Origin: Eledone cirrhosa
Lineage: Eukaryota
Length of the DNA stretch: 64,000 nt
Direction: 5' to 3'
Assembly (NCBI GenBank): GCA_964016885.1
Contig: OZ024746.1
Span: 100,378,001 to 100,442,000 of the forward strand
Shown here: in pieces, positions 1-64,000 of the stretch
Position numbering within the stretch: the stretch's first letter is position 1
Layout of the letters: each line of letters begins with the position of its first letter
Translations under genes and position numbers: made by a program
The notes under the pieces: generated by a model
The model's input: the letters and a program-made list of their open reading frames with translations, nothing else
Database searches by the model: none
Told to the model about the DNA's origin: nothing

Positions 1-3000
1 AACATTCTATCTGACATTCTAACTGACTGACATTCTATCTGACATTCTAACTGACATTCTATCTGACATTTTATCTGACATTCTATCTAACATTCTATCT
101 GACATTCTATCTGACATTCTATCTGACATTCTATCTAACATTCTATCTGACATTCTATCTGACATTCTATCTGACATTCTATCTGACATTCTATCTAACA
201 TTCTATCTAACATTCTAACGGACATTCTATCTGACATTCTATCTGACATTCTATCTGACATTCTATCTGACATTCTATCTGACATTCTATCTAACATTCT
301 AAAGGACATTCTATCTAACATTCTATCTGACATTTTATCTGACATTCTATCTAACATTCTATCTGACATTCTATCTGACATTCTATCTGACATTCTATCT
401 GATATTCTATCTGACATTCTATCTAACATTCTAACTGACATTCTATCTGACATTCTATCTGATATTCTCTCTTACATTCTAACTGACATTGTATCCAACA
501 TTCTATCTGACATTCTATCTAACATTCTATCTAACATTCTAACTGACATTCTAACTGACATTCTATCTGACATTCTATCTAACATTCTATCTAACTTTCT
601 ATCTAACATTCTATCTGACATTCTATCTAACATTCTATCTAACATTCTAACTGACATTCTAACTGACATTCTATCTGACATTCTATCTAACTTTCTATCT
701 GACATTCTAACTGACATTCTAACTGACATTCTATCTAACATTCTATCTGACATTCTATCTAACATTCTATCTGACATTCTAACTGACTGACATTCTATCT
801 GACATTCTATCTGACATTCTAACTGACATTCTATCTGACATTCTATCTAACTCTCTATCTGACATTCTATCTGTCATTCTAACTGACATTCTATCTGACA
901 TTCTAACGGACATTCTATCTAACATTCTATCTGACATTTTATCTGACATTCTATCTAACATTCTATCTGACATTCTATCTGACATTCTATCTGACATTCT
1001 ATCTGACATTCTATCTAACATTCTAACTGACATTCTATCTGATATTCTAACTGACATTCTATCTAACATTCTATCTGACAGTCAATCTAACATTCTAACT
1101 AACATTCTAACTGACATTCTATCTGACATTCTATCTGACATTCTAACTGACATTCAATCTAACATTCTATCTAACATTCTATCTGACATTCTATCTAACA
1201 TTCTATCTAACATTCTATCTAACATTCTAATGGACATTCTATTTAACATTCTATCTGACATTCTAACTGACTGACATTCTATCTGACATTCTAACTGACA
1301 TTCTATCTGACATTCTATCTAACATTCTAACTAACATTCTAACTGACATTCTCTCTGACATTCTATCTGACATTCTATCTAACATTCTATCTAACATTCT
1401 AACGGACATTCTATCTAACATTCTATCTGACATTTTATCTGACATTCTATCTAACATTCTATCTGACATTCTATCTGACATTCTATCTGACATTCTATCT
1501 AACATTCTAACTGACATTCTATCTGATATTCTAACTGACATTCTATCTGACATTCTAACTGACATTCTATCTGACATTTTATCTGACATTCTATCTAACA
1601 TTCTCTCTGACATTCTATCTGACATTCTATCTAACATTCTATCTAACATTCTAACGGACATTCTATCTAACATTCTATCTGACATTTTATCTGACATTCT
1701 ATCTAACATTCTATCTGACATTCTATCTGACATTCTATCTGACATTCTATCTAACATTCTAACTGACATTCTATCTGATATTCTAACTGACATTCTATCT
1801 AACATTCTAACTGACATTCTATCTGACATTCTATCTGATATTCTCTCTTACATTCTAACTGACATTCTATCCAACATTCTATCCAACATTCTATCTAACA
1901 TTCTATCTAACATTCTACCTGACATTCTAACTGACATTCTATCTGACATTCTATCTGACATTCTATCTTACTTTCTATCTAACATTCTATCTGACATTCT
2001 CTCTGACATTCTATCTGACATTCTAACTGACATTCTATCTAACATTCTATCTGACATTCTATCTGACATTCTATCTGACATTCTATCTGACATTCTATCT
2101 GACATTCTAACTGACATTCAAATCTGACATTCTATCTGACATTCTATCTGACATTCTATCTGACATTCTATCTGACATTCTATCTGACATTCTATCTGAC
2201 ATTCTAACTGACATTCTATCTGACATTCTATCTGACATTCTATCTAACATTCTATCTGACATTCTATCTGACATTCTAACTGACATTCTATCTAACATTC
2301 TAACTGACATTCTAGCTGACATTCTATCTAACATTCTAACTGACATTCTATCTAACATTCTAACTGACATTCTATCTGACATTCTATCTGACATTCTAAC
2401 TGACATTCAATCTAACATTCTATCTAACATTCTATCTGACATTCTATCTAACATTCTATCTAACATTCTATCTAACATTCTATTTAACATTCTATCTGAC
2501 ATTCTATTTAACATTCTATCTGACATTCTAACTGACTGACATTCTATCTGACATTCTAACTGACATTCTATCTGACATTCTATCTGACATTCTATCTGAC
2601 ATTCTATCTGACATTCTATCTAACATTCTAACTAACATTCTAACTGACATTCTCTCTGACATTCTATCTGACATTCTATCTAACATTCTAACTGACATTC
2701 TATCTGATATTCTAACTGACATTCTATCTAACATTCTATCTGACAGTCAATCTAACATTCTAACTAACATTCTAACTGACATTCTATCTGACATTCTATC
2801 TGACATTCTAACTGACATTCAATCTAACATTCTATCTAACATTCTATCTGACATTCTATCTAACATTCTATCTAACATTCTATCTAACATTCTAACGGAC
2901 ATTCTATTTAACATTCTATCTGACATTCTAACTGACTGACATTCTATCTGACATTCTAACTGACATTCTATCTGACATTCTATCTGACATTCTATCTGAT

Positions 3001-3631
3001 ATTCTATCTGACATTCTATCTAACATTCTAACTAACATTCTAACGGACATTCTATCTAACATTCTATCTGACATTTTATCTGACATTCTATCTAACATTC
3101 TATCTGACATTCTATCTGACATTCTATCTGACATTCTATCTAACATTCTAACTGACATTCTATCTGATATTCTAACTGACATTCTATCTAACATTCTAAC
3201 TGACATTCTATCTGACATTCTATCTGATATTCTCTCTTACATTCTAACTGACATTCTATCCAACATTCTATCTGACATTCTATCTAACATTCTATCTAAC
3301 ATTCTAACTGACATTCTAACTGACATTCTATCTGACATTCTATCTAACATTCTATCTAACTTTCTATCTAACATTCTATCTGACATTCTATCTAACATTC
3401 TATCTAACATTCTAACTGACATTCTAACTGACATTCTATCTGACATTCTATCTAACTTTCTATCTGACATTCTAACTGACATTCTAACTGACATTCTATC
3501 TAACATTCTATCTGACATTCTATCTAACATTCTATCTGACATTCTAACTGACTGACATTCTATCTGACATTCTATCTGACATTCTAACTGACATTCTATC
3601 TGACATTCTATCTAACTCTCTATCTGACATT
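1..3631. repeat. 12-bp satellite array (ACATTCTATCTG)n, left arm; runs off the window start
   Basis: Continuous 12-mers with recurrent variants ACATTCTAACTG and ACATTCTATCTA, plus occasional 4-bp ACTG insertions. Confidence 0.98.
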
Positions 3632-4787
3632 GGCGGCAAAAAAATACTCTGTGTCGCCAATTCGGTCCACACACTACACCTTCTTCCCCACCTACATGGG
3701 TAAAAAAACCCAGAGGATATGGATAACCACCATCACCCCAAACATAAACTACTGGTGGTTACTAACCGGTTTCCTCAATTTAGACGAGGACAACCTCATC
3801 TCAATAGGGAAGGCATCCGGCGACGCGTTCAGTGGAACGAGCCTCGAAGTTCTGACCCAAAAAAGGCCAGAACGCATCGCCCAAATCCCTGAGCGCGTCA
3901 TGCTGGATGACCGTACCCACCTCAACATTATTGTGGAGGGTAGGCGTCCCTCCTGTTACCTCTGTGGCAATAGAGGTCACCTGAGGGCTGCCTGTCCCCA
4001 ACTCACACAGAAAAAAACACTGCTACCAACACCAACACCACCCCAACTACAACAACAAAAACAACCACAACAACAACAAAAACCAACAACCCCACCACCA
4101 CCACCACAACAACAACAACAACAACAAACACGTGAAAAAATAACACAGAATACTGTCCCACCCAATCCCTCCCCACCCAAAACAAATACAAAAACACGCA
4201 CACCGCAAACACTACCAGAAAACATACCTCTCCCACCCAACAAGGAAGACGAACCTCTTTCGTCGCAAGACGAAAAAGATCCCTTCCAACAAGTAAAAAG
4301 AAAGAAGAGGAGACGCACCACAGACACACATGTTAACTTTAACCCCCCCCCCCCCCAAGAGAACACAAACTACACACAAACCACCCCTCCCTGTCACACA
4401 ACACTAACTGCTACACAAAAAAAGACCTTACAATACACATACATGAACACAGACAACAAAGAATTACGGAAAACAATTTCAGCAAACCCTTCGGTCCAAA
4501 CTGAGGGGCCAAACTTTATAACTGCTGTGGGACTACCTCATTTGAAAATGATAAAAGTCCCAATGCACTTGTACAAAACACTGAAAATAAATTTCACGGA
4601 GGACGTGGGCCCCCCCCCCCTGCGCCAAACCAATCAACCGCGTCCTCCTAAAAAATTTCACCCCCCCACCCCACCCAGACACCCACTCAACGACAAACAC
4701 CCCAACCCTACAACATACCGATGCCCCTTCACTTCCACAAACCACCACCCCACCCAACAACCCATCCCCAACCAGCATGGAAATTGA
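3632..4787 (+). CDS. Retrotransposon ORF1 (gag-like nucleic-acid-binding protein), N-terminally truncated
   Basis: IIVEGRRPSCYLCGNRGHLRAACP zinc knuckle, then a Pro/Gln/Thr-rich linker and a KRKKRRR basic patch. There is no native ATG; the TTG start spans the satellite junction. Confidence 0.85.
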
Positions 4788-4842
4788 GCGGCCCGTTTCC
4801 CGGGACGCAGAGAGGTAAGTGCCTTTTCTCTTTACCACCAAC

Positions 4843-7800
4843 ATGGCTGTGCTAAGAGTAGGGTGTCTAAATGCGCGTGGCCTGGGCTCGTCTTGGAAGC
4901 AAGCAATGCTTCTAAATGACCTCAGGTCACAATCTATAAATGTGATGGTTATCTGCGAGGCCCGGATCAGCAGCATGCGACAGCTAGCCCCCACCTTTGA
5001 CGACTTTGAGATGCACGCATCTCTCTGTCAGCCCGGAGGTGGGGGTGGGGTTGTCGTTCTGCTGCAAAAACATATGGGCCTTGCAACACAGATAGTTCAC
5101 TTGGACCCAGGAGGTCGACTGGTGGTGCTGGACCTTGGCAGTGGTGAAGGTAGAGCCCTTAGGCTGATAGCCGCATATGCCCCTTTTGGGACAGAGCGGC
5201 CCGACTTTTTCCAGCGTCTGGAGTCTTTTCTAGGGACGTCCCGTTCCCTGCTTTTAGTGGGGGATTGGAATGGTATCCTGGATGCACGTTGGGACTATGC
5301 AGGGGCATGTCCCGATAGAGAGGGGTGCAACAGCCTCAAGGGGTTACTCGGCCGATTTGACCTGGCCGATAGATTTCGACTAGATTTTCCGACGGTGCCA
5401 ACCTGGTCTTGGTCAAATCGCAGCGGATCATCTAGATCGTACCTAGATAGATTTTTAGTTAGAAATAAGGACAGGGACTTTTTAAGTTGTCCAGAAATGC
5501 TCATGGTTGGCTATTCAGACCACAAGTTGGTGACCTGCATGGTCAACCTTGATAGAACGCATAGACAGGGCCCCGGTTACTGGAAGCTCAACTTGTCCTT
5601 GCCGGCAAGTAGAGCCTACAGGAATCGGATTAGTACGTTAGTTAAGGAACGGTTGACTGGAGCGATCGTCAACAGCAGGTGGTGGGTATCTCTAAAGAGA
5701 GAGATTAGAGTAGTCTCGATTGAATTTAGTAAGGTTCTAGCTGCGGATAGGAATAGGAAGGAAAGGGAGCTAATAGATAGAGTAGAAGAGGCAATTAGAA
5801 GCGGCGACGTGGCCAGAGTGCTAGCGTCGAGAACGGCTTTGAGCCAGTTTTTCGACGCGAAGCACGAAGGCTGCGTTGTCCGAAGTAAAATACGTGCTCT
5901 AGGGAACGAGGGGGCCAAAGCTGTTAGCTGGGCCCGCGTGACAGAGGCCAACAGTGGAACTAAATCCACCATCCGGTCTTTGCGAGACCTGGATGGACGG
6001 GCGATTCTTGAGCCTAAGCAGATGTGTGAGGCCTTTCAAAGGCACTTTGCCCGACTGTTCGGGAGGGGCGGGGAGCCGGTTGGAAACGTGGACTTCGGTC
6101 CATACCTCGACGGCCTGCCGCGCCTCTCGGACAGGGAGGCGAAGTCTTGCGAGGAGCCGATTTCGGCCGCTGAGATAGAGGACGTGCTGGGCCAATGCGG
6201 CAAACGCAAATCCCCGGGTCTCGATGGTCTTCCTTACGAATTATATCTAGCTATGCCGGACTTGTTCCCCGATCTCCTCGAGGCGGTCTACTGCAACTGG
6301 CAACAGAACGGGAGAATTCCCTGTACTGTGACCAAGGGCGTAGTCACGCTAGTGAGGAAGGACGAGAACAAGGGGGACGAAATAAGTAACTTCAGGCCCA
6401 TAACTCTGCTAAATACAGAGTTACAGATTTTGGCCAAGGTGCTAGCAAAGAGGTTGGCGCTTGTCGTGGGCAACCTGGTGGGAGATGCGCAGACATGCGC
6501 TATCCCGTCCAGGTCCATCCATGACAACCTCCACCTCATGCGATACATCATAGAGAGGGTTGGGAACGAACCCGGCTTTGGTGGGGCTCTGATCAACTTG
6601 GATCAATCTAAGGCGTTCGATAGGGTCGACCATGGTTACCTGGATGCGGTGCTAGCGGCGGCAGGCTTCGGACCCGTTTTCAGGGGCTGGATCACTGCTA
6701 TGCACAGCAGCCGCACCTGCTCTAGGGTCAAGGTGAACGGCTACCTCTCGGAGCCGTTCAAAATCGCGCGGTCCATCCGACAAGGGTGCCCTCTCTCCTC
6801 CCTTCTGTATGTGTTGACTCTCGAGCCACTACTGCGGAAGTTGGAGTTGTTGCAGGGCATCCCTTTGGAACCGGGATTGCGGAAAGCGGTGTCAGCCTAC
6901 GCCGATGATGTGACAGTAATGGTGTCGACGGCCTCCGAAATCGAGGCGGTCGGCACCTTACTGCAGGAGTACGAAAAGTTCACAGGGGCTAAGCTGAACC
7001 GGGACAAGTCGATCGGTTTGCAACTCGGCACGTGGAGGGGCAGACCGATGCCCTCCGATGGCGTCGTCGGACGCTGGACGGAGGGCCCGGTGAAGTTGCT
7101 CGGGGTCTGGTTCGGACCGGACCTCCAGGTGGAGAAAAACTGGGCGGAGGTTACGAACAGGGTGTTTGCACTGACCCAGAAGTGGGCCAGTTGCAAACTA
7201 TCCCTGAAAGGTCGGGCGGAGGTGGCGAACACTTATATAGCGTCCGTCATCTACTACCGCCTGACCGTAGTGCCCTGCCCAAGGGAAACCCTCACCAAGA
7301 TGGAGCGCGCGCTCTTCCAATTCCTTTGGAAGGGGCGGGCTCCTATGGTGAGGAGATCCATCTGCTGTCAACACCCTTCGAAAGGAGGGCTGGGGATGCC
7401 GTGGCTAATGATGCGTAAACACGCATTAAGGCTACGGCACCTCTACGTATTCCTCACCGGACAACCGGTGTGGGCCTCGTTTGTGAGACGAACCTTTCCC
7501 AGACTCGTCTCACTCACCGAGCTGCAATCCTGGGTCAAGCAAAGACCGAGAAAACTGGGCGCCTGGCACACTGAGTGTGCCCAGGCGCTCACCGCCTTCT
7601 GGCAGGCGGATCCGGTTATCAGTGGAGACTCCACCGCAACATTCTATAGAGGGCTGGTACGCAGCAGGTGCGACGACGCCCTCGGAGAAGCCCTAGACAT
7701 GGAGGAGGACGAACTGGCCAGCCTGTTCGGTAGGACATTCAGCCCGGGACCTATGGACAACTTCCAGAAGTCCCTGGCCTGGCAGTGCTACCGAGGGGCT

Positions 7801-8280
7801 TTACCCGTTCGAGAAAGGCTCTACAGACACGGGCGCCCGGGTAGGGACCCCGCCAAAAAGATCTGTCCCAGATGCGTGTGCGACGAGGAAACCGTTGCAC
7901 ACGCATTGGTACACTGCTCGGGCGTAGCCGATCTGTGGGGCTATGTCGAACAACTGCTGTCAAGGGTGGGACCGATCCGGTTGACCACCGAGTCTATTGT
8001 AATGATCAAGCCGCCTCCCCCCTTCAAAGATGAAGCAGAGGCGGTGTTTCTGTGCGTAATAGCCATGGCGAAAGAGGTTGTATGGTGGACGCGTCTGAAA
8101 GGACTGAGGTCAGGCACCTTTCTCTCTGGCCAACAACTGGTCCGTTTCTTCCGATATCATTTCGGAAGAAGGATCAGGATGGAGAGAGAGGTGCTGCACC
8201 CCAGTCGTTTTTATGAAAGGTGGGTGAAAGTGGCGAGAATGGCCCGTGTGAATGGGCCTTCTCTTTACATAAGCCTGTAG
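4843..8280 (+). CDS. Retrotransposon ORF2: AP endonuclease + reverse transcriptase + C-terminal zinc finger, 1145 aa, uninterrupted
   Basis: APE motifs LNARGL, ICE, YAP, GDWN, YLDRF, SDH. RT motifs PGLDG, NFRPITLLN, LDQSKAFDRV, RQGCPLS, YADD. C-terminal CPRC...HALVHC. First ATG is at 4843. Confidence 0.96.
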   Translation: MAVLRVGCLNARGLGSSWKQAMLLNDLRSQSINVMVICEARISSMRQLAPTFDDFEMHASLCQPGGGGGVVVLLQKHMGLATQIVHLDPGGRLVVLDLGSGEGRALRLIAAYAPFGTERPDFFQRLESFLGTSRSLLLVGDWNGILDARWDYAGACPDREGCNSLKGLLGRFDLADRFRLDFPTVPTWSWSNRSGSSRSYLDRFLVRNKDRDFLSCPEMLMVGYSDHKLVTCMVNLDRTHRQGPGYWKLNLSLPASRAYRNRISTLVKERLTGAIVNSRWWVSLKREIRVVSIEFSKVLAADRNRKERELIDRVEEAIRSGDVARVLASRTALSQFFDAKHEGCVVRSKIRALGNEGAKAVSWARVTEANSGTKSTIRSLRDLDGRAILEPKQMCEAFQRHFARLFGRGGEPVGNVDFGPYLDGLPRLSDREAKSCEEPISAAEIEDVLGQCGKRKSPGLDGLPYELYLAMPDLFPDLLEAVYCNWQQNGRIPCTVTKGVVTLVRKDENKGDEISNFRPITLLNTELQILAKVLAKRLALVVGNLVGDAQTCAIPSRSIHDNLHLMRYIIERVGNEPGFGGALINLDQSKAFDRVDHGYLDAVLAAAGFGPVFRGWITAMHSSRTCSRVKVNGYLSEPFKIARSIRQGCPLSSLLYVLTLEPLLRKLELLQGIPLEPGLRKAVSAYADDVTVMVSTASEIEAVGTLLQEYEKFTGAKLNRDKSIGLQLGTWRGRPMPSDGVVGRWTEGPVKLLGVWFGPDLQVEKNWAEVTNRVFALTQKWASCKLSLKGRAEVANTYIASVIYYRLTVVPCPRETLTKMERALFQFLWKGRAPMVRRSICCQHPSKGGLGMPWLMMRKHALRLRHLYVFLTGQPVWASFVRRTFPRLVSLTELQSWVKQRPRKLGAWHTECAQALTAFWQADPVISGDSTATFYRGLVRSRCDDALGEALDMEEDELASLFGRTFSPGPMDNFQKSLAWQCYRGALPVRERLYRHGRPGRDPAKKICPRCVCDEETVAHALVHCSGVADLWGYVEQLLSRVGPIRLTTESIVMIKPPPPFKDEAEAVFLCVIAMAKEVVWWTRLKGLRSGTFLSGQQLVRFFRYHFGRRIRMEREVLHPSRFYERWVKVARMARVNGPSLYISL

Positions 8281-8544
8281 GTGGAAAAGAGGAAGGAACG
8301 AGGGAGCACCCCCTCTCTGTGCTCCTGAGGAAAAGGGTTGCACACTTTTTTCGGGGGTGTGTGCGACCCCCCAAGGCGCCTCCTCTCTATTGAGGATTTT
8401 GTTAAAAATTTTATTTTTTGTTATATCTTATTTTATTTTTATATTTTGTTATTGCCTCCTCCTTATTGAGGACGCCTTTTTGTGTAAACTCCCCCCTTTG
8501 TACTTGTCACACTTTTGATGCCCTAGTGGCAAATAAAAGAAACT

Positions 8545-11500
8545 TATCTGACATTCTATCTGTCATTCTAACTGACATTCTATCTGACATTCTATCTGAC
8601 ATTCTATCTGACATTCTATCTGACATTCTATCTGACATTCTATCTGACATTCTATCTAACATTCTATCTGACATTCTAACTGACATTCTATCTGACATTC
8701 TATCTGACATTCTATCTGACATTCTATCTAACATTCTAACTGACATTCTAACTGACATTCTATCTGACATTCTATCTAACATTCTATCTAACTTTCTATC
8801 TAACATTCTCTCTGACATTCTATCTGACATTCTATCTAACATTCTAACTGACATTCTATCTGATATTCTAACTGACATTCTATCTAACATTCTATCTGAC
8901 AGTCAATCTAACATTCTAACTAACATTCTAACTGACATTCTATCTGACATTCTATCTGACATTCTAACTGACATTCAATCTAACATTCTATCTAACATTC
9001 TATCTGACATTCTATCTAACATTCTATCTAACATTCTATCTAACATTCTATTTAACATTCTATCTGACATTCTAACTGACTGACATTCTATCTGACATTC
9101 TAACTGACATTCTATCTGACATTTTATCTGACATTCTATCTAACATTCTATCTGACATTCTATTTGACATTCTATCTGACATTCTATCTAACATTCTATC
9201 TGACATTCTATCTGACATTCTATCTGACATTCTATCTGACATTCTATCTAACATTCTATCTAACATTCTAACGGACATTCTATCTGACATTCTATCTGAC
9301 ATTCTATCTGACATTCTATCTAACATTCTAACGGACATTCTATCTAACATTCTATCTGACATTTTATCTGACATTCTATCTAACATTCTATCTGACATTC
9401 TATCTGACATTCTATCTGACATTCTATCTGATATTCTAACTGACATTCTATCTAACATTCCAACTGGCATTCTATCTGACATTCTATCTGATATTCTCTC
9501 TTACATTCTAACTGACATTCTATCCAACATTCTATCTGACATTCTATCTAACATTCTATCTAACATTCTAACTGACATTCTAACTGACATTCTATCTGAC
9601 ATTCTATCTAACATTCTATCTAACTTTCTATCTAACATTCTATCTGACATTCTATCTAACATTCTATCTAACATTCTAACTGACATTCTAACTGACATTC
9701 TATCTGACATTCTATCTAACTTTCTATCTGACATTCTAACTGACATTCTAACTGACATTCTATCTAACATTCTATCTGACATTCTATCTAACATTCTATC
9801 TGACATTCTAACTGACTGACATTCTATCTGACATTCTATCTGACATTCTAACTGACATTCTATCTGACTTTCTATCTAACTCTCTATCTGACATTCTATC
9901 TGTCATTCTAACTGACATTCTATCTGACATTCTAACGGACATTCTATCTAACATTCTATCTGACATTTTATCTGACATTCTATCTAACATTCTATCTGAC
10001 ATTCTATCTGACATTCTATCTGACATTCTATCTGACATTCTATCTAACATTCTAACTGACATTCTATCTGATATTCTAACTGACATTCTATCTAACATTC
10101 TATCTGACAGTCAATCTAACATTCTAACTAACATTCTAACTGACATTCTAACTGACATTCTATCTGACATTCTATCTAACATTCTATCTAACTTTCTATC
10201 TAACATTCTATCTGACATTCTATCTAACATTCTATCTAACATTCTAACTGACATTCTAACTGACATTCTATCTGACATTCTATCTAACTTTCTATCTGAC
10301 ATTCTAACTGACATTCTAACTGACATTCTATCTAACATTCTATCTGACATTCTATCTAACATTCTACCTGACATTCTAACTGACTGACATTCTATCTGAC
10401 ATTCTATCTGACATTCTAACTGACATTCTAACTGACATTCTATCTGACATTCTATCTGACATTCTATCTGACATGCTATCTGACATTCTATCTGACATTC
10501 TATCTGACATTCTATCTGACATTCTATCTGACATTCTATCTAACATTCTATCTGACATTCTAACTGACATTCTATCTGACATTCTATCTGACATTCTATC
10601 TGACATTCTATCTAACATTCTAACTGACATTCTAACTGACATTCTATCTGACATTCTATCTAACATTCTATCTAACTTTCTATCTAACATTCTATCTAAC
10701 ATTCTATCTAACATTCTAACTGACATTCTAACTGACATTCTATCTGACATTCTATCTGACATTCTATCTGACATTCTATCTGACATTCTATCTAACATTC
10801 TAACTAACATTCTAACTGACATTCTCTCTGACATTCTATCTGACATTCTATCTAACATTCTATCTAACATTCTAACGGACATTCTATCTAACATTCTATC
10901 TGACATTTTATCTGACATTCTATCTAACATTCTATCTGACATTCTATCTGACATTCTATCTGACATTCTATCTGACATTCTATCTGACATTCTAACTGAC
11001 ATTCTATCTGATATTCTAACTGACATTCTATCTAACATTCTAACTGACATTCTATCTGACATTCTATCTGATATTCTCTCTTACATTCTAACTGACATTC
11101 TATCCGACATTCTATCTGACATTCTATCTAACATTCTATCTAACATTCTAACTGACATTCTAACTGACATTCTATCTGACATTCTATCTAACATTCTATC
11201 TAACTTTCTATCTAACATTCTATCTGACATTCTATCTAACATTCTATCTAACATTCTAACTAACATTCTAACTGACATTCTATCTGACATTCTATCTAAC
11301 TTTCTATCTGACATTCTAACTGACATTCTAACTGACATTCTATCTAACATTCTATCTGACATTCTATCTAACATTCTATCTAACATTCTATCTGACATTC
11401 TAAGTGACTGACATTCTATCTGACATTCTATCTGACATTCTAACTGACATTCTAACTGACATTCTATCTGACATTCTATCTAACTTTCTATCTGACATTC

Positions 11501-14500
11501 TAACTGACATTCTAACTGACATTCTATCTAACATTCTATCTGACATTCTATCTAACATTCTATCTAACATTCTATCTGACATTCTAACTGACTGACATTC
11601 TATCTGACATTCTATCTGACATTCTAACTGACATTCTATCTGACATTCTATCTAACTCTCTATCTGACATTCTATCTGTCATTCTAACTGACATTCTATC
11701 TGACATTCTATCTGACATTCTATCTGACATTCTATCTGACATTCTATCTGACATTCTATCTGACATTCTATCTAACATTCTATCTGACATTCTAACTGAC
11801 ATTCTATCTGACATTCTATCTGACATTCTATCTGACATTCTATCTAACATTCTAATTGACATTCTAACTGACATTCTATCTGACATTCTATCTAACATTC
11901 TATCTAACTTTCTAACTGACATTCTAACTGACATTCTATCTGACATTCTATCTAACTTTCTATCTGACATTCTAACTGACATTCTATCTGACATTCTATC
12001 TAACATTCTATCTGACATTCTAACTGACATTCAATCTAACATTCTATCTGACATTCTAACTGACTGACATTCTATCTGACATTCTATCTGACATTCTAAC
12101 TGACATTCTATCTGACATTCTATCTAACTCTATATCTGACATTCTATCTGACATTCTATCTGATATTCAAACTGACATTCTATCTAACATTCTATCTGAC
12201 AGTCAATCTAACATTCTATCTAACATTCTAAAGGACATTCTATCTAACATTCTATCTGACATTTTATCTGACATTCTATCTAACATTCTATCTGACATTC
12301 TATCTGACATTCTATCTGACATTCTATCTGACATTCTATCTGACATTCTAACTGACATTCTATCTGATATTCTAACTGACATTCTATCTAACATTCTAAC
12401 TGACATTCTATCTGACATTCTATCTGATATTCTCTCTTACATTCTAACTGACATTCTATCTGACATTCTATCTGACATTCTATCTAACATTCTATCTAAC
12501 ATTCTAACTGACATTCTAACTGACATTCTATCTGACATTCTATCTGACATTCTATCTAACTTTCTATCTAACATTCTATCTGACATTCTATCTAACATTC
12601 TATCTAACATTCTAACTAACATGCTAACTGACATTCTATCTGACATTCTATCTAACTTTCTATCTGACATTCTAACTGACATTCTAACTGACATTCTATC
12701 TAACATTCTATCTGACATTCTATCTAACATTCTATCTAACATTCTATCTGACATTCTAAGTGACTGACATTCTATCTGACATTCTATCTGACATTCTAAC
12801 TGACATTCTAACTGACATTCTATCTGACATTCTATCTAACTTTCTATCTGACATTCTAACTGACATTCTAACTGACATTCTATCTAACATTCTATCTGAC
12901 ATTCTATCTAACATTCTATCTAACATTCTATCTGACATTCTAACTGACTGACATTCTATCTGACATTCTATCTGACATTCTAACTGACATTCTATCTGAC
13001 ATTCTATCTAACTCTCTATCTGACATTCTATCTGTCATTCTAACTGACATTCTATCTGACATTCTATCTGACATTCTATCTGACATTCTATCTGACATTC
13101 TATCTGACATTCTATCTAACATTCTATCTGACATTCTAACTGACATTCTATCTGACATTCTATCTGACATTCTATCTGACATTCTATCTAACATTCTAAT
13201 TGACATTCTAACTGACATTCTATCTGACATTCTATCTAACATTCTATCTAACTTTCTATCTAACATTCTATCTGACATTCTATCTAACATTCTATCTAAC
13301 ATTCTAACTGACATTCTAACTGACATTCTATCTGACATTCTATCTAACTTTCTATCTGACATTCTAACTGACATTCTATCTGACATTCTATCTAACATTC
13401 TATCTGACATTCTAACTGACATTCTATCTAACATTCTATCTGACATTCTAACTGACATTCTATCTGACATTCTATCTAACTCTATATCTGACATTCTATC
13501 TGACATTCTATCTGATATTCTAACTGACATTCTATCTAACATTCTATCTGACAGTCAATCTAACATTCTATCTAACATTCTAACGGACATTCTATCTAAC
13601 ATTCTATCTGACATTTTATCTGACATTCTATCTAACATTCTATCTGACATTCTATCTGACATTCTATCTGACATTCTATCTGACATTCTATCTGACATTC
13701 TATCTGACATTCTAACTGACATTCTATCTGATATTCTAACTGACATTCTATCTAACATTCTAACTGACATTCTATCTGACATTCTATCTGATATTCTCTG
13801 TTACATTCTAACTGACATTCTATCCGACATTCTATCTGACATTCTATCTAACATTCTATCTAACATTCTAACTGACATTCTAACTGACATTCTATCTGAC
13901 ATTCTATCTAACATTCTATCTAACTTTCTATCTAACACTCTATCTGACATTCTATCTAACATTCTATCTAACATTCTAACTGACATTCTAACTGACATTC
14001 TATCTGACATTCTATCTAACTTTCTATCTGACATTCTAACTGACATTCTAACTGACATTCTATCTAACATTCTATCTGACATTCTATCTAACATTCTATC
14101 TAACATTCTATCTGACATTCTAACTGACTGACATTCTATCTGACATTCTATCTGACATTCTAACTGACATTCTAACTGACATTCTATCTGACATTCTATC
14201 TAACTTTCTATCTGACATTCTAACTGACATTCTAACTGACATTCTATCTAACATTCTATCTGACATTCTATCTAACATTCTATCTAACATTCTATCTGAC
14301 ATTCTAACTGACTGACATTCTATCTGACATTCTATCTGACATTCTAACTGACATTCTATCTGACATTCTATCTAACTCTCTATCTGACATTCTATCTGTC
14401 ATTCTAACTGACATTCTATCTGACATTCTATCTGACATTCTATCTGACATTCTATCTGACATTCTATCTAACATTCTATCTGACATTCTAACTGACATTC

Positions 14501-15091
14501 TATCTGACATTCTATCTGACATTCTATCTGACATTCTATCTAACATTCTAACTGACATTCTAACTGACATTCTATCTGACATTCTATCTAACATTCTATC
14601 TAACTTTCTATCTAACATTCTATCTGACATTCTATCTAACATTCTATCTAACATTCTAACTGACATTCTAACTGACATTCTATCTGACATTCTATCTAAC
14701 TTTCTATCTGACATTCTAGCTGACATTCTAACTGACATTCTATCTAACATTCTATCTGACATTCTAACTGACATTCTATCTAACATTCTATCTGACATTC
14801 TAACTGACTGACATTCTATCTGACATTCTATCTGACATTCTAACTGATATTCTATCTGACATTCTATCTAACTCTCTATCTGACATTCTATCTGACATTC
14901 TAACTGACATTCTATCTGACATTCTATCTGACATTCTATCTGACATTCTATCTAACATTCTATCTAACTTTCTATCTGACATTCTAACTGACATTCTATC
15001 TGACATTCTAACTGACATTCTATCTAACATTCTATCTGACATTCTAACTGACATTCTATCTGACATTCTATCTGACATCTGACATTCTAAC
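8545..15091. repeat. 12-bp satellite array, right arm
   Basis: Same monomer and variants as the left arm; ends abruptly at about 15091. Confidence 0.98.
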
Positions 15092-15699
15092 AACTCTTTA
15101 TTTGTTGGAGAACTGTGAAAGAAAGGTCAAATAAAGGTGCTTGTCGTATTTCACTGGGTTTTGTTTCAGAAACCCAACAAAGATACGAAAGCGTACGAGA
15201 GACATAATCACTGACCTAAATCACAATGACTGATCTTTTCTACACGTGTGAATTTACCTTCACGTGACTTTTGCCAGTAAATATTGAGTCACGTTTAAAG
15301 GATTTATAATGCTGTCCCCTCCATTTACGTCTCCTCTGACAAGCATCTTATTACGAATTATTTCAACGTTGGCCAGTCTGTCTGTTCATGTCCAACTTTA
15401 TGTGACCTGTTTTCATTTTTAATTTGTCTTTTTATTTTCGGGCTGGGGTGGGAGTGGGGTGCTAATCTACTTATTTATTCATTTGTTTTATAACAAACCA
15501 AATTAGAGTAAAATTAAATTAAACGCCATTTTTGAGCCCCACATGAACTAAAATTAATATGCAACAAAATTAAATGTTTTATAGTTTCGTTTTTTTTTTG
15601 TTGTTGTTTATTTAAACTGTTTAAACTTTATTCTATTTAAACAAATAAATAAATAAACAAATAAATAAATAAATTTATAAATAAATAAATAAGCAATAC

Positions 15700-16125
15700 T
15701 TTAATTGAGATATCACAGCTCCGATACTATGTGGTTGAAGTGTTTCAGATCAGAGAGTCGCTCCAGGTAGAACCTCTACTTCTCCTAATTGAGAGATCAC
15801 AGCTCCGATACTATGGACATGTGGTTAGAATGTCTCAGGAAAGAATCTCGGACAGATTTTACGAACAAAACCAACTGGCAGGAGACCCAGTGGCAGACCC
15901 CGAGCGAGATGTTTGGATAACATCCATGAGCTTGGCTGGTCTCGCTTGGGGATCCAGTTGGATCTGTTGGAGACAGTTGCTTCTGATAGGATCCGCTGGA
16001 AGCAGTATTTGAGGACTTTGCCCTCACGACTCTCTCAGGAATAAGTGTGTGAAGAAGAAGAAGAAGAAGAAGAAGAAGAAGAAGAAGAAGAAGAAGAAGA
16101 AGAAGAAGAAGAAGAAGAAGAAGAA
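15700..16125 (+). mobile_element. RTE-clade LINE 3' fragment with (GAA)n tail
   Basis: IERSQLRYYGHVVRM is a typical RTE C-terminal motif, followed by (GAA)~25. Related pieces lie at about 24640-24900, 29935-30172, 30748-30893 (all -) and 35660-35845 (+). Confidence 0.75.
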
Positions 16126-16223
16126 AATACACTATCGGATCATTTAAGAGAATTCTCTTCATAATTGCGTTGATATCTTTTCATAATTAAAGTGTGTGAA
16201 AGTTATATCTCTTTCTATTTCAA

Positions 16224-16279
<56 letters not shown>

Positions 16280-16401
16280 CTCTGGGGGAAATCTGCCGTA
16301 TTCAGATTTTGAGAGGTGATGGGCTCTGTCAATTGTAAAAATGCCCTAGAAACGCCCATACGACACCCCAGGGCTTACGGGACCATGTTATGCATGCAAC
16401 A

Positions 16402-16596
16402 TCTATATACTACTAAAACTCGGTGATTACTTGCTTGTCTGTAATGTAATACAGCCAAAAGGACGCATAATGGGAAAATACTTTGAAAGGAAGTTGACCC
16501 TGAAATGAGAATACAAATGGAATAAAACAAGTTTCCCGTAAATCGGAGCACGGGTTCCCGAGATACCTTCCGGGTACCTTCATAAATAGAGAGAGA

Positions 16597-16666
<70 letters not shown>

Positions 16667-17043
16667 GAGATAGTGGTTGTAAGAGAGTAGATTGAGAGAG
16701 AGACATAGAGAGAGGGAGAGGAGACGGAGAAGGAGAATGGAAGAGAGCTGGTGTTGTGCATATATATGTGAGTGTGGGTGTATATGTGTGTGTGTGTCTA
16801 TGACCAGTGTATATAGATCACAGACACCCACATATATATATATATACACACACATACATACATATATATAAGTATACACACACATTTATATATCTACATA
16901 TGCACACATATATATATAGGCCTTCCAGTTTCATTTCACATTATATACATGTCTGTGTATTTTAATTATCTAAAAATAATTTTTAAGTGAACATGATGTT
17001 TAAAAAATAATTTGAAGTGAACGTGACCTAACGGGTGGTCTAG
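16402..17043 (+). mobile_element. Non-autonomous Helitron
   Basis: A|TCTATATACTACTAAAACTC ... GGTGGTCTAG|T termini with no TSD, internal (GA)n and (TA)n, and a homologous copy at 48754-49333. Confidence 0.82.
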
Positions 17044-17201
17044 TTTTCAATACTCTATGTTGTCTCTCCATCACAACTCCGCCATTAACACAAACAAAAA
17101 AGAATCAGAACGTTTCAGACGATAAATAGAAAACAAGAAAGTAAAGACTCCACAATAAATAAAACAGGTAAAAGAAAGAAAACTTGAGACTCACCTGCAG
17201 T

Positions 17202-17262
<61 letters not shown>

Positions 17263-17403
17263 TACATCATTCTATTCCATTTATCGTTTTCGGTGTGCCC
17301 GGTCGACTGAACTCACTCGATATGCAAATTAGGCTGCTCAGCCGTTAATATGCATAAGGAAAGTATATACTTTCAGACGTTCAACCATCTGGCAGGAAGG
17401 TAT

Positions 17404-17446
17404 ACGATGCTGACGATAGCTAATAAGCTTGAAACTAGTACATCGT
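17404..17446 (+). ncRNA. Minimal type I hammerhead ribozyme motif (Penelope pLTR-like context)
   Basis: ACGATG-CTGACGA-T-AGCT-AATA-AGCT-T-GAAA-CTAGT-A-CATCGT: stem I ACGATG/CATCGT, palindromic stem III ACTAGT, GUA cleavage triplet, AATAAA downstream. Confidence 0.75.
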
Positions 17447-17724
17447 TCCTGTGTCAGTGTTGAATAAAAAGGTGACGTGGTTGCCTAAACACTGTACGGC
17501 GTAATTCGGGCTGTTTGTTTGTTTACAAACAAACAAACCGAGCATTATAATAAATGTTCGGTAAACCGATACGTGCATATATATATATATGTGTGCATGT
17601 ATGTATATATATATATACTACTACTGTACGTCTGTATACATATATGTATGTACGTATACATACTTACATTTAAGTAAGTGCCGTACTAAGAGTGAGAAAT
17701 GAAATTTCATTTCATTCTATTCCA

Positions 17725-17975
17725 TTTATATATATATATATACACATACACACATGGACACATACACACACATAAACACATACACACGTACACACACATA
17801 TACACATACACTCACATACACACATACACACACATACATAGATGCACACACACACACAGACATGTATATACAGATATACACACACACATATAGACACATA
17901 TACACATACACACACATTGACACATACACATACAAATATACATATATACACAGACACACACACACATACACACAC
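17725..17975. repeat. Degenerate (TA)/(CA) microsatellite
   Basis: Low-complexity sequence that explains the HT/VC-rich ORFs here. Confidence 0.9.
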
Positions 17976-18129
17976 GGGATTTTTTTTCTTCTTTTTTTAC
18001 AATTTAAAAACAAAACAGCTTGCTCAGCAACGAAGTCTGTCTTGCCATTGAAAGTCTGGAAAATACTTTAACGAATAATGAGAAATAACTGCTTCTATTT
18101 GTAGGCACAAGGCCAGCAATTACCCCAGT

Positions 18130-20250
18130 GGTCAATACTGGAAACAGCTCTGCAGAAAATGTCGAAAAGGAAATCACCAGGCCCAGACCTCATAACAGGA
18201 TACTGGCTGAAGAATTTCACCTTCTATCGGCAAGATCTCATACGGCTGTTTAGAGAAACCATCAAAGGGACACAAGAACTGCCCCAATGGTTATCAACTG
18301 CCACTACTCTCCCTATTCCACAAAATAGCCAAACCACCTTTGCTAAAAATTACCGCCCAATAGCCTGCCACAACATCATGTATAAATTATACACTGGGTG
18401 CCTTAATCTGTTCTTACAGGATCACTGTGCCACCAACAAAATTATAACACCTGAGCAAGCTGGTGGAAGCGTGGGGCTGCGTAGATCACCTATTAACAAA
18501 TAGAATGATACAGGAAAAAACAGCAAAGAATCGCAGAAACATGACTATGGTGTGGCTGGACTATCAGAAGGCTTTTGATAGTATACCTCATGGGTGGATT
18601 ATTAAGGCTTTACAGTTAGCCAATGTCCCACAAATACTAATAGCTGCTGTTGAACGCCAGACCAAGAACTGGTACATCAATTGATCCTTAGGAGTGAGAA
18701 GGAGAAAATTAAGACTGATACAATACACTACCAGAAAGGTATCTTTCAGGGTGATAGCTTATCAGTGCTGCTCTTCGTCCTCTCACTAAACCCACTGTCA
18801 TACCTGCTCACAAAATAAAGTGGTCATGGAAATGAGTCCAGAAATATCTCCCATCTTTTCTTTGTTGATGACTTGAAGTTGTATGGGCCAAATATCAACT
18901 ATATTAAAACACAATTGGACCTCATTACACAATTTTCTGCAGACATCAGAATGACATTTGGTGAGTCTAAATGTACATATTTGACAGTAAAACGTGGAAG
19001 AGATGTGCCCTCCTCTAGAAATCTAGAGATGAACGGCCTGACAATACAACCTCTACAGTCAGGTGACAACTACAGATATCTTGGACAGGATGAGAATGTC
19101 AGATATGATGGACCCATAAATAAGGAAAGAACCAGAACTGAATAGAGAGTAAAGAAAATATGGGCATCAGAACTGTCAGCGTACAACAAATACATTGCCC
19201 ACAATACTTATGCTGTGCCAATCCTAATGCCAACATTTGGCCTGCTGAACTGGTCATTTCAAGAACAAAGTGAGATGGATGTAAGAACTCGCAAGCTTCT
19301 CAGTGTTACTGGAAACTTTAACATCAATGGTGATGTGGATAGGCTATACTTCTCATGCAATGAAGGTGGCCGGGGTCTAAAATCCATATTAACATCATAG
19401 GAGACTCGGATAGTAACACTGAAGCAACATCTTCAGCAGAATAAAAAGGTCAGCAACCATCTTGCCCAGGTTTATGAGCATGAAGGTAATATTATCATTA
19501 GGCTAGCCACTGATCTGGAAGAGAGATATGGAATAAGGCCTGATATAAATCTCTCTCCCAGGGAAATTGGAAGATCCTATTCTATGTTCAAACAAGATAA
19601 AAAAATGGACCAATTTACAGAGAAAGTTGTGCATGGGTACCTGAGACCATGGAGGGGATAAATCATTCAAAAAGCCTGTTCCGACAAATTTATGACATCC
19701 CACATTGAAGGATATCTCTATGCAATACAGGAACAAGAAATCCCTACGCAAAAGTGGAGGGCCATCAGTCGACAATAAATGTAGGCTTTGTAAAACAAAG
19801 ATCGAAGATGTTAGCCACATTGTTGCGAACTGCGAAAGAATGTCGTCTCGCTACTACCTCCCTATGAGACACGATGTGATAGCTAGAACAAAATTAAAAA
19901 CAAATGAGGAGGAATATGTTGAGATAGGTGGCAGTAAAGAATACTGGTGGAACCTGAAAATAAAACCTGCCACCAAATTAAAGCACAACCAGCCTGATAT
20001 TGCTGTTTGGGACCACACATTGAAAACGTGTTCTGTTGTGGAGATCAGCTGCCCACTAGATTTCAAAGTTGTCGGAAAAATACAGGAGAAGCAGGACATC
20101 TACAGACCATTGATGAGAAGTTTGCAGATCCAGTATCCAAGATACACCTTCAGCTTCATAACCATCATTATTGGAGCTACAGGTTGTATACCAGCTTACT
20201 TGGACCAAAGTATAACTGAATTTGGATTTGTGGACAAAGACTTTCTGGAA
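18130..20250 (+). mobile_element. Degraded R4/Dong-clade non-LTR element (RT + CCHC + restriction-like endonuclease)
   Basis: KSPGPDLITGYWLK, NYRPIAC, WLDYQKAFDSIPH, GIFQGDSLS, HLFFVDDLKLY, CRLC..HIVANC, RHD, QPDIAV..VVEISCP. Several stops and frameshifts. Confidence 0.82.
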
Positions 20251-21218
20251 TGAGATTGAGGAAATCTTCATTGACGACAGACGGTTGATTCAAAAGATCA
20301 TCAAAGTGCTCTCGCCACCTTCGTAGAATTCCTTGTGGGTCACGAAGAAGTTCTTTGCCATCCTTGCTGCAAAGCGGTGTCACCAGAGAAGAATACGGTC
20401 CATAAACCTCACGCAAGAGACTGTACTTTGTGTTATTGGAATCTGACGCAGTTTGTATCTCACCAGCCTTCTCACTCCACCACTGATCCTTCATCTGAGA
20501 AAGACTCCGCCTAACACGTGATTTTACATCCTTGAGTTCCTCATGCAACGTATTCCTCTCCTGTGGTTTTGCCGTCAAGTAGCGTGACAGAGCACGCCTC
20601 TTATCAGCCAACAAGTCTTCTATATGTACATCATTCTCATTAAACCAGTCCTGATGTTTTCTCTGCACCAATCCCAGAACACGCCTGCCTACATCATAAA
20701 CCGACTTTTTAAGGATCGGCCAATCCTCACCAAGATCTGCAGCCTGCATCTCTTCTTCCAATGTCCTCTTCACATTTTTATCCTTAAGACGAGCAGCATT
20801 CAATCTTTTTGGGCAGGGCAACACCAGGAGCCCGGATTTTACGTTTAGTGATTAGTTTCACTTTTGCGCGTACCAGGTGGTGGTCTGTCCAGCACTCAGC
20901 TCCACGAAGAGCACGAACACACTGCACATCCTGTCTGTCACGCATCCTGACTAGGACGTAGTCCAAAAGATGCCATTCCTTAGATGCAGGATGCATCCAT
21001 GTGGTCTTGAATTTGTTCTTTTGTTGGAACATGGTGTTGGTAACACACAGATCCAGCTCCTCACACATCTGCAGCAGGAGCATACCATTGCTGTTACACT
21101 TTCCCACCCCATGTCTTCCGATTACATTCCATGTGTTAAAATCCCTACCCACTCTAGCATTAAAGTCACCAAGCACGATGACTTTGTCTGCCTGAGGGAT
21201 ATTTCTTAAAACACCTTT
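20251..21218 (-). mobile_element. RTE-clade LINE fragment (APE domain and linker)
   Basis: VLGDFNARVG, TWMHPASKEWHLLDYVLVR, TDHHLV, KHQDWFNEN, RWREHFDDLLN; one frameshift. Confidence 0.87.
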
Positions 21219-21953
21219 CAATTAGTCTTTTACCTTAAATTTATTTAAATGTCCTTAATTTTCGAGATAATATCTCTTCTTCGGAGGGAAGTAAAGCGGT
21301 TAAACCAGTGTTCTAAATAGCTTGCCAAGAACACCTCAACACTAAGGCTTCCTCCTTTAAGAAACACCTAGTGAAATGCTAAAACACCGACAAAACCATA
21401 ACAGTTAGGATAGAAACTAAGGAAAGAAACCTCGGCAATCTTCGAATTAAGGAAGCACTAATTATAGACAAAACACAACCACCAATCAATAATGGACTAG
21501 AACTCAACACCCAATTTATAACTTGATAGAGCATCTAGCCCCATACTTACACCCCCCTCCCACACACACGCCTACACTTCCACTTATTCTCTCTCACACA
21601 CACACATACACACACAAAGACCAGTTCTAACACGAGAGAGCATCTATCCCCCACATTTACGTATAGACATATCTTCTCACACTCACACACACACATACTT
21701 ACACCTTCAAGTATTCTCCCACACACTTAAACACACATGTACAAAACCCCTTTTAAAGGGAGACTACTCTTTATCCACCTAACCCTAATTCTTTGACATT
21801 AGAGATAGAACAGATACTCTATACCATTTCCTGTCACCATGACTTGGCAAGCTATTTAGAACACTGGTTTAACCGCTTTACTTCCCTCCGAAGAAGAGAT
21901 ATTACCTCGAAAATTAAGGACATTTAAATAAATTTAAGGTAAAAGACTAATTG
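21219..21953 (+). mobile_element. Penelope-like element (PLE) remnant: GIY-YIG C-terminus + pLTR, with an inverted pLTR copy at the 5' end
   Basis: 21329-21527 reads EHLNTKASSFKKHLVKC*...NLRIKEALIIDKTQPPINN. 111-bp inverted repeats at 21219-21329 and 21843-21953 differ by one mismatch. Confidence 0.82.
21885..21919 (+). ncRNA. Variant minimal hammerhead motif in the PLE pLTR (mirror copy on - strand at 21253-21287)
   Basis: CCT-CCGAAGA-A-GAG(ATATTAC)CTC-GAAA-ATT-A-AGG. The core is CCGA rather than CTGA, and stem III is the palindrome AATT. Confidence 0.5.
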
Positions 21954-22220
21954 TCAACAATATCTTCTGCATTTGCATTTATATTCTATGTCCATACCGG
22001 CTTTACAAATACAAACGTTTACACACACACACATATATTTATATATATATATATATATAAAACAAAATTGTCGCTCTACATGGCTGAATACAATAAATGT
22101 AATCTGAGTTTTTCGAATATTAATAATAACACTCGATTCGTTTGCAATTACGCAAACAAGCCTCAGTTTTATAACCATGTCAGTAGAATGAACCCTTCAT
22201 TCTTGCTCTTGTGTTGACAT

Positions 22221-22286
22221 GTGAACAGAACTGCAGACACTAATGTTTCTGGGTATCACCCTTCATCAGTACAGCTCACTGTTCAC
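22221..22286 (-). ncRNA. Type I hammerhead ribozyme with extended stem I
   Basis: Minus strand GTGAACAG-TGA-GCTGTA-CTGATGA-A-GGGT-GAT-ACCC-A-GAA-ACA-TTAG-TGT-C-TGCAGT-T-CTGTTCAC: canonical core with a GUC triplet. Confidence 0.82.
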
Positions 22287-22339
22287 CTGCCAAACTGTCA
22301 TAGCTAGTGAAAATATATGCTATTTCCAAAATACACAGT

Positions 22340-23760
22340 GACTGATCGGCCGACGGGAGAGGGACCGCGATGGAAGGGAAGGACTCTGAAAACAGGTCGA
22401 TTAGCTGTTGGTGTTGAGAAGCCAGAGAGTCAGAGTTGCACGGAGCAAGGGAGGACAGAGAAGAGAGGAGACTGACAGCCCCTTTAATGTCAAATTCGAT
22501 GAATTTAGCATTGACCGCTCGCTTGAGGTCTACCGGTTGTCTGTTGGTGGACACCGAGCTCGGTGTCGAACTGAGATGGGACGTGGTTGGGGTGGACTCA
22601 AACAGCTGGAACTGCCGCTTAAGAGAGGACGTGAGGGAACCCGAGTTCGCATTGTGCACGTGAAGAGAGATGAGGGGAAACAAAAACAATTTCTGCCAGT
22701 CAGACCTATTGTTGGACGAGCAAACGTTTTTCCATAAATTAGAGAGGGTACGTGCAAAGCTATTCCGAGCTCCCTTGGGGATCCGGTTTACGAACTTAGG
22801 TTTGGAGAAGCCCTGGGGGGCTGTGGCAAAGTCCTCGGTAGAGAGTTAGTCATCGAAGGGTGGGTCATCCCCACGGAATACGTCGGAGCTGAAGTGGCAC
22901 CGATTACAGGTCCAGTATTGAAGCCTTTTGGCTTGAGCTTTGGTGATGCCGACACAGCTTCTGTGGTAGCTTGCGTGGCATAGGTGACATTTAATTGTCT
23001 TTAAGTGCCGGCTAGTGCGGGCACAGAGAGCGCAATCAGGTGGTGGGCTGGCAGCAGCCGGCAGTAGAGGGCCAGCGTTGGAATTCGGTGGAGGTAGTGA
23101 GTCAGTAAAGGCGGCAGCAGTGGTTCTAACGGTCTAACTAAAGCGGAGGTTGAGTAGTGGGCTAACAGTTGAAGAGGTGGTGTGATTGGCCGGGTTGGAT
23201 TCGCTCGGAATCTGCGGTGAAGGGGAGACGAGGGTAGGTGGGGACAAGTTAGCTCCTCTCGTGCGTGCCGAAGTTGGTGGAGAATGAGAGGTCGAAGGCT
23301 GACCGGTTGTCACATAGTCGTTCTACCCAGCAGGTCTCTTGGTCGTTCGACGCATGCCTCCGCCACCTAGAGTGGACTAGGTTAAAGTGGAGGCAACTTT
23401 GGCAATCGGCCATCACTGGTGATAGTTCAGTCGAAACATCGGACCACCAACGGGTTGAACGAAGACATAGGTGGGCTGTGCGCGAGGGCGAAGTAAGGGG
23501 TGAGCAAGAGGAGGGATAGAAAGTGGAGAAGGAGGGAGAAGATTATGAGTGCGTGGAGAGGAGTGTGGTCATGTGAGAGGCAGGTAAATACAGTGGAAGA
23601 GAAAGAGCAATGAACATGCAAAGAGAAGGAAAATAAAAACGTTAGAAGTACAAAATTTAAGGCTGTGAGTTTGTGTAATATTTCGCATGGGTAAATCCAC
23701 AGTAAAATCAGAAATTGTGAGTTTGTGTAAATTAAATGGTACGACGGTTCAGTTATATTC
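22340..23760 (-). mobile_element. 5' part of a CRE-like (RLE-type) non-LTR retrotransposon with an N-terminal PHD finger, degraded
   Basis: PHD pattern at 22897-23034, in frame (one stop) with KFVNRIPKGARNSFARTL, then DWQKLFLFP and FDIKGAVSLLSS..LAP. These resemble the pre-RT region of CRE-like elements. RT is absent, so clade assignment is tentative. Confidence 0.6.
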
Positions 23761-24639
23761 AAGTATGCGAAAATGTAAACAAATATTTATATCCCAGACA
23801 GAAATGTTAATTTCCACTTCTATATACTCTTTTATATAATTATCTGCTGGTGGATTTTGTATTTCGCTCTATATCTTAACTGAACTTTCTGTGTTATCAC
23901 CGCTATGAAATTCAGTTTCTACAATTTCTCATAGAATTATCTTGCTAAACTGCCAGGCTATTTCGTCCGATTACATTCTGGTTTCAAACATTTCTTCACA
24001 GTTCTCTATAAACTTTTCTGGTTATCATTTGTTTCGTTTTTTTTTTATCAGAAGGGCCTCAAAAATTCTGAATACATTTGCTGGATATTACTTACTGTTC
24101 GACCACACCAGAATTACATATGTTGATGCCCTAAGGACAGACACTGGTCCCTGGTGACGCAGGACAGAGCGACGATGATGAAGGACAGAGACCCCTAGAG
24201 AGAACTCGTCCATGGATCTCGGCAATTTTACCCGCCCTATATATATATATATATATATATATAGCACTAACTTAGCGTAATTCATAGTAGAGGTGTATAC
24301 GAAGACATAAACATGTTTATGTGTTATAAACATATATAAGTCTCGCTACGGGACAGTATACTCATATTTGATTTAATTTGTTATGGTGGATAGACTGCAC
24401 CTTTTAATTCAAAAGCACTGTCATGCTAAATGCCCTCGTGAATTAAGTTACGGGTACACATGTCTGTTGAGTGCTCGGGCACTCACCTATTAATTTCATG
24501 GGTAGGCTGTTCCGTTGATTGAACAACTGGAACACTTTTAGAAATGAAACCAGTTTTTTTTATAGGCGGTGGGGTGTATTGTTCGTTTTACTCTAAATTC
24601 TTATTGAATAAAAATATACACACAAATAAATATATACAA

Positions 24640-25650
24640 TTCTTCTTCACCCACTTATTTCTGTGAGCGTCATGGGGCAGAATCCTCAATCACTCCTTCC
24701 AGTGGGTCCTGTCAGAAGCAACCGTTTCCAACTGATCCGGCTGGACCGCCAAGCGAGACCAGCCAAACTTATGGATGTTATCCACCCGTCTTGCTTGGAG
24801 TCTACCCCTGGATCTCCTACCAGTTGGTTTTGTCTGCAAAATCTGTCTGGCGATTCTTTCCTGAGACATCCTAACCCTAACCCATAGAATTGGAGCTGTA
24901 ATTCAAACAACCTCTCTAGTCTCCCTTTTTGAAAATTGGGATTATCACTCTCGATTGCCATTGCCTAGGTGCCTTTCCAGAGATGTAGGCTACCCGGCAC
25001 ACACAAATCACCCTGAGAATACCTTCTCTATTTAAGGCTTTTAATAACCCGGGCTGAATTTCATCTTCCCCAGTGGCTTTGCCACATTTGAGCTCTTTGA
25101 CTACTCTTGTGACCCCAGCCTCTGATGCACCTCGTGTATATCAGAAGATGCTGTTGTGGTCGGGTTTAGGAGATCAGCAAAGTATTCTCTCCGCCTCGCG
25201 TAGATGACCCTCTCTGAAGAGAGGAGAACCACAGGTGCGTTCCTGATAGCAGGTGTAGAGGGGGCTTCTTATGAAGCCGGCAGATGGTCTGCCAGAAAAC
25301 TTTATTTGCTGGTCTGAAGTCGCATTCCAGTTTAATTCCCAAGTCCTCCCATGTCTTAACTTTGGACGCCTTTACTGTCTCTGCGACGACTCTTTGCTCC
25401 GTTCTTTACCGCAAGTTCAAGAAGGACTTATTTCCAAGCCAGGCTTTGTAAGCCTCCTTCTTTGCTCGGATGGCATCATCGACCTCTTGATTGAACCAAG
25501 GCGTCCTCCTGCCACCCGACGCCACACCAAGCCTCTTTCGCCCGCAGTATTTAACAGCTAAAGCAGAGTCTGCTGCGCCGAATAATCACGACTCCATTTC
25601 AACGTCCTTATTTTTCTCTGAATTTGGCTGCAATAGTATCTGCATGCCTG
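24640..25650 (-). mobile_element. Internally deleted RTE-clade LINE
   Basis: REYFADLLNP and LKCGKATGEDEIQP..WQSRVIIPIFKKGD are joined to the (GAA)-tailed 3' end family seen at 15700. Confidence 0.7.
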
Positions 25651-26496
25651 GTCCTGACTTCCTTACCCACCAATACTTAATTACATAAATATTTCATATG
25701 AAAATATAGAATGAAAAACAAAGAAAATATTAATTCAACATTGTATCAATCGTTCACAGACCACAAGGGGTGTCTGAGCATCCCTCTACTATATTTTGAA
25801 GCAAGGCAACATACTTGCAGCATTACCGCGAGTGATAGCGCGGCTAAGGCTCTGGAACAACCAAGCACCCTTACGAGCATCACCTGACACGTCGGTGAAG
25901 TGAGCTGCCAACAATAAGAATTTCGTGTCAGCGGCCCAGCTCCCACAAACGTCTCCAACTCCACAGGCTGAAAAAATAGTTTACCGATAATAAAATACCG
26001 CAAATTATAATTTGCGGTATTTTAGAATTTTATTCCATTCGGCTATGGAAGCAGTGGCCCTCACCTTTACCGCAGCATCCAGGATGTGGGAAGGAGCAAA
26101 AGAGTCATATTGTGGCGTCCCAAATGTGACACTAACCTCTTAGCCTGGAAGAAAGGGTAAGACTATCTGGTCTCTTCCCATTAACTCTGGACAATCCAGC
26201 CGGCTCCGCTGGTCTTTCCAAATATTTACTCGAGCCAGGGCTCGCTTAATAATTAAGTTAGGTACCTGAAATTAAAAATAATGATTTCTACTATAAGCAC
26301 AAGGCCATTGGAGGGAGGGGAAAGTCGATTAAATCGATCCCAGTGCATTTCTGGTACTTTGTTTTATCGAGTATTTCGTGAGTATTTTGATCTGACGTTC
26401 ATATTTTTATCACGAGTGACATAAATAGAGTGAATACATTTCAAATAGGAATCAAATAAAACCTGGGTCTCCTACCCTGACACTAGCAAACAATTA

Positions 26497-26669
26497 CGAG
26501 GGTCGCCTATGAAGGGGTGATGCTAGAGCTGTGAAATCTTGCTTATTTCAACAATTCTTATTAATAACCGCATTGTTTTTTTTCCAGGAACTATGTTGAA
26601 AAATAAACTTTATTTGGTCATTCCATGAGAGTATCTTGATCAGACTATGAACTTTTCAGCCGGGCCTTG
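26497..26669. mobile_element. Tc1/mariner-type MITE
   Basis: TA|CGAGGGTCG ... AACTTTTCAGCCGGGCCTTG|TA; related copy at about 41392-41560. Confidence 0.6.
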
Positions 26670-27013
26670 TAATGAATCATGCCGGTTTCCTTTGTATTTA
26701 AAAACGGTAAATTTTTACAATTACACCCGCTTCAAATTTGTTTTTCCTGTGGCTTTGGTGTGTTTTCAACGAATCTGACCTTAAAAACAGGTGGAAATTA
26801 TTCCTTTTTTAGTTAACACGAGGGTTAGGTGATGCACATCCGGAGTTTTCTGTACAGCTATGCCTGTCTAGCTCTGGAGGTAAGTTTGGGGTGGGGTTTT
26901 TTTAACGAATCCTACTTTCAAATCCGTCGAAAATTATTGGTGTTTCTGTTACTTCAGGGAAGTTATAAAACAAAAAACGTTCGAATATAATCATTTTTAT
27001 CATTACTTTTGTA

Positions 27014-27136
<123 letters not shown>

Positions 27137-27899
27137 AATCATTTTCTTTCATTTAAAGTTTATTAAAATGAAGTGACTTGCTAAAATATCGATATATTAT
27201 CTCCCTTAGACAACACATATCGCGTTTGAATAGTTGTTACTTTAACTCTTTTAAGACTGCATTCCTGATGAAATCCACTTTATTTTAATTATTCATGAAG
27301 AATTTTGATGGATTTACTAAATTATGTTGGAAATTTTTAATATACATTGGAAACCTTTAAAATGGATGGTTTTATTTCATAGAACCAGATCTGGTAACTG
27401 AAGGGTTAAACAAAAGTTACAATCAATTAAATTAATTCTCAGTATATAACTGGTACCCATCTGCGTGTTATTTCCTCTAGAGGGATGAAGGCAAAGTTGA
27501 TACCAAATTAACTTTTTTCTGTAATAAATTTCAAAATAACTAAACTGAAACTAGTTTAATTAATCAAAGTGGAGTTATCAAATGGAATCTGAATTCGAAA
27601 GTCGATCATGCATTGAAAAATCAATACCAGTCATATACTGAGGTTATTTCAATATCTTTTCCTCTACACATTATGTGACAGTCGATCGACTTTCGTCAAA
27701 TCGGACCGAAGAAACAATGTTTCCGCTGGTCTTTCCAATTGCTAATACTATCTATTGGTCGCAACTCCAGCTAGGAGCAACGTAAAATAAAGTGTCTTGC
27801 TCAAGGATATAACGCATCGCCCGGTCCAGGAATCGAACTCACAACCTCACAATTACAATGCTCTAAAACTGAGCCACGCGCCTTCCTTAGGGCAGAAAG

Positions 27900-28112
27900 G
27901 GTGGTTTATTGGTAGTTTCAGTAGTGTCGGACAACATGCATTGTGACATATTTGCAGCCCTTTATCATCTGGGTTCAAATCCCAACGAGGTTAACTTTGC
28001 CTTTCATCCTTACGGGGACAACAAAATAAAGCACCAGTAATAAACTGGGGTCGATTTAATCGACTTTCCCTCCCCTAAAATTGTTAGCCTTGTGCCTAAA
28101 TCAGAAACCATT
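27900..28112 (+). mobile_element. tRNA-derived SINE with a Meta-like central domain (representative copy)
   Basis: B-box GGTTCAAATCC followed by GCCTTTCATCCTT.CGGGG..A.AAAATAAAG.ACCAGT. Other copies at about 28760-29115, 45105-45285, 63920-64000 (+) and 26280-26370, 33955-34155, 36285-36480, 57255-57565 (-). Confidence 0.72.
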
Positions 28113-28120
28113 ATCTATAC

Positions 28121-28750
28121 CAGAGGTAGGGAACCTTTTCATGTTGAAAGGCCACATTAAGTTACTTGAAATGTAAGGCCTCATTCAAGAAACCATAATT
28201 ATATATTCTTAAAATCTACATTTTGTAAACATCTTATTACCATGTACAAATTATCTTAAAAACAATAAAAACGAAAATTTAATTTTAAAGCTAACATTCT
28301 TTTAATGATTTTGTTGTAGGAAAGCATTTTGGTATTTGGTTCCAACATGGAGCGTCTAAAGCAGTCATGGGCAACCTGCGACCCGCGAAGCTTTCTTATT
28401 TTTTACCCCACCTTTTCAGTCGTAATTTATCTTTCTATCATTTTTACGATCCAGGAAAACAACCTGAGTTACCGCCCTTCTTTTAATGTGGGCACGAATG
28501 TAAATTAGCGCTTGCGACCCGCTTCTCGAAAAAGGATGCCCACGCCTGGGCTAAAGTTTCAACTGAACCTCTAGATGGGCATCCACCATTTGTGATTTCA
28601 AAGATGTCTTAATTTAGGTTAGTTAGGAGAATTTAGATTCACAGCAATAAGCGGTTTAAATTATAAGAGATAGACAAAAACTTAATTAAAATTATAAGTT
28701 TGTTCGAAAATTTTGATTCTTTCAAAAGGTCGCAGGTTCCCCATCTCTAG
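28121..28750. mobile_element. hAT-type MITE containing a nested hAT MITE (28362-28548)
   Basis: Outer TIRs CAGAGGTAGGGAACCT / AGGTTCCCCATCTCT. Inner TIRs CAGTCATGGGCAACCT / AGGATGCCCACGCCTG, with 8-bp TSD GTCTAAAG/GGCTAAAG. Confidence 0.68.
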
Positions 28751-31189
28751 AACATTAGGGCATATCATATAGTTACGGCCCTTCATGTTCTGATTTCAAA
28801 TCCTAACGAGGTTAACATTGCCCTCTTCCTTAGGGGGTCGATAAAATAAAGCACCAGTAATGCACTGGTGTCGATTTAATTATTTTTCTCCTCCCCTTCA
28901 AATTGATGGCCTTGTGTCTAAATCAGAAACCATTCGATGGATTGGCACTATCAGTAAAGCATCAGACACCATGCTTTTCAGCAGAGTTACGGCCCTTTAC
29001 GTTCTGAGTTCAAATCCCACCAAGGTTAGCTTTGCCTTATGTTGTCAATAAAATACAGTACCAGTAATGCAGTGGAGTAACTGCTGGCCTTGTGCCAAAA
29101 GTAGAAACAATTATTATCTAGGCCATTGCTCGTATCTGAAACACGATCTATAAAAATGTTTAGTGAAATATTTTATAATCAAAACAAAAAGTCAACATGA
29201 AACTATTTTAATTTATTATCTACTGGTATGTCAACAAGCTTATACAGCTCAATGATGACCTTCTTGACATATATATATACATATACACACACATACGTAC
29301 ATATACATACATAAATATAGACACACATATGTAGAGATACACGTGCACACACACACACGTACATACATATACACACACATATGTTGACACGAATATATAT
29401 CTAGTGTTGACTCATCAACAACTAATTATAGAAATTTTTGAAAATACATTGATTTCTTTTAACTTAATATAAGGCCAGCTTTGATAGGAGAGAAATTATA
29501 GTTTATTGATCACAGAATATTGATATCCCAGAAGGATGAGTATTGGGGGTTAACCCATGAGGGTGTAACTTGTGAACAGGGTTTGAGTCATAACATTGAA
29601 AATTACAAATTTCCAACACCATTGACTAAATGTTAGTGTTCAACCCATTAGCATTTACATTACTCTAGATTTACTATTGTATTTTCACAGCAAAGACTTT
29701 ATCTCATATAGTATCGAAGCTATGAGATTTTGATCTTATTTATTTTGAGAATAATACTTTAGCATAAGTATGAGCAGCAGGTTATGACCGGTTTGAAGAG
29801 AAAGATGTGAGAGAATTCTGGCCGGATATGACTGGTTTAAATGCTAAAAGGTTTAGAAGATATTTCTATAGTAAATCATATTCGTAACAAAAGCTGTATG
29901 AGCAGCCGGTTTGAACGAATTCTGGTCGGCTGTCTTCTTTTCTTCAGCCACTTATTCCTGAGAGGGTTGTGGGGGCAGAATCCTCAAACACTCCCGCCAG
30001 CAGGTCCTGTCAGAAGCAACCATCTGATCTGGCTGGATCCCCAAGTGTGACCAGCCAAGCTCATGGATGTTATCCAACCATCTTGCTCAGGGTCTACCCC
30101 TGGGTCTCCTGCCAGTTGGTTTCGCCCATAAAATCTACCCAGCAATTCTTTCCTGAGACATTCTAACCACATGACCAGTTTAAATGCTAAAGGGTTAAAG
30201 TGATTGACTCACAATCATGAATTCGATTCTCACCCATATGTTGTGTCTTTGAGCAAAACTTTTTATTTAATGATGCTCCAGTCAACTTGGGTGAGAAAAA
30301 ATGAGTTGTATCTGTAATTCAATGGGTCAGCCTTGCCACACACAGTTTGGTGGAATCTCCCTGAGAATTATGTTCAGGATCCATGAGTCTCGCATGTTAA
30401 TTTCATAAGTAGGCTGTTCTGTTGATCTTCTCATCGTGTCCACTAGTGTCAGTTACAAAGTTTGGCTAGATGTGCTCCCACCACATTGCTGTCCTTTCTC
30501 ATTAAACACTGCCAAGTCTAATACTGTGTAGGGGTGTTCCAACAGGATCATATCAGGAGATGCTGCATAGTCTGTGGTTCGATGCCGCAGTCACATACAT
30601 CCCCATCCTTTAAATATCCCCATTTTGCAAGATTGGTATTTCCACACTGCAACTGAAACATCATTAGAACCAACAGAGAGAGGTTTAATATGACCAAATT
30701 TTAAGATATCGAAAATGAGAACAGCAGCAGCTTGCAAATCCAAAAATTCTTCTTCTCCCACTTATTCCTGAGAGGGTCATAGCAGTCCGCAAACAGTCCT
30801 TCCAGTAGATCCTGTCAAAAGCAACTGTCTCCAATTAATCCGGCTGGATCCCTAAGTGAGACCAACCAAGTTCATGGATGTTATCCAACCATCTACCTCT
30901 CTATAAAAGATATGGTGTTCCACGTTCCAATTATCAAGGTTTGCTCCGTTCCGAACCATCTTTGGGGTCTCGGGATATGTAAACTTTGTGTGTCCATCCC
31001 ATACCTCCAAGGACAGGTCGCAAGCCCATCACCAGTTTTTATAGCATAAAATGGAGACTGCAATATATTTTTCAAACAGGCCTGAACCAAAATATGGATA
31101 TTTAAAGGGTGTAGTGAGATTGTAGACAAGTGATGGCAGATGCAGAGTGATAGTTAAAAGCAACAGTGAAATATACTCTTTCCAATCCA

Positions 31190-31575
31190 ATGAAGGTTCT
31201 ACAGTAGTTAATAGCTTCTCTTTAAAAGGTGAACTAATTAGCTGTGGAGGATGGGGCTTTGAAAGGATTAAGAGTTTCTAACCTCGTTGGAAACAAAGGG
31301 ATTATCTCTCTAAGCAAAGGGTGGATGGTATGATAGTGCAGAGTTACATGATAGTGAAGTGTGGGCACTGAATGTAAAGGGTATGTGAAGGTTAGAAATA
31401 AAGAAGCAAGCACGCTCTACTGGATATGTAATGTTAATGTAGATGAATAACAAAGCAGAGATGAGTTGAGAGAAAAACAAGAGGAATCAGATATAGTGTG
31501 CAAGAGAGAAGATTGTGTTGGTACAGACATCTAACACATATGGATGATGATTATTAGGTGTAGAAGTGCCAGCTG
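31190..31575 (+). mobile_element. Old RTE-clade 3' fragment
   Basis: Degenerate LH(G)SEVWAL and RRL.WY motifs similar to 45565-46184. Confidence 0.55.
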
Positions 31576-33038
31576 TCCCAAGTTTAAGGAACTTGAGAAG
31601 AGGAAAAGTTAGAGGTAGTGAAAGCTAATCTCGGGATGGTGAATATCACATAGGAAAGAGATGACGAAGGAAAGAATCATGTGAAAGAATAATGAAGAGG
31701 TCTCATCTAACCCATTTGAGCATAGAGAAGCATGATTTCAATACAAAGATTATGAGATATAAAGTTGATAACAATAATACCAGTATGACTGGAGAGTTAA
31801 AAGCAGATTCTGGTGTGATTTGGTCTCAGAATCTATAGAGAAAAACTATATATTTAATTCATATAATAAAATGTTCTTGTGTCTTAGCTATCTTAAGAGA
31901 TTTTTTTCTCTTTCTAATACTAATACTAAAAATGTTTGAAAACAATGTTATCAAATAAATTTTGATAACTAAACTGATGACTCCAAGCTTGCTTGATGAA
32001 GAGCATGATTTTTGGGCACCTTGAGAGATGAAAGACAAAACCTGTCAAAGGGCAGCAGAACTCAAGAGAGTCAACAGTCATCCTATAGTGTGTAAAAAAA
32101 TAAATTTAAAATAACCTCTTAGACAGAGCTCATTAGCCATAGCAATCTGTTTAGAAGAAGGATCAGTCTGAACCAGGACAGATGAGATCCCTTAGTAACC
32201 TTGGTGACAACCTTTCACGTGACCTATGGCTTCATACTTGTGATGAAGGTGTATGAGTAATGTTTTGACAACGATTTGGGATCTTCTGAAGACACTTTTA
32301 TCCTGATAAGAATCATAGTTATACAACATCATGTAGATTAGCATTGGTGTAATTGTCCATGGTCCCCAACCATCAGCAATGAGGATGGAAAGAGACCAGA
32401 AAACTAATCAATCAACAGTAAAACCTTCCATCCTTATATTCTATTGCTCTCATTTCAAATTACATTCTTTTCTTTCAGCCTTTTGATTTTTTAAAAGAAA
32501 GAAAAAAGCAGAAAAAATAGAGAATTAAAGACAAAATTAAATAAAAATAGAGAAAACACAAACTAAAAAAGTAGAAAAAAAATAGTTATAATTAATATTT
32601 TACAACAAAAATTAAGTGCTACTCAACGGATAGGAAACCAATTCAGAATGAATATTTTTTTCTTTTTTTTTTCTTCCTTTTTATGTTTTTTTTTTATTTA
32701 AATGCAATTATCAGATAATCCCTGTCACTTCTCTTCTTCTCCCTCCACCAACACCAAAGTTAAGTTTATGGAAAATGGAAAATGTTGTTGCACATGGTAG
32801 GGAATTATGAGAAGGTAAAGTTGCACTTGTTTCTGGAGAAATTCTTCAACAGAATTCAGACACTACCGAATATCTGTCAGAGTAAAATTCAACAATCAAC
32901 TTTCTGCACCAAATATTCTTTGTTTTTTGGGTGAGATTTCTTAAACCCCTTCTTCTCATTATCAATGCAGAGGTCTCAAGGACAGACCAATTCTGAACCA
33001 GTAGCCAGCCCAAAGGGGCTATTTATTGTTCAATCAGT

Positions 33039-33119
33039 CTATGCCAAATAACTATACACATCTTTTTGGCCATCCACTCTTTCCAAGTATTCTTTTTCAA
33101 TCAGAATATCTATACATTT
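33039..33119 (-). CDS. CUL1: Cullin-1 last coding exon
   Basis: cag|[26 protein letters not shown] (81 nt). Confidence 0.96.
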
Positions 33120-33454
33120 CTGAAAAATAACAAATATATATAAGAAATAATTTACAAATATATTACAAAAAAAAAAGCATACGTAATATTTTAAAAAGAC
33201 ATAAAAAACAAAACAAGTTAAAAGACATGAAAATGTAGGATAATGAGTGTTCAGTTATCCTGCCAGCTCTTATTGGCGAGAGGTTGAAGAGGATTGAGGG
33301 TGTGTTTCACGGCCAGATGCCCTTCCTCATACCAACCTTTGAATGGTCTCCCTTCAAGTGTAGAGCTACACAATACACAATAAGCAACTTTCCCATTCAT
33401 GAGAGCAAAAAATTAGTTGACAGAAATCAAGGTTCAGTTTGGTTCATCAATGGT

Positions 33455-33835
33455 CTGTTGTCTATATTCTAGCTGTCTGTTGTTTATATTCTACCTGTCC
33501 GTTGTAGAATATAGAAAACAGACTGGTAGAATGTAGACAACAGACTGGTAGAATATAGACAAGTCTGTTATTTATATTCTACCTGTTGTCTACATTCTAC
33601 CAGTCTATTGTCTACATTCTACCTGTTGTCTATACTCTACCAGTCTATTGTTTATATTCTGTCTGTTGTCTATATTCTACCTGTCATCTATCTTCTACCA
33701 GTAGTAGTGTCTACAACAGCAATCCTAGTGCTGTCTGCTACAGCACAACTGGTAGTGTCTGCTACATCAATCCTGGTGCTGTCTGCTACATCAAACCAAG
33801 TGCTGTAGCAGACAGCACCAGAATACTGTAGAATA
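33455..33835. repeat. Short ~20-bp tandem repeats (partly inverted) followed by ~30-bp tandem repeats
   Basis: CTGTTGTCTATATTCTAC units with a reversed block at about 33505-33562, then GTGCTGTCTGCTACA units. Confidence 0.7.
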
Positions 33836-34184
33836 TTGCCTCAAATGTAACTGCTGGACTAGATGATAGAGAAAGAACCAGAAATAATGAAGGGAAGAAC
33901 ACTAGTTAATCACTGACAATTATCAGGAGAATTTATTTAGTTTCCTCAAATAATGGTTTTTGATTTAGGCACAAGGCCAATAATTTGGAGGGAAGAGGAA
34001 AATCGATTAAATCAACCCCAGTGTGTTACTGGTACTTTATTTTATCGACTGTAAGGATGAAAGGCAAAACTAACCTCAGCAAAATTTAAACTCAGAACGT
34101 AACTATGCTGTGAGCCATAGTGTCCAATGCTCTACTGATTCTGCCAATCCACCACCAAAATAATAATAAAACAACAATACTCAC

Positions 34185-34298
34185 CTTGATGACGGATATT
34201 TTAGGCTTGAAGCGAGAGGATAGCTGAATGCAAACCTCAGATAGAAGGTTCTGATGTTTTAGTTCTTTTCTCATTTTCATAATTCTCACAATAGCTGC
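34185..34298 (-). CDS. CUL1: Cullin-1 exon carrying the neddylation lysine
   Basis: cag|[38 protein letters not shown]|gtgagt (114 nt). Confidence 0.96.
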
Positions 34299-37200
34299 CT
34301 GTTGGGTTAAAAATTAGTGATTTCAGAAAATATTGTTACATATATTTTCTTACATATACTCTCGGGTCTCAAAGAATAAGTGGGGTGGTGCTGGAATAAG
34401 CGGGGGGTTTGAAAAATCTGTAATTTTTCTAAGTTGTCTTCGTTGATTTTTTAAAAACCAGAATTAGTTGTTTAGTTTACATTTTGAGACCCCAACCCAT
34501 TCTATTTATTTTATAAAGTATAGGATTTCTAGTAATGTACATTTTTTTTGTCATGTATAATGTTTTTTAATGTCTAAAGAAAATTAATTGTTCCAGGAAT
34601 GCTATCACTTGAAATAAGATAGATTAGCAAAATTTAATATGAGTGGGGGGAAATACCTGAAAAATTAGTAATGGGGGGGGGGGGGGGGGGGGGGGGGGTT
34701 ATTCTGAAAGTATGCCATGTATTAGGGAATGGAAATAGAAAGTTATTACTTCTGTGCCCGTTAGGAATCAAATCTTGGTTGTGATAGCAGTTTGCTAAAA
34801 ACATACGACTTATGCCAAAATAAATTAAATAACTGCACACATATTGGCCACTGGCTTTGAATTTTAGTCACCTTACATCATAAAGATAAGCTAGAGTTTA
34901 CCATTTACATTACTCTATATTTACTATTAGATTTTCACGGTAAAGGCTTTACTTCACATAATTAGCTCACATAATATTGAATCTAAGAGGTTTTGATATT
35001 ATTTATTTTGAGAGCAATACCTTAACATAAGTATGAGCAGCCAGCTACAGCCATTTTGAACAGAAAGAGGTGAGAGAATTCTAGCCAGATACTGCCAGTT
35101 TAAATGCTAAAGAGTTAAAGAGGAAGTTTAACTGTATGAAGGTGTGGCTTAGTGGTTAGGATGCTCACAATCATATGGTAGTGGGCTCCTGGACCAGGTG
35201 ATGTGATGTGTTCTTGAGCAAGATGCTTCATTTCACATTGCCTTTCATGATAGGTAATTTAATGATAGAGGTCTCAGTTCTGAGAAACATTCTATAGGGC
35301 AAGACAAAGATCTCTCACATTTTGAAGGGATATAAAAAAAGAATATGGGCGATCTTTATGCCCCACACTGTATAAGAGGCAGCCTCACAGGAGACCAGTT
35401 AAACCTGCATAAATGTAAACTCTAAATTTGATTTCATTTCAAACTATGGCGGTGTAATGACTGAATGCTCTTAAATTCAAACCATTCAAAAGATTCAGTA
35501 ACAGACCAAATAATGAACCATTGATGGTGTCCAGGAAACAGACTAAATTATCATGCTTAAATAAAAAAAAGACTGCTTTAATGAAAATCGGAAGGATTAT
35601 TTCTAGTTTTGGTAGCATTATGCAGATGACTGGTCTTTGGAGTAACGTTACTTGATAGAATGTGTAACTCGGAGATTAGGGAGTCACTCCAGGTAGAGCC
35701 GCTACTTCTCCAAATTGAGAGATCACAGCTCTGATACTATGGGCATGTGGTTAGAATGTCCCAGGAAAAAAAAATCTCAGGACAGATTTTATGGGCAAAT
35801 CCAACCGACAGGAAACCCAGGGGTAGACCCCAAACAAGATAAGAAATGGGCAAAAAAAAAAAAATCATATTTACATAAATTTTTGAAGTTGGTGAAAATC
35901 GTCAAAATATTGACCCAAAATTATAAGTTGACCCTGCTTCTACCATCAATTTTTTTTTATTACATATTCCTCAGCTTATCTTATATACAGTACTTTGTAA
36001 CAATCTATTACACACTAGTTGTCTAAAATTTTAGTTTGTTTAGGTACACAGAAATTTAAAAATTAAATCATAATTTAAAGAACTAAGAATGTTGTACAAA
36101 ACTAGTTGGCTAGGATTTGAACTCAGTAAACTACGACAATTCTGGCTAGCATGTAGTAGACAGTTCAGACTCAAGTCAATTCTACCATTATTGTGTAAAT
36201 ACCAACAAACTGGGATACAAAGGGAGATAACTACATTCAACAATGAATAAACAGGGAATATTTTAGAATTACAGTTAAGTATATAATAGTTTCTGATTGA
36301 GGCATAAGGCCAGCAATTTGGGGGTAGTGGAAGTCGCTTAAATCGACCCCAGTGCAGTGTTACTGGTGCTTTATTTTATCGGCCCTGTAAGAATGAAAAG
36401 CAAAGCTAACCACGGTGAGAATTGAAATCGACGTAAAAGGATGTTAACTCCGTGCTGTGAAGCATGTCCTCTACAGAGTCTACATAGTCAAGTGAGGTAT
36501 AAACAACCTTTGTTGTAGATCTACTAATATTTACTTCAATTTATAAAACAGCCTTTTCACACAAATTTTGAATCCATCATCTTAAAAAAAAAATTACTTT
36601 TGGACAGAACCTTATAAATACAGTCTGTTTGCTTTTTACATGAACTTGAATAACTCCTCTTGGAAAAAATATTAAATATTCACTGCTCGAATAACGCGCT
36701 GTAACACGTGGTTTAAACATTTATTTTATTTATCAGAAATATTAGACTTGAAATATGCAAATTTCATTTACGCACCGCGTTCACGAGTGCATCTTTGTGC
36801 AAAAAGCAAAAACAGTGTATATCTGAGGAATAGTATTGCAGCATCCCTTGCAGAAAACCACAGCTAAGCAGCAATGAGGAACACAGTTTTTATAAAGTCC
36901 ATTAAAATCAATTCATAAATCTTTATTTTATTCTAACAAAGATTTATCCCATGTTCAACCATATTTGCAGTTCTCTAATAATCCACAGTAGATGCCAGCA
37001 TGCTCATGCTGGTGACATGACAAAAGAATACCCAGCCGACCCTGTAAGGTGGTGTGTTGGTGACATGACAAAAGTGTAGCCATCCCATCCTGTAAGGTGG
37101 TCGAGTTGGTGACATAGCCCACGCTGAAAGATGGTTGTGTTGGTGAAACGACAAAAAGTACCCAGCCCACCCTATCAGTTGGTCATCTTGGTGCCACAAT

Positions 37201-37434
37201 AAAAAGCACTCAGTCCCCACTGTTAATGATATTGGTGTTAGGAAGAGCATCCAGCCATAGAAAACAAGCCAGAAACAGTTGTGTATGCGTAAGACAGTCA
37301 CCTGACTTATCTCACAACAGAACATCTCATCTAACCCATGCTAGCGTGGAAAAATTGACATTAAATGGTGATGATGAATCAGGAATGGGGATTTAAAAGT
37401 ACTGGTTATTCTATTTGGTCTCATGAGAAGTAGA

Positions 37435-40400
37435 ATCATCATCACGGGTCCTATTCAGCACAGCATCTCTCCACTTGTCACGGCCCTTCGTCATCTCCAC
37501 CGTGAGCTTCAGCGATCTGAGGTCTGCTCTCACCACCTCCGCCCATGTTTTTCGTGGTCTTCCTTCAACTGGCATTTCCTGGCACTTCTTCACTAATCGG
37601 TCATCCTCCATGCACATCACATGTCCATACCACCTCAGTCTCCTCTCTCGCACACTACATTCTATCCCTCTCAGACACAGTTTCTCTATCAACACATTTA
37701 TGCTGGGTCATTCACGCACATTGACATTGCACATCCAACGGAGCATGCTTGCCTCATTTCTCTCCAGCCGTCGCATATCCTTTGCAGTTGCTGCCCATGT
37801 CTCACTACCATGCATCATATAACCGGCCTTTCGTATGCAGGGAGAAACCTTTCTTTGTCAGTAGAGGAAGCATCCCCCTAAACTTCTTCCAGCCCGTCCT
37901 TATTCTAGATACTACGGCCTCGGAACACCCCACCTCTCATGCTAATCTGATCACCTAGGTACCGGAAGCTATCAACCACTTCTATAGCACCCACCTGCAT
38001 TTGAAAAATGTGTCTATCAATGAGACTTCTACTGTATTTCTCCCTACCTGTTAGTTTGCCTGCTATCCCACTACATCTCTTGTGTACCCAAGATCTGCAT
38101 GGTGTACATTTTATAGAATTTATGCCAGTTCCTTTTCTGCATATCGAACATGGCCATTTCCCTGGTGGAATCAGAGTTTTGTCCTCTTTTCTACTCATCA
38201 ACACTTTTGTCTTAGCTAGGTTCACTCTCAGTCCTCTTGCTTCCAACTGCTGTTTCCATAGCCAGAATTTATTCTCTAGCTCCTCTACTGATTCTGCTAT
38301 AAGAACCAGATCGTCAGCATAGAGAAGTTCCCATGGACAGCCAGTCTTAAACTCCTGTTATGGCTTGGAGGACTATAATGAACAAGAGCGGGCTGAGGAC
38401 CGAACCCTGATGTACTCCTACTTGTATCTGGAATTCCTCACTAAACTCCATTCCTACCCTCACTTTACTGACAGCACCTCTGTACAAAGCTTGCACTGTC
38501 CTCACAAGCCATTCATCAACACCCAGCTTCCTTAGGGACCACCAGATGACAGATCGGGGTACCCTATCAAAGGCCTTCTCTAGGTCAACAAAAGCTAAGT
38601 ATAGTGATTTATTCTTCTCTAAGAATCTCTCTTGTAATTGTCTAAGAAGAGGGCATCCGTTGTACTTTTCCCAGGCACAAAACCAAACTGCATCTCATCT
38701 AGTTTGACCCTTTCTCTAATTAGTTGCGTTAATATCCTTTCTCCCACTTTCATGACCTGATCCATCAGTTTTATGCCCCTATAATTGCTCCTCTCCAGAG
38801 CATCCCCTTTACCTTTGTAGCAATTTATGAGAATAATGCTGCACCAGTCTTTGGGTATGACACCACTATATATAGCCCGATTGATGATGCGTGCAACCAG
38901 TTTAGTGCCTACGTCCCCTGATGCCTTCAGCATCTCAGCAACTATCCCCGAGGGTCCAGCAGCCTTACCATTTTTCATTTCCTTAATTGCCTCTTGGACC
39001 CTATAGTCAATCTCAATAGCTGGTCCCTCTGTCGGATCTACTGGAGGTAATTTCTCTCTCTCCCATTCGTTCTCCACATTCATCAGTCTCTCATAATGAC
39101 ATTTCCAGGCCTCCTTTTTCTGATCATTCATGACGCTAAGTACACCGGCATCATTCCGGACACATTTATCTCCAACAACATCCTGATTTGCACTGATACA
39201 CTGCCTTGCAATGCAGAACCCTGCACATCTCTGATCTTCCCGTCGCAGAACATTGGCAAACCTCCTACTCTCAGCTTCTCTGCGTGCTAAGTACACCTGA
39301 CGTCTAGCTTCTCTCTTATCGGCTGTATATCCTTCTCTACACCCACCATTTTTCCAAGCATTCCATGCTAGTCTTTTGTCTCTAATGGCCCTATCTTCCA
39401 TGCTGTTCCACCACCAGGTCACTCTCTGTCTGGTTGGAGCTCTGCTCCCGCCACAAGTTTCTTCAGTAGCCTGCAGTAAGTTGTCACGTAAGAAATTCCA
39501 GTTATCATCTATGTCATATGACTCTAAATCATCTTTTTTGTCATACACATCTTGAAGGGCTTTCCTAAATTTGTATTTTAGTGAAAGGTCTTTTAGCTTC
39601 CAGACCTTTCTTCTCCACACCTTCATGTATGTCTCATTCTTTCTCTTGCTTACTGAGATATCACTAATGACTAACCTATGCTGTGGGGTACATTCTTCCC
39701 CGTGGTATGCCTTGGTATTTGACACCATCTGTCTGTCTTTCTGCCTAACTAGCAAGAAGTCAATCTGGCTTATGTGCTCGCCTGATTTGTAGGTTATTAG
39801 GTGGTTGGCAGGTTTCTGGAAGTTAGTGTTGCAAATAGTTAGTGCACTTGCATCACAAAATTCAAGAAGCCTCACTCCTTCATTTCTTGAGCCATAACCG
39901 TGCCCACCATGTACCCCAGTGTAACCATCCTGGAGCTGTCCAACATGACCATTGAAGTCCCCTGCTAGCATAACGATGTCTCCGTCCTCTGTTATTGCAG
40001 CTATTTGTAAAACTTGCTCGTAAAAGCAGTCTTTCTCTTCTTTACCTAGGCCTGCCTGGGAAGCATAGGCAGAGATGATTGTCAGTAGTTTCCTGCCTAC
40101 AACTAATCTCAGCTTAATTATTCTATTACTAACTCGAACTACCTCTATTGTCTTATCGATCTACCTCTCAGCCAGTAAAATGCCTACCCCACCCCCCTAA
40201 CCCATCATTATTAGCCACCCAGAAAAGCTTATAAGTAAGATGTTTGCCTGTGATTAGTCTCACAGAGGCACCTCTCCATTTCACCTCTTGCTCACAGCAC
40301 ACATCCACATACCTTCTCTCCAGCATCTCCACTATTTCACCAGATCTACCTGTTAGAGTGCCAACATTAAGTGTGGCAACTCCGAGATGCGACGTCTTCA

Positions 40401-40590
40401 TATTCTTGTTCCTGTTCCTGTAGTGCGATTGCTTGATGACGGTCGGGGGATTCTCGCACATGGCCGCAGCAGCCACCCCACTACCGTGCGCTGCCCTCAC
40501 ATAGTTAGTGTTATTGCTGTTGATGCAGTTGTTGTTGTTGTGCGATTGCTTGACGGTCGGGAGGTTCTCGCACATGGCCGCACCAGCTAA
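37435..40590 (-). mobile_element. Near full-length degraded RTE-clade LINE in a CUL1 intron (sense to gene)
   Basis: VATLNVGTL, AGDFNGHVG, IDFLL, NYRGIKL, QFGFVPGKSTTDA, FVDLEKAFDRVP, HQGSVLSP, LYADDL, RRLRWYGHV; (GAT)3 tail; several frameshifts. Confidence 0.9.
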
Positions 40591-41586
40591 GGTTCCCTTG
40601 ACACTGCATTATGTATTCAGGGGAGATTACTCTCTTGTCACTGACAGCATACTGAAGGTTAATTGATCTTTTAAAACAGAAATAAATTTCTAAATTATAA
40701 AAGTTCTTATTTCACGTTTATTTAAAGACATTAAAAAAAATGACCAGTAAAAATGATTCACGTTCCCTTAACTTGAAAAGAAATAAAATTTAAGGATCAG
40801 ATTTAAGAATTCAAATTATAATGTGAAAACAAGACATGCCACTACAGCACTACTATGGCTCAATAAGAAGTTAAAGGCTCAAGTCAGTGAAGAAAAAGCA
40901 ATGCATACGACCCTTTCCGGGGCCTCCAAGACTATTGGTTGGATAGAGGAAGATATCTTCAAATCTGTGACATGATCCAAATGCTTGCAATACAACAATG
41001 TACTCTTTTAACCCCTTTGTTGCCAACCCAGCCAAAAGCAGCTCTGGTTCTATGAAATAAAGTCAACCATTTTAAAGGTTTCCAATTTAATTTAAAATGC
41101 TCTAATAATCTTATATAAGAACCTTACATTAACTTACTATCTTAGTAATGAAATAATTAATAATTTTAGTAAATCCCACAAAATTCTGCCTTAATTAAAA
41201 TATAGTGTATTTCATTAGAAATGCAGTCATGAAAAAGTTAAAGGCACCCAAAGGTGCTGGATTAAGTCTAACACACAATATCAAGCAGTTCCTGTTTCAA
41301 TAGAGGTTTGAATTGTTAATGTTTAACCCTTGCATGACTGCATTTCTAATGAAATACACTATTTTAATTAATTAATTAAAATAGAGTGTATTATGAAGGA
41401 TTCATGCTAGAGCTGTGAAATCTTGCTTCCATCAACTTCAACTCTTCTTATTAATAACTGCATTGAGTCTTTCCAGGGACTATGTTGAAAAATAAACCTC
41501 ATTTGGTCATTCCATGAGAGTATCTTGGTCAGCCTATGAAATGTTCAGCCTATCCTTGTATATTCAATCAATAAAGTTTAACTTAC

Positions 41587-41692
41587 CTGAATAAGTAATT
41601 TCCGATCTTCCTCAATGTTTTTGTGAGTACACTCATGCTCCATTTTCTCTTCTGTTTTCATGGGAACATTAATATTAACACGTAACTTTTTA
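41587..41692 (-). CDS. CUL1: Cullin-1 exon
   Basis: cag|(N)[35 protein letters not shown]|gtaagt (106 nt). Confidence 0.96.
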
Positions 41693-41741
41693 CTGGAAAC
41701 AAAAGAAAATACAAAGGAGTTAAATCTTCTTCACTTTATAT

Positions 41742-42792
41742 GAGTCATAGGCAAAGTATGGCCCATTGGCCCGTTTGGCTTTCTGAATGGCATGCCTAGT
41801 TTCAAAAATGCCTTGAATTTGTTAGTAGTGTGGCCCACTTTATGATGAGTCACATCCTATGTGGTCCACCTTATGATGGACCACATCCTATGTGGTCCAC
41901 CTTATGATGAGTCACATCCTATGTGGTCCACCTTATGTTGATCCACATCCTATGTGGTCCACCTTATGTTGATCCACATCCTATGTGGTCCACCTTATGT
42001 TGATCCACATCCTATGTGGTCCACCTTATGATGGACCACATCCTATGTGGTCCACCTTATGATGAGTCACATCCTATGTGGTCCACCTTATGTTGATCCA
42101 CATCCTATGTGGTCCACCTTATGATGAGTCACATCCTATGTGGTCCACCTTATGATGAGTCACATCCTATGTGGTCCACCTTATGATGAGTCACATCCTA
42201 TGTGGTCCACTTTATGATGAACCACATCCTATGTGGTCCACCTTATGATGAGTCACATCCTATGTGGTCCACTTTATGATGAGTCACATCCTATGTGGTC
42301 CACTTTATGATGAACCACATCCTATGTGGTCCACCTTATGATGAGTCACATCCTATGTGGTCCACCTTATGATGAACCACATCCTATGTGGTCCACCTTA
42401 TGATGAACCACATCCTATGTGGTCCACCTTATGATGAGTCACATCCTATGTGGTCCACCTTATGATGAGTCACATCCTATGTGGTCCACCTTATGATGAG
42501 TCACATCCTATGTGGTCCACCTAATGATGAGTCACATCCTATGTGGTCCACCTTATGATGAGTCACATCCTATGTGGTCCACCTTATGATGAGCCACATC
42601 CTATGTGGTCCACCTTATGATGAGCCACATCCTATGTGGTCCACCTAATGATGAGTCACATCCTATGTGGTCCACCTTATGATGAGTCACATCCTATGTG
42701 GTCCACCTTATGATGAGCCACATCCTATGTGGTCCACCTTATGATGAGCCACATCCTATGTGGCCCAGCTTGAACAAGTTTGCCCATGTCTG
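41742..42792. mobile_element. hAT-type MITE with an internally expanded 31-bp minisatellite (~41830-42765, about 30 units)
   Basis: TIRs GAGTCATAGGCAAAGT / AGTTTGCCCATGTCTG, TSD CTTTATAT/CTTTATAA, unit CCTTATGATGAGTCACATCCTATGTGGTCCA. Confidence 0.75.
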
Positions 42793-42959
42793 CTTTATAA
42801 TTATCAGACAATTAAAAGCAGAAAGTGCATGCGCAATAGTCAAAATTGACACTTAAATATATCCAAAATATATATAAAAAAATTAAAAAACATCTCAATT
42901 TTGTTGTTCTGTAAAAGTTCAGTGACAATCAAATTCGTAAAAAAACGTTCCAAAGCTCA

Positions 42960-43385
42960 CTTCATCATCATCATCATTTTTACATCCACTTTTTCATGCT
43001 TGCATGGGTTGGATGTGTCCTTCTCAGCACGGCATCTTTCCACACGTCGAGATCCTTTGTCATCTCTTCTGTGAGTCTCAGTGATTTAAGGTCAGTTCTG
43101 CCCAGGTCTTTCATGGTCCACCTCTACTGTGATTGGTATTTCCTGGCACTTATTCACCCAACGATTATTGTCCATGCACATCACATGCACAGACTAACGC
43201 AGTTCTCTCTCCTGCACACTTTCAATTTCCTCTTAAACCCAGCCTTTCCAACTCGTCCAAGCTCTGCCTTTCTCTCTCACTTACATTTTACATCCAATGG
43301 AGCATGGTTGCTTCATTTCCCTCCATTCTACACACGCCCTCTGCAGTCACAGCCTGTGTTTCACTACCATGCAGCATAGCACTTC
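42960..43385 (-). mobile_element. RTE 3' fragment with 3' UTR and (GAT)n tail
   Basis: MLHGSET..-type sequence followed by CCAACCCATGCAAGCATGAAAAAGTGGATGTAAAAATGATGATG. Confidence 0.75.
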
Positions 43386-43455
43386 AAAATGATTATATAA
43401 TGTAATACACATGACAGGTACAATGGCAATCAGAATACAAAAATATATTTCCTAC

Positions 43456-43574
43456 TTTTTGTAATCATTGAAGAAGGCCAGTTGTGAGGTGGGTAGTAAA
43501 TCGTTTTCATCATCAGCATCTGTCATTAGCAATTTAGTCTTCAGTAAGATTTTTAATACTTGTACAAGAGTATC
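43456..43574 (-). CDS. CUL1: Cullin-1 exon
   Basis: cag|DTLVQVLKILLKTKLLMTDADDENDLLPTSQLAFFNDYK+AA|gtagga (119 nt, phase-2 donor matching the next exon). Confidence 0.94.
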
Positions 43575-43636
43575 CTGCAAAAGAAAGAGGAAAATCACTG
43601 ATAACATTGAGAAAGCAAATTTAAAAGATGCCATCG

Positions 43637-43901
43637 TAACCCTTTAGTTACCAACCTAGCTAAACCCGGCTCTGGTTCTATAAAATAAAACCACCCATCT
43701 TAACCCTTTAGTTACCAACCTAGCTAAACCTGGCTCTGGTCCTATGAAATAAAGTCACCCATCTTAACCCTTTAGTTACCAACCTAGCTAAATCTGGCTC
43801 TGGTTATATGAAATAAAGTCACCCATCTTAACCCTTTAGTTACCAACCTAGCAAAACCCGGCTCTGGTTCTATGAAATAAAACCACCCATCTTAACCCTT
43901 T
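43637..43901. repeat. Tandem ~62-64-bp repeat (about 4 units) of a piggyBac-like MITE terminus
   Basis: Each unit starts TTAA-CCCTTTAGTTACCAACC; the same terminus is at about 41028. Confidence 0.75.
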
Positions 43902-45564
43902 ATGACATGATAGTTAACCAATTTCACAGCAATATCACATGCCCACAAACACCTTAGAGAAATTCATACCAAGATACGTATAAAGGCCTATACACACATT
44001 ATTTGACTCTAATACACATCACGATACTCCAGATTAGCAAGAGTCTTTCCCCACTGACTTAAGCATACAGTTTAATTAATAGCTGATTAACAATATTATT
44101 ACTAAGAATTATTCCCCTTGTACCTAACCAGATCTCACGTTAATAGCGTCAGCCATTATGTGTATGGTTGTCTGAAAGATAGTGTCTTATGTATCTGCAC
44201 ACCGCACAATCTAGCATACATGCAATGTTTGAAACGAGAGGTAGCTACTTTTATCATTCCACTGAAAAGTGGTCGTGGAGGTGCCACGGCAAAAAAAAGT
44301 ACCCAGCACTCACTGTAAATGAGGTTGGTTAGGAAGGGCATCCAGCTGTCAGAATCAGTTCCCGTCCCACCTTTGCAAGCAGGGAAAAGCAGACGTAAAA
44401 TGATGAAAATGATATTGGTCCGGCAAACCAAAGATGTGGGTTCGTGATGGGTGTTTTTTTTCCATTCAAAAGGCTTTTTAAAAATCCCAACTAACAGACT
44501 AATTCTATTTAGTCAAATACAGCGTAAGCACATGTTCACTAGCCGTTTCTAAACAAAGCCTGCTGTGTGTCTCCCTATATATATATAGAGAGAGATATAT
44601 ATTCAATATAACAAAATACCAAGGTTAACAACTTAGATCTATTCTTTAATTTCTACGTCTGTTTCAATACTGTTACAATGAGACAAGCATATGTAAACAA
44701 CTGGAAATAATTAATAATCAATTATTAACACCATACATAAAACATAACTGCATATCTTCAGGAAAATGTGAGAAGGAACAAAGGTTACCAAGTTCAAATA
44801 GTGTCAATAGAGTTCATATCAAAATACCGAGAGTAGGGCAAGCAAATAAATTTCAAAAACCTATTTTGTACATGGAGTTTTTTGACCCTGTGAAATTATA
44901 GGTTGAGGTACAATCCTTACATCATTAATATTTACAAAAGTAGAAACAATTATTATTTACAATGTTAATTATATATATACAGCTAGAGTAATATTTATTG
45001 TTAGACTTGCAGGAATGGAACTTATCTAAGAGGCAGCAGCAATTAGGTTTAGGTAAATAGTATTACTTATCAATTACTTATTTACAATGTTATTAACTTT
45101 CATTATACAGTATTGGTAGAGGGTCGGACGCCATGCTTTGACGTATAGAGTTACGGCCCTTGCCATCTGAGTTCAAATCCCGCCAAGGTTAACTTTGCCT
45201 TTCATCCTTATGGGGTTGATAAAATAAAGTACCAGTAATGCACTGGGTAATTGCTGGCCTTGTGCCTAACGTAGAAACAATTATATAGTTAGAATAAAAT
45301 TTGTTGTTAGATTTGCAGGAATGGAAATCTTTTAAGTAGCAAGCAGTCAACATTTTACATAAACAATCAAAATATATATATATATATATAAGCATGAAAC
45401 TAATAATATCTATAACATTTACTCCTGTGCTGTTTTCTGATATTCCAAACTCTCTCTGAGTGTGTGTGTTTGTATTGCACCAAGAAAAATATAGACTTCG
45501 GCAAGAAGGGAGAGTAAGAATTTATTGCTTCTAACATGTTTCTGTGCTTATTTTTTAATATATA

Positions 45565-46687
45565 CTAGCTCTTTCAATTGCGCAGAGGGTTCTATAGAAA
45601 TAGTGGACAGCTTCCGTTACCTCCTGGGTGACAAAATCAGCAGTGGGGGAGGGTGCTCTGAAAGTACAGTAGCTAGAGTCAGAACTGGATGGAAAAAGTT
45701 CAGAGAGCTTATACCACTATTAGCCGCTAAAGGGTTCTCCCTAAAAATGAAAGGCAGGTTGTATGATGCCTGCATACGAACAGCAATGTTGCATGGCAGT
45801 GAGACCTGGGCATTGTGTGCAGAGGATATACGCAGACTAGAGAGGAACGAAGCTTGCATGCCCCGCTGGATGTGTAATAATAATATATGCGAACGGCAAA
45901 GCATAAACGAACTAAGGAAAAAATTAGAAATAAGAGGGATCAGATGTTGTTTACTCGAGAGAAGGCTACGTTGGTATGGTCACGTGATGCGCATGAAAGA
46001 CGACAGCTGTATAGCAAAGTGCAGGGCAATAAAGATAGACGGTAGCCACGGAGTAGGCAGACCCAAAAAAACCTGGGACGAGCTGATAAATTCCGACCTC
46101 ACACACTTACACCTCTCCAAGACAATGTCACTGGACCGAGACCTTTGGCGGTACTCAGTAATAGAGAAGACCCGCCTTACCTAAATACAAAGTAAAACCT
46201 ACTACAGTCAGTAGGCATCTCTAACAAAATACACCCCCCATCCCACCACCCCACCCCATCCACACCGCCCCTTTCAATGTAAAGTTATGTTGGTGCCACA
46301 AAATCCAGGCCGAAACAAATGAGATCGTGTAGGTGTCACGACAAAAAAAAAACACACAGTCCACGCTGTAAATGTGGCCGTGTAGGCAACACGGTAAAAA
46401 CCTCCCAGCCCCATACTGTAAATGTGGTTGGTGTTAGGAAGGGCATCCAGCTGTAGAAAACCCGCCAGACAGTCCACGCTGTAATGTGGCCGTGTAGGCA
46501 ACACGGTAAAAACTTCCCAGCCCCACACTGTAAATGTGGTTGGTGTTAGGAAGGGCATCCAACTGTAGAAAACCCGCCAGACAGTCCTAAGCGAGCAAGA
46601 CAACCACTCTTGCCTCAAGTGGGAAAACTCCCGTCCAAACCCATGCAAGCGTGGAACATGGACGTTAAATGATGATGATGATGATGA

Positions 46688-46691
<4 letters not shown>
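45565..46691 (+). mobile_element. RTE 3' fragment followed by an RTE-tailed SINE
   Basis: VDSFRYL..MLHGSETW..RRLRWYGHV..GRPKKTW, then GGTTGGTGTTAGGAAGGGCATCCAGC (duplicated) and a (GAT)n tail. Confidence 0.85.
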
Positions 46692-46723
<32 letters not shown>

Positions 46724-46984
46724 CACATGCAAATTACCATTAGTATCAATCTGACTCCAATACATAGTGTGTGTCCAGAGTTAAATTGGTCCCATTCATG
46801 CCATACTATCTGTCACTCACATGTTAAAAGGAATCAAAATACCTGATTTCACTGTAAATTTAGCTTCACCTGGGTCTCGAATAATCGTTCCCCCTTCCTT
46901 ATTAAATTTTCAGATTTTTTTCCATCACCCCTGCTCTTATCCCCCCCCCCCCTTATATTTTACTAATCTATCTCTGGTGAAAAC

Positions 46985-47960
46985 ATCATCATCACCACCA
47001 CCACCGTTTTACGTTGATTCTTCCACACTAGCATGGGTGATACAGGTTGTCCTGTTGTGGGCAATGTTAGGTTGGCTGACCTTGTCTTGCTCATATGGGA
47101 ACTGACTGGCTTGATTTCTACAGCTGGATGCCCTTCCTAACACCAACCTCATTTACAGTGAGTGCTGGGTGCTTTTTTTCCATGGCGCCTACACATCTAT
47201 TTTACAGTATGGGCTAGGTGCTTTTTGTCATGACACCTCCCCTTCCACTTTGCAGTGGGAGGGGATGGGGTCATATTGGCTATATGCTTCGGTTTGTTCC
47301 CGTGGGAAGTCGGGTCTTCTGTATTACTGCATGATGCCAGAGGTCATGGTCTTGTGTCATTACCGTTGGGAGGTGCAATTGGGTAAGGTCCGCTTTTATC
47401 ACCTTGTCCCAGGTCTTCTTGGGTCTCCCACTCCACGGCTTCTATCGACTTCTAGTGCTCTACACCTTTTTTTATGCAGCTGTTATCCTTCATATGCATC
47501 ACATGTCCATACCAACGCATTCTCCTCTCCTGCATACAGCATTTGATTCCTCTTATGCTCAGTCTCTCTCTCAATTCGTTTATGCTTTGCCATTCGCATA
47601 TATTACTATTACACATCCATCGGAGCATGCAAGCTTCATTTCTTTCTAATCTACACAAGTCTTCTACGCATAGCGCCCAGGTCTCACTACCATGTAACAT
47701 TGTTGTTCGTATACACGCATCATACAGTCTGCCTTTCATTTTGAGGGAAAAGCCTTTTGCAGCTAGCAGTGGCTCCCTGAACTTCTTCCATCCCATTCTT
47801 ACTTTCAGAACACCCACCTCCGCTGCTAATTCGGTCACCTAGGTAGCAGAAGCTGTCTACTGTTTCTACAGAGCCCTCCCAGAGTTTGGTAGTGCTTGTT
47901 TCCTGTGGCTGTTTGCTGCTTACTGTCCCAGTGCAGCTGCTACATGTAAAGCCTACATTC
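46985..47960 (-). mobile_element. RTE 3' fragment plus RTE-tailed SINE, inverted relative to 45565-46691
   Basis: GWKKFRE..KGFSLKMKGRLYDACIRT.MLHGSETWALC is nearly identical in protein to the + strand copy. Confidence 0.85.
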
Positions 47961-48315
47961 CATACATGACAACAAAAAAGTACATTACTAGAAATCCCAT
48001 ACGTTATAAAATAAATAGGATGGGTTGGGTTAGGGCGCAGTATGTAAACTAAATGACTAATTTTTTTTTTTTTTTAAATCAACAGAGACAACCCAGAAAA
48101 AATACTGATTCCCCCCCTCCCCACTTATTCTGCCTGTCACCTCTGCTTATTCCAACTTCATTTTACCCCTTACCCTATTATTTGGGAGACCTGAGAGTAA
48201 GTAGATCTATACAAATGTCATCAACATACAGATGAAATAAAAGCTTATATTAATAGAACAGTAAAAGAGACAATGATGATGATTGTAACATCTTTTTTTA
48301 CATTTATTCTGTTAA

Positions 48316-48526
48316 CCCTTTAGCATTTAAACTGGCCACGTCTGGCCAGGATTCTCTCACCTCTTTCTGTTCAGACTGGCCGCTCATACTTATGTTAAGG
48401 TATTGTTCTCAAAATAAACACTATCAAAATCTCATAGATTCAATATTATGTGAGATTATTGTGTAAGATAAAGCCTTTATCATGAAAATACAATAGTAAA
48501 TATAGAGTAATGTAAATGTTAAAAGG
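48316..48526. mobile_element. piggyBac-like MITE
   Basis: TTAA|CCCTTTAGCATTTA ... TAAATGTTAAAAGG|TTAA; related copies at about 29640-30198 and 34890-35118. Confidence 0.72.
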
Positions 48527-48601
48527 TTAAATGTCTTTTAATATGTTAGACTGTTTTATTTCTGAGGAAATAATTTTAAAATCATATAAATAAATACATA
48601 C

Positions 48602-48694
48602 AAATTTAATCTGTGTGCTTTCACATAGTTGCTGAGCTGTTAACACATTAGCTGTATTGTACTGTAGGAGACACGCCATTTGAAAGGTTGAAGC
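48602..48694 (-). CDS. CUL1: Cullin-1 exon
   Basis: cag|ASTFQMACLLQYNTANVLTAQQLCESTQIKF|gtatgt (93 nt). Confidence 0.95.
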
Positions 48695-48753
48695 CTGCAA
48701 TGAAAGAAATAGTATCATAAACAATGCATTTATGTTTGGTTTTTGGAGATAAA

Positions 48754-49333
48754 CTAGACCACCCATGACCCGTTGGGTCATGTTCACTTCAAAATATTTC
48801 TTAAAAATCATGTTCTTAAAAATAAATTTTAAATAATTAAAATATACAGACATGTATATAATGTGAAATGAAACTGGAAGGCCCTTATATATATATATGT
48901 GTGTATGTATATATATATATATAAATGTGTGTGTTTGTATACATATATATATATATATATATATATATGTGGGTGTCTGTGATCTATATACACTGGTCAT
49001 AGACACACACACATACACTCGCATATATATACAACACCACCAGCTCTCTCTCTTATCCATTCTCTTTCTCTCTCTTCCATTCTCCTTCTCTCCCTCTCTC
49101 TATGTCTCTTTCAATCTACTCTTTCTCTCTATCCTTCTCTCTCTCTGTTTATGAAGGTACCTGGAAAAACCCCATATCTCGGGAACCCGTGCTCCGATTT
49201 ACGCGAAACTCGTTTTATTCCATTTGTATCCCCATTTCAGGGTCGACTTCCTTTCAAAGTATTTATCCATTATGTACCCTATTGGCTGTATTACAGACAA
49301 GCAAGCAAGCACAGAGTTTTAGTAATATATAGA
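48754..49333 (-). mobile_element. Non-autonomous Helitron (second copy)
   Basis: Minus strand A|TCTATATATTACTAAAACTC ... ATGACCC-AAC-GGGTCAT hairpin, GGGTGGT-CTAG|T. Confidence 0.85.
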
Positions 49334-49444
49334 TCGAAAGTACTAATACAATTTAAAAGGGACAGTCAGATCTTAGCTGTAATTTTCTATAATTCCCAAG
49401 TATAAAGTGGTTGGTGTTAGGAAGAGTATCCAGCCATAGAAAGC

Positions 49445-50395
49445 TTGCGTATGTGTAAACCTGCATGTATGTGCATACCATTCTGTGTATGTATCTGTAT
49501 ACCTGTATGTGTGTGTGTGTGAATTTGTATGGCTATGTGAGTGTCTGTATGCTTGTGCGAGTGTGTATCTGTATGCTTGTGTAAGTGTTGTGTGTATGTC
49601 TATATGCCTGTGTGTACATGTGTGTATACCTCTGTGCGTGTGCGCGCGTATGTGTATGCCTGTGTGAGTGTATATGCATGCGTGTATGCCTATGTGAGTG
49701 TACCAGTCTATATGCCAGTGTGTGTACACCAGTGTGTGTGTGTGTGTGCACCAGTGTGTACGCCAGTGTGTGAGTGTATACACTATGTGTGTGCACATGC
49801 CAGTGTGTGTGTGTGTATGTGAGAGAGTGTATACGCCAGCGTGTGTGCTTGTGTGAGTACGCCAGTGTGTGTATGTGAGAGTGTGTACGCCAGCGTGTGT
49901 GTGTGTGTGTGCTTGTGTGAGTACGCCAGTGTGTGTGTGTGAGAGAATGTGTACGCCAGCGTGTGTGTGTGTGAGTACGCCAGTGTGTGTGTGAGAGAGT
50001 GTGTACGCCAGCATGTGTGTGTATACGACAGTTAAGATATTAACAGTGTCAGCTAATGTACAAGAAATACACCAATATACCACATTATAGGAACAAAAAC
50101 ATTTTCATTGAATCTTAAACAAATCTCAACCTCTCTCCATATCTCTCTCTGTCTCTCTCCACCCCCTCTCCATCACTGTCTTCACCCCCTCTCCATATCT
50201 CTCTCTGTCTCTCTCCACCCCCTCTCCATATCTCTCTCTGTCTCTCTCCATCTCTCTGTCTTCACACCCTCTCCATATCTCTCTGTCTCTCTCCACCCCC
50301 TCTCCATCTCTGTCTTCACCCCTGCCCCTATCTTTCTCTGTCTCCACCCTATCCCCCTCTCTGTATCTCTTTCTGCCCCCCCCCTCTCTCTCATA
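49445..50395. repeat. Compound (TG)-rich then (CT)-rich low-complexity repeats
   Basis: GTACGCCAGTGTGTG and CTCTCCATATCTCTCTGT units. Confidence 0.85.
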
Positions 50396-50442
50396 CAATT
50401 TTTTAAAACTGCTGATATAAACTGCAAGTTTATTTTGTATAT

Positions 50443-53400
50443 ATAAGTTAAGTAAAGGCAGCAGCAGCCAGATGTGGACGGACAGAGCTATTGTAGAGGA
50501 CAGAGTTTGTATAAGTTAAGTAAAGCAGCAGCAGCCAGATGTGGACGGACAGGGCTATTGTAGAGGACAGAGTTTGTATAAGTTAAGTAAAGGCAGCAGC
50601 AGCCAGATGTGGACGGACAGGGCTATTGTAGAGGACAGAGTTTGTATAAGTTAAGTAAAGGCAGCAGCAGCCAGATGTGGAGGGACAGGGCTATTGTAGA
50701 GGACAGAGTTTGTATAAGTTAAGTAAAGCAGCAGCAGCCAGATGTGGACGGACAGGGCTATTGTAGAGGACAGAGTTTGTATAAGTTAAGTAAAGGCAGC
50801 AGCAGCCAGATGTGGACGGACAGGGCTATTGTAGAGGACAGAGTTTGTATAAGTTAAGTAAAGGCAGCAGCAGCCAGATGTGGACGGACAGAGCTATTGT
50901 AGAGGACAGAGTTTGTATAAGTTAAGTAAAGGCAGCAGCAGCCAGATGTGGAGGGACAGAGCTATTGTAGAGGACAGAGTTTGTATAAGTTAAGTAAAGG
51001 CAGCAGCAGCCAGATGTGGAGGGACAGAGCTATTGTAGAGGACAGAGTTTGTATAAGTTAAGTAAAGGCAGCAGCAGCCAGATGTGGAGGGACAGGGCTA
51101 TTGTAGAGGACAGAGTTTGTATAAGTTAAGTAAAGGCAGCAGCAGCCAGATGTGGAGGGACAGAGTTTGTATAAGTTAAGTAAAGGCAGCAGCAGCCAGA
51201 TGTGGAGGGACAGAGTTTGTATAAGTTAAGTAAAGGCAGCAGCAGCCAGATGTGGAGGGACAGAGTTTGTATAAGTTAAGTAAAGGCAGCAGCAGCCAGA
51301 TGTGGAGGGACAGAGTTTGTATAAGTTAAGTAAAGGCAGCAGCAGCCAGATGTGGACGGACAGAGCTATTGTAGAGGACAGAGTTTGTATAAGTTAAGTA
51401 AAAGCAGCAGCAGCCAGATGTGGAGGGACAGAGTTTGTATAAGTTAAGTAAATGCAGCAGCAGCCAGATGTGGACGGACAGAGCTATTGTAGAGGACAGA
51501 GTTTGTATAAGTTAAGTAAAGGCAGCAGCAGCCAGATGTGGAGGGACAGGGCTATTGTAGAGGACAGAGTTTGTATAAGTTAAGTAAATGCAGCAGCAGC
51601 CAGATGTGGAGGGACAGGGCTATTGTAGAGGACAGAGTTTGTATAAGTTAAGTAAATGCAGCAGCAGCCAGATGTGGACGGACAGAGCTATTGTAGAGGA
51701 CAGAGTTTGTATAAGTTAAGTAAAGGCAGCAGCAGCCAGATGTGGAGGGACAGAGTTTGTATAAGTTAAGTAAAGGAAGCAGCAGCCAGATGTGGAGGGA
51801 CAGAGTTTGTATAAGTTAAGTAAAGGCAGCAGCAGCCAGATGTGGAGGGACAGAGCTATTGTAGAGGACAGAGTTTGTATAAGTTAAGTAAAGGAAGCAG
51901 CAGCCAGATGTGGAGGGACAGAGTTTGTATAAGTTAAGTAAAAGCAGCAGCAGCCAGATGTGGAGGGACAGAGTTTGTATAAGTTAAGTAAAGGAAGCAG
52001 CAGCCAGATGTGGAGGGACAGAGCTATTGTAGAGGACAGAGTTTGTATAAGTTAAGTAAAGGCAGCAGCAGCCAGATGTGGAGGGACAGAGTTTGTATAA
52101 GTTAAGTAAAGACAGCAGCAGCCAGATGTGGAGGGACAGGGCTATTGTAGAGGACAGAGTTTGTATAAGTTAAGTAAAGGCAGCAGCAGCCAGATGTGGA
52201 CGGACAGAGCTATTGTGGAGGGACAGAGTTTGTATAAGTTAAGTAAAGGAAGCAGCAGCCAGATGTGGAGGGACAGAGCTATTGTAGAGGACAGAGTTTG
52301 TATAAGTTAAGTAAAAGCAGCAGCAGCCAGATGTGGACGGACAGGGCTATTGTAGAGGACAGAGTTTGTATAAGTTAAGTAAAGGCAGCAGCAGCCAGAT
52401 GTGGAGGGACAGAGCTATTGTAGAGGACAGAGTTTGTATAAGTTAAGTAAAGGCAGCAGCAGCCAGATGTGGAGGGACAGAGCTATTGTAGAGGACAGAG
52501 TTTGTATAAGTTAAGTAAAGGAAGCAGCAGCCAGATGTGGACGGAGAGGGCTATTGTAGAGGACAGAGTTTGTATAAGTTAAGTAAAGGAAGCAGCAGCC
52601 AGATGTGGAGGGACAGAGCTATTGTAGAGGACAGAGTTTGTATAAGTTAAGTAAAGGAAGCAGCAGCCAGATGTGGACGGACAGGGCTATTGTAGAGGAC
52701 AGAGTTTGTATAAGTTAAGTAAATGTAGCAGCAGCCAGATGTGGACGGACAGAGCTATTGTAGAGGACAGAGTTTGTATAAGTTAAGTAAAGGCAGCAGC
52801 AGCCAGATGTGGAGGGACAGGGCTATTGTAGAGGACAGAGTTTGTATAAGTTAAGTAAAGGCAGCAGCAGCCAGATGTGGAGGGACAGGGCTATTGTAGA
52901 GGACAGAGTTTGTATAAGTTAAGTAAATGCAGCAGCAGCCAGATGTGGACGGACAGAGCTATTGTAGAGGACAGAGTTTGTATAAGTTAAGTAAAGGCAG
53001 CAGCAGCCAGATGTGGAGGGACAGAGCTATTGTAGAGGACAGAGTTTGTATAAGTTAAGTAAAGGCAGCAGCAGCCAGATGTGTAGGGACAGAGCTATTG
53101 TAGAGGACAGAGTTTGTATAAGTTAAGTAAAGGCAGCAGCAGCCAGATGTGGACGGACAGAGCTATTGTAGAGGACAGAGTTTGTATAAGTTAAGTAAAG
53201 GCAGCAGCAGCCAGATGTGGAGGGACAGAGCTATTGTAGAGGACAGAGTTTGTATAAGTTAAGTAAAGGCAGCAGCAGCCAGATGTGGACGGACAGAGCT
53301 ATTGTAGAGGACAGAGTTTGTATAAGTTAAGTAAAGGAAGCAGCAGCCAGATGTGGAGGGACAGAGCTATTGTAGAGGACAGAGTTTGTATAAGTTAAGT

Positions 53401-56088
53401 AAAGGCAGCAGCAGCCAGATGTGGAGGGACAGAGTTTGTATAAGTTAAGTAAAGGAAGCAGCAGCCAGATGTGGAGGGACAGAGTTTGTATAAGTTAAGT
53501 AAAGGAAGCAGCAGCCAGATGTGGAGGGACAGAGCTATTGTAGAGGACAGAGTTTGTATAAGTTAAGTAAAGGCAGCAGCAGCCAGATGTGGAGGGACAG
53601 AGCTATTGTAGAGGACAGAGTTTGTATAAGTTAAGTAAATGCAGCAGCAGCCAGATGTGGAGGGACAGAGTTTGTATAAGTTAAGTAAAGGAAGCAGCAG
53701 CCAGATGTGGAGGGACAGAGTTTGTATAAGTTAAGTAAAGGAAGCAGCAGCCAGATGTGGAGGGACAGAGTTTGTATAAGTTAAGTAAAGGCAGCAGCAG
53801 CCAGATGTAGAGGGACAGGGCTATTGTAGAGGACAGAGTTTGTATAAGTTAAGTAAAGGCAGCAGCAGCCAGATGTGGAGGGACAGAGCTATTGTAGAGG
53901 ACAGAGTTTGTATAAGTTAAGTAAAGGCAGCAGCAGCCAGATGTGGACGGACAGGGCTATTGTAGAGGACAGAGTTTGTATAAGTTAAGTAAAGGCAGCA
54001 GCAGCCAGATGTGGAGGGACAGAGCTATTGTAGAGGACAGAGTTTGTATAAGTTAAGTAAAAGCAGCAGCAGCCAGATGTGGAGGGACAGAGCTATTGTA
54101 GAGGACAGAGTTTGTATAAGTTAAGTAAAGGCAGCAGCAGCCAGATGTGGAGGGACAGAGCTATTGTAGAGGACAGAGTTTGTATAAGTTAAGTAAAGGC
54201 AGCAGCAGCCAGATGTGGACGGACAGAGCTATTGTAGAGGACAGAGTTTGTATAAGTTAAGTAAAGGCAGCAGCAGCCAGATGTGGAGGGACAGAGCTAT
54301 TGTAGAGGACAGAGTTTGTATAAGTTAAGTAAAGCAGCAGCAGCCAGATGTGGAGGGACAGAGCTATTGTAGAGGACAGAGTTTGTATAAGTTAAGTAAA
54401 GGAAGCAACAGCCAGATGTGGACGGACAGAGCTATTGTAGAGGACAGAGTTTGTATAAGTTAAGTAAAGGCAGCAGCAGCCAGATGTGGACGGACAGAGC
54501 TATTGTAGAGGACAGAGTTTGTATAAGTTAAGTAAAGGCAGCAGCAGCCAGATGTGGAGGGACATAGTTTGTATAAGTTAAGTAAAGGAAGCAGCAGCCA
54601 GATGTGGACGGACAGAGCTATTGTAGAGGACAGAGTTTGTATAAGTTAAGTAAAGGCAGCAGCAGCCAGATGTGGAGGGACAGAGCTATTGTAGAGGACA
54701 GAGTTTGTATAAGTTAAGTAAAGGCAGCAGCAGCCAGATGTGGACGGACAGAGCTATTGTAGAGGACAGAGTTTGTATAAGTTAAGTAAATGCAGCAGCA
54801 GCCAGATGTGGAGGGACAGAGCTATTGTAGAGGACAGAGTTTGTATAAGTTAAGTAAAGCAGCAGCAGCCAGATGTGGAGGGACAGAGCTATTGTAGAGG
54901 ACAGAGTTTGTATAAGTTAAGTAAAAGCAGCAGCAGCCAGATGTGGACGGACAGAGCTATTGTAGAGGACAGAGTTTGTATAAGTTAAGTAAAGGCAGCA
55001 GCAGCCAGATGTGGAGGGACAGAGTTTGTATAAGTTAAGTAAAGGCAGCAGCAGCCAGATGTGGAGGGACAGAGCTATTGTAGAGGACAGAGTTTGTATA
55101 AGTTAAGTAAAGGCAGCAGCAGCCAGATGTGGAGGGACAGAGCTATTGTAGAGGACAGAGTTTGTATAAGTTAAGTAAAGGCAGCAGCAGCCAGATGTGG
55201 AGGGACAGAGCTATTGTAGAGGACAGAGTTTGTATAAGTTAAGTAAAGGAAGCAGCAGCCAGATGTGGACGGACAGAGCTATTGTAGAGGACAGAGTTTG
55301 TATAAGTTAAGTAAAGGCAGCAGCAGCCAGATGTGGAGGGACAGAGTTTGTATAAGTTAAGTAAAGGAAGCAGCAGCCAGATGTGGACGGACAGAGCTAT
55401 TGTAGAGGACAGAGTTTGTATAAGTTAAGTAAAAGCAGCAGCAGCCAGATGTGGACGGACAGAGCTATTGTAGAGGACAGAGTTTGTATAAGTTAAGTAA
55501 AGGCAGCAGCAGCCAGATGTGGAGGGACAGAGTTTGTATAAGTTAAGTAAAGGCAGCAGCAGCCAGATGTGGAGGGACAGAGCTATTGTAGAGGACAGAG
55601 TTTGTATAAGTTAAGTAAAGGCAGCAGCAGCCAGATGTGGAGGGACAGAGCTATTGTAGAGGACAGAGTTTGTATAAGTTAAGTAAAGGCAGCAGCAGCC
55701 AGATGTGGAGGGACAGAGCTATTGTAGAGGACAGAGTTTGTATAAGTTAAGTAAAGCAGCAGCAGCCAGATGTGGAGGGACAGAGTTTGTATAAGTTAAG
55801 TAAAGGCAGCAGCAGCCAGATGTGGACGGACAGGGCTATTGTAGAGGACAGAGTTTGTATAAGTTAAGTAAATCAGCAGCAGCCAGATGTGGAGGGACAG
55901 AGTTTGTATAAGTTAAGTAAAGGAAGCAGCAGCCAGATGTGGAGGGACAGAGTTTGTATAAGTTAAGTAAAGGCAGCAGCAGCCAGATGTGGACGGACAG
56001 AGCTATTGTAGAGGACAGAGTTTGTATAAGTTAAGTAAAAGCAGCAGCAGCCAGATGTGGACGGACAGAGCTATTGTAGAGGACAGAG
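50443..56088. repeat. 68-bp minisatellite with interspersed 50-bp deletion variant (~5.6 kb) in a CUL1 intron
   Basis: Unit GTATAAGTTAAGTAAAGGCAGCAGCAGCCAGATGTGGAGGGACAGAG[CTATTGTAGAGGACAGAG]TTT. Confidence 0.97.
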
Positions 56089-56114
56089 AACAGAAGAGTT
56101 ATCCAAGAATTAGT

Positions 56115-56675
56115 AAAGGTGATGAGATGAAGTGAAGGGAGGTGAGGTGAGGTGAGGTGAAGGGAGGTGAGGTGAGGTGAAGGGAGGCGAGGCGAGTGGA
56201 GGTGAGGTGAAGGAAGGCAAGTGGAGGTGAGGTGAAGGGAGGCAAGTGGAGGTGAGGTGAAGGGAGGCAAGTGGAGGTGAGGTGAAGGGAGGCAAGTGGA
56301 GGTGAGGTGAGATGAGGTGAGGTGAAGGGAGGTGAGGTGAGGTGAGGTGAGGTGAGGTGAGTGGGGTGGAGGTGAGGTGAAGGAAGATGAGGTGAGTGGG
56401 GGTGGAGGTGAGGTGAAGGGAGATGAGGTGAGTGGGGTGGAGGTGAGGTGAAGGGAGATGAGGTGAGTGGGGTGGAGATGAGATGAAAGGAGATGAGGTG
56501 AAGGGAGGTGACGTGGGGTGAGGTGAGATGAAGGGAGGTGAGGTGAGATGAAGGGAGGTGAGGTGAGATGAGGTGAGGTGAAGGGAGATGAGGTGAAGTG
56601 AAGGGTGATGAGGTGAAGTGAAGGGTGATGAGGTGAGGTGAAGGGAGATGAGATGAGGTGAGGTGAGGGGAGGTG
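56115..56675. repeat. (GGTGA)n-based compound pentanucleotide repeat
   Basis: Purine-rich array that explains the SPHLT ORFs. Confidence 0.93.
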
Positions 56676-57100
56676 TGGAAGTGGTTACATTTAAAATTGA
56701 CATTGGCATTCCATGATAGACATGGTAGATGTGCTAGCAAAGCAGAATATCAAAGCATCTTCCCCAAAATTACTTGAGGTAACACTAAATGAACTGAACA
56801 TAGAAGAACAGATGTGGAGGGGGGTAAGGGGGGGGGGGTACAAATCAGACAGACAAAAGTAAATTTCATTGAACAGACTAAAAGAAATGTAGGTTAATTG
56901 CATCTAAACAAGATTCACGTAAAGCCAGTTTGTGATGAGCAAATTACTTCAGCTAAATGATTTATACAATAAGGAAGTAGAATAAAAAGACACTAAAAAA
57001 AAAACACGGAACAGAAGAGAAATTCAATAAGTGATACTCTCATCAAAGAACTAAAGATTTTACAAGAGAAAATGATTAAAGAGTGCAGTAGAAATATTAC

Positions 57101-57232
57101 CTGCAGGGTATACTTGTTTTTAAAGCAGCCAGTCACTAGTTCTCCTTTAGAGAGATGGTATAACCAATTTAACTTACGACCACTATGTTGACTGCTGTAG
57201 AATGTTGTAAATCTTTGGAAACTTCTTTCAAG
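57101..57232 (-). CDS. CUL1: Cullin-1 exon
   Basis: tag|[44 protein letters not shown]|gtaata (132 nt). Confidence 0.96.
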
Positions 57233-57581
57233 CTATTGAAAAAAAAAAAATAATAATCGTTTCTTATTTATGCACAAGGCCAACAATTTTTTAGAGAGGG
57301 GAAAGTCGATTAAATCAACTCCAGGGCATTACTGATACTTTAGCGTATCAACCCCAAAAGGATGAAAATCAAAGCTGACCTCGGTGAGATTTGAACTCAG
57401 ATCATAAAGGGTCATAACCATGTGTCATAAAGCATGTTGTCAAACAGTCTACCAATATAATAATAATAATAACTGTTTCTACTTTTGGTACAAGGCCAGC
57501 AATTACCCAGTACATTACTGGTACTCTATTTTATCGACCCCCGTAAAGATGAAAGGCAAAGTTAAAATCTTTCTCACACTA

Positions 57582-57910
57582 TGGAGGCACATGGCTTAGT
57601 GGTTAGAGCATTGGCCTTGCAATCGAAAGGTTGTGAGTTCAATTCTCAGACCGAGTGATGTGTTGTTTCCTTGAGCAAGACACTTTATTTCACATTGCTC
57701 CAGTTTACTCAGCTGTAGAAATGAGATGATAGGGACTGGGGTCCCTATCATTCCACTGTAACGGGGAAAAAAAAAGCACCCAGCACTCACTGTAAATGAG
57801 GTTGGTGTTAGGAAGGGCATCCAGCTGTAGAAATCAAGCCAGCATCAATTCCCGTCCCACCCTTGCAAGCAGGGAAAAAGCGGACGTAAAATGAAATGAT
57901 GATGATGACT
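57582..57910 (+). mobile_element. tRNA-derived SINE with CORE-like domain and RTE-type (GAT)n tail
   Basis: A-box TGGCTTAGTGG, B-box GAGTTCAATTC, CCTTGAGCAAGACACTT, AGGAAGGGCATCCAGC. Related pieces at about 27760-27890, 30200-30430, 35135-35245, 37000-37378, 44270-44415 and 63370-63675. Confidence 0.7.
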
Positions 57911-58027
57911 ACTACAAACAACATGATGTATATTAGTCTAATTTAGCATCATGTGTCACACCGTTGTCATCATCATCATCTTTTCCATGCTTGCATGCAT
58001 TGGATGGGTCCTACTTAACTACATGGA

Positions 58028-58241
58028 CAGAAATGGGCTGAGAGAAAGTTGTCCCTCAAAGGTAGGGCAGAGGTGGCAAATGCATACATCGCATCCATCA
58101 TCGACCGTCTTTAGTCATGCCTTGTCCTAAATCCCGTCAGACTGCACTGAAGTGTTTGCTCCTCTGATTTTTGTGTTCTGTTGGTTAGGCAGTCCATCTG
58201 CTGTCAACACCTGCTGCATGGAGGACTGGGAATGCCATAGC
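58028..58241 (+). pseudogene. Degraded Tx1-family ORF2, left piece (split by a CR1 insertion)
   Basis: KWAERKLSLKGRAEVANAYIASII ... SICCQHLLHGGLGMP is collinear with 7178-7404 of the intact element. Confidence 0.85.
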
Positions 58242-61200
58242 GAACAACAACAACAAAAACCGAAGATCGTGTCTTCCTCTACCATTGTTCCTGAAGACAT
58301 AGTTGATCTTCAAGCATTTGCTGCCAGTTCATCCAAAGACTTGGGCTGTGCTCCCGCGAAGGGTGCTCTACGCCTTGGCCGACCAGGCTCGAAACCCAGG
58401 CTAATTAGACTGTCGTTTTCGAACTCAACTGAGGCATGTTCATACTTTATAGCCTCTGATAAAGCTAAGCATGAAAGTCGGATTGCTTTCCGAACACGCC
58501 CTGGTCTTCCACCTGATGTCCACCCAAAGTTGCGTGCTGCAGCTTCATTAAACCGCAGCTTGGCAGAACATGAAAGCTTCAGCCTATGTGATGATGGGCA
58601 GATATGGAAGTTTGTTATGGCTGGTGAAACATGGAAAAGAGATACCAGCTGGTCTGAAAACACTGTACCCACAACTGACAATAAAGAAACTGAAAAGTCT
58701 CTGGGAAACTAAATCAGAATATCCTGCCAATCCCTGCACAAAATCATATACTGGAATCAAGGTACAAATTGTTGTCCTTGAATGCACGTAGTCTATACAA
58801 TAAGATTCATCTTTTTGACTCCTCCATCAAAAGTATCAACCCTGACTTCATTACAGTCACAGAAACTTGGGCACATCCCTTACTCTGATGGGGTTTTCAG
58901 CATAACTGGCTACAACCTGTTTCGTAAAGACCGCATTAATCGTGGTGGTGGTGGTGTACATTCGGTCAAATTTGTCGGCAATTCCTTGTGTTGATTTGAA
59001 CCAATCACAGCAGGAAGTTTTTTTCTGCGATATACGTATGACCATGTCAACACTGCTACTTAGAGTCGTTTACCGTCCCCTAAATTACCATCAGGACACT
59101 CAACTTTGTGATATCCTCAGAGCTGCTGCCAGGAAAACAGCCGCTTATGTTTTTATTGCAGGAGAATTCAATCACCCTGAGATTGACCGGGAAACCTTTC
59201 GTTGGCCGCCAAGTGCAAATGACTTCCTTGAGCTAGTGCTGGACTTGAATTGGTCCCAAGTAGTCACCTCCCCAACAACAGGTGACAACACTTTGAACCT
59301 ACTCTTCACCACTACTCCTGAAACGGTCATTAGTGTTACTGCTGAGGAACCTTTAGGTGACTGATCATGCTATGATCATTGCCAATCTATCCCTCATGGG
59401 CAGTAACAAGAACCACAACCATCTCCAAACTGCTCACTTTGACTGGAATAAAGCAGACTGGAACTGTTACTGCACCAAGTTGCAACGTCCAAACTGGCTT
59501 GAGTTCTACGACTCTGGAGATGTCAACACTGTACTCCAGAACATTCTGAGCTCAATATGGACAGCATGTGCAACATCGGTGCCACGTAAGCGGAAAAAAC
59601 ATCCCAAAAGTGCAATTTGGGAGACTGCAGCAGTCCGTCTTGCCAGAAAAGAACGTCGCAATGCTGAACGTGAGTACAAACTGCACAAATCAGACATTAA
59701 TAGGAAGAGGCGAAATAGATCATCCAACCACCTCAAACAGGTGACAAAAAAGGCAGTGCTTCAATTTGAGCAGCACATAGCAACCAGCCCTGACAGTAAG
59801 GTGTTCTGGAAGTATGTTCACTCAAAGCAGAGGCCTCACTCTCCAGTTGGTCCTCTCACAATCCCCACACAAGCCAGGTTACTGACGACCCCAAGGAATG
59901 CGCAGAGCTCATTGTTGAATGCTATGCAGGCATTTTCACTATTGAAGACCAGAGTGTACCATCTCCACCACCTATGACACCGGATTCTATTACAACCATG
60001 GAATTTACACCTGCAATGCTGCGACGTTACCTAAAAAATAAACGCAACCATGCCTCTCCTGGTCTTGATGGTGTTACGTACCTGCTTCTTAAACGTGGTG
60101 GGTACTTCCTTCTGCACCAGCTATCACGCTTCTTCCAATTCTGTCTGAACAACGGTGCTACTCCAGAACAGTGGAAAACTGCCAGTGTCATTCCTCTGTT
60201 CAAAAAGGGTGACCGCACATCACCTGTGAACTATCGTCCAGTCAGTCTTACTAGTTGCATTGCCAAACTGATGGAATCCTGTGTCAGAGAAACACTTTGG
60301 AACTTCTGGAACTCTCACAGTCTTATCCGGCCCTCGCAATTTGGATTTATCCCCAACTCCAGCTGCTGTGATCAACTTATCGAGTTTCTTGACGACATCA
60401 CCCGGATCATTGATGGCGGCTCATGGGTGGATGTTGTTTACCTTGACTTTGCGAAAGCTTTCAATTCTGTGCCAGGCTTATGGCAAAACTCTCTGTAATG
60501 GGTGTGAAGGATGATCTTTTTAACTGGTTGAAGTCCTTCATTCTCAGTCGAAGAGAGGTAGTTACGGTTCTGGGACAGCATTCCTCACCATATGAGATGT
60601 CATCTGGTGTACCACAGGGATCTGTTCTTGGCCCCCTTTTGTTTGTGGCATATATTAATGACAGATGCCAACTTAAAGAATGCCACAGTACTAAAGTACA
60701 CAGATAACATCAAGCTGTACCTTGAGATAAAAAGAACAGATCCTGAACACTATAGATCTTGAACACTATAGATCTTGCTTACAGTCTGACCTGGACACAA
60801 TGCAACAATGGATCTCAGACTGGCAACTCAAGCTAGCTGTGGACAAGTGCACCACCATGCATTTTGGGAGTAAAAACCCAGCGTCCACATACTCCCTCCA
60901 CAGCACTAATATCAAGAAGTCTTCCTGTGAACGTGACCTGGGCATTACGGTCAGTAGCGATTTGCGTTGGACGAAGCACGTCTCTAAAATTGTCAAGAGG
61001 GCCGAGGGCGTCTTAGCATCACTCAGTAAGACCTTTGTCAGCCGCTCTCCAGCTATCTATTTAAGGCTGTACATGGCTATGGTGCAGCCACACTTAGAAT
61101 TTGCATCACCAGTCTGGAACCCCTAACTTGCTCAGAACATTGAGCGCCTGGAAACTGTTCAGAGACGTGCAACCAAGCGAATACCCTCCATCAGGCATCT

Positions 61201-61664
61201 ACCATACTCTGAATGCCTTGCTTCCCTGGGCATGGATACATTGAAGCTCTGATGCCTGGCAACTGACTTGGTAAACACCCACAAAATTGTTAACCATCTT
61301 GCCAAGGAGTACCTTTTTGATTTCCATGTGTCTAACACACGTGCATGCCCACAGTCAGAAAACAGCACAGTTCCCATGACTTTCGGAAACATTTTATCAC
61401 GCTCAGAGTTGCTGAAGCATGGAACAAACTACCTGCATCAATTGTTAGCTGTCGAGACACTGCATCCTTTAAAACCTCCATGCTTCCCGAGATTCGCCAA
61501 CACTACACCTAATGTTCCCCCTCCATACACGTATATCATGACTCATACACTATTCATTTCCCTGACATCTGTATATTATTCTATGTACTATACATGGACC
61601 TTTGACGAGTTGTAGTGCACCTGAGCACTTTACACAATAATTTCATTATTATTATTATTATTAT
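58242..61664 (+). mobile_element. CR1-clade LINE, 5'-truncated and degraded, with (ATT)n tail
   Basis: ORF1 end RLGRPGSKPRLIRLSF. APE motifs FRKDR..GGGGV, YRP, GEFNHP. RT motifs KKGDRTSPVNYRPVSLTS, YLDFAKAF, GVPQGSVLGPLLF, HLEFASPVWNP, QRRATKRI. Confidence 0.88.
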
Positions 61665-62842
61665 GTGTAAACATGCGCTGAGGTTACGACCATCTTCTTA
61701 ACAGAAAAGACGCATTTTCCCCCCAGCTCGTCCCCTAAACGGAGCTGCAGTCCTAGTCAAGCAGAGACCGAAGGTGAAACCTTGGAAACTGAAATATCTT
61801 TAGGTGTTCACAGCCCTCTGCCAATCAGGCAGTATAGTCGGTGGAAACTGCAACTTGGCTTTCTATAGAGGATTAGAGGCAGATGAAAGTGACAACATTC
61901 TTGAGGAAACTCTAGGCATTGATGAAAATCAACTAGTCACTCTTTTCAGTAGAACTTTCAGTCCAGGGCCCATGGATGATTTCCAGAAATCCCTGGCATG
62001 GTAATGGCACTGAGGAGCTTTGCCAATTCGAGATAAACTCTACAGGCATGGAAGTGCCATCAGCCGGGCCTGTCCGAGATGTTCACAGGGCAATGAAACC
62101 ATCCTGCATGCAATCGTCCAATGTCAGAGCATTGCTGATTTGTGGGTTTATGTTGAACACCTGCTGTCGCATGTGGGACAAATCTGGCTATCAGCTGAGT
62201 CCATTTTGAAGATTGTCCTGCCACCGTCCTTTAGTCAGGAAAGGCAGCCTGTTTTTATCTGTCTTGTGGCCATGGCAAATGAGGTACAATAGTGGACATG
62301 CTTGAAAGGTTTGAAAACAAACACTTTCCTCTTAGGTGAAGCCCTGATTCTCCAGGTTTCACTTGAAGAGGAAAGTCAGGGTGGAGAAGGGGGTGCTGCC
62401 TTCAAAACAATTTGTTGAAAGATGAGTGAGAAAGGCAAGCATAACCTGAGTGAATGGGCCAGCTCTGAGTATGAGCCTGAAGATTTGAGGACAACTGGGA
62501 CAGGGCACTTAACCAAGAGATCAGGGTACTTGTGGTTTTAGGGGGGGGGGCATGAGTGACTCGCAAATGCCTCCTCCGTATTGAGCAAAACCCTGTTTTA
62601 ATTTTGATTATCTTATCTTTCCCTTTTAACATTGTTAAAATTTGTTTACATGCAAAACCCACACTAATACACACAGTTTTCGTCTTGTGTCGTCATCATC
62701 ATCACCGTTATACATCCATTCTTCCACGCTATCATGGGTTAAACGGGTTGTCCTGTTATGAGCAATGCCAGGTCAGGTGACCATGTCTTGCTCATACAGA
62801 ACTGAATTTCCTAATGTAAACCCTTTGTGGTCAATAAAGAAA
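61663..62842 (+). pseudogene. Degraded Tx1-family ORF2 right piece and 3' UTR
   Basis: KHALRL, FSRTFSPGPMDDFQKSLAW, ACPRC..HAIVQC match the intact ORF2. Ends CCCTTTGTGGTCAATAAAGAAA+(TTA)n, with a SINE-tail insert at about 62690-62800. Confidence 0.88.
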
Positions 62843-63164
62843 TTATTATTATTATTTCCATTATTATTTTTATTGTGCATCATTACTACTTTACCCAACA
62901 CAGCTGTGCTGTGCACCTTGGGCATGTGCAGTGTAGTTTTTGCTGATGTTTCTATTGTATTAATAATACTTTTTGTAATATGTGTGTGCAGTGCCTAGTA
63001 GTGCTATCTTTTGTATGCTGTATATATTTGTAAGTCCTGGGGTTTTTGTTATTATTATTAGATAGAAGAAAATGCTCAATTGTTGAGAAGACAAATCAAA
63101 CAAATAAAGAGGAAAACATTGAACAAAGCTGAAACAAATAAAATGTTGAGAAAATTGTACTCAC

Positions 63165-63241
63165 TTCTACTGGTAAATTGAAAGAACCAGTTTGTTGAAA
63201 TGGCCAAGACCCTGAGCTAAGAACTTGTATACTGAAATCAA
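63165..63241 (-). CDS. CUL1: Cullin-1 exon (most 5' in window)
   Basis: cag|TT+DFSIQVLSSGSWPFQQTGSFNLPVE|gtgagt (77 nt). Confidence 0.95.
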
Positions 63242-64000
63242 CTGAAAAAGATTCAAATCAATCCATCAATATATGTGTGTGTGTGTGTACAGGGGTATAT
63301 TACGTCAACATCAAAATAATTACATCTGATTATTATTACATGCACACATGCGACAAACTAATAATTGTACTGATGTCAACGATAAAAATACCCAATCCCA
63401 TCTGCAAAGAGGCAGTGATGGTGCCACAACAAAAAAAAGTACCCAGTCCATCTGTAAAGAGGTAGTGATGGTGCCATGACAAAAAAAAATACCCAATCCG
63501 TCTGTAAGGCAGCAGTGATGGTGCCCAGTCCTGTCTGTAAGGTGGCAGTGCTGGTGCCATGAGAAAAAACTCCCATGTTGTAATGTGGTTGGTGTTTAAA
63601 AGGGCATCCAGTCTCATAACATGACAGCCCATCTAACCCTTGCTAGCAAGGAAAATAGACATGAAACTGTGATGAGGTACATTAAATGCTAGCAATAACT
63701 TCTATTAGAAATTCATAGGAATGTCTCCACCAAAATCATTAATATTACTGGTTTTAATCTCAAATTACTTACACCAAGTTATTACTTACATCAAGTTATT
63801 TTCCTTCCATTTATATTTATTGAGAAAAATGAAGTATGAGAAGTTGTAGATAGGATAAACTTGATAAGACAAATTAATTTTTGTTGAGTATTTTGTATAC
63901 TAATATATGTTATTAGTTACCACCCTTTACGTTCTGTGTTCAAACCCTGCCGAGGTTAGCTTTTGCCTTTCATCCTTATGGGGTTGATAAAATAAAGTAC

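What the first reader, a model, noticed from the sequence alone, without database searches (positions are those of the whole stretch)
3621..8555. Young Tx1-clade retrotransposon inserted in a 12-bp satellite, with an exactly readable target site: candidate satellite-targeting element
Seen: this is the only intact TE ORF in the window (1145 aa, no stops), and it sits inside a roughly 10-kb satellite. Two rare adjacent monomers give the empty site AACTCTC-TATCTGACATT-CTATCTGTCATT, present uninterrupted at about 849, 9878, 11654, 13010 and 14374. The filled site is AACTCTC-TATCTGACATT-[4913 bp]-TATCTGACATT-CTATCTGTCATT, so the TSD is a perfect 11 bp. Established: the Tx1 clade includes many sequence-specific families (U2 snRNA, tRNA spacers, microsatellites). 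Inference: this family may target this satellite or TATC-type repeats and may still be active. One insertion cannot show specificity, and a diverged relative in this window lies outside the satellite.
Basis: partly seen in the sequence, partly recalled or inferred. Interest (0 to 1): 0.72.

Follow-up and report, generated by a model that had tools for sequence, protein, structure and literature searches.

The report
LINE retrotransposon targeting TATC/GATA microsatellites
This is one front-truncated copy of a young jumping-gene family, in what is likely an octopod genome, whose copies almost always sit right before the short motif TATC or TATA, mostly in GATA-type repeats, likely because the element cuts and starts copying there; the 12-bp satellite is only a chance carrier of that motif.

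Summary
The insertion is real: 4,913 bp (3632-8544), intact 1,145-aa APE-RT ORF2, duplication TATCTGACATT, and an empty site just upstream of the window identical for 150 bp on both sides. Corrections: the copy is 5'-truncated (a full-length copy is about 5.8 kb; about 226 ORF1 codons are missing), the duplication is 8-11 bp, and the satellite is one array of about 19.4 kb.

Satellite targeting is refuted: of 359 exact 3' ends genome-wide, only this one abuts the satellite. In 24 junctions with readable duplications the motif pre-existed in the target; 0 of 108 carry a poly(A) tail. A sister family shares the target (2,661 of 2,916). The diverged relative at 61.7-62.8 kb belongs to an (ATT)n-flanked lineage.

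So this is a microsatellite-targeting L1/Tx1-group LINE that works like Kibi and Koshi, with a repeat unit I did not find in print. Tx1 membership is supported by scores but unresolved in my tree. The scan already noted this on other DNA of this genome (e1-10312530 and others).

The parts
1..3620 (+). 12-bp satellite (ACATTCTATCTG), left arm; continues about 9.2-9.4 kb upstream of the window
3621..3631 (+). 5' copy of the target-site duplication TATCTGACATT; the last ATT is also microhomology to the element
3632..8544 (+). 5'-truncated L1/Tx1-group LINE, 4,913 bp; corresponds to about 902-5802 of a natural full-length copy (L031), 99.4% identical
3633..4787 (+). ORF1 remnant (384 codons in frame, natural start missing) with a CCHC zinc knuckle and a Pro/Gln/Thr-rich tail; ORF1 is 616-624 aa in several full-length copies
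   Evidence: (zf-CCHC E 0.0019, below the curated cut-off)
4843..8280 (+). ORF2, 1,145 aa: APE endonuclease (LNARG, E38, GDWN, YLDR, SDH), reverse transcriptase (YADD), C-terminal CCHC
8281..8544 (+). 3' UTR with AATAAA at 8532-8537, ending AGAAACT; no poly(A); modest predicted folding (z -2.2)
8545..8555 (+). 3' copy of the target-site duplication, starting with the family motif TATCT
8556..15078 (+). 12-bp satellite, right arm
61665..62841 (+). Diverged, 5'-truncated relative (46% aa to the ORF2 C-terminus) flanked by (ATT)n on both sides; about 80% nt identity to copies of an (ATT)n-flanked lineage

Best explanation
This is a 5'-truncated copy of a young L1/Tx1-group LINE whose copies end directly before TATC or TATA (351 of 359), a motif that pre-exists in the target, likely because the element's endonuclease nicks the GATA strand there and reverse transcription starts from that nick; the satellite was likely hit only because it carries over a thousand TATCT motifs. 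Shown: the junction motif; its presence in both copies of 24 readable duplications; the absence of poly(A); enrichment in (TATC)n runs; 27 of 101 copies lying just downstream of another Tx1-like 3' end. Inferred from the general TPRT model: a bottom-strand nick at 5'-AGATA/G-3' (between GATA units), second-strand cleavage mostly 8-22 nt away, and 5' joining by short microhomology (ATT here). Inferred and untested: transcripts run past the terminus into the donor's UAUC flank (AATAAA lies only 7 nt before the end), so the freed ...AGATA-3' primer pairs with the RNA and sets the exact start, in place of the poly(A)/T-tract pairing of human L1. Each insertion leaves TATC on both sides, so targets persist and copies likely stack.
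For: Genome-wide counts: 359 exact 28-nt termini; 307 followed by TATC; 44 by TAT[AGT], all listed as TATA; 1 by the satellite unit. Local background for TATC plus TATA is about 1.3% per position, so about 76-fold enrichment (background from 49 kb of this window only). In 108 junctions (99 of the first 100 position-ordered termini, 8 others and the window copy), position +5 is T in 105 and 48 flanks begin with (TATC)3 or more. 39 of 108 begin with (TATC)4, against 4.4e-5 per position genome-wide. All 24 non-repetitive duplications start with TAT on both sides of the element (19 TATC, 5 TATA); the base before is C 15, T 6, G 2, A 1. No A-run follows 0 of 108 termini, and no added tail is seen at unique-sequence sites. 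A sister family with a different terminus shows TATC/TATA after 2,661 of 2,916 ends. A subfamily whose APE is only 87-88% identical uses the same motif. Expected satellite hits under a plain TATCT model are 0.05 for this subfamily and 0.49 with the sister family (rough). Precedent: Kibi, Koshi and crocodilian Tx1 families (PMC4494074); primer-RNA pairing in L1 (PMC3649969).
Against: 31 of 108 junctions gave no duplication of 7 nt or more (7 of these because their 5' half belongs to another subfamily), and 53 lie in pure repeats where a duplication cannot be read. Two near-full-length copies (L048, L188) have a long 3' (TATC)n but only 4-6 matching bases on the 5' side, which an added tail would also explain. 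The loop that helps set L1 endonuclease specificity is nearly the same in the TATC and ATT lineages (NRSGSSRS against NRIGSSRS), so the endonuclease basis of the difference is not evident from sequence. No nicking, RNA or population data were obtained. Survival bias (insertions in repeats being tolerated) could inflate the microsatellite share, though not the base-exact motif.
Confidence: 0.82

Rival explanations
1. The family specifically targets the 12-bp satellite.
For: One clean insertion with an exact duplication at a TATCT unit of the satellite.
Against: 1 satellite-flanked terminus genome-wide against 359 exact termini. The satellite is essentially one locus. About 0.05-0.5 hits are expected from the short motif alone.
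Confidence: 0.02
2. The element inserts with little preference and brings its own (TATC)n tail, as L2/CR1-type LINEs with repeat tails do (recalled); the flanking microsatellites are products, not targets.
For: L048 and L188 have long 3' runs with almost no 5' run. Full-length copies often show a 5' (TATC)n run that is missing on the 3' side (8 of 11 against 8 of 47 truncated), so the element may carry repeat at its 5' end.
Against: 24 readable duplications begin with TAT on the 5' side too, so the motif was in the target. 44 termini are followed by TATA with no TATC. 35 of 101 have TATC runs of 12 nt or more on both sides. No extra tail is seen at unique sites.
Confidence: 0.06
3. Target choice is set mainly by RNA-DNA pairing: a rather unspecific endonuclease nicks widely, and only nicks whose 3' end pairs with read-through UAUC in the RNA are extended. 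The target would then be inherited from the donor's flank.
For: No poly(A) at 0 of 108 junctions, and AATAAA only 7 nt from the end. The hairpin loop is nearly identical between the TATC and ATT lineages. In L1, primer complementarity over the last 4-10 nt governs priming (PMC3649969 passages).
Against: Many sites match (TATC)n for only 3-5 nt. The APE domains of the two lineages differ at about 40% of positions, leaving room for protein-based readout. The base upstream of the duplication, which no primer pairing can read, is C or T in 21 of 24 (partly repeat context). PMC4494074 states that target choice is mainly set by the endonuclease.
Confidence: 0.1

Closest known systems
Kibi (TC)n and Koshi (TTC)n, teleost Tx1-clade LINEs; crocodilian Tx1 group on (TTCC)n/(TTTC)n (PMC4494074 passages and section 15; PMC3812793 passages)
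   Same: APE-type two-ORF LINE of the L1/Tx1 group that inserts preferentially in a microsatellite; passes that paper's criterion (more than 20% of flanks of one type).
   Different: The repeat unit is (TATC)n/(GATA)n, with (TA)n as a secondary target. The host is likely an octopod. ORF2 is only 34-36% identical in the RT region to fish Tx1-like proteins. The core motif is short (TATCT/TATAT) and is also used outside repeats.
Human L1 (PDB 8UW3 and others; PMC1950540, PMC3649969 passages)
   Same: ORF2 architecture APE-RT-CCHC (170 bits), variable-length duplications, 5' truncation with microhomology, short motif at the nick.
   Different: No poly(A) tail; motif TATC/TATA rather than AAAA; CCHC knuckle in ORF1; much stronger concentration in one repeat.
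L1-Tx1 families of Octopus vulgaris (PMC13282606, passages: 13 recently active families, 421 insertions)
   Same: Recently active L1-Tx1 LINEs are reported in an octopus; the closest named protein here is from Argonauta hians (67%).
   Different: The passages I saw give no target preference. I could not compare sequences with those families.
Waldo (ACAY), Mino (AC) and Dong (TAA) microsatellite-targeting non-LTR elements (PMC3812793 passage)
   Same: Same lifestyle: microsatellites as insertion targets.
   Different: Other clades and other repeat units.

Membership tests
L1/Tx1 group of APE-type LINEs | ORF2 with N-terminal APE endonuclease, RT and C-terminal CCHC, no RNase H | tested here: met
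   Pfam Exo_endo_phos, RVT_1, zf-RVT and no RNase H hit; best solved relative is L1 ORF2p, 170 bits against 70 for R2
L1/Tx1 group of APE-type LINEs | Separate upstream ORF1 | tested here: met
   ORF1 of 500-624 aa plus intact ORF2 in 14 of 26 copies reaching the ORF1 start
L1/Tx1 group of APE-type LINEs | Variable target-site duplications and 5' truncation | tested here: met
   24 readable duplications, mostly 8-22 bp; 78 of 101 resolved copies truncated
Tx1 clade | ORF2 closer to Tx1 than to L1 | tested here: met
   294-326 bits to four proteins that NCBI names YTX2/TX1 against 170 bits to human L1; the names are homology labels and the two scores come from separate searches
Tx1 clade | RT phylogeny groups it with Tx1 families | tested here: inconclusive
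   The 40-row RT tree gives a strongly supported 9-row clade with the Argonauta protein, but its link to the vertebrate YTX2 clade is unresolved; no vertebrate L1 and no Repbase Tx1 reference in the tree
Tx1 clade | Gag-like CCHC knuckle in ORF1 (feature recalled) | tested here: met
   CYLCGNRGHLRAAC; zf-CCHC E 0.0019, 18.7 bits, below the cut-off of 20.8
Microsatellite-specific Tx1 families (Kibi/Koshi type) | More than 20% of flanks are one repeat type (criterion of PMC4494074) | tested here: met
   48 of 108 3' flanks start with (TATC)3 or more; 54 of 101 have a run of 16 nt or more on at least one side
Microsatellite-specific Tx1 families (Kibi/Koshi type) | Descent from the Kibi/Koshi lineage | not testable with these tools
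   No labelled Kibi or Koshi sequence was available from a tool
Microsatellite-specific Tx1 families (Kibi/Koshi type) | Endonuclease nicks the target sequence specifically | not testable with these tools
   Needs a biochemical assay
Satellite-specific Tx1 | Copies enriched in the satellite | tested here: not met
   1 satellite-flanked terminus genome-wide against 359

The most novel reading that the evidence does not exclude
These poly(A)-less LINEs pick their target largely through their own RNA. Read-through into the flanking repeat supplies the UAUC that pairs with the nicked GATA strand, and full-length copies also carry (TATC)n at their 5' end, so the element seeds and inherits its own landing pads. 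A sister lineage with an almost identical endonuclease loop has switched to (ATT)n, giving a natural pair for separating RNA-guided from protein-guided target choice.
Probability: 0.2. Interest if true: 0.65.

Novelty: new member of a known kind. Interest (0 to 1): 0.36.

Why it matters
Microsatellite targeting by Tx1-group LINEs is known, and a review calls its mechanism not well understood (PMC3812793 passage). This genome offers hundreds of near-identical copies with base-exact junctions, which define the likely cut site (AGATA/G). It also holds related lineages (RT about 76% identical) that use different repeats, TATC against ATT. That makes the endonuclease-versus-RNA-pairing question testable by domain and tail swaps. 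The single insertion in this window is an ordinary off-repeat hit; its value is one unambiguous junction.

Tried and rejected
Satellite targeting: rejected. Templated (TATC)n tail as the general rule: rejected by the readable duplications; the skip search inside repeat flanks was too noisy to interpret.

Metagenome scan with an 18-protein alignment: 80 loci, best segments 22-37% identical; the four that reach the C-terminus showed no TATC in the 3' stretch printed; uninformative. Sequencing runs: no RNA holder listed. Contigs of four runs laid on the 5' junction and four runs on the 3' part: no listed piece bridges the 5' junction or spans either stretch, which proves nothing for short contigs in repeats; the junctions are therefore not read-validated. 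One search did show two further truncation points with TATC-type loose ends. The RT tree did not resolve the clade. The 3' UTR fold is only modestly below shuffles (z -2.2); not used.

Literature searches that found no report of a (TATC)n/(GATA)n-targeting Tx1, judged from listings: Tx1, microsatellite, target specificity; octopus, Tx1; TATC, GATA, non-LTR; Tx1, mollusc, Repbase; cephalopod, GATA, Tx1; Tx1, ATCT: 0 papers. Not seen: Repbase, Kojima and Fujiwara 2004, figure 3 and the supplements of PMC4494074, whose legend lists more targets including 'Sat'. The target may already be recorded there. PMC1074724 and PMC85248 are not held.
Full report
Observation. The window shows a 4,913-bp insert at 3632-8544 between two copies of TATCTGACATT, inside a 12-bp satellite. 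The empty site occurs five times in the window and three times upstream. The one at position -515 matches the filled site for 150 of 150 nt on each side, so the pre-insertion state is certain. ORF2 is 1,145 aa with APE, RT and zinc-binding domains and is the only long intact TE frame. The satellite is longer than stated, about 19.4 kb, and is essentially confined to this locus: 420 of 424 genome-wide dimer matches.

The copy is truncated. All 29 other loci fetched with the first 399 bp continue upstream in shared element sequence. A natural full-length copy (L031) is 5,802 bp and begins after a (TATC)n run; the window copy starts at about its position 902. The 5' UTR and about 226 ORF1 codons are missing, so this copy likely cannot mobilise itself (inference). 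The last three bases of the 5' duplication also match the element at the break, so the duplication is 8-11 bp.

The family is young. 43 copies spanning ORF2 and the 3' UTR are a median 99.35% identical to this one (best 99.73%). 29 of 44 copies examined over the ORF2 start keep a frame of 1,140 aa or more (this count includes the window copy and two frames fused to ORF1). 14 of 26 that reach the ORF1 start keep both long ORFs. Current activity is not shown.

Target, genome-wide. The exact 28-nt terminus occurs 359 times. TATC follows in 307 and TATA in 44; the satellite unit follows once, here (a looser pattern that also admits related termini). A rough local background puts the enrichment near 76-fold. 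Under a plain TATCT model the satellite's 1,121 motifs predict 0.05 insertions of this subfamily and 0.49 with the sister family, so one hit needs no satellite preference.

Target or tail? I examined 108 junctions: 99 of the first 100 position-ordered termini, 8 more, and the window copy. The 3' flank reads TAT(C/A)T in nearly all (position counts T106, A108, T107, C90/A18, T105). 48 start with (TATC)3 or more, 11 with (TATC)2, 11 with (TA)5 or more, 35 with TATC or TATA in other sequence, and 3 with something else. An automatic rule (7 nt or more, not periodic) gave 24 readable duplications, all starting TAT on both sides of the element, for example TATATTTCA, TATCTAGATAAAT and TATCTTGCCTTGGCTTG. 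A few are doubtful (two short, one inside a minisatellite). 53 lie in pure repeat and 31 gave under 7 nt, 7 of them because their 5' half belongs to another subfamily. No terminus is followed by an A-run (0 of 108), and unique-sequence sites show no added bases. The motif is therefore part of the target. Dropping the 7 unresolved loci, 35 of 101 have TATC runs of 12 nt or more on both sides, and 27 of 101 lie within 400 nt downstream of another Tx1-like 3' end by a loose pattern. Against this reading: L048 and L188 have long 3' runs and only 4-6 matching 5' bases. A further pattern: where the 3' run is under 12 nt, a 5' run of 12 nt or more is present in 8 of 11 full-length but 8 of 47 truncated copies (Fisher p 0.0007). 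This is post hoc, and one case in each group comes from a single T-to-C change. It suggests that full-length RNAs bring (TATC)n at their 5' end.

Relatives in the genome. A sister family (mostly 77-87% aa over the ORF2 C-terminus) has 2,916 exact termini, 2,661 followed by TATC or TATA. A recombinant subfamily has an 87-88% identical APE joined to a 99% identical RT and 3' end and uses the same motif (six copies). The diverged relative at 61665-62841 sits in (ATT)n on both sides. A terminus pattern made from it and a similar end matches 10,345 places; 26 of 30 fetched are followed by ATTATT and none by TATCT. Seven ORF2s read from 11 fetched ATT-lineage regions are 58-60% identical to the query in APE (one frameshifted copy 45%) and 74-77% in RT. 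The hairpin loop differs little (NRSGSSRS against NRIGSSRS). In L1, grafting that loop alters nicking but does not transfer specificity in a modular way (PMC1950540, passages).

Classification. Nearest proteins are an unnamed one (70%) and one from Argonauta hians (67%), so the host is likely an octopod (inference). Scores are 294-326 bits to four YTX2/TX1-named vertebrate proteins against 170 to human L1. The RT tree does not resolve the link to the vertebrate Tx1-like clade and lacks a vertebrate L1. L1/Tx1 group is firm; Tx1 clade is likely.

Mechanism. Most likely target-primed reverse transcription from a nick on the GATA strand at 5'-AGATA/G-3' (inferred from the junctions and the general model). 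AATAAA lies 7 nt before the terminus. Cleavage normally falls 10-30 nt after that signal (recalled), which would place UAUC from the donor's flank in the RNA, able to pair with the primer. In L1 such pairing over the last 4-10 nt governs priming (PMC3649969, passages). Read-through pairing in R1Bm and SART1 is recalled only; I could not open those papers. The relative weight of endonuclease and pairing is untested.

What is known. Tx1-group families that target microsatellites are described: Kibi (TC)n, Koshi (TTC)n and crocodilian (TTCC)n/(TTTC)n (PMC4494074, passages and section 15; PMC3812793, passages). Recently active L1-Tx1 families are reported in Octopus vulgaris, with no target data in the passages seen (PMC13282606). 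Six searches showed no (TATC)n/(GATA)n-targeting Tx1 in their listings, but Repbase and the figure and supplements of PMC4494074 were not visible. Earlier unreviewed notes of this scan describe the same GATA-targeting family and the ATT sister lineage on other pieces of this genome; I had reached both readings before opening them (notes).

Verdict. New member of a known kind; interest 0.36.

Noticed in passing
window 61665-62841 (+): 5'-truncated Tx1-like relative flanked by (ATT)n on both sides; member of a lineage with 10,345 terminus matches, 26 of 30 sampled followed by ATTATT.
   Followed up: yes
L036, L040, L049, L186, L200, L213: Recombinant subfamily: different 5' part and an 87-88% identical APE joined to a 99% identical RT and 3' end.
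   Followed up: partly
L032, L036, L058, L172, L183, L218, L223 (5' junctions): Full-length copies with a 5' (TATC)n run not mirrored on the 3' side, suggesting repeat carried in with the 5' end of the RNA.
   Followed up: partly
L036, L044, L165, L180, L205: Other copies sit in unrelated minisatellites whose units contain TATC or TATA, which shows that any motif-bearing tandem repeat can be hit.
   Followed up: partly
window 1-15078 and G000:C6:100368600-100378000: The 12-bp satellite is a single array of about 19.4 kb with irregular higher-order repeats, about 2 Mb from the end of its contig.
   Followed up: partly
window 58028-58237 (+): Short remnant 53% identical to ORF2 residues 779-853.
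   Followed up: no
window 38619-40160 (-): 513-aa endonuclease/RT fragment of another LINE (Exo_endo_phos_2, weak RVT_1); looks RTE-like (recalled, untested).
   Followed up: no
window 19696-20253 (+): 185-aa frame with CCHC, RHD and PDI motifs resembling a restriction-like endonuclease of R4/Dong-type elements (recalled, untested).
   Followed up: no
window 50442-56088 and 41829-42771: Further tandem arrays: mixed 68/50-bp units at 95-100% unit identity, and a 31-bp unit in 30 copies.
   Followed up: no
window 6000-8544, sequencing runs: Runs under eleven coded organism labels hold 0.2 or more of the sampled words; two laid runs of other labels show short pieces with few differences. Close relatives or mixed samples; not resolved.
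   Followed up: partly
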